This document shows positions 1-42,895 of a DNA stretch of 42,895 nucleotides, piece by piece (within the stretch, counting starts at the first letter, position 1; every line of letters begins with the position of its first letter). The DNA is taken from the NCBI GenBank assembly GCA_964646945.1, contig CAZYIL010000003.1:1-42895 (forward strand). The letters run 5' to 3'. Source of the stretch: an uncultured Marinoscillum sp. (GTDB lineage Bacteria; Bacteroidota; Bacteroidia; Cytophagales; MED-G16). Both the position numbers and the translations under genes were made by a program. The notes beneath the pieces were generated by a model, which saw only the letters and a program-made list of their open reading frames with translations, was not told the DNA's origin and did not search any database.

Positions 1-1107
1 CAAATTCCTTCAGGTATTTTCAGCAAAAATGAAATTAATATTATTGGGAATGGAGTTGTTCTTGATCCAATAATTTTTAAAAATGAAGTAGAACAAATCC
101 ATAAGAAATTTGAAATCGAATTATTTTCTAATCTTCATATATCAAATAAAGTGCAAATAATTACTCCTTCTCATAGATTTGCTGATAATATTTTAGAAAA
201 AGAAAAAGGAGATAAAAAAATCGGTTCTACCCTTAGAGGGATAGGTCCAACTTATCAAGATAAAATAGGCAGACACGGTTTAAGAGTTGGAGATATTACT
301 TATGATAATTTTAAAAAAAAATATAATAATCAGAAAAAAATGCATTCATATCTTTTTAAAAAGGTTAAAGACATTGATTTTGATAAAGAAGAAAAAAAAT
401 TTTTTAGTGCCATCAATTTTCTTAAAAAATTTAATTTAACAGATACAGAATATCTTATCAATAAGAATTTAATCAATGGAAAAAATGTTCTGGCAGAAGG
501 GGCGCAAGGGACTTTATTAGATATTGATTTTGGCAGTTATCCTTATGTTACATCTTCAAACACTACCACTGCAGGAGCTTGTATTGGATTAGGAGTTTCT
601 CCCAAAAATGTTGGCAATGTTTATGGCGTTTTTAAAGCATATTGTACTAGGGTTGGAAAAGGGCCATTTCCCACTGAGCTATTTGATCAAAAAGGGAAAG
701 AGATTGCAAAAAGAGGGAATGAGTATGGTTCTACAACAGGTAGACTAAGAAGATGTGGTTGGTTAGATATTTTGGCTTTAAAATATGCTGTAATGTTGAA
801 TGGAGTAACTGAATTATTTATGATGAAAGCAGATGTTTTATCCGGGTTTGATACTGTTTATGTGTGTACAAAGTATCTATTTAATGGCAAAGAAATTGAT
901 TACTTTCCATCAACAATTGGTGATTCTACATTAAAACCAATTTTTAAATCTTTTAGAGGTTGGAAAATGAATATTTCAAATTGTAAGAAATCATCTGATT
1001 TTCCAAAAGAACTAATTGAATACATTAATTTTATAGAAAATAATCTCCAATTACCAATTAAACTAGTTTCTTTAGGCCCGGATAGAAAACAAACAATTTT
1101 GATGTGA
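1..1107 (+). CDS. purA: Adenylosuccinate synthetase (5'-truncated by window edge)
   Basis: Frame is open from base 1 (QIPSGIF...IGNGVVLDP). Motifs IGSTLRGIGPTYQDK, EGAQGTLLDIDFGSYPYVTSS, EYGSTTGRLRRCGWLD, SLGPDR. Confidence 0.97.
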   Translation, partial: QIPSGIFSKNEINIIGNGVVLDPIIFKNEVEQIHKKFEIELFSNLHISNKVQIITPSHRFADNILEKEKGDKKIGSTLRGIGPTYQDKIGRHGLRVGDITYDNFKKKYNNQKKMHSYLFKKVKDIDFDKEEKKFFSAINFLKKFNLTDTEYLINKNLINGKNVLAEGAQGTLLDIDFGSYPYVTSSNTTTAGACIGLGVSPKNVGNVYGVFKAYCTRVGKGPFPTELFDQKGKEIAKRGNEYGSTTGRLRRCGWLDILALKYAVMLNGVTELFMMKADVLSGFDTVYVCTKYLFNGKEIDYFPSTIGDSTLKPIFKSFRGWKMNISNCKKSSDFPKELIEYINFIENNLQLPIKLVSLGPDRKQTILM

Positions 1108-1137
1108 GAGATTATTAATTAAGTCTAATAATTTCTT

Positions 1138-1145
1138 TATATTTG
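1138..1145 (+). promoter_or_regulatory. Bacteroidota -7 promoter box (TAnnTTTG) for the repeat-protein gene
   Basis: TATATTTG matches the consensus and lies in the intergenic region about 120 nt upstream of ATG 1266. Confidence 0.55.
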
Positions 1146-1156
1146 TATACTTTTTG

Positions 1157-1222
1157 AAATTATTTTATAATCGAATAATGATTTGTGTTTTGTTATCGTT
1201 AAACTCTATTATAAAATAATTT
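1157..1222 (+). repeat. Perfect 15-bp inverted repeat / long 5'-UTR stem-loop
   Basis: AAATTATTTTATAAT (1157-1171) is the exact reverse complement of ATTATAAAATAATTT (1208-1222). An inner stem 1172-1181/1190-1198 can form with G-U pairs. Confidence 0.6.
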
Positions 1223-1265
1223 TTTAAATTTTTTTTTAATTTAATTAATTATAAATATAAATATT

Positions 1266-2315
1266 ATGAAAAGAGTACATGATAAATTAAATATTTTGAT
1301 TGTTTGCACTGTGGTAGCGATTGCTGCAGTTGGTTATCTTCTTATACAAACAGGAACTATTGATCCAACTATGGCTTCAGGTTCTGGTATAACAAGTATT
1401 AAAAAAGCTGAAAAGTATTCTAAAAAGAATACTGTTGAAGTAGAATTAGAAGGTGAAGAAATGCAAGAAGTTTTGCAGAACGAAAACTTCATGAGTATGA
1501 TTGGATCACCTGAATTTGCTAAACTAGTTGAAAACGATGAATTTTTAAAAGTTCTTGACGATCCTGTGTTTAGCATTGTAGCTGATGTATTGGGAAATGG
1601 TGAATTAATGAGTAATGAACCTTTGACATCTCAAGGAAGAGACGGTGGAGGATTAGGGAAGGATTTAAGAGAAGGAACAGTAGGAGGTACTGGTGCAGAT
1701 TTTAACCCAGACAGAGGTGCTGCAGGTGGTGGTGTTAGAGATGGTAATACTCATATCTCTCAATCAGGTGGTGAAAACTTTGGTCCTGACAATATTTCTA
1801 ATTCAGGAGGAAAAGGTCCAGGAAAACTTCTTATGAAAATGGGAGAATTTCAAAAATTCTTGAAAGGAGCTGATTTTCAAAAGTTTGCTAATAGAGCTGA
1901 ATTTCAAAAGTTCATGAAAAGTGGAGCTGATTTTTCAAAATTTGCGAAAGATGCTGCATTTCAAAAATTTCAGAAAGGAGCTGATTTTCAAAAATTTCAA
2001 AAAGGAGCTAATTTTCAAAAATTCATGAAAGATGCTACTTTACAAAAATTCATGAAAGGAGCTGATCTTCAAAAGTTTGCTAAAGGAGCTGATCTTCAAA
2101 AGTTTGCTAAAGGAGCTGCTTTTGCAAAATTTGCTAAAAATCAAGACTTTATGAAGTTCATGAAAGGAGCTGATTTTCAAAAATTTATGAAAAGTGGAGC
2201 TTACGATAATTTTGATAATGGAGCTTCTTTTCAAAAATTCATGAAAGGCGCTGATTTTCAAAAATTCATGAAAGGCGCTGAATTCCAAAAATTTCAGAAA
2301 GGCGCTGTAGAGTAA
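1266..2315 (+). CDS. Hypothetical N-terminally anchored/secreted protein with 9-aa tandem repeats (KGADFQKFM)
   Basis: 349-aa ORF. N-terminal hydrophobic segment (LNILIVCTVVAIAAVGYLLI), acidic 9-aa-periodic block, Gly-rich linker, about 17 basic 9-aa repeats. Has its own promoter box and terminator. Confidence 0.9.
   Translation: MKRVHDKLNILIVCTVVAIAAVGYLLIQTGTIDPTMASGSGITSIKKAEKYSKKNTVEVELEGEEMQEVLQNENFMSMIGSPEFAKLVENDEFLKVLDDPVFSIVADVLGNGELMSNEPLTSQGRDGGGLGKDLREGTVGGTGADFNPDRGAAGGGVRDGNTHISQSGGENFGPDNISNSGGKGPGKLLMKMGEFQKFLKGADFQKFANRAEFQKFMKSGADFSKFAKDAAFQKFQKGADFQKFQKGANFQKFMKDATLQKFMKGADLQKFAKGADLQKFAKGAAFAKFAKNQDFMKFMKGADFQKFMKSGAYDNFDNGASFQKFMKGADFQKFMKGAEFQKFQKGAVE
1836..2312 (+). 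repeat. Imperfect 27-nt coding tandem repeat, about 17 copies (consensus AAA GGA GCT GAT TTT CAA AAA TTC ATG)
   Basis: Units read directly: KMGEFQKFL, KGADFQKFA, NRAEFQKFM, KSGADFSKFA, KDAAFQKFQ, KGADFQKFQ, KGANFQKFM, KDATLQKFM, KGADLQKFA x2, KGAAFAKFA, KNQDFMKFM, KGADFQKFM, KSGAYDNFD, NGASFQKFM, KGADFQKFM, KGAEFQKFQ. Confidence 0.95.
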
Positions 2316-2336
2316 TAGTTATTATTATTTGTTTTT

Positions 2337-2376
2337 AAAAAGGGAGAAAATAAGAATATTTTCTCCTTTTTTTTTT
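2337..2376 (+). terminator. Rho-independent terminator after the repeat-protein gene
   Basis: AAAAAGGGAGAAAATA-AGAA-TATTTTCTCCTTTT hairpin followed by a T-run, about 21 nt after the stop codon. Confidence 0.88.
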
Positions 2377-2405
2377 ATCTTCATGATACAAAATATTTTG
2401 AAGTG

Positions 2406-5400
2406 ATGAAAAAGTTCTTTATTCTAATTTTCTTTTCGATTCTTTTCAGTTTTAATTCTTTATTTTCTCAATTAAATAAGTTAGAGATTTCTGATTTTCA
2501 TATAGTTACTCTTAGTTTTGCTCATTCTCACATTCTACCACATGCTGCTCGATGTGCTCATAATGCACTTAATTTTCATAGAAAATTATTTGATTATGAA
2601 CCTAGAGAGAAAATCTATGTTATGATACAAGATTTCGGTGATTATGGAAATGGTGGTGCAACTTCCTTACCTAATAACATGGTTTCAACGTGTATTTCTC
2701 CTATGAATTACGCTTTTGAATCCAGTGTTGCTGGGGAAAGAGTATTTGCTATCATGAATCATGAACTTGTACATATTACAGCCTTAGATAATTATTCCAA
2801 TACTGATGTTTTCTATAGAAATCTTTTTGGTGGAAAGGTTAGAAATACAAATGATCATCCTATCTCTATGTTATACAGTTATCTTACCAATCCAAGATAT
2901 TATTCTCCTAGATGGTTTCATGAGGGTATTGCTGTATTTGTTGAAACTTGGATGGATGCCGGTACTGGTAACGCTCTTGGTAACTACGATGAAATGTTTT
3001 TTAGAACTAGAACATTTGAAAATTCTAGAATTTATTCTGCTCAAGGTTTGGAATCAGAAGGAACTTCAGCAGATTTCATGTCTAAAGCTAATTCTTATTA
3101 TTATGGAACTAGATTTATGAGTTATGTTGCTTATGAGTATGGACCTGATAATCTAATAGAATGGATAAAAAGAAAAGATGGAAGTAAACGTGGATTTGCT
3201 TCAAACTTTAAAAATGTTTTTGGTTTATCAATAAGTAAAGCTTGGAATAATTGGATCGATTTTGAAAGATCTTTTCAGAAAAAAAATATAGAGGGACTTA
3301 AAAAATATTCTGTAACGGAATATGAAAAAGTGACAGAAAGAGTTCTTGGAGGTGTTTCATATGCTTTTCATGATAAAAAAAAAAATAAAATTTATGTTGC
3401 TGTTAATTATCCTGGAAAAATACCACACATAGCAAGTATAAATTTACTAACGGGAGAAATTGATAGATTAAAGGATGTTAAAGGTCCTGCCCTTTTCAAT
3501 GTTACTTCGCTTGCTTATGATGAAAAAAATGATTTATTATTTTATACAACTGATAACAGTGCAAATAGAGATTTAAACAGTTATAATTTAAAAACAAAAG
3601 AATCTATATTATTACAAAAGGATTGTCATATTGGAGATTTAGCTTTTAACAAAAAAGATGAATCTATATGGGGAGTTAGACATCTGAATGGATATAATAC
3701 CATCGTGAGAATGCCAAAATACAATTCTGAATTTCCAAACGATTATTATATCAATTGGGAACAAAAATATACTTTACCTTATGGTCAAGATATTTTTGAT
3801 ATAGATGTATCACCTGATGGTCAAAAGCTTAGTGGAGCAGTTACTGATTATTTTGGAAATCAATATCTTAATATCTATGACATAGAATCGTTTGATAATG
3901 AAAATAAAGATGACATCATTTATAAAGAAGTTTTTAATTTTGATGTGGCTTCTCCACAAAGTTTTAGATATACAGAAAATGGAGATTTTTTGATAGGATC
4001 TTCATATTATACTGGTGTAAGCAATATATGGAGAGTTAATACAAAAACTTATGAAGCTGATGACATTAATCTAATGTCTAATGCTATTACTGGATATTTT
4101 AGACCTTTAGAAATTGATTCTGATAGATTATTTGCTTTTAAGTATACCAGTGATGGCTTCCTTCCTGTTTATATACCTAACATAATCATTGAAAATATTG
4201 AAACGATTCAATATTTAGGAAATGAAACAATTAAAAAACATTCTAAACTTGAGGAATGGGAAAATGCTATACCTACTTCAAAGAATGTTAATTTAGATGA
4301 AATAACTGTTGATGATGGTTATTATTTACCTAGAAAAGAAATGAAATTAAATTATGCTTATCCAATTGTTATAGGGTATAAGGATAATGTTGGTGTAGGG
4401 TATAAGTTTAATTTTGAAGATCCATTCAGCTTAAGATCTATTGATTTTTCTTTTTCATTCACACCAACAAAATGGAAAAATGGATTAAGTGATGGAAGTG
4501 TTGATATTGAGAAAGATGAACAATTGCATGCTTCTTTCAATTTTTCAACTAGTAAAGCAGGAGGCTTTTTGTCTGGAAATTATGATTTCTTTGCTCATTA
4601 TAATAAGGATAATTTTTATGATTTATTTGGTCCAACAAAAAGATCTAGAAAAGGATTATTATTTGGGTTTAACAATAGAAGATCTTTAGTTTTTGATGGT
4701 CCTAAAAACTTGGATTTAAGTCTTGGGTTTAGGGGTTTTTATGGCTTAGATCAATCTCCAGATTTTCAGCAGATTGATAATTTTGATAAGGACTATGATA
4801 CTAATCTATTTTATGATATTTTTTCCTCTCTGTCATTTAGAAATATAAGGAGATCAGTGGGAGCTGTGGATGGAGAGAAGGGTATTCTTATGTCTGTAAC
4901 TGGTTCTTCTTCGATTACTGAGGGAGCTTTTTATCCTACCTTTACAGGAAATTTTGATTTAGGGTTACAACTACCTATTAATCATACATCTCTTTGGCTT
5001 AGAAATGCTGCTGGTAATTCATTTAGTAAAGAGGTAAATCCTTTTTCAAGATTTGGATTTGCTGCTTTTGGAAACAATTATATCGACTATCTATCTTCAA
5101 AACGGTATAGGGGTACGTATTCTTTTCCAGGTGTGAGTTTTGATTCCGGAGAAAACATTATTGCTAAAACATTTTATAAGCTCACTGCAGAGTTATTGCT
5201 TCCTCCAGTAAGGTATAGAAAAGTTGGTTTTTTTAATTTCTTCGCATCTTGGTCTCATCCTACAATTTTTGCAGGATTTCTTACTGCAAAAGATATTAAT
5301 ATTTCTGGAATAGATATTAAAGAAAATTTTTATAATATTGGAATTCAGTTAGATACAAGGTTGGTGATGTTTTCTCACCTAGCTTCAACTTTATCAGTTG

Positions 5401-5474
5401 GTTGGGCAAGAGCATATGATATGGAAAATTCTAATAAATCTTATGATGAATGGATGATATCGTTAAAGTTTTAA
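2406..5474 (+). CDS. Outer-membrane protein: gluzincin (HEXXH) peptidase + TolB/WD40-like beta-propeller + C-terminal Omp85-like beta-barrel
   Basis: Signal peptide ending LFS-Q. HELVH (nt 2760-2774) with downstream PRWFHEGIAVF. Central propeller-like blades (DIDVSPDGQKLSG, SFRYTENGDFLIG). Amphipathic strands in the last ~380 aa ending in a beta-signal WMISLKF. ATG 2406 preferred over GTG 2403. Confidence 0.75.
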   Translation: MKKFFILIFFSILFSFNSLFSQLNKLEISDFHIVTLSFAHSHILPHAARCAHNALNFHRKLFDYEPREKIYVMIQDFGDYGNGGATSLPNNMVSTCISPMNYAFESSVAGERVFAIMNHELVHITALDNYSNTDVFYRNLFGGKVRNTNDHPISMLYSYLTNPRYYSPRWFHEGIAVFVETWMDAGTGNALGNYDEMFFRTRTFENSRIYSAQGLESEGTSADFMSKANSYYYGTRFMSYVAYEYGPDNLIEWIKRKDGSKRGFASNFKNVFGLSISKAWNNWIDFERSFQKKNIEGLKKYSVTEYEKVTERVLGGVSYAFHDKKKNKIYVAVNYPGKIPHIASINLLTGEIDRLKDVKGPALFNVTSLAYDEKNDLLFYTTDNSANRDLNSYNLKTKESILLQKDCHIGDLAFNKKDESIWGVRHLNGYNTIVRMPKYNSEFPNDYYINWEQKYTLPYGQDIFDIDVSPDGQKLSGAVTDYFGNQYLNIYDIESFDNENKDDIIYKEVFNFDVASPQSFRYTENGDFLIGSSYYTGVSNIWRVNTKTYEADDINLMSNAITGYFRPLEIDSDRLFAFKYTSDGFLPVYIPNIIIENIETIQYLGNETIKKHSKLEEWENAIPTSKNVNLDEITVDDGYYLPRKEMKLNYAYPIVIGYKDNVGVGYKFNFEDPFSLRSIDFSFSFTPTKWKNGLSDGSVDIEKDEQLHASFNFSTSKAGGFLSGNYDFFAHYNKDNFYDLFGPTKRSRKGLLFGFNNRRSLVFDGPKNLDLSLGFRGFYGLDQSPDFQQIDNFDKDYDTNLFYDIFSSLSFRNIRRSVGAVDGEKGILMSVTGSSSITEGAFYPTFTGNFDLGLQLPINHTSLWLRNAAGNSFSKEVNPFSRFGFAAFGNNYIDYLSSKRYRGTYSFPGVSFDSGENIIAKTFYKLTAELLLPPVRYRKVGFFNFFASWSHPTIFAGFLTAKDINISGIDIKENFYNIGIQLDTRLVMFSHLASTLSVGWARAYDMENSNKSYDEWMISLKF

Positions 5475-5485
5475 ACTAAAAATAA

Positions 5486-6262
5486 ATGAAACATATTTTT
5501 GTAAAAAGCATTTCTGGTACAATTATGGTAACCCTTCTTTATTTGGTCTTATTTTATCCACTTGTTTTAATTCATAGGTTTGATTGGTATGATTTAATGT
5601 TAGTTACCCTATCTATCAGTCCAGGTATTTTTATTATGTTTTTCATATATCATTCTGATGAATATGATAAAGAACCAGTAAGTCTTCTTGCGACAAGTTT
5701 CATCATGGGAGCAATGAATTTGCATTTAGATGTAGATATACTTGAATTTTTCTTTTCATATATTAATGTAGAAAATAACTTTCTTAGAGTAGGAGGTGAG
5801 GCCTTAACAGTCTCTATTACGGAAGAAATGTTAAAATTTTTGGTTGTAATATTAATTATTTTTCCAAATAAAAGCTTTGATGAACCTTTTGATGGGATAG
5901 TGTATTCAGTATTTGTTGGAATGGGATTTGCAACGGCTGAGAATATAACTTATGTACTACAAGGATCTTCAACAGTAGCTCTTTTTAGAATGATAACAGC
6001 AGTTCCAGCTCATTTTGCTTTTGCTGTTATTATGGGTTACTACTTAGGTAAAGCCAAGACTTGTAATCAGGGTAAAATGTGGTTTTATATATTTTTATCT
6101 TTGTTTGTTTCTATTTTCATGCATGCCATTTATGATTATTTTTTATTTTTAGATTTTGTTCCTGGTATATGGTTAGGTGGAATAATTACATTGGGAGTTG
6201 CTATTCTGTTTTCTAGAATGGCAATTATAGAACATCTTGAAGCTTCTCCTTTTAAAAAATAA
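5486..6262 (+). CDS. prsW: PrsW-family intramembrane metalloprotease
   Basis: DEYDKEP, EEMLK, FDEPFDGIVY, GMGFATAEN, AVPAH and HAIYD motifs; multiple TM segments. Confidence 0.88.
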   Translation: MKHIFVKSISGTIMVTLLYLVLFYPLVLIHRFDWYDLMLVTLSISPGIFIMFFIYHSDEYDKEPVSLLATSFIMGAMNLHLDVDILEFFFSYINVENNFLRVGGEALTVSITEEMLKFLVVILIIFPNKSFDEPFDGIVYSVFVGMGFATAENITYVLQGSSTVALFRMITAVPAHFAFAVIMGYYLGKAKTCNQGKMWFYIFLSLFVSIFMHAIYDYFLFLDFVPGIWLGGIITLGVAILFSRMAIIEHLEASPFKK

Positions 6263-6313
6263 TTTTTTTTCTAGGATTAACACTAGGTTATTATGAATTA
6301 TCAAAATATATTA

Positions 6314-6321
6314 TAATTTTG
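6314..6321 (+). promoter_or_regulatory. Bacteroidota -7 promoter box upstream of pyrC-like gene
   Basis: TAATTTTG about 22 nt before ATG 6344. Confidence 0.5.
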
Positions 6322-6343
6322 TGCAAATATTTTCGAACCGTTA

Positions 6344-7615
6344 ATGTCTTTAATTCTAAAATCGTTATTAGTTTTTGATTTAAACTCAGACTTTAATTCT
6401 AAAAAAGTAAATATTTTAATAGGAAATGATGGTAACATAAAAAAGATTAGTTCCCATTCAATCAAAACTTCAGCTACTAAAACTATAGATTGTAATGGGA
6501 TGATGGTTTCTCCTGGATGGTTTGATTTTAGATCTAATTTTTGTGATCCAGGATATGAACATAAGGAGGATTTAATTTCTGGTTCTTATACAGCAGCTTG
6601 TTCTGGGTTTACAGATATACTTCTTATGCCTAATACTAATCCGGTTTTGCAATCAAAAAATGATATTTCATATGTCAAGAACAAAACATTAAATGAACTC
6701 ACTTCTGTACATCCTTGTGCTGCTCTTACAAAAAACACTGATGGGATAGAATTAAATGAGATTTTAGACCTTGATAAAGCAGGTGCGATTGCTTTTACTG
6801 ATGGAGAGAAAGAAATTCAAAATTCTGATATTTTGTATAAATCTTTGCTTTATATGAATCAATTTGATGGATTATTAATAAATAAACCTAGGGATTATAA
6901 CCTTTCCAAACTTGGAATGGTAAATGAAGGAATCAGTAGCACGCTAACAGGTATTCAAGGCATCCCAAATATTGCAGAGGAGATAATGATAAAAAGAGAT
7001 TTATCTATCTTAAAATATTCGGGGGGAAAAATTCATTTTTCTGGTATATCAACCAAATCGTCTGTTGATATAATCAGAAAAGCTAAAGCTGAAGGGTTAA
7101 ATGTCTCATGTGATGTTTCAATTTATAATGTATTATTGGATGATAGTTCAATATTAAATTTTGAAACCAATTATAAATTAGATCCTCCTTTAAGAACAAA
7201 AAAAGATATAGATGCTTTAATAGATGGTTTAATAGATGGTACTATAGACGTAATTTCTTCTTATCATCAACCTCAAAATATAGAAAACAAAGATGTTGAA
7301 TTTTATTCTGCTAGATATGGAATGATTTCACTTCAAACATTTTTTAGCAATATCTTAATATTATCTAATAAAATAGATCTAGAATTACTCATTCCAAAAT
7401 TTACAACAAACCCTAGAAAAATATTAAACTTACCAGAAAGAGTTATTAAGATAGGTTCTCCAGCTTTATTAACCATTTTTGATAAGAACTCTTCATGGGA
7501 TTATAATATAGAAAATAATTTATCGAAATCTTATAATTCACCTTGGTTAGATTGGTCTTTAAGAGGAATGGTATTTGGAGTCGTAAATTCTAAAAAATCG
7601 ATATTTAATCATTAA
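6344..7615 (+). CDS. pyrC: Dihydroorotase-family protein with degenerate metal ligands
   Basis: PGYEHKED, MPNTNP, KLDPPLR, DGTID and SKSYNSPW motifs of long-type DHOase. HxH is replaced by RSN and TDHAP by SYHQP. Confidence 0.8.
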   Translation: MSLILKSLLVFDLNSDFNSKKVNILIGNDGNIKKISSHSIKTSATKTIDCNGMMVSPGWFDFRSNFCDPGYEHKEDLISGSYTAACSGFTDILLMPNTNPVLQSKNDISYVKNKTLNELTSVHPCAALTKNTDGIELNEILDLDKAGAIAFTDGEKEIQNSDILYKSLLYMNQFDGLLINKPRDYNLSKLGMVNEGISSTLTGIQGIPNIAEEIMIKRDLSILKYSGGKIHFSGISTKSSVDIIRKAKAEGLNVSCDVSIYNVLLDDSSILNFETNYKLDPPLRTKKDIDALIDGLIDGTIDVISSYHQPQNIENKDVEFYSARYGMISLQTFFSNILILSNKIDLELLIPKFTTNPRKILNLPERVIKIGSPALLTIFDKNSSWDYNIENNLSKSYNSPWLDWSLRGMVFGVVNSKKSIFNH

Positions 7616-7627
7616 ATTAAATTTTTT

Positions 7628-8590
7628 ATGAATTTATCAATTGTTATTCCTGCTTATAACGAAGACGAATCTATTCCTGAATTAATTACTTCGATAAAAA
7701 ACAATGTACCATCATCTATAAAATATGAAGTTATTATTGTAGATGATGGAAGCACTGATAACACATGGAAAATTATTGAAAATCAAGTAAATGAAAATAA
7801 TTTTTTGAAAGGAATTCGATTTCTTAAAAATTATGGAAAATCAGCTGCTTTAGATATTGGATTTAAATATTCATCAGGAGAAGTAATTATTACAATGGAT
7901 GCAGATTTACAGGATGATCCCATTGAAATAGAATCTCTTTATAATATGATTCTTGATAAGAATTATGATTTAATCTCAGGATGGAAGAAAAAAAGATTTG
8001 ATCCAATTACAAAAACATTGCCTTCAAAATTTTTTAATTTTGTAACAAGAGTTTTTTCAGGTATTAAACTAAATGATTTTAATTGCGGAATTAAAGCTTA
8101 TAAAAAATCAGTAGTTAAGAGTATTTCAATTTATGGTGAAATGCATAGATATATACCTTTAATAGCAAAATGGAATGGATTTAATAACATAGGTGAAAAA
8201 GTAGTGAAACATAATCCTAGGAAATACGGTAAAACAAAATTTGGTTTAGAGAGATTTATTAATGGTTTTTTAGATTTAATTTCGGTCAGTTTTGTTTATA
8301 AATTTAAAAAGAAACCAATGCATTTCTTTGGGAGTTTGGGAGTTATCTCCTTTTTTTTAGGATTACTTAGTACATCTTGGATCATTTATGATAAGATGTC
8401 AAAAATTTCTGAAGGTATTCCAATAAATGAAATTAGACCAGTTACTGATCAACCACTTTTCTATATAGCATTAGTCTCTATAATTATAGGAGCTCAACTT
8501 TTTCTGGCTGGCTTTTTAGCTGAGATTATTATCAAAGTTAATTCTAAAAATGATGATCAAGTTATCAGTGACAAGAAAGGCTTCAGTTAA
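7628..8590 (+). CDS. GT2 glycosyltransferase (polyprenol-phosphate sugar synthase, ArnC/DPM1-like)
   Basis: VIPAYNE, VDDGSTD, NYGKSAAL, TMDADLQDDP, DFNCGIKAY, GEMHRYIP; two C-terminal TM helices. Confidence 0.9.
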   Translation: MNLSIVIPAYNEDESIPELITSIKNNVPSSIKYEVIIVDDGSTDNTWKIIENQVNENNFLKGIRFLKNYGKSAALDIGFKYSSGEVIITMDADLQDDPIEIESLYNMILDKNYDLISGWKKKRFDPITKTLPSKFFNFVTRVFSGIKLNDFNCGIKAYKKSVVKSISIYGEMHRYIPLIAKWNGFNNIGEKVVKHNPRKYGKTKFGLERFINGFLDLISVSFVYKFKKKPMHFFGSLGVISFFLGLLSTSWIIYDKMSKISEGIPINEIRPVTDQPLFYIALVSIIIGAQLFLAGFLAEIIIKVNSKNDDQVISDKKGFS

Positions 8591-9555
8591 TGAAATTTTC
8601 TATCGTAATTCCTGTTTATAATAGACCTGATGAAATCAATAATCTAATTCAAAGCATTACTAATCAAAGCTTTAAAGATTTAGAAGTTATAGTTGTAGAA
8701 GATGGTTCAGATGTCAGTTCTGAAAAAACAATGGATAAGTTTAAGAAAAATATTAATTTAAAATATTATAAAAAAAGAAATGAAGGACCAGGATTGGCTA
8801 GAAATTATGGTTCAAAATTTGCTCTAGGAAAATGGATTATTTTTTTAGATTCAGATTGTATTATTCCAGTTAATTATTTTGATGAAATCAATCGGTTTCT
8901 GAGTCTCAATGAAAATGTTGATTTTTTTGGTGGTCCTGACAGGGCAAATAAAAACTTCACATTATTACAGAAGTCCATAAATTATTCAATGACTTCAATG
9001 TTAACTTCCGGTGGCATTAGAGGATCAAAGTTTTCTTTAGACACATTTTTACCTAGATCTTTTAATATGGGAGTTAAAAAGAAAATTTTTGATCAAGTCA
9101 AAGGTTTTTCATCAATGAGATTTGGTGAAGATTTAGATTTGTCTTATAGATTGATTTCATTTGGAGCAAAATCAAAACTAATAGACAAAGCTTTTGTTTA
9201 TCATCAAAGAAGAAATGATTTGAAAGGATTTTTCAAACAAATTTATTCTTCAGGAGAAGCTAGAGTGATTTTAAATAGACAACATAAAGGCACATTCAGA
9301 ATTTTTCATTTATTTCCATCTTTTTTTATATTATTTTTTGTTCTAGTACATTTTCTTTTATTATTTAAAATTGATTATGACTTAATTAAACTGATTCAAA
9401 TTATTTATGGTTTTTATTTTGTTCTAATATTTATTGAATCAAGCATATTAAATAAAAACCCTATAATTGGACTTCTATCTATAGTAACTACATTTATTCA
9501 ATTTTTAAGTTATGGGATTGGATACTTAAGATCAACTATTAAAGTTTATTTATAA
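8590..9555 (+). CDS. GT2 glycosyltransferase
   Basis: VIPVYNRP, VEDGS, GPGLARNYG, FLDSDC, PRSFNMG, GEDLDL. TAATG overlap with the upstream gene. Confidence 0.9.
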   Translation: MKFSIVIPVYNRPDEINNLIQSITNQSFKDLEVIVVEDGSDVSSEKTMDKFKKNINLKYYKKRNEGPGLARNYGSKFALGKWIIFLDSDCIIPVNYFDEINRFLSLNENVDFFGGPDRANKNFTLLQKSINYSMTSMLTSGGIRGSKFSLDTFLPRSFNMGVKKKIFDQVKGFSSMRFGEDLDLSYRLISFGAKSKLIDKAFVYHQRRNDLKGFFKQIYSSGEARVILNRQHKGTFRIFHLFPSFFILFFVLVHFLLLFKIDYDLIKLIQIIYGFYFVLIFIESSILNKNPIIGLLSIVTTFIQFLSYGIGYLRSTIKVYL

Positions 9556-10313
9556 CAATAATAAATTGTTTCATTTTCTTGTAAACCATATAAACCTTTT
9601 TCTTTTTTTGTAAAGGAATCGATAAATTTTGATTTATTTACCTTCATGCCTTGAGATATAATTCTCTTGTCATAATCTTTTCCATATTTTCTTTTGTGAT
9701 CATCTTGACCATAAAGTTTTTCTCTTTCTGAAGGGGATTTAATGAATTTATCTTCTAAAGTTTTTTCAGGAATTGGATTATAAAATGGAACCTGAAGAAT
9801 TGCAAAACCATCTTTTTTCATTACTCTATTTATTTCTCTCATAGCTTTTTTATCATCATCTACATGTTCAAGAACATGATTGCATAATATGACATCAAAT
9901 GAATTATCTTTAAATGGCATCTTATGAATATCCATTTTAATTTTTGCTAATGGAGAATAAAGATCTCCAGTTACGTAGTTTACGTTGTTACTATTATTAA
10001 AAGTTTTAATAAAGCATTGTTCTGGTGCAATGTGAAGTAAATCAATCTTTTTATTAAATAAATTTTTTTTGTTTTTTAAAAAAAGGAATAAAAGCCTATG
10101 TCTTTCAAGAGATAAGCAGTTAGGACATAAAGCATTTTCTCTTATTTGTCTACCGTATGGAAGAAACTTTTTGAATTTAAATTCACAGATAGGACACAGA
10201 ACATTATTTCCTTTGTAAAAAAAAGAAATAATTTTAAAAATGGGCTTGCTAATTATTTGTAAAAAAGGTCTAGGAAATTTTTTCAATAAAATCCTAACAA
10301 TCTCTTTAATCAT
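9546..10313 (-). CDS. Class I SAM-dependent methyltransferase with N-terminal Zn-ribbon
   Basis: CPIC...CPNC-SLERHR, LHIAPE, FDVILCNHVLEHV, GQDDH motifs. Confidence 0.85.
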   Translation of the reverse strand: MIKEIVRILLKKFPRPFLQIISKPIFKIISFFYKGNNVLCPICEFKFKKFLPYGRQIRENALCPNCLSLERHRLLFLFLKNKKNLFNKKIDLLHIAPEQCFIKTFNNSNNVNYVTGDLYSPLAKIKMDIHKMPFKDNSFDVILCNHVLEHVDDDKKAMREINRVMKKDGFAILQVPFYNPIPEKTLEDKFIKSPSEREKLYGQDDHKRKYGKDYDKRIISQGMKVNKSKFIDSFTKKEKGLYGLQENETIYYCYK

Positions 10314-10318
10314 ATGAT

Positions 10319-11671
10319 TTATTGATTTTGACTATTTCCTAAATAGTTTTTTGGTGTTATGTTAAGTAGTTCTCTTTTAACTTCATCGTTTACTGGCAGC
10401 GTTTTAATAAATTCTGCAATCATTTTTTTATTAACTTCTTTTTTTCCTCTAGTAATATTTTTTAACTTTTCATAAGGGTCTTTAACTTTTTCTCTTCTCA
10501 AAATAGTTTGAATGGCTTCAGCTATGACCATCCAATTATTATCAAGATCTATTTCAATTTCTTTCTTATTTACATCTATTTTTCTCATTCCTTTATAAAT
10601 AGATTCTAGAGCTATTTTAGTATAAGAAATTGGCACACCAATATTTCTTGAAACTGTTGAGTCTGTTAAATCTCTTTGAAGTCTAGAAATAGGAAGTTTA
10701 CTGGAAAGAAACAAAAACAAAGAATTTGCTATCATTAAATTTCCTTCAGCATTTTCAAAATCTATAGGATTAACTTTATGAGGCATAGCGGAAGATCCAA
10801 CTTCATTTTTATTTACTTTTTGTTTTAGATAGTTGATTGAGATATAGTGCCAGATATCTTTGCAAAGATCTATAAATATTGTATTTATTCTTGACAATGA
10901 ATGGAAAATAGCTGCCATATTATCATAATGTTCTATTTGCGTTGTTGGAGTACTTCTTGTTAGACCAATTTTTTTTAAGAATTTTTCAGCAAAAGAATCC
11001 CAGTTTATGGTAGGGTAGGAAACATAATGAGCATTAAGATTTCCAGATGCACCACCAAATTTTCCGTTGTTTGGTATTTTCATTAATGAATCAAGTTGAT
11101 TGTTTATTCTTGAACAGAATACAGATAGTTCTTTTCCAAAAGTTGTTGGAGTAGCAGGTTGACCATGGGTTCTGCCAATCATGGAAATTTCTTTATAATC
11201 TTTAGATTTCTTCTCAATCGATTTTAATAGTTGTTTTATTAGTGGAATTATAACTTCTTTCAAACAGTTTTTTAACATTAAGGGCATAGCTGTGTTATTA
11301 ATATCTTGCGAGGTAAGTCCAAAATGGACAAATTCTTTATACTCACTTAAGCCCATTATCTCGAACTTTTCTTTTATAAAATATTCGACAGCTTTTATAT
11401 CATGATTAATCCTTTTTTCAATTTCTTTAATCCTTTTAGCATCTTTCAAAGAAAAATTTTTAACTAAATCTCTAAGGTTTTTGAAATCACTAGAATTTAT
11501 TTTTTTTAGTTGAGGTAATTTATGCTCACAAAGAGCTATGAAATATTCTATTTCAACATAAATTCTGTATCTGATAAAAGCAAATTCAGAGAAGTATTGT
11601 GAAATTTCTTTTGTGATTTTATTATACCTTCCATCTACTGGATTTATTGCCGATAAGCTCGATAAATTCAT
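10319..11671 (-). CDS. purB: Adenylosuccinate lyase
   Basis: DGRY, HFGLTSQDINN, RTHGQPATPTT, GSSAMPHKVNPIDFENAEGN, SRLQRDLTDS. Confidence 0.97.
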   Translation of the reverse strand: MNLSSLSAINPVDGRYNKITKEISQYFSEFAFIRYRIYVEIEYFIALCEHKLPQLKKINSSDFKNLRDLVKNFSLKDAKRIKEIEKRINHDIKAVEYFIKEKFEIMGLSEYKEFVHFGLTSQDINNTAMPLMLKNCLKEVIIPLIKQLLKSIEKKSKDYKEISMIGRTHGQPATPTTFGKELSVFCSRINNQLDSLMKIPNNGKFGGASGNLNAHYVSYPTINWDSFAEKFLKKIGLTRSTPTTQIEHYDNMAAIFHSLSRINTIFIDLCKDIWHYISINYLKQKVNKNEVGSSAMPHKVNPIDFENAEGNLMIANSLFLFLSSKLPISRLQRDLTDSTVSRNIGVPISYTKIALESIYKGMRKIDVNKKEIEIDLDNNWMVIAEAIQTILRREKVKDPYEKLKNITRGKKEVNKKMIAEFIKTLPVNDEVKRELLNITPKNYLGNSQNQ

Positions 11672-11685
11672 TTTATATTTTTTTG

Positions 11686-11693
11686 CAAAAGTA
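11686..11693 (-). promoter_or_regulatory. -7 promoter box for purB
   Basis: Minus strand reads TACTTTTG, 14 nt upstream of the purB start. Confidence 0.5.
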
Positions 11694-11737
11694 AGAAATA
11701 TTTAATGAAACAGATATTTTTAAAAAAATCATTAAAT

Positions 11738-11745
11738 TATATTTG
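11738..11745 (+). promoter_or_regulatory. -7 promoter box for the ferredoxin gene
   Basis: TATATTTG about 23 nt before ATG 11769; divergent from the purB promoter. Confidence 0.5.
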
Positions 11746-11768
11746 TCCGATTATTTAAATTTATTTTT

Positions 11769-12041
11769 ATGAGTAAGGTTAAAGTTCTAATGGATAATGA
11801 AGTTTTTGAAATGGAGGTAAAAGCGGATTCCAAAATACTAGAAAGAGCTATAGAAGAAGATATAGATATGCCTTTTTCTTGTCAAAGTGGTGTTTGCACT
11901 GCTTGTATGGGAAAGTTAGTAGAAGGAAAGGTTGAGATGAAAATTTCCGATGCTTTATCTGATGAGGAAATTAAGAATGGTTATATTCTTTGTTGTCAAT
12001 CATACCCCAGATCAGATAAAATAACTGTGGAGATAAATTAG
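11769..12041 (+). CDS. 2Fe-2S ferredoxin (plant-type)
   Basis: PFSCQSGVCTAC...ILCCQSYP cysteine pattern. Confidence 0.92.
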   Translation: MSKVKVLMDNEVFEMEVKADSKILERAIEEDIDMPFSCQSGVCTACMGKLVEGKVEMKISDALSDEEIKNGYILCCQSYPRSDKITVEIN

Positions 12042-12140
12042 AAAGAATAATTTTTAAAAATAAATTATAACTTATAGAACAAATCACTAATTTCTTTCGT
12101 TATAATTCTTGTTAATCTTGATATATAAATATTTATATAA

Positions 12141-12148
12141 TAGATTTG
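12141..12148 (+). promoter_or_regulatory. -7 promoter box for the sigma-factor gene
   Basis: TAGATTTG about 40 nt before ATG 12188. Confidence 0.45.
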
Positions 12149-12187
12149 CAAATTGTTTAATTATCTCCAAATTTTTTTGTATTTCGC

Positions 12188-13060
12188 ATGAGACAGTTAA
12201 AAATCACTCAATCGATAACCAATAGAAGAGAAAGTCATACCCTTGAAAAGTACTTCACTGAAGTTAGTGGTGTGCCAATGATTTCACCAGAAGAGGAGGT
12301 GAAATTAGCTAAACAAATAAGAAAGGGAAGTCAGAGAGCCTTGGATAGACTTGTTAAAGCAAATCTAAGATTTGTTGTTTCAGTGGCTAAACAATACCAA
12401 AATAGAAGTCTACCTCTTAATGATTTAATTAATGAAGGTAATCTTGGTTTAATTAAGGCTGCAAAAAAGTTTGATGAAACAAAAGGATTTAAGTTTATAT
12501 CTTATGCAGTTTGGTGGATTAGGCAGTCAATAATGCAAGCTTTAGCAGAACAATCTAGAATAGTAAGACTACCTATGAATAAATCAGGTGCTATTAATCA
12601 GATTAGAAGAGCTTACGCTGAATTAGAACAAAAATTTGAAAGAGAGCCAACAGAAGAAGAATTAGCTGAAAATCTTGATATGAAATCTACCGAAGTTAGA
12701 AGCACGCTTGGAGCAGAAGTTAAACAAATGTCTATGGATGCACCTTTTGGTGAAGATGATTCCGGTTCTTTATTAGATGTTCTTGAGAATGATGGAGAGG
12801 ATCCTACAGACTCAGGCTTAGTCTTTAAAGATTCTTTGAAAGTAGAAACTATGAGAGCATTGTCTACTTTGACTCCTAGAGAGAGGGATGTTATAGTGAT
12901 GAGTTTTGGTATAGGATTTGATAACCCTTACACACTTGAAGAAATAGGTGATGTCATGGGGTTGACTAGGGAAAGGGTACGACAAATTAGAGAAAAAGCT
13001 CTTCAAAAATTAAGAGAGCCAGGCAAAAATATGAGACTAAAAGAATTTACTGCAAATTAA
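12188..13060 (+). CDS. rpoD: RNA polymerase sigma-70 factor, Bacteroidota RpoD/SigA type (no region 1.1)
   Basis: MRQLKIT start, [44 protein letters not shown]...LTRERVRQI. Confidence 0.88.
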
Positions 13061-13132
13061 TCTAAATTTTAGTCTGTTTAGACATCAATCACTTAATAAA
13101 AATTTATATATTTGGATATTGAAATATTTAAA

Positions 13133-16100
13133 ATGAATTTTACAAAAACCACTATAAAAACCTTATATTTTCTTTTCCCCTTATTTCTTTTCATTGTTGT
13201 TTCGTTATATCTATTTATAGATAAAAATATTGAAAAACCTAAATTTCAAGACCCTCATAAGTTCGAAGAATACTGGAGTCAAATAAAAGGAAAAGGTTAT
13301 TATCCAGGGTATAGGCAAGTTGAGCTTAATAAAATGCTTAGCAGATTAAATCAAAATCGTTTAACTGCTAATATTGGTATAGGTGATGAAGAAATATGGT
13401 TTGGTACTTCTGCAGCCGCTGCCGCTACTTTTACTGAAAGAGGTCCCAGTAATGTTCCTGGAAGAACAAGGGGAATAGTAGTTGATGCTGGTGATGCAAC
13501 AGGAAACACATGGTATGTTGGATCTGTAGGAGGAGGTCTTTGGAAAGGGGTATACACTTCTGATTCTTCTGGTGATTTTATTACATGGACTAATTTAACA
13601 CCTTCAACTGTATCAAACATTGCTGTTTCTACGGTTGCCCAGTCTGCTAACAATCCAAATATTCTCTATGTTGGTACTGGCGAATCTTGGTCATATAATG
13701 TAGATGCAATTAATGGGGATGGCATTTTTAAAGTGACATTAGGTGGAGCAGATCCTATATGGACAAATGTTACGCCTAGTTCGGGAGGAATTATAGATTC
13801 TAAATTTGGGAATATAAGTAGAATAATAGTCGATCCTGCCAATGAAAATATAGTTTTGGCAAGCACATTAGCTAATAATGGGCAATCTTATATTTTTAAG
13901 TCTTCCGATGGAGGAACCTCTTGGACAGAGGTTGAACAAGGAGGAAACAGAATTCAACAAATTGTCGCTGCTCCAAGCAATTTTAATATTCAGTATGCCG
14001 CTGTACGTACAAAACCTGTTTTGAAATCTACCAATGCAGGAGATACGTGGAAAGCATTGCCTGAAGTAGGAGCACCATCAGAATTTGGTATAGCAAGTAA
14101 CTCTTATGATCGTTATGAATTAGCTGTTTCTCATACAGATCCTAACAAAATATATGCTGGAATAGTAAAAACTTTTGGATCACCCGGACCCTCTTTTCTA
14201 TATAGATCTTTGGATGGTGGTTCTTCATGGACACATATTCCAGAAAATGGGGTTTCAGGAGATGCGAGATATACAACAGATTTTTGGCTTGATTCTCAGG
14301 GATGGTATGATAATTGTATAACAGTTCATCCTTTTGATGATAATATAGTCTATGTTGGTGGCATACAGATATTTAAGTTTACCGTTTTAGCTGATACTAC
14401 AAAGAATTCGACACATTTAACGGATGGCTACGGTGAAGTAGATGCCAAAAATTGGTATGTTCATGTAGATCAACATTTTTTAGGAACAATTGATGATGGA
14501 GGAGGAAAATTTAGAATATTGAATGGTAGTGATGGGGGAGTGGCTGTTACCCTTTCTGCTACGGATCCAGGAAATATAGATAACACTTGGGCTAATGTAA
14601 AAAACATAACAGCTGGAGGTTATAATACAACACAATTTTATGGAGCGGATAAAGTAAAAGGAGCACATGCATATGTTGGAGGAGCACAAGATAATGGGAC
14701 ATGGTTTTCAGACCCAGCTTCAAATGCAAGTAGTTCAACAAGTTATACATTAGGTGTTGGAGGGGATGGATTAGAAGTTGTTGCGCATTGGGATAATTCT
14801 GATTCCTTGATAGGAGGTTCACAATATAATAATTTTAAAAGAACTCTAAACAAAGGCACTCTTTGGACATATATTGGAACACCTTGGACTCCACATAATG
14901 GATCAGGTACAGGGCCTTTTATTAACAGGCTTTCTTCTTCCTATCAGGATGCTGACGTGGTTTATGCCATTGGTGATGATGGTATCCATAAGTCAAAAGA
15001 TTTTGGTGGCGGCTGGCAATTAAAAGTACCTCCTGATATAGGTGGATGGGGTGCTAATGATGTAGAAGTTTCAATGGCTAATCCTAGATTTGTTTGGGCT
15101 GGAGGATTTATTTCTGGCTCTGGTAATTTATATCTTTCTAAAGATTGGGGTAACACTTTTCAAGCTGTTGTAGATAAGCCTAGTGGAGTATCTAGTTCTA
15201 TTTCAGGGATATATTCTCATCCTAGTGAAGATTCAACTGTTTATGTTCTTTTCTCCTCTTTTGGAAGGGGTAAAATTTTTGAAACCAAAGATTTGGGTGC
15301 TACCTGGACAGATATTTCTGGATTCCCTTCTAATTGGACAAGTGGAGTTTCTTCCAGTGGTTTTCCTAATGTTGCAGTAACCAGTCTTGCAGTCATGCCA
15401 TTTGATTCTGATGTTATTTGGGCAGGAACAGAAATAGGTCTTGTGGAAACAACAAATAGGGGAACTAGCTGGAGCTTAGTTACTCAGATGCCACATGTAA
15501 GTATATGGGACATGAAAATTAAAGATCAAGGAGAGATTGTGCTTGCTACGCATGGAAGAGGTATTTGGACTGCTACTATTCCGGATCTTGTTAGTTGGCA
15601 ACCTAAAGAAAATCAAATTACCTTGTCTGTAGATACAGTAAATATTGCTGAAAATGGTGGTGTGGCAATCCTAACATTTACTGCAGGAAAAGATGTTTCA
15701 CCTAATGGTCCAATTACAGTGAATTTGTCTGCTAGTGGAACTGCTACTGGTTCTGAATATACTTTAAGCGCAACTTCTATCACGCTCGATTCTACAAGCA
15801 CTACTAAAACGGCTACTATCACTTCGGTAAACGATGGTGACGAAGAAACGGATGAAACAGTTATAATAGATATTTCTTCTGTTGTAAATGGAAAGGAATC
15901 AGGGACACAACAAGTTACCGTTACTATTAAAGATGATGATGGAGTTAGTGCCCCTCCTGTTGTAACTATTGCTGTTGATCAGGCCAACATAGCTGAAGCT
16001 GCTGGTGTCTCTACGATAACAGCTACTTTAGATAAAGCTCCAAATTCTGGCGATGTGGTCATTTCTTTAAGTACTGGAGGTACCGCTGCAGCATCTGATT

Positions 16101-16564
16101 ACACTTTAAGTTCAAGTACCATTACCATTGCTTCAGGAACGACTGGTACAGCAACAGTTACTGCTGTTCAGGATTCAGAGGATGAAGATAATGAAACTGT
16201 GGTGATAGATATTTCTTCTGTAAGTAATGGGTCTGAATCAGGCACCCAACAAGTTACAGTCACTATAACGGATGATGATGATACGGTTGCAGGTATTGAA
16301 GATTTTGTATCAGGAAAAGCAATAAGCATTTATCCAAACCCTAGTTCTGGAATCTTCACCATCAGGTTTAACGATACTTGGAAAGGTAATGTAGACCTAA
16401 GAGTATTAGATATTTTTGGTAGAGCACAATACCTTAGAATGATAGATAATGCATCTGGTCAAGTGGAACATGAAGTTGATATTTCAAACAAAACCGATGG
16501 ACTTTTCTTTGTAGAATTATCACAAGATGATAAAAGAGCAATTAGAAAAATCATCAAGAAATAA
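13133..16564 (+). CDS. T9SS-secreted BNR/Asp-box (VPS10/GH74-like) propeller protein with two Calx-beta-like domains (paralog 1)
   Basis: Repeated S-x-D-G-G-x-T/S-W boxes, ERGPSNVPGRTR, ATHGRGIW. Two Thr-rich Calx-beta-like repeats (DETVIIDISSV...QQVTVTIxDDD). CTD IYPNPSSG...IRKIIKK. ATG 13133 preferred because TTG 13112 lies inside a TATATTTG promoter box. Confidence 0.85.
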   Translation: MNFTKTTIKTLYFLFPLFLFIVVSLYLFIDKNIEKPKFQDPHKFEEYWSQIKGKGYYPGYRQVELNKMLSRLNQNRLTANIGIGDEEIWFGTSAAAAATFTERGPSNVPGRTRGIVVDAGDATGNTWYVGSVGGGLWKGVYTSDSSGDFITWTNLTPSTVSNIAVSTVAQSANNPNILYVGTGESWSYNVDAINGDGIFKVTLGGADPIWTNVTPSSGGIIDSKFGNISRIIVDPANENIVLASTLANNGQSYIFKSSDGGTSWTEVEQGGNRIQQIVAAPSNFNIQYAAVRTKPVLKSTNAGDTWKALPEVGAPSEFGIASNSYDRYELAVSHTDPNKIYAGIVKTFGSPGPSFLYRSLDGGSSWTHIPENGVSGDARYTTDFWLDSQGWYDNCITVHPFDDNIVYVGGIQIFKFTVLADTTKNSTHLTDGYGEVDAKNWYVHVDQHFLGTIDDGGGKFRILNGSDGGVAVTLSATDPGNIDNTWANVKNITAGGYNTTQFYGADKVKGAHAYVGGAQDNGTWFSDPASNASSSTSYTLGVGGDGLEVVAHWDNSDSLIGGSQYNNFKRTLNKGTLWTYIGTPWTPHNGSGTGPFINRLSSSYQDADVVYAIGDDGIHKSKDFGGGWQLKVPPDIGGWGANDVEVSMANPRFVWAGGFISGSGNLYLSKDWGNTFQAVVDKPSGVSSSISGIYSHPSEDSTVYVLFSSFGRGKIFETKDLGATWTDISGFPSNWTSGVSSSGFPNVAVTSLAVMPFDSDVIWAGTEIGLVETTNRGTSWSLVTQMPHVSIWDMKIKDQGEIVLATHGRGIWTATIPDLVSWQPKENQITLSVDTVNIAENGGVAILTFTAGKDVSPNGPITVNLSASGTATGSEYTLSATSITLDSTSTTKTATITSVNDGDEETDETVIIDISSVVNGKESGTQQVTVTIKDDDGVSAPPVVTIAVDQANIAEAAGVSTITATLDKAPNSGDVVISLSTGGTAAASDYTLSSSTITIASGTTGTATVTAVQDSEDEDNETVVIDISSVSNGSESGTQQVTVTITDDDDTVAGIEDFVSGKAISIYPNPSSGIFTIRFNDTWKGNVDLRVLDIFGRAQYLRMIDNASGQVEHEVDISNKTDGLFFVELSQDDKRAIRKIIKK

Positions 16565-16616
16565 AAATTTTCTTTTAAACTTCACTTATTAAACAAATAT
16601 ATTTTATTAGATTAGA

Positions 16617-19600
16617 ATGATAAACAACACTATGCAAAAATTTTTTTCTTTCTTTTCCTTTTTTCTTTTAATTGCTGTTTTAATCTACAATGAAAAAGAA
16701 AAAAACGTTAATATAGAATCTCAATATGCTGAACCAGATAAGTACGCTAGATTTTTTTATGAAATTTCTCATTTTGAGGGAGGACCAAATTATTATCCAG
16801 GATATAAGCAGGTAGAGCTTAATAAAATGCTGGATCGATTAAATGATACTCGCTTAAGTGCCAGTAACAAACAAGGAGATGGAGATATACCTTTTAGCTC
16901 TTCTGCTGCAGCTACTGCAACTTTTACGGAAAGGGGACCAAACGATGTGCCTGGAAGAACAAGAGGTGTAGTCGTTGATGCTGGTGACACATCAGGAAAC
17001 ACATGGTATGCTGCTGGTGTTGGTGGTGGATTATGGAAAGGAGTTTATAATTCAACAACTACAAATGTTTCTTGGACAAATATGACACCATTGACAATCC
17101 AAAATCTTGCCATTGTTACCTTAGCGCAATCTGCTAGCAATCCAAACATTATATATGCTGGGACAGGAGAATCTGCTTTAGGTGCTTCTACTGCCATTGA
17201 TGGTGATGGTATTTTTAAAATAGATGTCAGTGATGCAAGTAGTCCTGTATGGACAAATATCTCTCCTAAAGTTGGGGGCTTAATTGATCATCGATTTGGG
17301 AGTGTTAATAGAGTAATCGTAGATCCTTCCAATGCGGATATTATAGTTGCAAATACTTATTCTTTTTCATCTACTTACAAGACATATATATTCAAATCAA
17401 CTGATGGAGGATCAAATTGGACTGAAGTACATGAAGATAATGTTAGTGGAGATATACAACAAATTGTTGCAGCACCAACTGATTTTAACATACAATACGC
17501 TGGTTTTAAAAGAAACAAAGTTTTAAAATCGATAGACGCAGGATCTAACTGGAATGAAACTGCTGATTTTGGTATCCCTGAATACGGTCGTGTTGAATTA
17601 GTTGTATCTAATACGAATCCTAACAAAGTATATGCTGGAGTTAGAAATGGAAGTAGTGGGCCTTCTTATTTACTTAGAACAGTTAATGGAGGTAATTCAT
17701 GGTATCAGATACAAGAGAACGCTACTTTAGGGGATGTCAACCATAGCCCAGACTATTGGTTGAATCAACAAGGGTGGAGAGATAATACTCTTGGTGTAAA
17801 TCCTTATGATGATGATATTTTATATGGAGGAGGAGTATCTCTTTATAAATTTACAGTCTTAGCTGATAGCACGAAAATAACTGAAGCAATGGCATCTGGA
17901 CCACATGTTGATCATCAATTTATACAAGGAATAGAGGATGGAGGCGGTGTTAATTTTAGATTGTTGAATGCTAGTGATGGAGGTGTAGCGTATACTACTC
18001 AAGTAACTTCTAATCCGGGTATGAGTTTTGGTGATTGGAAAAGAGCTGATGATGGATTTAATACATCACAATTTTATGGGGCAGATAAGATAAAAGGAAG
18101 GCAACAATACATCGGTGGAATGCAAGATAATGGAACACAAATATCTTGGCCGAGTTCTGAAAATGCTAGCGCAACGACAGATTATGCTTTGGTAGTGGGT
18201 GGAGATGGTTTTGAAGTAATAGCTCATTGGAATAATCCTGATTCTATGATGGGGGGTTCTCAATATAATGGGTTAAGAAGAAGTCTTAATGGAGCATTGA
18301 CTTGGACTTCTATTTCATCGGGAATGAGTGGTAGTCCCATTGGTCCATTTTTAGTTCGATTATCTAGTCCATACCATGAACCGGACGTTGTATATGCAAT
18401 TCATGATACTGCTGGAGTTTGGAAATCTACTGATTTTGGTGCTACTTGGAATTTAAAAACTATTTCAGATGGAGGGTGGAAAGGGTATCGTAAAGATGTA
18501 GAAGTATCACTTGCTAATCCTCGTTTTGTTTGGGCTGGTTCTAGAATTGGTAATGAGGGTGGTAATTTATATCTTTCTAAAGATTGGGGAGAATCTTTTA
18601 GTCCTGTTTCAGATCCTATTCCAGACTATAATAACGTTAGCTCTTCAGGTATTTATTCACATCCTAATGAAGATTCTACTGCATATGTTCTTGTTTCTTT
18701 TTTTGGAAGAGCTAAAATTTTTGAAACGAAAGATTTAGGAACTTCTTGGACAGATATTTCTGGATTTCCAGCTAATTGGGAAAAAGGGGTCTCGAATAGA
18801 GGATTTCCTAATGTAAAGGTTTTTAGTCTTTGCGTCATGCCTTTTGATCCTAATGTAATATGGGCGGGAACAGATATTGGAATAGTAGAGACAACAGATC
18901 GAGGGGCTAGCTGGAATATTATTTCTTCCAACTTACCACATGTCAATATCTGGGATATGAAAGTTAAAGATCAAGGGGAAATTGTGATGGCAACTCACGG
19001 AAGAGGGATATGGACTGCTACAATTCCAGATCTTATTAATTCAGAGCCAAAAGAAAATTCAATTACAATAACTAGTAATGGTTCTCAAAACATTAATATT
19101 GAAGAAAATGGAGGAGTAGCCACTATAACAGCTACTGCTACAAGAGATGTAAATCCCGCATTTCCTGTAGTGGTTTCTTTAAGTGCTGGTGGTACAGCAT
19201 CCGCATCCGATTACACATTAAGTTCTAATAACATTACTATTGCTTCAGGGAAATCTGGTACAGCTACAGTTACCGCTTTGCATGACTTGGATGTTGAGCC
19301 TGTAGAAACTGTGGTGATAGATATTTCATCTGTAACCAATGGAAAAGAGGCAGGCACACAACAGGTAACTGTCTCAATCATGGATGGTGATAACACGGTT
19401 GCTGGGATAGAAGACCTTACATCAGGAAAAGAAATCAGCATTTATCCAAACCCTACTTCTGGAATCTTCACGATCAAGTTTAACGATACTTGGAAAGGAA
19501 ATGTAGATCTAAGGGTATTAGGTATTTTTGGTAGAGCGCAATATCAAAGAAATATTGATAACGCTTCTGGTCAGGTAGAACATGAAGTAGATATTTCGAA

Positions 19601-19676
19601 CAAAACTGATGGAATTTTCGTATTAGAATTAGTGCAGGGAGATAAGAGAGTAATTAGAAAAATTGTAAAACAATAG
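16617..19676 (+). CDS. T9SS-secreted BNR/Asp-box propeller protein with one Calx-beta-like domain (paralog 2)
   Basis: Same motif order as paralog 1. CTD IYPNPTSG...IRKIVKQ. Confidence 0.85.
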   Translation: MINNTMQKFFSFFSFFLLIAVLIYNEKEKNVNIESQYAEPDKYARFFYEISHFEGGPNYYPGYKQVELNKMLDRLNDTRLSASNKQGDGDIPFSSSAAATATFTERGPNDVPGRTRGVVVDAGDTSGNTWYAAGVGGGLWKGVYNSTTTNVSWTNMTPLTIQNLAIVTLAQSASNPNIIYAGTGESALGASTAIDGDGIFKIDVSDASSPVWTNISPKVGGLIDHRFGSVNRVIVDPSNADIIVANTYSFSSTYKTYIFKSTDGGSNWTEVHEDNVSGDIQQIVAAPTDFNIQYAGFKRNKVLKSIDAGSNWNETADFGIPEYGRVELVVSNTNPNKVYAGVRNGSSGPSYLLRTVNGGNSWYQIQENATLGDVNHSPDYWLNQQGWRDNTLGVNPYDDDILYGGGVSLYKFTVLADSTKITEAMASGPHVDHQFIQGIEDGGGVNFRLLNASDGGVAYTTQVTSNPGMSFGDWKRADDGFNTSQFYGADKIKGRQQYIGGMQDNGTQISWPSSENASATTDYALVVGGDGFEVIAHWNNPDSMMGGSQYNGLRRSLNGALTWTSISSGMSGSPIGPFLVRLSSPYHEPDVVYAIHDTAGVWKSTDFGATWNLKTISDGGWKGYRKDVEVSLANPRFVWAGSRIGNEGGNLYLSKDWGESFSPVSDPIPDYNNVSSSGIYSHPNEDSTAYVLVSFFGRAKIFETKDLGTSWTDISGFPANWEKGVSNRGFPNVKVFSLCVMPFDPNVIWAGTDIGIVETTDRGASWNIISSNLPHVNIWDMKVKDQGEIVMATHGRGIWTATIPDLINSEPKENSITITSNGSQNINIEENGGVATITATATRDVNPAFPVVVSLSAGGTASASDYTLSSNNITIASGKSGTATVTALHDLDVEPVETVVIDISSVTNGKEAGTQQVTVSIMDGDNTVAGIEDLTSGKEISIYPNPTSGIFTIKFNDTWKGNVDLRVLGIFGRAQYQRNIDNASGQVEHEVDISNKTDGIFVLELVQGDKRVIRKIVKQ

Positions 19677-19703
19677 TTTTTCAATAATAATTTTAAAAAT
19701 CCT

Positions 19704-19711
19704 TATCTTTG
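19704..19711 (+). promoter_or_regulatory. -7 promoter box for paralog 3
   Basis: TATCTTTG about 22 nt before ATG 19734. Confidence 0.55.
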
Positions 19712-19733
19712 TACCTTGAAAAATTTTCTTTAC

Positions 19734-22700
19734 ATGAACAAAAGACGATTTATATTTCTAATAAAAGGACTAATTCTTCCAATCATATTAATTTCTTTAT
19801 TTTTTTCCTATTACAATAATACTAATACAACTCAAGAATATGGGACTGAAAAATATCGTGGTCCTGCTGAATTTAAAAAATATTTTTCTGCAATAAAAAG
19901 AGGAGAAAATCCAGATTCTCCAATACAGTACAGATCAGGTTATAAGGAGTTAGAACTTAAAAAAATGCAAGAAAACATAAGTAAGCGTGCTTTTTTACGC
20001 TCTTCTACAAATCAAAAAGATGAAGATTCTCCAACTTTTGGAAGTTCTGCTGCAGCTACTGCAACTTTTACTGAAAGAGGACCTAATAATGTCCCTGGAA
20101 GAACAAGAGCTATAGTAGTAGATGCTGCTGATGCTTCTGGAAATACATGGTATGCTGGTGCAGTAGGGGGTGGAGTCTGGAAAACGACTAATTCTGGTGT
20201 TAATTGGACTTCTTTGTCAGAAGATATGGAAAATATTGCTATATCGAGTATTGCTCAATCTGCTAATAATCCTTCTATTTTATATGCTGGTACTGGTGAA
20301 AGTTGGGTTGGAAACATCGATGCTATTGATGGAAGTGGAATATTTAAATCAATAGATGGCGGTGCTAATTGGACAAATATTTCGAAAAAATCAGGAAGTA
20401 TAATTGACGAAAAGTTTTTTCAAGTTAGTAGGGTAGTAGCAGATCCTTCTAATGCTAATGTTGTAGTGATATCAACAATGTCATCAAGTGGAATAACATA
20501 TATTTTTAAATCAACCGACGGTGGATTAAATTGGATGGAAGCTAAACAGGGAATTAAGCCAATTCAACAGGTTGTGGCTTCTCCTAGTAGTTTTGATACT
20601 CTTTATGCAGCTGTTAATAGTTCTAATGTACTTAAATCAGTGGATGCAGGTTCTACTTGGACTGATGTAACGGGTTTTGGAAGTGCTACTGGTACCTATA
20701 CTAGAGTTGAAATTGCAGTAGCTCATAGTACAGCAAATATCGTATATGCAGCTATAGTAGGTAATAATATCTCTTTCCTATATGTCTCATTTGATGGAGG
20801 TATTTCTTGGACAGAGGCTAAAAATAATGATGGGTCAAAGGATGGTTGGTTAAATATACAAGGGTGGTATGATAATTGTATAACTGTAAACCCATACAAT
20901 GATAGTATAGTTTATGTAGGGGGAATAGATACTTATAAATTTACTTTAGATGGTAAAAATTGGAATCTTGGTTTAATGAACAAGGATGGAATTCATATTA
21001 CTGATGGTTATAATGATATTGATTCTTTAAATACAAATGTACATGTTGATCATCATTTTTTAGGAACTATTAAGGATGGAGGAGGAAAATTTAGAATTTT
21101 ACATGGAAATGATGGGGGTGTGGCAGTATCCAAATCTAGCATAAACCCTGGAGAAACCGATGGTGATTTTACACTAGCTGATTCTGGATATAATACATCT
21201 CAGGCTTATGGGGCGGATAAAGTAAAAGAAGCTCATCAGTATATTAGTGGTTTTCAAGATAATGGAACATGGCTTTCTCCAAAAGGTGAAAACGCTTCTT
21301 CATCTTCTGATTATACCTATAAGATAGGAGGTGATGGTTTTGAAGTGATTACCCATTGGAATAATTCAGATTCTATGATGGGAGGATACCAAAATAATGG
21401 GTTATGGAGATCTATGGACGGTGGAAATGTTTGGTATTTTGTAGCAACTAACGAAATGCGAAATAATGGTCCATTTATAACAAGAATATCTACATCATAT
21501 CAAGATCCGGATGTAGTATATGCTGTCAGTGGTTTAGGTGCTCATAAGTCAAAAAACTTTGGAGGTTCTTGGAAGACAGTTTCTATGGATTCAGGTTGGA
21601 GTTTTTGGTCTGGTTCAGATATTGAGGTTTCCCAAGCGAATCCTAGATTTGTTTGGGCTGGAGGAGAAATGAGTTCTGTTGGTAATATTTTTGTATCTAA
21701 AGATTGGGGTGAATCTTTCACTGCAGTACCTGATTTTGCAAATATTGGAAAAATTTCAGGTTTATATTCTCACCCTACTGAAGACTCAACAGCTTATATC
21801 CTTTTTTCTTCATTTGGAAGAGCTAAAATTATAGAAACAAAAGATTTGGGAGCCACTTGGACTGATATCTCTGGATTTCCTGCAAATAACGTTGCGGGTT
21901 TATCTTCAAATGGTTTTCCTAATGTTCCCGTATATAGTTTAGCTGTGATGCCTTTTGATAGTGATGTGATATGGGCAGGAACCGATATAGGTCTAGTAGA
22001 ATCCACAGATAGAGGAACAACTTGGAATCTTGTAAATAGCAATTTACCTTATGTGAGCATATGGGATATGAAAATTAAAGATCAAGGAGAAATTGTTTTA
22101 GCAACACATGGTAGGGGAGTTTGGACAGCTACTATTCCTGCTTTAACTTCTTTTGTTCCTAAGACAGTAATACTTCAACCAGAATTAGTTAGTTATAATC
22201 AACCCGGTTCTGAATTTAAAGTTGATATTAGAATTAAACTAAAATCCGTTTTTGATTCTATTCAATTTAAAACCGATAACACTTTACTACATACCTTTTA
22301 TGATGCTGATACCTTAGGAATGGATACAATTAATGTCACATTTTCAGCTGCAGGAACTTATCCTGTTATAGCGACAGGTTATAAAAATGGAATAGCATAT
22401 TCCTCAAATACTATGAATATTATTGTAGCTCTTACATTAGCTATTGCTGAGACATTTGGCACTGATTTTTCAGGATTAAGTGGTGATGAATTTACTTTGA
22501 ATGGATTTAAAATAGGTACAGTTGGCGGTTTTAGTACGGGAGAAATTTTACATTCCTATCCAAACCCTTATCAAAATGCTGGATCCGGTGGAGAAATTCA
22601 TTTAATAGCAACACTGAATTCTCCTTTAATAATATCTAACTATACTCCTTCTATTAAATTTAGAGAAGTAGCTATTGTTGAAATTGGAGAGCCTGGTTCA

Positions 22701-23279
22701 TATTATGGAAGTGCTGAATTTTGGGATTATGTTATTGTTGAAGCTTCAAAACATAAAGAAGATAATTGGAAAGCTCTTATTGATGGTTATGATTCAAATA
22801 CTCATTCTGATTGGTTAGTAGCTTATAACTCTGAAATATCAGCTACATCAACTATGTTAAAGTCAAGAGAGATTCAATTTACACCTAAATTTTCTGTTGG
22901 AGATACTGTAAAACTTAGATTTAGATTATTTTCTGATCCATTCACAGTAGGATGGGGATGGGCAATAGATGATTTGTATATACAAATGGATCCTCCTGTA
23001 GTTTCAGGTATTGAGGACCCTCAAGAAGATATAGGTATAAATATTTATCCTAATCCTTCAGATGGTATATTTAATGTGAAATTTAATAATGTATGGAAAG
23101 GAAATATAGATATTAAAGTTTTGGATATTTTTGGAAGAAATCAACATCAAAATATTCTTGATAATTCTTCTGGGAATGAAACACATAAAATAAATCTTTC
23201 AAATAATTCAAATGGACTTTACATTTTGGAATTGAACCAAGATGGTAAAAGGGTTGTCAAAAAGATTATCAAAAAATAA
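19734..23279 (+). CDS. T9SS-secreted BNR/Asp-box propeller protein with Ig-like and jelly-roll accessory domains (paralog 3)
   Basis: Same N-terminal family. C-terminal part differs (WDYVIVEAS...DGYDS...LRFRLFSDP...GWGWAIDDL). CTD IYPNPSDG...KKIIKK. ATG 19734 preferred over TTG 19716. Confidence 0.85.
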   Translation: MNKRRFIFLIKGLILPIILISLFFSYYNNTNTTQEYGTEKYRGPAEFKKYFSAIKRGENPDSPIQYRSGYKELELKKMQENISKRAFLRSSTNQKDEDSPTFGSSAAATATFTERGPNNVPGRTRAIVVDAADASGNTWYAGAVGGGVWKTTNSGVNWTSLSEDMENIAISSIAQSANNPSILYAGTGESWVGNIDAIDGSGIFKSIDGGANWTNISKKSGSIIDEKFFQVSRVVADPSNANVVVISTMSSSGITYIFKSTDGGLNWMEAKQGIKPIQQVVASPSSFDTLYAAVNSSNVLKSVDAGSTWTDVTGFGSATGTYTRVEIAVAHSTANIVYAAIVGNNISFLYVSFDGGISWTEAKNNDGSKDGWLNIQGWYDNCITVNPYNDSIVYVGGIDTYKFTLDGKNWNLGLMNKDGIHITDGYNDIDSLNTNVHVDHHFLGTIKDGGGKFRILHGNDGGVAVSKSSINPGETDGDFTLADSGYNTSQAYGADKVKEAHQYISGFQDNGTWLSPKGENASSSSDYTYKIGGDGFEVITHWNNSDSMMGGYQNNGLWRSMDGGNVWYFVATNEMRNNGPFITRISTSYQDPDVVYAVSGLGAHKSKNFGGSWKTVSMDSGWSFWSGSDIEVSQANPRFVWAGGEMSSVGNIFVSKDWGESFTAVPDFANIGKISGLYSHPTEDSTAYILFSSFGRAKIIETKDLGATWTDISGFPANNVAGLSSNGFPNVPVYSLAVMPFDSDVIWAGTDIGLVESTDRGTTWNLVNSNLPYVSIWDMKIKDQGEIVLATHGRGVWTATIPALTSFVPKTVILQPELVSYNQPGSEFKVDIRIKLKSVFDSIQFKTDNTLLHTFYDADTLGMDTINVTFSAAGTYPVIATGYKNGIAYSSNTMNIIVALTLAIAETFGTDFSGLSGDEFTLNGFKIGTVGGFSTGEILHSYPNPYQNAGSGGEIHLIATLNSPLIISNYTPSIKFREVAIVEIGEPGSYYGSAEFWDYVIVEASKHKEDNWKALIDGYDSNTHSDWLVAYNSEISATSTMLKSREIQFTPKFSVGDTVKLRFRLFSDPFTVGWGWAIDDLYIQMDPPVVSGIEDPQEDIGINIYPNPSDGIFNVKFNNVWKGNIDIKVLDIFGRNQHQNILDNSSGNETHKINLSNNSNGLYILELNQDGKRVVKKIIKK

Positions 23280-23314
23280 TTCATCTAATTATATTTAGGC
23301 TATAACTACCTTCT

Positions 23315-24070
23315 TTACTCATTAATTTTGATTTTTTTCTTGCTAACGTTTCTAAAAACAATGTTTAAATATTCAACTCCTAAAGTAAAAAATAAAGCAA
23401 AATAAATATATCCTTTTGGAATATTATAATGAGCTGCTTCGACAATTAAATTGAAACCAATTAATATTAAAAAGGATAAAGCTAGAATTTCAAGAGAAGG
23501 ATATCTTTCTATTATATTACTTATTTTTGCTGCATAAACAATCATTACTATTATTGAGATTACAACTGCAATTATCATAAGCAAAACGTTCTCAGTAAGT
23601 CCTATTGCCGTAAGTATTGAATCAACAGAAAAAATAAAATCTATGGCTACAATTTGCCAAACAACTGTATATAATGAAGTGACAGCCAATGATGAGGTTG
23701 CATTAGTATCAAAATTACTATCTATTTTGTGAGTTATTTCCATGGAACTTTTAAGAATAAGAAAGATTCCACCGACAGCTAGAATAATGTCTTTGAAGCT
23801 TACACTTATGTTAATTCCTAGATTAAATAAATTGTCTTGTTCAAAAAATGGTTCGGTTAAACCAATAAACCAGGTTAATCCCAATAACATAATTATTCTT
23901 AATATCATAGCGAGAAATAATCCTATGGTTCTTATTCTGTGTCTAAATTCCTTATCAACTTTATTAGTGACTATAGATATAAAAATTATATTATCTACAC
24001 CTAGTACAATTTCAAGAAAGGTTAAAGTAAGTAAAGCTATATAAGTTTCAAATTGAAAAAATATTTCCAT
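23315..24070 (-). CDS. terC: TerC-family integral membrane protein
   Basis: LTFLEIVLGVDNIIFISI, QIVAIDFIFSVDSILTAIGL, LALSFLILIG, IPKGYIYFA. Confidence 0.92.
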   Translation of the reverse strand: MEIFFQFETYIALLTLTFLEIVLGVDNIIFISIVTNKVDKEFRHRIRTIGLFLAMILRIIMLLGLTWFIGLTEPFFEQDNLFNLGINISVSFKDIILAVGGIFLILKSSMEITHKIDSNFDTNATSSLAVTSLYTVVWQIVAIDFIFSVDSILTAIGLTENVLLMIIAVVISIIVMIVYAAKISNIIERYPSLEILALSFLILIGFNLIVEAAHYNIPKGYIYFALFFTLGVEYLNIVFRNVSKKKIKINE

Positions 24071-24187
24071 AATTATTTACGATATATGGTCTATAAAAAT
24101 ATTAAATTTGACAAAAATTATTGATTTTATTATCCTATATTTCAGAATACGAATTTAGTTTTTTTAGTTTATTTAATGTTGTAATTG

Positions 24188-24877
24188 ATGAAAAAAATAA
24201 TAAACGTTTCAAATATTTCAAAATATTTTTATGTAGGTAAACAAGTGGTAAAAGCATTAAAGTCCATTACAATCTCTATAGATAAAAATGAATATGTATC
24301 ATTTATGGGACCATCAGGATCAGGGAAATCTACTTTAATGAATATTGTCGGATGTTTGGATTCACCTACTGCGGGAAACTATGTCCTAAATGGAAAAAAT
24401 GTTAGTTCAATGTCAGAGGATGAATTAGCTGATGTAAGAAATAATGAAATAGGATTTGTTTTTCAAACATTCAATTTATTACCTAGAGCATCTGCTCTTG
24501 ATAATGTTGCTTTACCGTTAGTATATGCTGGATATAAAGCTCCAATGAGGAGAAAAATGGCAATGAAAGCATTAGAAAATGTTGATCTTACTGATAGAGC
24601 TACTCATAAACCTAATGAACTTTCTGGAGGTCAAAGACAAAGGGTGGCTATTGCAAGAGCTTTAGTGAACAATCCTAGTATTATTTTAGCTGATGAACCA
24701 ACAGGTAATTTAGATAGTAAAACATCAGAGGGTATTATGAAATTATTTATGAAACTGCATAAAGAAGGGAATACAATTATTATGGTTACCCATGAGCCTA
24801 CTATTGCCACATATTCTAAAAGAATTATTCGATTAATGGATGGCAATATTGAATCTGATAAACAAAATCGTAAATAA
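24188..24877 (+). CDS. ABC transporter ATP-binding protein (LolD/MacB-like)
   Basis: [53 protein letters not shown]. Confidence 0.93.
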
Positions 24878-24881
24878 TACA

Positions 24882-25934
24882 ATGAAAATACATATTGATA
24901 AAATTTCGATTTCTAATTTACATAAACTTGATTTAGATAATATTAAATTTGGCACTCTTTATTCAGACCACATGTTTCAAGCAGATTTTTCAAATGGTTC
25001 ATGGAAAAACTTTACGATAACACCTTTTGATAATTTAGTTTTATCTCCAGCGTGCACAACTTTACATTATGGACAAACTATATTTGAAGGTTTAAAAGCT
25101 TATAAAAACAAAAACAATGAAATACTTGTTTTCAGAAGTAAGATGAATGCAAAAAGATTTAATATTAGTGCTAAAAGAATGTGCATGCCTACTATTCCAG
25201 AAGATTATTTTATTGAGGCTATTTCATCATTGCTAAAAATTGATCATCAATGGATTCCAAAAAAAGAAAACACATCTTTATATATAAGGCCATTACTTAT
25301 TGCTTTAGATCCTTTTATAGGCATTAGGCCCGCTGATAACTATAAATTTGTGATTATAACTTGTCCAGTGGGTGATTTTTATGCTAAACCACTAAATGTA
25401 AAAATTGAGACTAAGTATACTCGGGCTATTAAGGGAGGAGTTGGTTTTTCTAAAACGGCTGGAAATTATGCAGCTTCCTTATATCCAGCATCTGTTGCTC
25501 AAAAAGATGGGTATGATCAATTAATGTGGACTGATGGTAAAGAACATAAATACATTGAAGAATCAGGCACAATGAATCTTTTTTTTATCATAGATAATAC
25601 TTTATTAACAGCTCCTTTGGGAGACACGGTTTTAGATGGTGTAACTAGGGATAGTATACTTGCTATTGCTAAAGATTTAAATATAAAAACTGAAGTAAGA
25701 AAAATTACAGTAGATGAAATAATATATTCTGTAAAAAATAATTTATTACAAGAAGCATTTGGCGCTGGTACTGCTGTTACTATAGCACCTATTAAGACTA
25801 TAGGTTATAACAACAAAAATTATGTTTTACCAAAAATTAATTCAAACTCCTGTTCAAATAAGTTTTCAAAAAAACTTAATGAAATTAAATATGGATTAAT
25901 AGATGATAAACATAATTGGCTAACTAAAATTTAA
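24882..25934 (+). CDS. ilvE: Branched-chain amino acid aminotransferase
   Basis: LHYGQTIFEGLKAY, LYIRP, KTAGNYAAS, EESGTMN, LDGVTRDS, FGAGTA. ATG 24882 follows the upstream stop. Confidence 0.95.
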   Translation: MKIHIDKISISNLHKLDLDNIKFGTLYSDHMFQADFSNGSWKNFTITPFDNLVLSPACTTLHYGQTIFEGLKAYKNKNNEILVFRSKMNAKRFNISAKRMCMPTIPEDYFIEAISSLLKIDHQWIPKKENTSLYIRPLLIALDPFIGIRPADNYKFVIITCPVGDFYAKPLNVKIETKYTRAIKGGVGFSKTAGNYAASLYPASVAQKDGYDQLMWTDGKEHKYIEESGTMNLFFIIDNTLLTAPLGDTVLDGVTRDSILAIAKDLNIKTEVRKITVDEIIYSVKNNLLQEAFGAGTAVTIAPIKTIGYNNKNYVLPKINSNSCSNKFSKKLNEIKYGLIDDKHNWLTKI

Positions 25935-25936
25935 TA

Positions 25937-27020
25937 ATGAATTCAGATCAATTAAAAGATTTAAAGGTAAGAGTAGATGCCTTAAGGAGGTATCTTTGAC
26001 TATGATAATAGACTAAATACTATCAAAGAAAGCGAATCCTTAACTGCAGAAACAGATTTTTGGAAAGACAAAAGAAAAGCTGAAGAAATCCTTAAGGGGA
26101 TAAATAAAAATAAAGTTTGGACTGATGCTTTTTCTGAAGTTAAAAATATTTTTGACGATTTATCTACACTCTATGAATTTTTTTTAACGAAAGAAGTTGA
26201 TGAAGATGAAATTGAAAAGGAATATAATAAATTAATTAAAAAGCTAGAATCTGTAGAATTTCAAAAAATGTTATCTTCAGAAGAAGATCAGTTGAATGCA
26301 ATACTTGAAATAAATCCTGGTGCTGGAGGAACAGAAAGTCAAGACTGGGCTGAAATATTAATGAGGATGTATGTTATGTGGGCGGAATCTCATAAATTTA
26401 GAGTTAAAGAAATTAATATTCAGCAAGGAGATACTGCTGGATTAAAATCAGCTATAATTGGTATAGAGGGAGCTTTTGCTTATGGTTACTTGAAATCAGA
26501 AATCGGAGTTCATAGATTGGTTAGAATATCACCTTTTGATTCTGGGGCAAGAAGACATACTTCATTTGCTTCTGTCTTTGCTTATCCAGAAGTTGATGAA
26601 ACAATTCATGTAGAAGTTAACTCTTCTGATATTGAATGGCAAACTTATAGATCGAGTGGTGCAGGAGGTCAAAGTGTTAATAAAATTGAATCTGCTGTAA
26701 GATTAAAGCATGTTCTTTCAGGTATAATTGTTGAATGTCAACAAGAAAGAAGTCAATTACAAAACAAAGAAAAAGCTATGAATATGTTAAAATCTAAGTT
26801 ATATCAACTAGAAATTGAAAAGAAAAATAAATCAAGAGAAGATGTGGAAAATACAAAATTAGAAATAGATTTTGGATCTCAAATTAGGAATTATGTTCTT
26901 CATCCATATAAATTGATAAAAGATGTAAGAACTAATGTTGAAAGAAATGATGTTTCTAATGTTTTAGATGGAGACATTGATGATTTTATTAAAGCGTTTC
27001 TATTGGAAAAAGAAAATTAA
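25937..27020 (+). CDS. prfB: Peptide chain release factor 2, expressed by +1 programmed frameshift
   Basis: 20-codon first ORF (MNSDQLKDLKVRVDALRRYL) ends at CTT TGA C. The +1 frame (GAC TAT GAT...) is continuous with ORF 26268-27020, which has GAGGTESQDW, SPF and GAGGQ. Confidence 0.96.
25985..26000 (+). promoter_or_regulatory. prfB frameshift cassette (AGGAGG-TAT-CTT-TGA-C)
   Basis: Internal SD-like AGGAGG lies 3 nt before the slippery CTT TGA C. Confidence 0.95.
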
Positions 27021-27061
27021 ATTTATAAAATTACAGTTCTAATTTCACTTATTAATTTCAC

Positions 27062-28318
27062 ATGTTTAAAAGTAACAAATCTCAGAATTTTAGTGCACAT
27101 ACTAAATTAAAAACTTCACCTTTTTTTAAAAGGACTAGTAAGATCAACATGTCTCAGGAATGGAAAAGATGGGGTGGTTATCTTTCCGCTACGAAGTATG
27201 ATTTAAATCATGATAATGAATATTTTGCAATAAGAACTAAGGCTGGCTTATTAGATATTTCCCCATTATACAAATACAGAATTCAAGGAAAAGATGCTCA
27301 AAAATTTTTAAATCGGGTAGTAACCAGAAATATAAATATTTGTAAGATTGGTCAAGTTATGTATTCTCCATGGTGTGACGAAAATGGAAAAGTTATTGAT
27401 GATGGTACAATTCAGAAATTAAACAACGAAGATTTTAGACTTACAAGTGCTGAACCAAATTTATCATGGCTAGAACATAATTCCTATGATATGGATATTA
27501 GTATTTATGATGAGTCTGATAAAGTTGCTGCTTTAGCCCTTCAGGGACCTAATTCAAGAGATATTATCAATTCTATTTCATCTAAATCTATAAAACATTT
27601 GAAATTTTTTGAAATTATGAACACTGATTTTAAGGGAATTGATGTATCAATTTCTCGTACCGGATATACTGGTGATTTAGGTTATGAAATTTGGATTGAT
27701 CCTTCAGATTCTCTTGAAATTTGGGATATTTTAATTAAATATGGGAGTGTTTATGGAATAACTCCTGTGGGACTCAATGCTTTAGATATATCTAGGATTG
27801 AAGCTTCACTCATTCTTCTTGATGTAGATTATATTTCTTCAAGACATGCATTAATAGAAGATAGAAAATCATCACCTTTTGAATTAGGATTGGGATGGAC
27901 TGTTAAATTTAATTCTGGAAATTTTATTGGATCTACAGTTTTAAAAAACGAAAAAGATAACCCATCTAAATGGAAATTTGTTGGAATTGAAATTTTATGG
28001 GATCAATTAGAGAAATTATATAGGAATGTTGGATTATCACCAGATCTTCCTCATGCTGCATGGAGGGATAGTATTCCTTTGTATGGATCAAATATTTCAT
28101 CACGAGATAAAATTCAAGTTGGGTATGCTACCAGTGGATGTTGGTCCCCTATTTTAAAAAAATATATAGCTCTTGCCCATGTGAAATCAGATTATACTAA
28201 AATGAATTCTAATTTACTTTTTGAAATTAAGGTTGAACATTATAGACATTTTACTCCAGCTAAAATAGTTGAAACTCCTTTTTTTAATCCCAAAAGAAAA
28301 ATATCATGCCCAGAATAG
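27062..28318 (+). CDS. GcvT-family aminomethyltransferase (THF-binding; not canonical glycine-cleavage T)
   Basis: EYFAIRTKAGLLDISPL, GKVIDDGT, ALQGPNSR, SRTGYTGDLGYEIW, SRIEA, TSGCWSPILKKYIALA. Confidence 0.88.
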   Translation: MFKSNKSQNFSAHTKLKTSPFFKRTSKINMSQEWKRWGGYLSATKYDLNHDNEYFAIRTKAGLLDISPLYKYRIQGKDAQKFLNRVVTRNINICKIGQVMYSPWCDENGKVIDDGTIQKLNNEDFRLTSAEPNLSWLEHNSYDMDISIYDESDKVAALALQGPNSRDIINSISSKSIKHLKFFEIMNTDFKGIDVSISRTGYTGDLGYEIWIDPSDSLEIWDILIKYGSVYGITPVGLNALDISRIEASLILLDVDYISSRHALIEDRKSSPFELGLGWTVKFNSGNFIGSTVLKNEKDNPSKWKFVGIEILWDQLEKLYRNVGLSPDLPHAAWRDSIPLYGSNISSRDKIQVGYATSGCWSPILKKYIALAHVKSDYTKMNSNLLFEIKVEHYRHFTPAKIVETPFFNPKRKISCPE

Positions 28319-29886
28319 ATAAATATGATGTTATTGTTATAGGTGGAGGTCACAATGGCTTAACAGCTGCAGCTTACTTATCTAAAGCTGGAAAAAAAGT
28401 TTTGGTTTTAGAAAAAAGACATGTTTTAGGAGGGGCCGCTGTAACTGAAGAAGTTTTTCCTGGATTTAAATTTTCAGTTTGTTCTTATGTTGTTAGTTTA
28501 TTGAAAGCTAATGTTATAAGGGAATTAATGTTACCACGTTTTGGCCTTGAAATATTACCCCTAGAAAGTACATTTACACCATTAGATAACGATTATCTAT
28601 TTAGAACTTCTGACTATGATGAGACCTACAAAGAAATTTATCGACATTCTCCAAAAGATGCGGAAAACTATACAAGATTTGGTCCTCTTATGGGTCAAGT
28701 TGGTATGGCAGTTAGACCAATACTTGAGACAATTGCTCCAAATGTAATAAGGCCAAGTTTAAATGATTTAATTTCTTTAAAAAATCTTGTTGGTCATATC
28801 AAAGGGTTGAGGGATGAAAATTTTGAATATTTATGCAAACTTATGACAATGAGTTCTTCAGATTTTCTTGATGAATGGTTTGAATTCGAACCCTTAAAGG
28901 CTACGATGTCTGCAAGTGGAATTATTGGTACATTTATGGGCCCTAGATCACCTGGATCTGCTTATGTTATGTTACATCATTATATGGGTGATATTGATGG
29001 TTCTTTTCGTGCATGGGGATTCCAAAGAGGAGGAACAGGTGAATTAAGTATGACAATAGCCCGTTCTGCACAACATTTTGGAACAGAAATCATTAAGGAA
29101 GCTTCGGTGGACAAAGTTATAGTTAAGAATGGGAAAGCAGTTGGTGTTGCTTTAGAAAATGGAGATGAGTACAAATCTGATATAGTGATTTCTGGACTAG
29201 ACCCCAAGCTTACATTTCTTAAGTTAATAGATGAAAGGGACTTACCTTCTGATTTTTTAAGAGATATTAAAAATTTTAAAATTAGAGGCTCATCTGGAAA
29301 AGTGAATTTAGCATTGGATGGGTTGCCAAATTTCAAATCATTGCCAGGATTTGGCCCTCATTTAAGAGGAGCAATATCAATTAGCCCAAGTTACGATCAT
29401 TTAGAAAAAGCATATGATGATGCAAAATATGGTAATTTTTCTAAAGAGCCCTATATGGATATAATATTACCATCTGTATTGGACCCTGAAATGGCACCAC
29501 CAGGAAAACACGTTATGTCTTGTTTTGTACAGTACGCTCCCTATAATATTAATGGAGGATGGGATGATAATAAAAGAGAAGCTTTTGGAGATGCAGTAGT
29601 TAATACCTTAGCCAGATTTGCTCCAAATATAAAAGATTTAATATTACATCGTCAGGTTTTAACTCCTATGGACCTTGAGAAAACCTTTGGGTTAACTGAA
29701 GGAAATATTTTTCATGGTGAACTCACATTACAACAACTTTTTTCATTTAGACCAGCTGTAAAATGGGCTGATTATACAACTCCAATAAAAAATTATTATC
29801 AGTGTGGGTCTGGCACACACCCAGGAGGAGGAGTTACTGGATCACCTGGAGAAATGGCTGCAAAAAAAATATTAAAAATATGGTGA
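28306..29886 (+). CDS. FAD-dependent oxidoreductase, phytoene-desaturase/PYROXD2 family (copy A)
   Basis: IGGGHNGLTAA, VTEEVFPGFKFS, SPGSAYVMLHH, GNIFHGE, CGSGTHPGGGVTGSPG. Overlaps the gcvT-like stop. Confidence 0.9.
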   Translation: MPRIDKYDVIVIGGGHNGLTAAAYLSKAGKKVLVLEKRHVLGGAAVTEEVFPGFKFSVCSYVVSLLKANVIRELMLPRFGLEILPLESTFTPLDNDYLFRTSDYDETYKEIYRHSPKDAENYTRFGPLMGQVGMAVRPILETIAPNVIRPSLNDLISLKNLVGHIKGLRDENFEYLCKLMTMSSSDFLDEWFEFEPLKATMSASGIIGTFMGPRSPGSAYVMLHHYMGDIDGSFRAWGFQRGGTGELSMTIARSAQHFGTEIIKEASVDKVIVKNGKAVGVALENGDEYKSDIVISGLDPKLTFLKLIDERDLPSDFLRDIKNFKIRGSSGKVNLALDGLPNFKSLPGFGPHLRGAISISPSYDHLEKAYDDAKYGNFSKEPYMDIILPSVLDPEMAPPGKHVMSCFVQYAPYNINGGWDDNKREAFGDAVVNTLARFAPNIKDLILHRQVLTPMDLEKTFGLTEGNIFHGELTLQQLFSFRPAVKWADYTTPIKNYYQCGSGTHPGGGVTGSPGEMAAKKILKIW

Positions 29887-31451
29887 TAAAAAAATACGAC
29901 TATATAGTTATTGGGGGCGGAGTAAATTCTTTAGTTGCAGCAGCTCTTTTAGGTAAAAAAAATAAATCTGTTTTATTACTTGAATCAAACAAGAAGACTG
30001 GAGGAATGGCTATTTCAAAAGAATTTTTTCCAGGTTTTAGATCTAATATAATCTATGATTACATTCAGTGGTTTGATCAAAGAATAATAAAAGAATTGAA
30101 TTTAGATAAGAATGGATTTGAATTTATTAATAATGATATTAATAGAATTGCTTTAGATCTTAACAATAATCATATTTTTTTTAATAAAAATATTCAAAAA
30201 ACAGCAAGTTCGATTTCTTCTCATTCAAAAAAAGATGCTGAAAATTGGATTGATTTTTCAAAATACATATCAAAAGTCACAAGTTTTTTGAAGCCTTTAT
30301 ATGAAATAACACCACCTAATTTTAAAAAAATTGGAGTAAAAGATGCCATTTCTATGAGTGCTTTATTAAAACCCATGTGGACTCATGGTTCAAGAGGTTT
30401 TGTGGATATTTTAAGAACAGCTCCAATGATGATGCCCGAATTATTAGATGAATGGTTTGAGTCCGAGTTGTTAAGAGCGATCCTTTCGGCTAGTGGTATC
30501 CATCATTTAAATCAAGGTCCATATTCAGCTGCTACTGTTTTAAATTTTTTACATCAACATATTTATTCAGAATCTGATATTTTAAAAACTAATTTTATAA
30601 ATGGTGGAACTGAAAGACTTTCTTCAATTCTTGAAGAAAGGGCTAAATATTATAATGTGGAAATTAAAACTAATTCAAATGTTACATCAATAGACTGTAG
30701 TGATAATGTTTGTGTTGGTGTAACTTTAGAAAATAAAGATAATTTTTTTTCGAATAATATAATTTCTGGATTAGATCAAAATAATACTTGCATTAAATTA
30801 TTGGGTTTAGATAATATTAAACCAAGTTATAGAACTCAATTAAATAATATAAAATATAGAGGATCCACAGCTAGAATTCATTTTGCATTAAATGATCTTC
30901 CTAAAATTAATGGTATTAAACAAGATGAATTACAGACTGTATTTTCCATATGTCCTTCAGTTGATTTTTTAGAAAAAGCTTATGATGAGGTTAAATATGG
31001 AAAAGTTTCATCTTCTCCATATATTGAATTTTGTTTGCCATCTATTTTAACTCCTGAGTATTCTTCTAGCGACAAACACATTCTTTCAGCTTCTGTCCAA
31101 TATATTCCTTATCATTTAAGAAATAATAATTGGAATAAAAATTTGAAAAATCAAATTGTAAAGAATATTATCAAGACATTAGATTTATATATATCAAACT
31201 TTTCTAAAATCATAATTGGTTCATCCATCTCTACTCCTTTAGATTTTGAGGATTCTTTAAGAATTACAGAAGGGAATTTTAATCATGGCGAAATGACTTT
31301 GGATCAATTTTTCTTCATGCGACCTACAATTTCTTCTTCTCAATATAGAACCCCAATAAAGAACCTTTTTATTTGTGGGCCTTCTACTCATCCGGGTGGT
31401 GGTCTTCATGGAGCAAATGCAATGAATATGGTTAATGAAATTTTAAAATAA
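29880..31451 (+). CDS. FAD-dependent oxidoreductase, phytoene-desaturase/PYROXD2 family (divergent copy B)
   Basis: True start likely ATG 29880 (MVIKKYDYIVIGGGVNSL). LLDEWFESE, GNFNHGEMTLDQ, CGPSTHPGGG. Confidence 0.87.
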   Translation: MVIKKYDYIVIGGGVNSLVAAALLGKKNKSVLLLESNKKTGGMAISKEFFPGFRSNIIYDYIQWFDQRIIKELNLDKNGFEFINNDINRIALDLNNNHIFFNKNIQKTASSISSHSKKDAENWIDFSKYISKVTSFLKPLYEITPPNFKKIGVKDAISMSALLKPMWTHGSRGFVDILRTAPMMMPELLDEWFESELLRAILSASGIHHLNQGPYSAATVLNFLHQHIYSESDILKTNFINGGTERLSSILEERAKYYNVEIKTNSNVTSIDCSDNVCVGVTLENKDNFFSNNIISGLDQNNTCIKLLGLDNIKPSYRTQLNNIKYRGSTARIHFALNDLPKINGIKQDELQTVFSICPSVDFLEKAYDEVKYGKVSSSPYIEFCLPSILTPEYSSSDKHILSASVQYIPYHLRNNNWNKNLKNQIVKNIIKTLDLYISNFSKIIIGSSISTPLDFEDSLRITEGNFNHGEMTLDQFFFMRPTISSSQYRTPIKNLFICGPSTHPGGGLHGANAMNMVNEILK

Positions 31452-32696
31452 TTATTTATTTAAACTTAACTCTAAGTGTTTCAGATACCAAGATTTCAAT
31501 TTTTCAAGACCTATCTCCATTTTTGACAGGGGTCCTGGTATGTATTTTTTTGATAAAACACCCTTTTGATTATTTTCAACTATTCTTTTATCTTCTAATG
31601 TAGTTTCATGCCACATCCATGTTATATCATTAATATCATAATCCACTCCTTCTATTGCTTTTTCATTAACAAGCCACATTATTTCAACCTCAGTTTTCAT
31701 GGGCGTCTTAGGAATGAATGTAAAAGTAGTAGCGAAATCATTTGACATAATTATACTATTGAATGGTGATGGTCCAATAGTAGTATAACCTCCATCAAAT
31801 TCATTGAATTCACCCATTAAAATTGATGCAGGCTTTCCAGATTTTGTTTCGGACAATTTTCCATTGCTAAATGGTGTTCTTTCGGCACTTCTAAAAAAAT
31901 TTGAAAATTTTATTTCTGAATATTCTCCAATGAGATGACCTAATTTTTTTACTTTTTTATTCCAGTCTTCTAATTGTTTTTTAAATAATTTTGATTCTGG
32001 ACCAGTATTGCTACCGGCTCCATAAGCTTGAATATAATCTTTACTATGTACATGGCAGTATTCAGGATGAGAAGGTTGACAATGGTAGCATTCATGAAAA
32101 TTATCTAGAGTTAATTTCCAGTTTCCTTTTGTGAGATATGTTTTTCTTGTAATAATTTTAGCTTTGCTTAATCCATGAAATTTTATAAATGGTTCTATAG
32201 GTTTTATAAATTTATTAAAATCACAAGGTTTTTCAGAAAAATTAATAAAGATTAATCCTTCAAAAATTTTAGAATTGCATTTATTTAAACTCCAATTTTC
32301 AGGTTTGAAATTTTCATCCATCATTCTAGCACTTTTTAAATTACCATCAAGATTATAGATCCAGGCATGATAAGGACATACAAAATTTCTTAATTTCCCC
32401 TCTTCTTCTAGACATATATGAGATCCTCTATGCCTACATACATTATAGAAACAGTTAATTTTCTTGTTATTCTCTCTTATTATAATAATAGATTCATTTC
32501 CTATGGAGAATAAAAAATAATCTCCTTTTTTTGGTATTCTAGATATATGTCCAACAAAAATCCATTGATTATAAAAAAACGTTTTAATATCAAGATCATA
32601 TATCATTGGATCTGTATAAAAGCACTGTTCTAATGGGAAATTTTTTTTCTGAGATTTAACAATCTTTTTTAGTGCAGATTTTTCTTTAATATTCAT
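31452..32696 (-). CDS. Rieske non-heme iron oxygenase alpha subunit (GbcA/Stc2 betaine-demethylase-like)
   Basis: Rieske ligands CRHRG...CPYHAW. Mononuclear Fe motif NWKLTLDNFHECYHC...HPE. C-terminal W..T..ED...VENNQKG..S..Y.PGP.S. Confidence 0.87.
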   Translation of the reverse strand: MNIKEKSALKKIVKSQKKNFPLEQCFYTDPMIYDLDIKTFFYNQWIFVGHISRIPKKGDYFLFSIGNESIIIIRENNKKINCFYNVCRHRGSHICLEEEGKLRNFVCPYHAWIYNLDGNLKSARMMDENFKPENWSLNKCNSKIFEGLIFINFSEKPCDFNKFIKPIEPFIKFHGLSKAKIITRKTYLTKGNWKLTLDNFHECYHCQPSHPEYCHVHSKDYIQAYGAGSNTGPESKLFKKQLEDWNKKVKKLGHLIGEYSEIKFSNFFRSAERTPFSNGKLSETKSGKPASILMGEFNEFDGGYTTIGPSPFNSIIMSNDFATTFTFIPKTPMKTEVEIMWLVNEKAIEGVDYDINDITWMWHETTLEDKRIVENNQKGVLSKKYIPGPLSKMEIGLEKLKSWYLKHLELSLNK

Positions 32697-32780
32697 TTAA
32701 GATAATTTAAATATTAGCTATGATAACTTTAATTCATAAGGTTTTCCAGTTTTTTATAATAAATATTATTAATTTAATCT

Positions 32781-34220
32781 ATGCAAAAGACAATAAAAAA
32801 TTCTCCCACATTTTTTGAAGCAATTTTTCCAATAATATTTTTGATTATTTTGTTATCTATTAATGTTGCTGTTTTTGAAGATGCCTCTCTAGACGGAAGC
32901 AATCAAATAGTATTAATGGTTGCTTCTGCAGTAGCATCATTAATTGCTTTAAGGTTAGGTTTTACTTGGAGTGAATTAGAAAAAGGGATTGTAAATAGTA
33001 TTAGTTCAGCATTGCCATCACTTATAATTTTATTACTTGTGGGAGCTCTAGCAGGCTCATGGATGTTAAGTGGGATTGTGCCGGCAATGATTTATTATGG
33101 TATTAAATTACTTAATCCAGAAATTTTTTTAATAGCTTCTTGTATAATTTGTATTATAGTTTCTTTAGCTACTGGAAGCTCGTGGACAACTTCTGCAACA
33201 ATTGGCGTAGCTCTTATTGGTATTGGAAAAGCTTTAGGTATTTCTGAAGGTTTAATAGCTGGATCCATATTAAGTGGTGCATATTTTGGTGATAAAATGT
33301 CCCCTTTGTCAGATACCACTAACTTAGCTCCTGCAGTTGCTGGAGCTGATTTATTTTCTCATATTAGATATTTATCTTATACAACGTTTCCATCAATCAC
33401 TATATGTTTAGTTTTATTTTTGTTTTTTGGTTTAAACAATATTAATTCATATGATGTTAGTAATTCAGTTTTGATTTCAAATTCCATCTCAGAAAAATTT
33501 TACATCTCTCCAGTATTGTTTTTGGCTCCTTTATTTGTAATTTTTCTAATATATAAAAAAACAAAAGCGATTCCATCACTATTTTTTGGAGTAGTTTTAG
33601 GTGTGATTTTTTCATTAATCTTTCAACCCGATTTAGTTAGAGAGGTTTCAAAATCTGGTGATCAAACTTGGGTAAGTTTATTTATAGGTACAATGAAATC
33701 ATTATATGGAACAATTTCAATTTCAACTTCTAATGATATGGTAAATGATTTATTAACCTCTAGAGGTATGTTTGGAATGCTAAGCACAATTTGGTTAATT
33801 TTTGCAGCGATGATTTTTGGTGGTGTAATGGAAACTTCCGGCTTTTTAAGAAAAATAGCTAATACTATTCTTAATTCAGCCAAATCTACTGGGGCATTAG
33901 TGACTTCTACTGCTGGTACTTGTATCTTTTTCAATCTTAGTGCTTCAGATCAATATCTATCTATTGTAGTGCCAGGCAGAATGTTGTCTGATATATATAA
34001 GAAAAACAAGTTACATCCCGTGAATTTAAGTAGGACTCTTGAAGATAGTGGAACTGTAACATCAGTACTTATACCTTGGAATACTTGTGGTGCTTACCAT
34101 TCAACTGTATTAAATGTTAGTACTATTACTTACTTTCCTTATTGTTTCTTCAGTTTTATTAGTCCTTTAATGACAATATTATTTGCTTATTTGAGAATAA
34201 AGATTAAAAAATTAAAATAA
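32781..34220 (+). CDS. nhaC: NhaC-family Na+/H+ antiporter / organic-solute transporter
   Basis: TGSSWTTSATIG, SGAYFGDKMSPLSDTTNLA, LSRTLEDSGT, LIPWNTCGAY. Confidence 0.9.
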   Translation: MQKTIKNSPTFFEAIFPIIFLIILLSINVAVFEDASLDGSNQIVLMVASAVASLIALRLGFTWSELEKGIVNSISSALPSLIILLLVGALAGSWMLSGIVPAMIYYGIKLLNPEIFLIASCIICIIVSLATGSSWTTSATIGVALIGIGKALGISEGLIAGSILSGAYFGDKMSPLSDTTNLAPAVAGADLFSHIRYLSYTTFPSITICLVLFLFFGLNNINSYDVSNSVLISNSISEKFYISPVLFLAPLFVIFLIYKKTKAIPSLFFGVVLGVIFSLIFQPDLVREVSKSGDQTWVSLFIGTMKSLYGTISISTSNDMVNDLLTSRGMFGMLSTIWLIFAAMIFGGVMETSGFLRKIANTILNSAKSTGALVTSTAGTCIFFNLSASDQYLSIVVPGRMLSDIYKKNKLHPVNLSRTLEDSGTVTSVLIPWNTCGAYHSTVLNVSTITYFPYCFFSFISPLMTILFAYLRIKIKKLK

Positions 34221-34229
34221 ATATATATT

Positions 34230-35141
34230 TTATTTGTAGTCTTCTATTATTGATAAATAACTTTTATATCTTCTTTTCCAGATAGATTTGTCTAATTCGT
34301 TTTTTATTTCACAGTTAGGTTCTTTTAGGTGCATACAATTATAATATTTGCAGTTTTTTTTAATTCTTATGAATTCTGGAAAATAATCTTTTATTTCATC
34401 TCTATTAATATTAAATAGATCAAATGCTTTAATTCCTGGTGAGTCAATAATTTTTGTTTTGTTATTAATTTCGAACATTTCTGAAAATGTCGTTCTATGC
34501 TTTCCTTTTTTAGTTTTATTTGAAATTATTGATACTTTTTGGTTGACCTTGTTACATAATTTGTTTATAAGTGTTGATTTTCCTACTCCTGAATTTCCCA
34601 TAAACAAAGAAATTTTATTTTTTAACAAAGATTTTAAATCTTTTATGCCATTTCCAAATTTTGCAGAAATTGACGTAGAATAAAATCCAATTTTTTTATA
34701 ATTATTTATTACTTCATTTAATTTTTTTTTCTCTAACTCATTTAATATGTCGTTCTTGTTATAAATAATTATTCCTGGAATTTCATATGCATTACATGAA
34801 AGCAAAAATCTATCAATAAATCCAGACTTCACAAAAGGATTTTTTATTGTGGATATTAATAGTGCTTGATCAATATTTGATGCAATAATATGTCCGTAAA
34901 ATTTTTTTTTGCTTGACTTTCTGATTAAATAATTATTTCTCTTTATGATTTTATTAATTAAATATGAATTTGTTTGAAACTTGTCTTTTACAAATTCAAC
35001 TATATCTCCTGTGACAACAGGATTACTTAATTTTAAATTGTCAAGTCTAAATTTTCCTTTTAATCTACAATTAAAAATATTATTTTTCTTATCTTTCGCT
35101 ATATACCAAGACCCAGTAGATTTAATTATTAAACCTTTCAT
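34230..35141 (-). CDS. rsgA: Ribosome small subunit-dependent GTPase A
   Basis: KSTGSWY, NKND, GNSGVGKSTL, GKHRTT, DSPG, C-x4-C-x-H-x5-C Zn site. Confidence 0.95.
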   Translation of the reverse strand: MKGLIIKSTGSWYIAKDKKNNIFNCRLKGKFRLDNLKLSNPVVTGDIVEFVKDKFQTNSYLINKIIKRNNYLIRKSSKKKFYGHIIASNIDQALLISTIKNPFVKSGFIDRFLLSCNAYEIPGIIIYNKNDILNELEKKKLNEVINNYKKIGFYSTSISAKFGNGIKDLKSLLKNKISLFMGNSGVGKSTLINKLCNKVNQKVSIISNKTKKGKHRTTFSEMFEINNKTKIIDSPGIKAFDLFNINRDEIKDYFPEFIRIKKNCKYYNCMHLKEPNCEIKNELDKSIWKRRYKSYLSIIEDYK

Positions 35142-36358
35142 TTTAAGTATTTATTCATGGATTTATATATTTTAGATGTTGCTCCAATATTATTTAAAAT
35201 ATAATTTCTGGTACCATATTCCTTATTATTATTTAATAATTTATTTATTTTTTTTTCAAATTCTTTAGATGAATTAATAGAAAATGATAGATTTAATTTT
35301 TCTAGATCTTTTACTTCATTAAATTTTTTATTATTAGTGTGTTCTCCATATATTATAGGAAGATCAAATACTGCTGCCTCTAAAGTGTTATGTAAAGCTC
35401 CTTCGAACGCTCCTCCTATATATGCTATGTCACCATACCTATAAATAGATGATAACATCCCTATATTATCAATAATTAAAATATTTTTATTACTTATATC
35501 TTTTTCTTTGATTAAAGAATATCTGATTGTTTTATTGAGGAATAATTTTTCTATATGCGCATATTCATTTTCATTTATATTATGAGGAGCAATTATATAT
35601 TTTAATGAATTATTTTTTTTTATATATTCTTTGATTAGATGAATATCAGACTTCCATGAACTTCCAATAATTATAGTTTTATTGTTATTTAAAAATTTTT
35701 TTATTCTTAAAAAAATTTTTGTTTCTTGAGAAACTTTAAACACCCTGTCAAATCTTGTGTCTCCAACTACTTTACAATTAGTTATATGAATTGTTTTAAG
35801 TAATAATTTAGACTCATTGTTTTGTACATAAAACTGATTGATGTTTTTTAAAATTTCTGAAAAAAAAGTTACACCCTTGAAATAAATTTGATTTTTCCTA
35901 AAAACTGATGAAATAGATAGAATTGGAATATTTTTATTTGCACCTTCTTTTATTAGATGGTGCCAAAATTCATATTTAACAATTATTAAAATTTTTGGAT
36001 TTATATTTTTGTACATCATTTTTATTTTTTTAGAAGAATCTTCTGGTAAATAACAAGAACAATCAATTTGGGAATATTGTGATATTGACTTTTCAACAGA
36101 AGGTGAAAAAAAAGTAACAAAAATTCTATGATTGGATTTTGTTTTTATTTGATGAATTAATGGTTTAACCTGTTCAAATTCACCAACTGAAGAGACGTGT
36201 ATCCATATTTTTTTATCTTTATCAACGTTATTGTTTCTAAAATAATTTTTGATATTTTTTCTACCCAGATAAAGTTTATTAGTTTTATTAGAGAACAAAG
36301 AACCTATTCTAATAATTATTGTTGAAAAAAAAATTATAAAGTCGTATATATTTATCAT
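35138..36358 (-). CDS. waaA: 3-deoxy-D-manno-octulosonate (Kdo) transferase
   Basis: WIHVSSVGEFEQ, TFFSPS, KYEFW, GDTRFDRV, IDNIGMLS, HNTLEAA. Confidence 0.92.
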   Translation of the reverse strand: MINIYDFIIFFSTIIIRIGSLFSNKTNKLYLGRKNIKNYFRNNNVDKDKKIWIHVSSVGEFEQVKPLIHQIKTKSNHRIFVTFFSPSVEKSISQYSQIDCSCYLPEDSSKKIKMMYKNINPKILIIVKYEFWHHLIKEGANKNIPILSISSVFRKNQIYFKGVTFFSEILKNINQFYVQNNESKLLLKTIHITNCKVVGDTRFDRVFKVSQETKIFLRIKKFLNNNKTIIIGSSWKSDIHLIKEYIKKNNSLKYIIAPHNINENEYAHIEKLFLNKTIRYSLIKEKDISNKNILIIDNIGMLSSIYRYGDIAYIGGAFEGALHNTLEAAVFDLPIIYGEHTNNKKFNEVKDLEKLNLSFSINSSKEFEKKINKLLNNNKEYGTRNYILNNIGATSKIYKSMNKYLK

Positions 36359-36960
36359 TTATATGAAATGTTGTTATTTATTTTAGAAATATGAGATAGT
36401 ATTTTATTTTTACCCGTTTTGTTTATAGATGATGATAAAAAAATATCTGGTAATTTTTTCCAGTTTTTTAAAATTTGATTTTTAAAAAGCTCTATATTAT
36501 TTTCTAAACCTTTTTTGTTCATTTTATCTGTTTTAGTAAAGATGATATTCATAGGTATATTATTTGTTCCAATAAAATTGCTAAATTTTATATCTGATTT
36601 TTGTGGTTTTATCCTAGAATCGATTAATAAAAAAACAAGACTTAGCTTTGAGCTATTTATCATGAACTTTTGAGTCATTTTTTTCCATTTTAATCTTTCA
36701 GATTTACTTGATTTAGCCCATCCATATCCTGGAAGATCAACAAAAAAACATACGTCATTAATTTTAAAATGATTTATTAATTTAGTTTTTCCTGGCTTTG
36801 ATGATGTTTTAGATAATTTTTTATTATTTACTAACATATTAAGTAATGAAGATTTGCCTACATTAGATCTACCTATAAAAGCATATTCTGGAATATGTTC
36901 TTTTGGACATTTTTTATAATCATCACTACTTTTTATAAATTCAGATTTAAAAATTTTCAT
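36355..36960 (-). CDS. engB: Ribosome biogenesis GTPase YihA/YsxC
   Basis: GRSNVGKSSL, TSSKPGKT, DLPGYG, TKTDK. Confidence 0.96.
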   Translation of the reverse strand: MKIFKSEFIKSSDDYKKCPKEHIPEYAFIGRSNVGKSSLLNMLVNNKKLSKTSSKPGKTKLINHFKINDVCFFVDLPGYGWAKSSKSERLKWKKMTQKFMINSSKLSLVFLLIDSRIKPQKSDIKFSNFIGTNNIPMNIIFTKTDKMNKKGLENNIELFKNQILKNWKKLPDIFLSSSINKTGKNKILSHISKINNNISYK

Positions 36961-37048
36961 CAGATGCTAATAAATGTTTCTTCAATATTAACTTTAATAT
37001 GCAATTTTAATTCATTTTAATAGTTTAGATATTATATTTTATATTATA

Positions 37049-37786
37049 ATGATGAAAAAACTCATATTAATACTATTAATTTTTACTTTTTCTTCCAAAT
37101 TATTACTATCTCAAAGTATATTGATGTCTAAGAATTCTGCAATTAATTTACCAAATTACGATGATGCTTGGATTCATTTTGGATTTCTCATTGGAGCTCA
37201 TTCCTCTTATTATAGATTAAATTATTCTGAAAACTATACTTCTCCATCTTTTTCAGAATTACATTCTATAGTTCCTCTTTCTAAACCCGGATTTAAGTTA
37301 GGTTTTGTCTCAGATATAAATATTATTTATCCATTTGACCTAAGAACTCTACTTCAAGTTTCTTTTTATGAATTTTCATTAGATTATAAGTACATAAATG
37401 GTGATGTTTTTTCGGATACAAGAGCTGCAACTTTTGTAGAATTACCAATTTTAATCAAATATAAATCTCAGAGAAGGAGAAATTCAAGAATATATATCAT
37501 TGGTGGATTAAAGCCCGGGATAGAAGTAGGAGCTAAAAATAAAGATGAAGCAGGAGAAGATATTTTGGGATTAAAGGCTTTTGAACTTTCTTTTGAATTG
37601 GGTTTTGGTGCTGATTTTTTCTTTGAATTATTTAAACTTTCACCAGAAATAAGATATTCAAGAGGGTTACTTAATATGTTGAAAAAATCAAATGATGGAT
37701 TATCTAACATTTATTCTGATCCAATTGAAAAAATTATACCTCATAATTTGTCTATTTTCTTTACCTTCGAGGGGGGACCAAATTAA
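37049..37786 (+). CDS. porT: T9SS outer-membrane beta-barrel PorT/SprT
   Basis: Signal peptide; NLPNYD...HFGFLIG, PGFKLGF, ELPILIKYKSQRRRN, FKLSPEIRYSRGL; C-terminal FTFE. Confidence 0.8.
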   Translation: MMKKLILILLIFTFSSKLLLSQSILMSKNSAINLPNYDDAWIHFGFLIGAHSSYYRLNYSENYTSPSFSELHSIVPLSKPGFKLGFVSDINIIYPFDLRTLLQVSFYEFSLDYKYINGDVFSDTRAATFVELPILIKYKSQRRRNSRIYIIGGLKPGIEVGAKNKDEAGEDILGLKAFELSFELGFGADFFFELFKLSPEIRYSRGLLNMLKKSNDGLSNIYSDPIEKIIPHNLSIFFTFEGGPN

Positions 37787-37791
37787 TAATA

Positions 37792-38541
37792 ATGAAAAAA
37801 ATAGTTTTTATAACTGGGGCAACTTCTGGTATAGGTTATTCAACCGCAAAGTTACTTGCTAAAAAGTATTCATTGATTTTATGTGGTAGGAGAGAATCTA
37901 GATTAAAAACAATTAAAATGGAATTATCAAAAATCACTGATGTACATATTTTGTGTTTCGATGTTAGAGATAATAATAAATTAAATGGTTTAATAAACTC
38001 TTTGCCTGAAAAATGGAAGAGTATTTATATATTAATTAATAATGCAGGCAATGCTCATGGGATGAATTTGATACATGAGGGGGATCCTAATGATTGGGAT
38101 GCTATGATTGATATAAATGTAAAAGGATTATTATATGTAAGTAAATTAATAATTCCTTTGATGATTAAATCAAATAAAGGCATAATTATAAATATTGGAT
38201 CAATTGCAGGGAAAGAAGTTTACCCCAAAGGGAACATATATTGTGCTTCTAAATATGCTGTTGATGCAATAACTCAAGGGATGAGACTAGATTTAAATAA
38301 TTATGAAATAAAAGTTTCTTCTGTAAATCCTGGTTTAGTAGAAACAGAGTTTGCTTTAGTAAGATTTAAAGGAGACAAGAAAAAAGCAAATTCAGTATAT
38401 GAAGGAATTGACCCTTTAAAACCAGTTGATGTTGCTGAAGTCATTGAATTTATCATAAGTAGACCATATAATGTTAACATAAGTGACGTAACATTATTTC
38501 CAAAATGTCAAGCTTCTTCTACAATGGTAAAAAGAAATTAA
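37792..38541 (+). CDS. Short-chain dehydrogenase/reductase (YdfG-like)
   Basis: TGATSGIG, NNAG, YCASK, PGLVETEF. Confidence 0.92.
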   Translation: MKKIVFITGATSGIGYSTAKLLAKKYSLILCGRRESRLKTIKMELSKITDVHILCFDVRDNNKLNGLINSLPEKWKSIYILINNAGNAHGMNLIHEGDPNDWDAMIDINVKGLLYVSKLIIPLMIKSNKGIIINIGSIAGKEVYPKGNIYCASKYAVDAITQGMRLDLNNYEIKVSSVNPGLVETEFALVRFKGDKKKANSVYEGIDPLKPVDVAEVIEFIISRPYNVNISDVTLFPKCQASSTMVKRN

Positions 38542-38567
38542 ATTTTTATATTATCATTCAATTTGAT

Positions 38568-39890
38568 ATGACCAAAAACATTTTGATATTAGGTGCTGGA
38601 AAATCTTCAATAAGATTAATAAAATATTTATCTGATCTTTCTAATAAATTTGACATAAAAATAATTGTTGCAGCACTTGATGTTTCATATTTCAAAAACA
38701 ATCCGTTTAAGAACATTTTTCCGACTTTTTTAGATATAAATAATAGTGATAAATTGATTCAAACTATTGAGAGTTCTTTTATAGTGGTAAGTATGCTTCC
38801 TGCTTTTTTACATTATAAAATTGCGGAATTATGTTCTTCCAAAGGTAAAAATCTTATTACTGCTTCTTATCTAACTCCTGCAATTAAAAAATTAGAATCA
38901 GAATTTTTAAAAAAGAATTGTTTTTTGTTGATGGAAATGGGTTTGGACCCCGGAATAGATCACATGTCTGCAATATCCATAATAGATAAATATAAAAAAG
39001 ATTATAAGATCAAAAGTTTCGAGTCTTATACAGGTGGTTTATTAAAACCAAATGATTCAGTTAATCCATGGCAATATAAATTTACATGGAATCCTAGAAA
39101 TGTTATTTTAGCTGGAAAAGAAGGGGCAAAATATTTAAAAAATAACAAAAAAATTATTCTTTCATACAATGAAGTTTTTCAAAATATTAATTTAATTGAA
39201 ATTCCGGGATTAGGAACATTTGAAGGTTATGCGAATCGAGATTCTATAAAATATAAGGAAATTTATAAGATTGATGATGTTAATACATTAATTAGGGGGA
39301 CATTAAGAAATAAGGGGTTTTGTTCTTCTTGGGATATTATTCTAAAATTAGGTTTAACAGATTCAAAAAATTATTTGAATGATGTATTTAATATGAGTCA
39401 TAAAAGTTTTTCAACATCAAAAATATATAATCAAAAAACACAAAATATTAAATCTTTAATAAGTAATCATTATAATAAAAATATAATCTCTGAAGAAATA
39501 AAATTATTGGATTGGTTAGGTTTATTTTCTAGTCAAGAAATTAGATTAAAAAAAGGAACGTATGCTGAAGTATTAGAACATATTTTGAAAAAAAAATGGA
39601 CAATGAAAAAAAATGATATAGATAGAGTAGTGATGTTTCATAGATTTAAATTTATTAAAAATGAAAAGGAAAAAACGTTAACATCTTTTTTTCATATTGA
39701 TGGTAATAATAATATCGATACCGCTATGGCAAAATCTGTTGGGTTACCTATTGGAATATTTATTAAACAAGTTTTGTTGGGAAAAATTAATTTGTCAGGG
39801 ATTAAACTTCCTATTTCTCCAACAATATATGAACCTGTTTTAAGAGAATTAAAAAAATTCAATATAATTTTTAAGGAATTAATATATTAA
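38568..39890 (+). CDS. Saccharopine dehydrogenase (reductase) family protein
   Basis: [54 protein letters not shown] 38568 preferred. Confidence 0.9.
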
Positions 39891-41230
39891 AGAGCTTTAA
39901 AATTAAAGTTTTCAAGAAATTTTGTTGTAAAATTTCCTTTAATAAAGTCTTTGTTTCCCATTACTTTAAGATGAAAAGGAATAGTAGTATTAACACCTCC
40001 AATTACAAATTCTTCAAGAGCCCTCTTCATTCTTACAATTGCTTCTTTTCTTGACTGATGAGTGGTAATTATTTTAGCTATCATTGAATCATAGTTAGGA
40101 GGTATAGTATATCCAGAGTATATGTGTGTGTCAACTCTGACTCCATGCCCCCCTGGGACATGGAAGTTTGAAATCTTTCCTGGTGAAGGAAAAAAATTAT
40201 TTTTTGGATCTTCTGCATTTATTCTACACTCTATAGCATGAAGGTTAGGATAATAATTCTTTCCTGAGACTTTAACCCCATCGGTTACTTTTATTTGTTC
40301 TTTAATTAAGTCAAAGTCTGTAACTTCTTCTGTGATACCATGTTCAACTTGAATTCTGGTATTCATTTCCATGAAATAATAATTTTTATATTTATCAACT
40401 ATATATTCTATAGTCCCTACTCCTTCATATTTTATTGCTTTTCCAGCTTTAATAGAAGTTTCACCCATTTTTCTTCTTAATTCTTCCGTGACAAAAGGTG
40501 ATGGTGTTTCTTCAATTAATTTTTGATGCCTTCGTTGAATTGAGCAATCCCTTTCTGATAAGTGACTAACATTTCCATATTTATCACCAACTATTTGAAT
40601 TTCAATATGTCTTGGTTCTTCTATATATTTTTCAATATATAAACCCTCATTTCCAAATGAAGCTTTAGATTCATTTTTAGCATCTTTCCATGATTTTTCA
40701 AATTCTTTTACTTGTTTTATAATCCTCATTCCTTTACCTCCTCCACCTGCTGTTGCTTTTAAAATAATTGGATATCCAATTATTTTGGCTAATTCTTTTC
40801 CTTTTTCAATAGATTCTACTAAATCTTCTGAACCAGGGATGGTTGGAATTCCTGCTTTTTTCATTGTTTTTTTAGCAGTTATTTTATCTCCCATTTTTTC
40901 TATCATAGATGCGGTTGGTCCAATGAATTTTATTTTACTTTCTAAACATATTTTTGAAAATTCGGAATTTTCGGAAAGAAACCCATATCCAGGATGAATA
41001 GCTTCTGAATTTGTAATTTCAGCAGCTGCAATTATTTTAGCTATGTTTAAGTAGGAATCTTTTGCATTTGGTGGTCCAATGCATACTGCCTCATCTGCAA
41101 ATTTTACATGCAAGCTTTCTTTATCAACGGTGGAATATACAGCTACCGTTTTAATACCCATCTCTTTGCAGCTTCTAATAATTCTTAGAGCTATTTCACC
41201 CCTATTAGCTATTAATATTTTTTTTATCAT
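39887..41230 (-). CDS. accC: Acetyl-CoA carboxylase biotin carboxylase
   Basis: [53 protein letters not shown]. Confidence 0.97.
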
Positions 41231-41243
41231 TTTTTGAAATTAA

Positions 41244-41675
41244 TTAACTTGGATCTATTATGAATAAATTTTGATCATATTCTACAGGAGAGGCATCATC
41301 TATAAGAATTTTAACTATTGTTCCTGACACCTCTGATTCAATTTCATTAAATAATTTCATTGCTTCTATTATACAAATTGTTTGTCCTTTTGAAACTTTA
41401 TCTCCTTCTTTAATAAAAGGATCACTTTCAGGATTGGCAGCTCTATAAAATGTTCCAATCATCGGTGATTTTATTGTCAACTTATTATCAATTTCTAAAT
41501 CTTTTACTTTTTTCTTGACTTCTTTTATCTTTTTTGTAGACTTTTTGGGTGTAAAGTAACTTTGATTATTATTTTTTTTTACCCTTATTTTATAATTTTC
41601 AGTTTCAATGCTTACGTCATCTAAATCTGTTTTTTTTATAAAATTAATTATGTCTTCAATTTCTTTATTTTTCAT
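41244..41675 (-). CDS. accB: Biotin carboxyl carrier protein
   Basis: [17 protein letters not shown] biotinylation motif. Confidence 0.96.
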
Positions 41676-41698
41676 TTAACACAAATTTACAATAAAAA

Positions 41699-42262
41699 TT
41701 ATTTAACTCTTTCAAGATATTTTTTGAGTTTCACATCAACTTTAATTATATCATTCTCATTAATAAATAATGGTACTTGGATTTCAACTCCAGTTTCAAT
41801 TTTTGCTGTTTTTGTAACATTTGTAGCAGTATCTCCTTTAACTCCTGGTTCAGATGAAATGATTTTAGATTCTACATAACTTGGAAGTTCACAATTTAAT
41901 ATTTCTTCTTTTTCTGTATGAATAGATATTTCTACGTCTTTACCTTCTACTAAAAATTCAGGAAAATCAATTTGTTCTTTTTGTAATATAATTTGCTCAT
42001 ATGAAGTATTATCCATAAAAAAATAATCATTAGAATTTTTATATAGGAATTTGTGGGATCTTTTTTCAACTCTTGCAGTAACTATTTTATGGCCTGAAGG
42101 AAAAGTATTATCAATTACTTTTCCAGTTTTAACATTTTTAAGTTTTGTTCTGACAAATGCAGGCCCTTTACCTGGCTTTACATGTTGGAATTCAATGACA
42201 AAGAATAGATTCCCATTAAAATCTATGCATAGACCATTTTTAATATCAGCAGTAGTTGCCAT
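41699..42262 (-). CDS. efp: Elongation factor P
   Basis: HVKPGKGPAFVRTK, PGVKGDTA, QVPLFI. Confidence 0.97.
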   Translation of the reverse strand: MATTADIKNGLCIDFNGNLFFVIEFQHVKPGKGPAFVRTKLKNVKTGKVIDNTFPSGHKIVTARVEKRSHKFLYKNSNDYFFMDNTSYEQIILQKEQIDFPEFLVEGKDVEISIHTEKEEILNCELPSYVESKIISSEPGVKGDTATNVTKTAKIETGVEIQVPLFINENDIIKVDVKLKKYLERVK

Positions 42263-42265
42263 GTT

Positions 42266-42895
42266 TTATGAATTATATGACCATTTCAAATATATCGAAC
42301 CCCAAGTAAATCCGCCACCAAAAGATGATAAGATTAAATTATCGCCTTTTTTAATTTTTTTTTCAAAATCCCACAAACATAATGGTATTGTTCCAGCGGT
42401 TGTATTTCCATACTTTTGAATATTCATAAGTATTTTTTCTTTACTAATGCCCATCTTATTCGCTGTAGCATCAATGATTCTCTTATTCGCTTGATGAGGT
42501 ACAAGAAATGCAATATCATCTGATTTGAGATTATTTTTGACCATAATTTCTTGAGAGATATTAGCCATATTTGTAACAGCAAATTTAAATACTTTTGGTC
42601 CTTCTTGATGTATAAAATGTTCTTTATTTATTAAGGTTTTCTTAGAAGCTGGATATTTACTTCCACCTGCTTTTATACAAAGATGAGGGGCTCCAGAACC
42701 ATCGCTTTTTAATAAATAATCTATAATTCCATTTTCATCTTCAGATGGTTCTAAGAGAATAGCCCCACCACCATCACCAAACAATACACAGTTTTTTCTA
42801 TCTTCATAATCTACTATTGATGACATTTTATCAGCTCCTACTACAATTATTTTTTTATGATTTCCAGATTCGATAAATTGAGAAGCTGTTGTGAG
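42266..42895 (-). CDS. fabH: 3-oxoacyl-ACP synthase III (5'-truncated by window edge)
   Basis: Frame is open to the window end (LTTASQFIESG...VVGADKMS). LFGDG, VPHQANKRII, YGNTTAGTIP, FGGGFTWG. Confidence 0.96.
   Translation of the reverse strand, partial: LTTASQFIESGNHKKIIVVGADKMSSIVDYEDRKNCVLFGDGGGAILLEPSEDENGIIDYLLKSDGSGAPHLCIKAGGSKYPASKKTLINKEHFIHQEGPKVFKFAVTNMANISQEIMVKNNLKSDDIAFLVPHQANKRIIDATANKMGISKEKILMNIQKYGNTTAGTIPLCLWDFEKKIKKGDNLILSSFGGGFTWGSIYLKWSYNS

What the first reader, a model, noticed from the sequence alone, without database searches (positions are those of the whole stretch)
1138..6262. Candidate undescribed export/processing system: 9-aa-repeat subunit + peptidase-propeller-barrel outer-membrane protein + PrsW protease
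Seen: three co-oriented genes sit between purA and the pyrC-like gene. They encode (i) an N-terminally anchored repeat protein, (ii) a 1022-aa protein with a signal peptide, an intact gluzincin site (HELVH...EGIA), a propeller region and a barrel ending in a Phe beta-signal, and (iii) an intramembrane protease starting 11 nt later. Known: Omp85-superfamily barrels (TpsB, BamA, TamA) translocate or assemble partner proteins that are often encoded next to them, and peptidase/WD40-fused barrels are poorly characterised. Inference: this is a two-partner-like system in which the anchored repeat protein is released from the inner membrane (by the periplasmic peptidase or PrsW) and exported or polymerised through its dedicated barrel. 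It matches no named secretion type I can recognise: no POTRA or TPS motif is visible, the cargo has no T9SS CTD, and there are no curli genes.
Basis: partly seen in the sequence, partly recalled or inferred. Interest (0 to 1): 0.88.

Follow-up and report, generated by a model that had tools for sequence, protein, structure and literature searches.

The report
Conserved repeat-protein, Omp85-peptidase, PrsW module
Three neighbouring genes (a membrane-anchored protein with a 9-residue repeat tail, an outer-membrane barrel fused to a zinc peptidase and a propeller, and the membrane protease PrsW) form an undescribed module that recurs in many bacterial phyla, usually beside a stress sigma factor and its inhibitor, so it probably acts by controlled cutting of the anchored protein.

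Summary
PrsW (5486-6262) starts 11 nt after big.

The barrel models confidently. Its best structural matches are all Omp85 proteins (BamA Z 20.4), but it has no POTRA domain.

In 80 named loci from Bacteroidota, Ignavibacteria, Acidobacteriota, Zixibacteria and others:
- PrsW lies in the locus in 73 of 73 evaluable cases.
- An anchored repeat protein lies directly upstream in 58 of 62.
- The repeat period is a multiple of 27 nt in 33 of 41 arrays.

New context changes the reading. Outside Bacteroidia the trio usually follows RsbW-like, STAS, ECF sigma and anti-sigma genes. The anti-sigma domain matches B. subtilis RsiW, the known PrsW substrate (E 9e-12). In 16 loci that domain is fused to the repeat protein itself.

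My best reading (0.5) is a regulated-proteolysis envelope module, and this window holds its sigma-less core. Export through the barrel (0.22) is not excluded. No paper describing it was found.

The parts
1266..2315 (+). rep: 349-aa bitopic inner-membrane protein. It has a short cytoplasmic N-terminus, one TM helix and a periplasmic tail.
   Evidence: ORF. No Pfam or NCBIfam family. Conserved upstream of big in 15 of 16 related genomes and in 58 of 62 evaluable named loci.
1287..1346 (+). Codons of the membrane anchor (residues 8-27).
   Evidence: Hydrophobic stretch read from the translation. Aligned with the anchors of relatives.
1350..1418 (+). Conserved stretch just outside the membrane (residues 29-51, with TGTI and GSGI..KKAEKY). 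Proposed PrsW recognition or cleavage region.
   Evidence: The motif is shared with anchored proteins and with anti-sigma factors of distant loci. G30, G41, I42, K47, A48 and K50 are invariant in alignment A4. Cleavage there is inference.
1848..2307 (+). Array of about 17 nonapeptide repeats (unit about GADFQKFMK).
   Evidence: TRF: period 27, 16.9 copies. The same register, roughly (S/N)(P/A)(A/D/E)F-x-(E/K/Q)-L-(L/M/A)-(A/K), is the consensus of 36 loci from many phyla. Individual repeats are conserved by position between genera.
2337..2382 (+). Terminator-like hairpin (16-pair stem, then a T run) between rep and big.
   Evidence: with the sequence. The rep-big spacer folds with z < -2 in 57 of 73 loci, against 7 of 159 control segments inside big.
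2406..5474 (+). big: 1022-aa outer-membrane protein (signal peptide, gluzincin domain, 6-blade propeller, Omp85-like barrel).
   Evidence: ORF. At least 2816 homologues. AF2 model with pLDDT 86.6.
2475..3299 (+). Helical zinc-peptidase domain (residues 24-298). HELVH is at 2760-2774 and the Glu ligand at 2922-2924.
   Evidence: H119, E120, H123 and E173 are invariant in 30 of 30 homologues. Peptidase_MA_2 scores E 0.0087, below its cut-off. 5 of 30 homologues match it at E <= 0.01.
3306..4193 (+). TolB-like beta-propeller (residues 301-596).
   Evidence: VIA: TolB 1c5k Z 22.5, rmsd 3.0, 243 aligned. Foldseek: TolB and WDR5. PDB profile search: TolB E 8e-4.
4305..5471 (+). 16-strand Omp85-superfamily-like barrel (residues 634-1022). 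The long loop L6 is at 5022-5168, and the last residue is Phe.
   Evidence: Model mb1702d8040d8 has pLDDT 84.7. The top 17 VIA rows are all Omp85 proteins, Z 16.5-20.4. Foldseek finds Toc75, TamA and BamA. hhalign against BamA-type barrels: probability 80.9%, E 1.2e-5.
5486..6262 (+). PrsW-family intramembrane protease, 258 aa.
   Evidence: PF13367 E 3e-32. It is the only PrsW match in the genome. A PrsW gene lies in the locus in 73 of 73 evaluable named loci.

Best explanation
The three genes form one envelope-spanning, regulated-proteolysis module.

Shown:
- rep is an inner-membrane-anchored protein whose periplasmic tail is an array of short helix-type nonapeptides.
- big is a POTRA-less Omp85-superfamily-like outer-membrane barrel. 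Its N-terminal zinc peptidase and TolB-like propeller precede the barrel.
- PrsW is an intramembrane protease.
- The three genes travel together across phyla.
- In most phyla outside Bacteroidia they sit behind an ECF sigma gene and an RsiW-like anti-sigma gene. That anti-sigma carries the same stretch just outside the membrane as rep, or is fused to the repeat tail.

Inferred:
- The peptidase and propeller of big face the periplasm, because in Omp85 proteins the N-terminal domains do.
- The repeat tail reaches the outer membrane and is bound by the propeller, then cut by the peptidase of big.
- PrsW cuts the anchored protein next to the membrane, as it cuts RsiW in B. subtilis. The general site-2 protease, which this genome encodes, would then clear the stub.
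- Where an anti-sigma domain is attached or co-encoded, this frees the sigma factor. The outer-membrane protein would then be the sensor or trigger of a sigmaW-type pathway in a two-membrane cell.
- The hairpin after rep keeps the substrate in excess over its proteases.

The window holds the sigma-less core typical of Bacteroidia. Its output there is unknown. It may be turnover of an inner-to-outer-membrane tether, or release of the tail.
For: Co-location:
- rep and PrsW flank big in 15 and 16 of the 16 related genomes.
- Of 80 named loci from many phyla, PrsW is in the locus in 73 of 73 evaluable and directly downstream in 68. An anchored-family ORF lies directly upstream in 58 of 62. A coding tandem array is present in 41 of 62, and in 33 of those the period is a multiple of 27 nt.
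- In a phylum sample, 19 of 21 genomes with a big homologue at >=38% identity have a PrsW match beside it.
- In the 15 Bacteroidia loci, no gene family other than the trio recurs in more than 4 loci.

Signalling context:
- ECF sigma lies upstream in 36 of 54 loci, STAS in 38 of 54 and HATPase_c_2 in 32 of 54. These identities were checked by Pfam.
- GAF-SpoIIE phosphatases lie nearby in 2 of the 5 neighbour genes scanned (L024, L028).
- A profile of the N-terminal domain of the gene after sigma hits RsiW of B. subtilis (5wuq) at E 9.3e-12 over residues 5-79. The next anti-sigma hits are RskA at 0.12 and RseA at 0.23.
- With that profile, 40 of 80 loci have the domain. In 16 it sits in the ORF directly upstream of big (fused) and in 24 in a separate gene. 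17 of the 40 were in the profile.
- The post-TM motif (GTI...) is shared by anti-sigma and anchored proteins.
- PrsW is the site-1 protease of RsiW (PMC10202637 and PMC3482391, passages read).
- The genome has one M50 site-2 protease.

Catalytic competence: the HExxH...E site is invariant in 30 of 30 homologues.

Stoichiometry: hairpin after rep.

Binding: complex prediction of big 22-600 with rep 30-349 gave weak support only. The score was 0.37 (runs 0.44, 0.10, 0.37) and the best of 3 controls was 0.00. That mark was reached by 58 of 80 solved complexes and 2 of 110 mismatched pairs. At 0.60 or under it was reached by only 7 of the 80 and by both mismatches that passed. The runs agree in at least 28% of contacts, and the partner's pLDDT is at least 34.
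Against: - The window's own genome shows no sigma or anti-sigma link. rep has only 7 cytoplasmic residues. No match to the anti-sigma profile was found at E <= 10 in the 80.8%-complete genome. Its three ECF sigma genes lie on other contigs. The signalling output is therefore missing exactly where the finding lies.
- In Bacteroidia the trio is self-contained. That fits a function of its own, such as export, as well as signalling.
- Known Omp85 proteins insert or translocate proteins. None is known as a sensor.
- No cleavage, binding or location has been measured. The complex prediction is weak.
- Model coordinates could not be inspected, so the side of the membrane on which the peptidase sits is inferred from Omp85 topology only.
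- Labels of neighbouring genes come from my own ORF calls and jackhmmer seeds. The 'anchored' label is partly driven by repeats.
Confidence: 0.5

Rival explanations
1. Export system. PrsW (or the peptidase) frees the repeat tail from the inner membrane. The propeller takes the place of POTRA as the cargo receptor, and the Omp85-like barrel translocates the tail, which then acts or assembles outside. Where an anti-sigma domain is fused to the cargo, export or cleavage feeds back on the operon, as export of FlgM does for sigma-28 (FlgM is recalled, from no call).
For: - The barrel's best structural matches include the translocators FhaC (Z 17.9) and CdiB (Z 17.6) as well as BamA.
- Cargo-next-to-transporter gene order is conserved across phyla.
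- The trio stands alone in Bacteroidia.
- A terminator-like hairpin after rep suggests that rep is made in excess, as pilins and other subunits are.
- Contigs of four RNA libraries from three studies lie on rep. This is weak: contigs only, and DNA may be present in the libraries.
Against: - rep has no TPS domain and big has no POTRA.
- The tail is built of short helix-type units, not the beta-helix repeats that drive TpsA export (TpsA is recalled).
- Individual repeats are conserved by position between genera, unlike many surface fibres.
- An invariant peptidase site beside the propeller suggests cutting rather than passage.
- A more distant subfamily of the pair lies next to histidine kinases.
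- Nothing here shows an open pore.
Confidence: 0.22
2. Outer-membrane biogenesis or quality-control machine. The architecture is TAM-like: an Omp85 protein in the outer membrane plus an anchored, periplasm-spanning partner. The amphipathic repeats would carry hydrophobic clients (unfolded outer-membrane proteins or lipids), and the fused peptidase would act like BepA on stalled clients.
For: - Omp85-like barrel.
- The anchored partner gene is adjacent, as tamA-tamB are (recalled).
- The repeats are rich in Phe, Leu and Met and are punctuated by Pro or Gly. Some relatives give repeat-driven matches to the STI1/HOP DP and ubiquilin families.
- Heinz and Lithgow proposed membrane-protein assembly roles for POTRA-less Omp85 subfamilies, including a WD40-Omp85 group (PMC4104836, section 10 read).
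Against: - rep has no AsmA- or TamB-like domain.
- The strict link to PrsW, and in most phyla to sigma, RsiW-like anti-sigma, STAS and RsbW genes, is not explained.
- The distribution is patchy. Within the order, big was found in 16 of 24 genomes of the window's family and in 0 of 16 sampled genomes of other families. That is unlike core biogenesis factors.
Confidence: 0.13
3. Type Vd-like self-export. The peptidase and propeller are passengers displayed on the surface by their own barrel, as with PlpD. rep and PrsW would be unrelated neighbours.
For: The order enzyme-then-Omp85-barrel recalls PlpD (abstract of PMC11116518 seen in the listing). Heinz and Lithgow raise this option for enzyme-Omp85 fusions.
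Against: - PlpD keeps a POTRA domain, and this protein has none.
- The propeller is closest to periplasmic TolB.
- The neighbours are conserved far beyond what unrelated genes would show.
Confidence: 0.05

Closest known systems
SigmaW-RsiW-PrsW regulated intramembrane proteolysis of Bacillus subtilis
   Same: - PrsW-family protease.
- In relatives, an RsiW-like anti-sigma domain (E 9.3e-12 to 5wuq).
- In relatives, an ECF sigma whose best solved matches include SigW (E 2e-28, third row).
- A membrane-anchored substrate with an extracytoplasmic tail.
   Different: - The host has two membranes.
- PrsW is encoded in the operon.
- Two extra invariant partners are present: the nonapeptide-repeat protein and the Omp85-like peptidase-propeller protein.
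- RsbW-like and STAS genes are often present.
- The window's version has no sigma or anti-sigma at all.
Cell-surface signalling (FecA-FecR-FecI type)
   Same: An outer-membrane barrel protein, an inner-membrane anti-sigma reaching across the periplasm, an ECF sigma, and sequential proteolysis (general knowledge; bioRxiv 10.1101/2021.02.04.429786 seen in a listing only).
   Different: The barrel is Omp85-like, not a TonB-dependent transducer. It carries its own peptidase and propeller. The site-1 candidate is PrsW. The periplasmic part is a nonapeptide array.
Omp85/TpsB superfamily, especially the POTRA-less 'WD40-Omp85' subfamily of Heinz and Lithgow 2014
   Same: 16-strand barrel with Omp85 as the best fold match. 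A TolB-like propeller sits N-terminal of the barrel with no POTRA, as they describe (PMC4104836, section 10). Atlas neighbour clusters carry PD40 with Omp85 in 33% of members.
   Different: - PF01103 does not detect this protein.
- An extra gluzincin domain is present.
- Their paper gives no partner genes or function.
- Their tables are supplements I could not open, so whether this is the same subfamily is untested.
Two-partner secretion (TpsA/TpsB) and TAM (TamA/TamB)
   Same: An Omp85-type outer-membrane protein encoded next to its repeat-rich or periplasm-spanning partner.
   Different: No TPS domain, POTRA, or AsmA/TamB-like domain. The partner is anchored by an uncleaved N-terminal helix and is linked to PrsW.
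BepA-BAM quality control
   Same: A periplasmic zinc metallopeptidase working at an Omp85 barrel (abstract of PMC8423444 seen in the listing).
   Different: Here the peptidase is fused to the barrel. It belongs to a different, MA_2-like family, and it has a dedicated repeat-protein neighbour.

Membership tests
Omp85/TpsB superfamily | C-terminal 16-stranded outer-membrane beta-barrel | tested here: met
   DSSP of the AF2 models gives 16 long strands at 647-1021. VIA: D. radiodurans BamA Z 20.4, rmsd 4.4, 306 aligned. The top 17 rows are all Omp85 proteins, and the next class (Occ porins) reaches Z <= 14.8.
Omp85/TpsB superfamily | [quoted passage not shown] | tested here: not met
   No POTRA Pfam match at E <= 0.1. 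The model places a helical peptidase, a propeller and three short helices before the barrel. POTRA-less subfamilies are on record (PMC4104836).
Omp85/TpsB superfamily | Lid-lock motifs: (V/I)RG(Y/F) at the tip of L6 and (F/G)xDxG on strand 13 (PMC4490367) | tested here: inconclusive
   The long loop between strands 11 and 12 holds F888, G889, N890, N891, D894, Y901, R902, F907, P908 and G909, each conserved in at least 90% of sequences (F888, N890, R902, G909 invariant). hhalign aligns this loop to the ERFYLGG...LRGY region of BamA-type barrels. On a later strand, G979 and Q981 are invariant and D983 is conserved in at least 90% of sequences, giving GxQxD rather than (F/G)xDxG. No contact could be checked without coordinates.
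Omp85/TpsB superfamily | Sequence-level homology of the barrel | tested here: inconclusive
   No PF01103 hit. PF19143 Omp85_2 matches 2 of 30 homologues at E about 0.002. hhalign of A2 against 12 BamA-type barrels: probability 80.9%, E 1.2e-5, 237 columns.
Two-partner secretion (type Vb) | TPS domain in the cargo and two POTRA domains in the transporter | tested here: not met
   rep has no Pfam or NCBIfam family, and big has no POTRA.
PrsW family intramembrane protease | Match to the family model | tested here: met
   PF13367 at E 3.1e-32, 112 bits against a cut-off of 23.5. NCBIfam NF033739 scores 151 bits, below its equivalog cut-off of 225. So it is a family member, but not shown to be an equivalog of B. 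subtilis PrsW.
SigmaW-RsiW-PrsW pathway | RsiW-like anti-sigma factor and cognate ECF sigma | tested here: not met
   For the window: rep has no anti-sigma domain, the genome gives no hit to the anti-sigma profile at E <= 10 (80.8% complete), and its ECF sigma genes lie on other contigs. For relatives the feature is met: RsiW E 9.3e-12, 40 of 80 loci, ECF sigma upstream in 36 of 54.
Gluzincin (clan MA) metallopeptidase | HExxH plus a downstream Glu ligand | tested here: met
   H119, E120, H123 and E173 are invariant in 30 of 30 homologues. The Pfam Peptidase_MA_2 match itself is below its cut-off (16.3 against 32.4 bits). The fold of this domain was not searched on its own.
TolB-like beta-propeller | Six-bladed propeller fold close to TolB | tested here: met
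   VIA: TolB 1c5k Z 22.5, rmsd 3.0, 243 aligned. Many other six-blade propellers score within 2 Z. PDB profile search: TolB E 8e-4.
T9SS cargo | C-terminal sorting domain | tested here: not met
   rep matches 0 NCBIfam families and no relevant Pfam family.
WD40-Omp85 subfamily (Heinz and Lithgow 2014) | Membership of their sequence cluster | not testable with these tools
   The architecture agrees.

The most novel reading that the evidence does not exclude
This is a previously unrecognised trans-envelope pathway present in ten or more phyla. An Omp85-family outer-membrane protein, with a built-in zinc peptidase and propeller in place of POTRA, engages the nonapeptide-repeat tail of an inner-membrane protein, and PrsW cuts that protein's anchor. 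In most lineages this is the long-missing two-membrane counterpart of sigmaW-RsiW-PrsW, with an outer-membrane sensor, which would be a new class of cell-surface signalling. In Bacteroidia it has become a sigma-free machine that releases, or exports through the barrel, a repeat polypeptide.
Probability: 0.4. Interest if true: 0.85.

Novelty: new variant of a known kind. Interest (0 to 1): 0.78.

Why it matters
- It would give a function and partners to a large orphan family. There are at least 2816 proteins and at least 450 species-level loci, and every name that a source gives among the 120 best matches listed is 'hypothetical' or a misnomer.
- It would add a POTRA-less, enzyme-bearing member to the Omp85 superfamily. 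All studied members of that superfamily insert or translocate proteins.
- It would show how a PrsW/RsiW-type pathway, so far worked out in single-membrane Firmicutes, is wired to the outer membrane in Bacteroidota, Ignavibacteria, Acidobacteriota and candidate phyla.
- The fused anti-sigma-repeat proteins make the hypothesis directly testable with a sigma reporter.
- The carriers are mostly abundant marine and soil bacteria, not pathogens.

Tried and rejected
Tried without a useful result:
- Foldseek and VIA on the full model returned almost only propeller matches.
- Pfam on single anti-sigma N-termini gave only sub-threshold zf-HC2 matches (E about 0.1 in 2 of 5). The profile search settled the point.
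- Searching the window's genome with one anti-sigma protein found nothing.
- The word-based search with rep gave only 25 unnamed hits. One source calls one of them an ATP synthase delta subunit, which is surely a repeat artefact.
- The sigma-70 promoter scan was at chance level: 28 found against 31.1 expected.

RNA:
- The four runs are contigs of metatranscriptome libraries.
- Most of big and PrsW has no cover, with pieces only at 4620-4658, 5104-5383 and 5797-5964.
- I do not name a habitat from these small shares.

Corrected result: my first ORF-based survey of 20 unnamed loci missed PrsW in GC-rich loci L024, L025, L026 and L028. The family search shows PrsW beside big there.

PrsW alone is not specific to the module. 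It is found in 82 of 401 genomes of the phylum sample, many of them without big.

Considered and rejected:
- RTX-type nonapeptides. The repeats lack the GGxGxD pattern (recalled).
- A curli or T9SS link. No such families were found.
- Chance gene order. The synteny across phyla rules it out.
- A precursor of many identical 9-mer peptides. This is made less likely by the position-specific conservation of variant repeats, but it is not excluded.

Literature:
- Six searches found no paper on this module.
- Casas-Pastor 2021 has no 'PrsW' or 'STAS' in its main text.
- Its supplements and those of Heinz and Lithgow could not be opened and may list the sigma group or the barrel subfamily.

Full report
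WHAT IS IN THE WINDOW

Five co-oriented ORFs lie at the start of the window:
- a purA fragment at 1-1107 (Adenylsucc_synt, E 1e-134);
- rep at 1266-2315;
- big at 2403/2406-5474;
- a PrsW gene at 5486-6262, 11 nt after big;
- a dihydroorotase-like gene at 6344-7615.

The region has about 24-36% G+C.

rep has 7 residues, then a hydrophobic helix, then a tail. The tail ends in a 27-nt tandem array at 1848-2307 with 16.9 copies. It matches no Pfam or NCBIfam family.

big has only a sub-threshold Peptidase_MA_2 match (E 0.0087).

PrsW matches PF13367 at E 3e-32. It stays below the NCBIfam equivalog cut-off.

A terminator-like hairpin (16 pairs, then a run of T) lies between rep and big at 2337-2372.

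THE LARGE PROTEIN

An alignment of 30 homologues, from 81% down to 28% identity, keeps H119, E120, H123 and E173 invariant. The zinc site is therefore under selection.

AlphaFold2 on this alignment gives mean pLDDT 86.6 and pTM 0.85. The model shows:
- a helical domain at 24-298;
- a propeller at 315-591;
- three short helices;
- 16 long strands to the last residue, a Phe.

The propeller is closest to TolB:
- VIA Z 22.5, rmsd 3.0, 243 aligned;
- Foldseek;
- PDB profile E 8e-4.

Many six-blade propellers score within 2 Z of TolB.

The C-terminal 423 residues were folded alone (pLDDT 84.7). In a search of 48,161 chains that does not depend on Foldseek, the top 17 rows are all Omp85 proteins, with Z from 20.4 to 16.5: BamA of three phyla, FhaC, CdiB, TamA, Sam50 and Toc75. 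The next class, the Occ porins, starts at Z 14.8. Foldseek agrees.

At sequence level the link is weak but coherent:
- PF01103 finds the genome's BamA-type genes but not this one.
- 2 of 30 homologues touch PF19143 at E about 0.002.
- A profile-profile comparison with 12 BamA-type barrels gives probability 80.9%, E 1.2e-5 over 237 columns. It aligns the conserved loop-6 segment with the ERFYLGG...LRGY segment of BamA.

There is no POTRA domain. Heinz and Lithgow (PMC4104836, section 10 read) described POTRA-less Omp85 subfamilies, including a 'WD40-Omp85' group with a TolB-like propeller, and gave no function. Whether this family is that group I could not test, because their tables are supplements.

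HOW WIDE, AND WITH WHICH NEIGHBOURS

- The word-based search found 2816 homologues among the 8000 candidates scored. Every name given by a source is 'hypothetical', apart from one lactonase label.
- Among 40 relatives, 16 of 24 genomes of the same family carry big. Zero of 16 sampled genomes from other families of the order do.
- In those 16 genomes PrsW follows big in all. rep precedes it in 15, and the sixteenth locus ends at a contig edge.
- In an even sample of the phylum, 60 of 401 genomes match. Of the 21 with a homologue at 38% identity or more, 19 have a PrsW match beside it.
- A scan of one genome per species found at least 450 relatives. The 80 best come from Bacteroidia, Ignavibacteriales, Balneolaceae, Rhodothermaceae, Chlorobiaceae, Zixibacteria, KSB1, several classes of Acidobacteriota, Eisenbacteria, Latescibacterota, Calditrichota, Fibrobacteraceae and Neomarinimicrobiota. 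A few are MAGs labelled Gammaproteobacteria or Chondromyces.

I called stop-to-stop ORFs in these 80 loci and labelled them with jackhmmer from seeds that I had checked by Pfam. Loci with too little flank were set aside:
- 7 of 80 for the downstream count;
- 18 of 80 for the upstream count;
- 26 of 80 for the far-upstream count.

Results:
- PrsW in the locus in 73 of 73, directly downstream in 68;
- an anchored-family ORF directly upstream in 58 of 62;
- a coding-period tandem array upstream in 41 of 62, of which 33 have a period that is a multiple of 27 nt;
- ECF sigma upstream in 36 of 54, STAS in 38 of 54 and HATPase_c_2 in 32 of 54.

The 15 Bacteroidia-class loci share only the trio. Only one of them, L046, has an ECF gene.

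THE REPEAT PROTEIN IS ONE FAMILY

The repeat unit differs between lineages. When rotated to a common register, the consensus of 36 arrays is roughly (S/N)(P/A)(A/D/E)-F-x-(E/K/Q)-L-(L/M/A)-(A/K). The window's GADFQKFMK is a variant of it.

Within the window's family, individual variant repeats are conserved position by position between genera. The array is therefore not simply being homogenised.

Just outside the membrane all members share a short stretch (GTI..., then KKAxKY and a DV-L segment).

THE KEY CONTEXT

In the sigma-linked loci the gene after sigma has an N-terminal domain of about 85 residues, a TM helix, and then the same GTI stretch.

A profile of 21 such N-termini hits the anti-sigma-W factor RsiW of B. 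subtilis at E 9.3e-12 over its whole solved length. This is far ahead of RskA (0.12) and RseA (0.23).

RsiW is the substrate of PrsW in the sigmaW pathway (PMC10202637 table and text; PMC3482391).

Searching all ORFs of the 80 loci with that profile finds the domain in 40 loci. In 24 it is a separate anti-sigma gene. In 16 it is in the very ORF that lies directly upstream of big, so it is fused to the anchor and the repeat tail. 17 of the 40 had been used to build the profile.

Three such fusions were also seen among the unnamed loci (L020, L024, L025).

The ECF sigma's best solved matches are RpoE/AlgU-type sigmas and SigW. GAF-SpoIIE phosphatases lie nearby in L024 and L028.

A more distant subfamily of big (about 30% identity; L033-L038) is preceded by a signal-peptide protein with 16-residue tandem repeats. 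In the two loci scanned by Pfam (L033, L034) the gene that follows is a GAF histidine kinase, not PrsW.

The pair 'repeat protein plus big' is thus wired to different signal-transduction genes in different lineages.

THE WINDOW'S OWN GENOME

The genome is 1.8 Mb and 80.8% complete. It has:
- one PrsW, this one;
- one M50 site-2 protease;
- three ECF sigma genes on other contigs;
- no match to the anti-sigma profile at E <= 10.

The window therefore holds the sigma-less form.

STOICHIOMETRY

The rep-big spacer folds far better than shuffles (z < -2) in 57 of 73 loci tested. The 73 are the window, 9 family loci and 63 named loci with a spacer of at least 45 nt and no N. Only 7 of 159 control segments of 110 nt inside big reach that score. 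The shuffles were mononucleotide, 20 each.

A structured element after the repeat-protein gene is thus a conserved part of the module. Its simplest reading is more substrate than protease.

Contigs of four RNA libraries from three studies lie on rep (1187-2290), with a few pieces further on. This shows no more than presence.

BINDING

Complex prediction of big 22-600 with rep 30-349, both as alignments, gave weak support:
- score 0.37 (runs 0.44, 0.10, 0.37), best of 3 controls 0.00;
- the mark was reached by 58 of 80 solved complexes and 2 of 110 mismatched pairs;
- at 0.60 or under it was reached by only 7 of the 80 and by both mismatches that passed;
- the runs agree in at least 28% of contacts, and the partner's pLDDT is at least 34.

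READING

Shown:
- the anatomy of the three proteins;
- the Omp85-like fold;
- the invariant zinc site;
- the tight co-location of the trio across phyla;
- the RsiW-like anti-sigma and ECF sigma in most non-Bacteroidia loci;
- the fusions;
- the shared stretch just outside the membrane;
- the conserved hairpin.

Inferred:
- PrsW cuts rep (and the anti-sigma) next to the membrane.
- The tail is bound by the propeller and cut by the peptidase of big in the periplasm.
- In sigma-linked lineages this frees the sigma factor.

I put 0.5 on this regulated-proteolysis reading. Its weak point is that the window's version has no known output.

The rivals:
Its two computational predictions were met, and the self-contained trio in Bacteroidia fits it, but nothing shows passage through the barrel.
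- A TAM- or BAM-like biogenesis or quality-control role: 0.13.
- Type Vd-like self-display: 0.05.

COMPARISON AND NOVELTY

The parts belong to known families: PrsW, clan MA peptidases, TolB-like propellers, Omp85-like barrels and, in relatives, ECF sigma with RsiW-like anti-sigma.

The combination was not found in print:
- Six full-text searches found nothing on it.
- The main text of the ECF re-classification paper has no 'PrsW' or 'STAS'.
- Supplements were closed.

I rate it a new variant of known kinds (regulated intramembrane proteolysis, Omp85 proteins). The bolder reading, a new class of trans-envelope signalling or secretion, is still open.

Noticed in passing
In L034, L035 and L038 it is preceded by a signal-peptide protein with 16-residue tandem repeats rather than nonapeptides; the repeat genes in L036 and L037 are only partly readable. 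In the two loci scanned by Pfam (L033, L034) it is followed by a GAF histidine kinase, and in L034 also by a hybrid kinase/receiver gene, with no PrsW beside it.
   Followed up: partly
L020-L023, L029, L031, L032 and most of L056-L121: The PrsW of sigma-linked loci is a long form (about 328-353 aa) with a conserved cytoplasmic C-terminal extension of about 130 residues. The window's 258-aa PrsW lacks it. The long form scores lower against PF13367 (E 1e-17 to 1e-24) than stand-alone PrsW genes of the same phylum.
   Followed up: no
other Bacteroidota genomes: A second family of 1050-1400-aa ORFs shares only the N-terminal peptidase region (query residues about 48-290, E 1e-4 to 1e-11). It may be a paralogous peptidase-bearing outer-membrane family.
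   Followed up: no
L017/L018 (G005) and G413, G403, G076: In G005, big is split into two overlapping frames (residues 2-776 and 759-1023). G413 has a copy with three in-frame stops. The copies in G403 and G076 are cut by contig ends. These may be frameshifts, decay or assembly breaks.
   Followed up: no
L046 (named Flammeovirgaceae MAG): This is the only Bacteroidia-class locus with an ECF sigma gene. It also has two anchored-repeat genes, one on each side of sigma.
   Followed up: no
window 7628-9555: Two adjacent family-2 glycosyltransferase genes follow the dihydroorotase-like gene.
   Followed up: no
window 1266-1286 and relatives: The very short cytoplasmic N-terminus of rep is itself conserved in the family (V4 and H5 nearly invariant, K7 and L11 invariant). 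This hints at a cytoplasmic contact even without an anti-sigma domain.
   Followed up: no
Repeat counts there are unreliable, and such genes are probably under-called in annotations.
   Followed up: no

Follow-up and report, generated by a model that had tools for sequence, protein, structure and literature searches.

A membrane-anchored nonad-repeat protein as a candidate arm of an envelope proteolysis module in an uncultured Marinoscillum sp.

In a 42,895-nt stretch of DNA from an uncultured Marinoscillum sp. (contig CAZYIL010000003.1, hereafter the window), we find a gene, here called REP, whose product is a real, strongly conserved membrane-anchored protein with an outer part made of a string of nine-residue mini-helices. 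REP is followed by genes for two predicted proteases (Table 1), an order that recurs in other genomes and in metagenomes. The repeat family has no name, and a literature search turned up no paper describing the candidate envelope proteolysis module around it. Judging from gene order and homology, we lean towards REP acting as a periplasmic sensor or substrate arm of this module, present here without its sigma pair. A role in envelope sensing or proteolysis is more likely than the self-assembling fibre that had been proposed for these repeats.

Table 1. Features of the REP locus, in window coordinates
Feature	Position	Strand	Basis or detail
REP gene, 349-aa membrane-anchored nonad-repeat protein	1266..2315	+	ORF, translation, 25 close homologues
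Predicted basic cytoplasmic tail (aa 1-9, MKRVHDKLN) and single TM helix (aa about 10-28)	1266..1349	+	sequence, AF2 helix 3-28
Juxtamembrane motif SGSGITSIKKAEKY (aa 38-51), family signature 'SGTIG..KKY'	1377..1418	+	alignment of relatives
Acidic head, five nonads: GEEMQEVLQ, NENFMSMIG, SPEFAKLVE, NDEFLKVLD, DPVFSIVAD	1452..1586	+	alignment, charge, dN/dS
Gly-rich variable spacer (aa 117-185, 20 Gly)	1614..1820	+	AF2, dN/dS, alignment
Basic array, 17 nonads, consensus KGADFQKFM	1836..2312	+	Tandem Repeats Finder, unit count, predicted helices
Terminator-like hairpin and T run between REP and peptidase gene	2337..2382	+	16-pair stem, 4-nt loop
1023-aa partner: signal peptide, HExxH domain, TolB-like beta-propeller, C-terminal beta-barrel (predicted)	2403..5474	+	alignment, Pfam, AF2
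PrsW-family intramembrane protease, 258 aa (predicted)	5486..6262	+	Pfam PF13367, E 3.1e-32, above cut-off

REP combines a conserved anchor and head with a regular nonad array

Counting on the translation yields 17 array units with [F/L/Y]xK/N-F cores starting at aa 195-340, in agreement with the original prediction of about 17 basic repeats in this ORF. Successive cores are 9 residues apart in 15/16 cases and 10 in the other, and a 27-nt period emerges from Tandem Repeats Finder at 1848-2307 (16.9 copies, 71% matches, score 313). Phe fills position 8 of the unit in 17/17, and position 5 holds Phe 13 times, Leu 3 times and Tyr once, which bears out the expected Phe at i and i+3; Lys occupies position 7 in 16/17. 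Over aa 186-349, the net charge is +18 (34 K/R, 16 D/E), with 30 F and 10 M. REP also matches itself on the reverse strand, where many stop codons mark these matches as repeat symmetry and not genes.

The TM anchor ahead of the array had gone unremarked in the original prediction, as had the gene neighbourhood. Residues G41, I42, K47, A48 and K50 of the juxtamembrane motif are invariant among 12 close relatives. The head carries the family motif 'GEExQxLLQNxxF' as EGEEMQEVLQNENF (aa 62-75), followed by 'F..L' nonads, and its residues L61, Q67, F75, F84 and F93 hardly vary among 27 relatives, close and distant. An acidic N-terminal block on the same 9-aa period had been claimed and is indeed present, with M66, F75, F84, F93 and F102 in register (nt about 1452-1586) and a net charge of -11 over aa 61-116 (13 D/E, 2 K/R). 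The Gly-rich spacer, by AF2, has a pLDDT below 50 and no secondary structure, and cannot be aligned between genera.

The synonymous variation reported among the DNA copies is real and modest (Phe8: TTC 7, TTT 10; Lys7: AAA 11, AAG 5; Gly2: GGA 9, GGC 2). The protein-level selection that it was taken to reflect is more strongly tested by comparing REP with three same-genus orthologues (L013-L015). Here, dN/dS is 0.05-0.08 in the basic nonads, 0.06-0.07 in the anchor and head, and 0.47-0.53 in the Gly-rich linker, ratios that are rough because pS is 0.5-0.7 and thus close to saturation. Strong purifying selection acts on the anchor, head and nonads but not on the spacer.

RNA-library contigs from 4 runs of 4 studies map to the REP ORF, which speaks to presence only. 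These contigs take in parts of 1187-2290 and leave 2423-4480 almost bare, a difference that is not readable as lower expression. In three runs, contigs end near 2281-2290, which is likewise not readable as a transcript end.

Base composition raises the question of whether the array is a mere low-complexity by-product of AT richness in the genome, serving no specific function. Local GC around the gene is 0.26-0.30, and the consensus unit, built from AT-rich codons, has 7/27 G+C; the Lys/Phe-rich make-up of the array in REP's clade is probably in part such a by-product. As an account of the protein as a whole, however, this reading is scarcely credible and is already contradicted by selection and synteny: the low dN/dS of the nonads, the conservation of architecture and neighbours across phyla that include GC-rich ones, and the RNA-library contigs on the ORF all stand against it.

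REP belongs to a widespread family that shares a nine-residue period

The REP architecture is found in 25 homologues at E<=1e-27, and arrays of 15-20 units in the orthologues of its clade (L013-L024 and L027). For a wider view, we used 77 family ORFs of at least 250 aa, 74 of which show a peak of hydrophobic autocorrelation at lag 9 (55 ORFs) or lag 18 (19). Despite this common period, the unit sequences differ completely between lineages. REP is a member of an unnamed, widespread family defined by one TM helix, the 'SGTIG..KKY' signature, an acidic 'D/E-G-E-E-x-Q-x-L-L-Q-N-x-x-F' head and a long array of nine-residue mini-helices. The JGI name 'F0F1-type ATP synthase delta subunit' on one homologue and weak OSCP matches in repetitive relatives were treated as repeat artefacts.

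Charge is distributed unevenly across this family. An acidic head is present in 65/77 members and a basic tail in 13/77, 12 of them in REP's own clade. Because the basic tail is so restricted, the charge-driven head-to-tail assembly that had been envisaged between the two blocks is not the family's core mechanism.

The same distribution bears on a second reading, in which the Lys/Phe-rich mini-helices would lie on an anionic membrane surface (the outer face of the inner membrane or the inner face of the outer membrane) as a tether or a sensor of curvature or packing. The placement of F, F and M on one helical face of the unit and Q, K and K on the other would suit such binding, as would the 30 Phe and the net charge of +18 in the array. 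With a tail that is neutral or acidic in most relatives, however, lipid binding would at most be a clade-specific addition, and REP matched no lipid-binding family in Pfam or NCBIfam. We consider this reading quite improbable.

Nonads of the family resemble DP repeats, with no support for a fibre

The AF2 monomer of REP contains one helix of 7-8 residues per unit (array pLDDT about 60-78, overall 55), so that the short helix per nonad in the original prediction also appears in the model. REP matches no significant family in Pfam or NCBIfam, and a Foldseek search of the model against PDB returned 0 matches at E<=10. With VIA-align wide, the best Z is 3.7 and all matches lie within noise, including the Tic40 NP-repeat domain 2lnm at Z 3.2 against this model of mean pLDDT 55. 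A profile of 27 family members found nothing significant among PDB sequences, where DUF262 reached E 0.018 and the coiled-coil construct 5apz E 0.076.

A rival reading is a structural fibre or ruler, in which the nonads would form an oligomeric, periplasm-spanning rope that serves as a tether or spacer. Its fold might be that of a GerD-like superhelix or of a trimeric alpha/beta coiled coil, where a beta-layer recurs every nine residues. Unit variants hold their position between orthologues, which suggests a defined structure, and the 5apz match would point towards a coiled coil; at its E-value, however, that match is not significant. Known nonad arrays have the beta-layer consensus [aliphatic]-A-T-K-[polar]-[DE] and are flanked by long heptad coiled coils (PMC4786415). 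None of the 17 REP units fits this consensus, the stretch there being F-M/A/Q-K-G-A-D, and flanking long heptad coiled coils are not predicted, with no non-TM helix longer than 15 residues in the AF2 model. As for the likeness to GerD that had been suggested, one relative of 77 (L063) passes Pfam GerD (PF17898) at E 8.2e-9; for REP, GerD is not among the 6 Pfam families at E<=10. Many relatives start each unit with Asp/Asn-Pro, the helix-cap motif of DP repeats, which also argues against a fibre. No analysis here gave support to an oligomeric rope, and we regard it as improbable.

A likeness to STI1/DP repeats, also part of the original prediction, stands at the level of the family and fails for REP itself. 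Pfam STI1-HOP_DP (PF17830) matches 27/77 relatives at E<=0.001, and one relative matches human Hop (DP1 and DP2) at E 7.2e-5. REP scores 9.7 bits (E 1.1, over aa 84-102 only), under the 29.1-bit gathering threshold, and none of the 12 closest relatives scanned (L013-L023, L027) matches at E<=0.001. The whole-protein score reaches 29.1 bits in 18/77 relatives, in none of them through a single passing stretch, and the same repetitive relatives also match the unrelated families Ribos_L4_asso_C (8/77) and Plasmodium_HRP (6/77); part of these scores therefore comes from summing over repeats. When L056, a relative with regular repeats, was compared with PDB, no STI1 structure was found, only a metalloproteinase at E 0.49.

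REP is encoded with a predicted outer-membrane peptidase and a PrsW-family protease

The hairpin downstream of REP has an RNA fold of -18.4 kcal/mol (z -3.06); with this terminator-like element in between, REP and the peptidase gene may not be co-transcribed. In the product of the latter, H120, E121 and H124 of the HExxH motif are invariant in 27 sequences, and the match to Peptidase_MA_2 is weak (E 0.0087). Its AF2 model (pLDDT 82.6) shows the propeller and the barrel, with matches to TolB and prolyl-oligopeptidase propellers. Atlas clusters of this protein are named D15/Omp85, PD40 and Peptidase_MA_2, and atlas labels place its relatives in Bacteroidota, Gemmatimonadota, Myxococcota and other phyla. 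We predict from these features that the partner is an outer-membrane HExxH zinc peptidase. The third gene, which matches NCBIfam intramemb_PrsW at E 2.9e-44 (below the equivalog cut-off), encodes the sole PrsW match in the assembly. An M50 site-2 protease is encoded in the assembly as well.

This gene order is widely conserved. REP, peptidase and PrsW follow one another at 25/28 genome loci, and the other 3/28 end inside or just after the REP or peptidase gene. A metagenome survey seeded by the head motif alone gave 80 loci, with a REP ORF in 66. The peptidase gene lies 3′ of REP at 36/38 loci whose downstream sequence is at least 600 nt long; upstream, an ECF sigma gene lies within two genes at 32/51 loci that have at least 900 nt on that side. 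PrsW is within three genes at 18/23 loci where the peptidase gene is full-length and the downstream sequence runs to at least 900 nt. A sample of these sigma and PrsW assignments was confirmed by Pfam. A search that started from the peptidase found its gene in 14/150 sampled Bacteroidota genomes, with a REP-head gene directly upstream at 8/8 loci carrying a close peptidase homologue (at least 41% identity).

Outside REP's clade, an ECF sigma/anti-sigma pair usually precedes REP, or else the array is fused to the anti-sigma factor. No such pair adjoins REP at this locus, and the three ECF-like sigma genes found elsewhere in the 80.8%-complete assembly, one of them at a contig end, are without an adjacent REP-type anti-sigma gene. 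By homology and predicted domains, the full module consists of an ECF sigma factor, an anti-sigma factor, REP, an outer-membrane protein joining an HExxH peptidase, a TolB-like propeller and a barrel, and PrsW. Only REP, the peptidase and PrsW are grouped in this streamlined Cytophagales genome. The window is useful as a reduced three-gene form in which REP and two proteases stay together without an adjacent sigma/anti-sigma pair. A literature search for the module returned nothing specific; the supplements of the ECF re-classification paper may list such a context.

Neighbours of this kind invite a simpler account, in which REP would be purely a proteolytic substrate, a tandem precursor or sacrificial tail cut into short peptides by the outer-membrane peptidase and/or PrsW, with no binding role of its own. 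Besides the conserved adjacency of two predicted proteases, this would fit units that diverge fast between lineages while staying homogeneous within one protein, and an array fused to an anti-sigma factor would, by the precedent of RsiW, have to be removed before intramembrane proteolysis. However, single unit variants are positionally conserved, the whole array is under strong purifying selection, and the period of 9 residues stays strict from phylum to phylum, a sign of structural constraint over and above cleavability. We think a purely sacrificial role unlikely. It overlaps the sensor or substrate arm that we prefer and does not exclude it.

A juxtamembrane motif is common to REP and anti-sigma factors

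In four relatives (P0131, P0088, P0084 and P0091), an anti-sigma domain at the N terminus comes ahead of a REP-type TM helix and head. In these fused proteins the domain matches NCBIfam NF052375 at E 2.5e-10 to 6e-4, below the cut-off. REP itself has no N-terminal cytoplasmic anti-sigma domain of the kind that marks a class I anti-sigma factor, just 9 residues preceding its TM helix. Its N-in/C-out topology is predicted from the fused relatives, in which the anti-sigma domain lies ahead of that helix and the head.

Where anti-sigma and REP are separate genes, we looked for the pattern G[TSA][ILVM] in the 30 residues after the hydrophobic window. It occurs in both proteins at 22/22 such loci, mostly as GTIG, and sits about 10-20 residues beyond the hydrophobic window. 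In B. subtilis, the anti-sigma factor RsiW is cut by PrsW and RasP (PMC5358783).

Proposed role of REP

These observations suggest how a sensor or substrate arm might work. REP would be anchored in the inner membrane, its N terminus cytoplasmic and its C-terminal part periplasmic, and the flexible Gly-rich spacer could let the array reach across the periplasm to serve the module as a sensing and/or cleavable arm. There, the array may bind exposed hydrophobic segments or the periplasmic domains of the partner; alternatively, PrsW and/or the outer-membrane peptidase may cut REP itself. Recognition could take place at the juxtamembrane motif common to REP and the module's anti-sigma factors.

A more specific version, which we put forward only tentatively, sees in the arrays a periplasmic, bacterial equivalent of the client-binding STI1/DP domain of eukaryotes, in the form of long strings, anchored in the membrane, of mini-helices with hydrophobic grooves. 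Outer-membrane proteins or lipoproteins that are still unassembled would be captured by these strings, and capture would gate PrsW in the inner membrane and the zinc peptidase with its BamA-like barrel in the outer membrane, in most phyla switching on an ECF sigma factor. Were this so, the module would amount to an undescribed, widespread pathway of envelope quality control and signalling. If the preferred reading of REP as a sensor or substrate arm is right, many double-membrane bacteria would monitor or process their envelope through a common, unstudied device, composed of a repeat-protein arm, a zinc peptidase on an outer-membrane Omp85-type barrel and PrsW. PrsW-type regulated proteolysis would then extend from the Gram-positive sigma-W system to Gram-negative envelopes, and the STI1/DP repeat would gain a bacterial relative.

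Comparison with known systems

The FecA-FecR-FecI system encodes together an outer-membrane protein, an inner-membrane regulator that crosses the membrane once and extends an arm into the periplasm, and an ECF sigma factor. The module likewise joins an ECF sigma factor to a predicted outer-membrane protein and a single-pass protein whose arm is predicted to be periplasmic. Unlike the Fec system, it has no TonB-dependent transducer or FecR domain, and it encodes proteases.

Individual parts also have precedents. The partner places a TolB-like propeller N-terminal to an Omp85-type barrel, as does the WD40-Omp85 cluster of the Omp85/TpsB superfamily (Heinz and Lithgow 2014, PMC4104836). The main text of that paper has 0 occurrences of a peptidase domain and draws no link to PrsW or a repeat protein. 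REP shares its strict nine-residue period and a hydrophobic spacing of 3-6 with the nonad alpha/beta coiled coils of Tcar0761 and OMP100 (Hartmann et al. 2016, PMC4786415) and differs from them in having no A-T-K beta-layer motif or predicted flanking heptad coiled coil. STI1 domains, described as flexible helical hands, bind hydrophobic helices; the known ones are eukaryotic, cytosolic or plastid, of about five helices and usually placed after TPR or UBL domains (PMC8010706). With the STI1/HOP DP domains (PF17830; also ubiquilin STI1, Sgt2-C and the Tic40 NP-repeat), the REP family has in common amphipathic helices about nine residues apart, frequent Asp/Asn/Ser-Pro starts, hydrophobic residues at i, i+3 and i+4, and a richness in Met and Phe. 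Unlike them, the REP family has 15-40 units and is bacterial, membrane-anchored and, as predicted, periplasmic.

A further parallel is the sigma-W/RsiW/PrsW/RasP system of B. subtilis, which works by regulated intramembrane proteolysis. In both, a PrsW-family gene adjoins one for a single-pass protein with a large extracytoplasmic part, and an M50 site-2 protease is present in the genome; in relatives, REP is, or adjoins, an anti-sigma factor behind an ECF sigma gene. REP here differs in having neither an anti-sigma domain nor an adjacent sigma gene, and, unlike RsiW, in having a nonad array as its extracytoplasmic part, with its cleavage by PrsW being putative. To this scheme the module adds an outer-membrane HExxH-propeller-barrel protein, as predicted, a component that would be impossible in a Gram-positive bacterium.

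Layout of REP and constraint on its repeats

The original prediction of a nonad-repeat ORF with acidic and basic blocks was confirmed. Tandem Repeats Finder detects a period of 27 nt within the REP ORF (16.9 copies, 1848-2307), corresponding to 17 protein units spaced by nine residues in 15/16 cases and by ten in 1/16. Within the unit K-G-A-D-F-Q-K-F-M, position 8 is invariably Phe (17/17), position 7 is Lys in 16/17, and position 5 is F in 13, L in 3 and Y in 1. The acidic N-terminal block (head) shares the period, with M66, F75, F84, F93 and F102 in register, and net charge is -11 over aa 61-116 vs +18 over aa 186-349. The membrane helix, basic tail and juxtamembrane motif listed in the table were absent from the original prediction.

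Features of REP and its downstream genes
Feature	Position	Strand	Description
REP ORF	1266-2315	+	349 aa (translation)
REP N-terminal end	aa about 10-28 (TM helix)		Nine-residue basic tail, then one TM helix; from sequence
REP motif			SGSGITSIKKAEKY, between TM helix and acidic head
Terminator-like hairpin	2337-2372		T run after; between REP and partner gene
Partner gene	2403-5474	+	1023 aa, HExxH-propeller-barrel
PrsW gene	5486-6262	+	

An AF2 model built with a 27-sequence alignment places one helix at aa 3-28 and five short ones at 64-110, leaves aa 111-185 unstructured, and assigns each nonad across 186-348 a helix of 7-8 residues, at low confidence (mean pLDDT 55; about 60-78 within the array). 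Trimeric alpha/beta coiled coils are formed by nonads with 3-6 hydrophobic spacing in Tcar0761 (PMC4786415), and an oligomeric rope or fibre had been proposed for REP. Both proteins have nonads, and the family profile touches the Tcar0761 construct at E 0.076; however, the beta-layer motif A-T-K is missing from 17/17 REP units, as are flanking heptad segments, and we consider a fibre improbable.

Synonymous differences among the repeat copies, previously taken as a sign of protein-level selection, are present (the invariant Phe is TTC in 7 units and TTT in 10). Between-species dN/dS is a better test of selection. Against three same-genus orthologues, with pS near saturation and values correspondingly rough, the nonads give 0.05-0.08, anchor plus head 0.06-0.07, and the Gly-rich linker 0.47-0.53. 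The consensus unit contains 7/27 G+C in a region of 26-30% GC, and the Lys/Phe richness of the array may reflect the AT-rich codons of this low-GC surrounding.

Sequence context of REP

Contigs of four RNA libraries (four studies) match parts of 1187-2290, indicating presence only. The Bacteroidetes -7 promoter consensus is TAnnTTTG, which TATATTTG at 1138-1145, some 120 nt ahead of the REP start codon, fits. A sigma-70-type scan found no excess of sites over shuffled sequence (8 vs 5.8).

Directly upstream on the same strand lies purA (adenylosuccinate synthetase, 1-1107); an adenylosuccinate lyase gene (10319-11671) is encoded on the other strand, 8 kb downstream. Because purA precedes REP only in the same-genus loci L013-L015 and not in other genera, we place it outside the module. 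GC content is 0.33-0.39 over 12001-22000 vs 0.26-0.30 elsewhere; the rise spans three exceptionally long ORFs (1150, 1019 and 1187 aa; 13112-23279).

A recurrent gene neighbourhood

In the window, REP is followed by the partner gene and a PrsW-family protease (PF13367, E 3.1e-32), an order found in 25/28 genome loci, the remaining three being cut short. Among genome records, the closest are MAGs labelled Marinoscillum sp., Cytophagales or Flammeovirgaceae. Among 80 metagenome loci gathered by the head motif alone, 66 contain a REP ORF; a 1000-aa partner gene follows REP in 36/38 with enough downstream sequence, PrsW lies at most three genes past a full-length partner in 18/23, and an ECF sigma gene at most two genes upstream of REP in 32/51. 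Pfam checks on a sample of these loci concur with the sigma and PrsW calls. A complete locus usually runs sigma, anti-sigma (about 260 aa), REP, partner, PrsW, with anti-sigma and REP forming a single protein in some loci.

A reverse search from the partner gene found it in 14/150 sampled Bacteroidota genomes. Wherever the copy was close (at least 41% identity), a REP-head gene lay directly upstream (8/8 loci), fused in three of them to an anti-sigma domain. The window assembly (1.8 Mb, 80.8% complete, about 29% GC) encodes a single PrsW and a single M50 protease, with three ECF-like sigma genes at other sites. The module is described nowhere in the literature we searched.

Anti-sigma and REP also share a motif, G[TSA][ILVM], mostly GTIG, in 22/22 loci with separate genes. 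Sought in the stretch of 30 residues that follows the hydrophobic window, it lies about 10-20 residues beyond that window, and its surrounding residues are nearly identical between the two proteins in some loci.

A protein with a STAS domain of the anti-sigma antagonist type (PF13466, E 1.1e-13, at 2140-2424 of metagenome locus L048) recurs just upstream of the module sigma gene in several metagenome loci, which suggests a partner-switching input. The other occurrences are 94-aa ORFs preceding sigma in L043, L093, L105, L111 and L116. Often beside it is a 134-145-aa ORF, and L087, L105 and L106 have an additional 428-aa ORF.

The REP family and its period

A word-indexed search yielded 25 homologues that keep this layout and vary in unit number; exhaustive search of representatives gave 110 proteins at E ≤ 0.001, some of them low-complexity matches and others true distant relatives. 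The latter have in common the TM helix, 'GTIGAAKKYRAEQ', 'D.E.Q.LLQND.F' and long nonad arrays of quite different units (NADFNNLVK, DPAFRQFAQ, NDAFHDLLN). In several relatives an anti-sigma domain (NCBIfam NF052375, under its curated cut-off at E 2.5e-10 to 6e-4) precedes the TM helix, which argues that the repeat part of REP is outside the cytoplasm.

Hydrophobic autocorrelation was computed for 77 family ORFs with a minimum length of 250 aa, taken from genome and metagenome loci: 55 have their peak at lag 9, 19 at lag 18, and the remaining 3 at lag 10 or 20. The conserved property of the family is thus the nine-residue period, rather than the unit sequence. Three homologues (L087, L105, L106) have a 10-residue period of DNAAVRAALI-type units, with weak Pentapeptide_4 and UBQLN1 matches. 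Acidic heads occur in 65/77 members and basic tails in 13/77, 12 of these in the window clade, so head-to-tail assembly by charge complementarity, as once suggested, fails family-wide.

The suggested likeness to STI1/DP repeats is plausible for the family; membership is not supported for the window REP. STI1-HOP_DP matches 7/10 distant relatives at E ≤ 0.1 and 27/77 family proteins at E ≤ 0.001; 18/77 reach the 29.1-bit cut-off, though never through a single stretch. The window REP scores only 9.7 bits, and none of its 12 closest scanned relatives matches. One relative (L099) aligns to human Hop in the DP1 and DP2 regions (E 7.2e-5) and to yeast Sti1 DP2 at E 0.55; another (L056) matches neither protein. 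UBQLN1 matches 11 of the 77 and GerD, the other proposed resemblance, one; unrelated families also match such repetitive proteins. At the family level it seems reasonable to say that the arrays work like or look like DP repeats.

The partner protein

Across 27 partner sequences (39-72% identity), the HExxH residues (H120, E121, H124) and E174/E181 are invariant; Pfam gives a weak Peptidase_MA_2 match alone (E 0.0087). The confident AF2 model (pLDDT 82.6, pTM 0.81) comprises a helical/alpha-beta domain (aa 1-300), a beta-propeller (310-595), and a series of long beta-strands between about 640 and the C-terminal Phe. Foldseek matches include TolB and prolyl-oligopeptidase propellers, and Atlas neighbours carry the labels D15/Omp85, PD40 and Peptidase_MA_2. 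In one Cytophagales MAG (L021, 7128-10300) two ORFs (808 + 207 aa) take the place of the single gene, which may be a frameshift or assembly error.

A distant subfamily, with about 30% identity and a length of 1219-1242 aa in L128 and L133, has no nonad protein upstream. In those two loci, small secreted proteins of 16-residue repeats (e.g. SNSQLEEMGTRLGFTR) precede the partner homologue, and their 'EEAIRFRA' stretch recalls 'AAKRYRA' of the REP head; in L129, L131 and L132 such repeats occur only as short ORFs, in other frames or on the opposite strand. The partner family may in general have a repeat protein encoded upstream.

Proposed role and comparison with known systems

We somewhat favour the reading that PrsW and a predicted outer-membrane zinc peptidase constitute an undescribed envelope module, with REP as its periplasmic arm. 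The array could bind clients as STI1 domains bind hydrophobic ones (PMC8010706), dock on the partner propeller, or simply be degraded. For the partner, a candidate parallel is the 'WD40-Omp85' cluster catalogued by Heinz and Lithgow (PMC4104836). The precedent for PrsW-linked proteolysis is B. subtilis, where the anti-sigma factor RsiW is cut by PrsW and RasP (PMC5358783); by analogy with that system, the juxtamembrane motif common to REP and the module anti-sigma factors could act as a recognition site.
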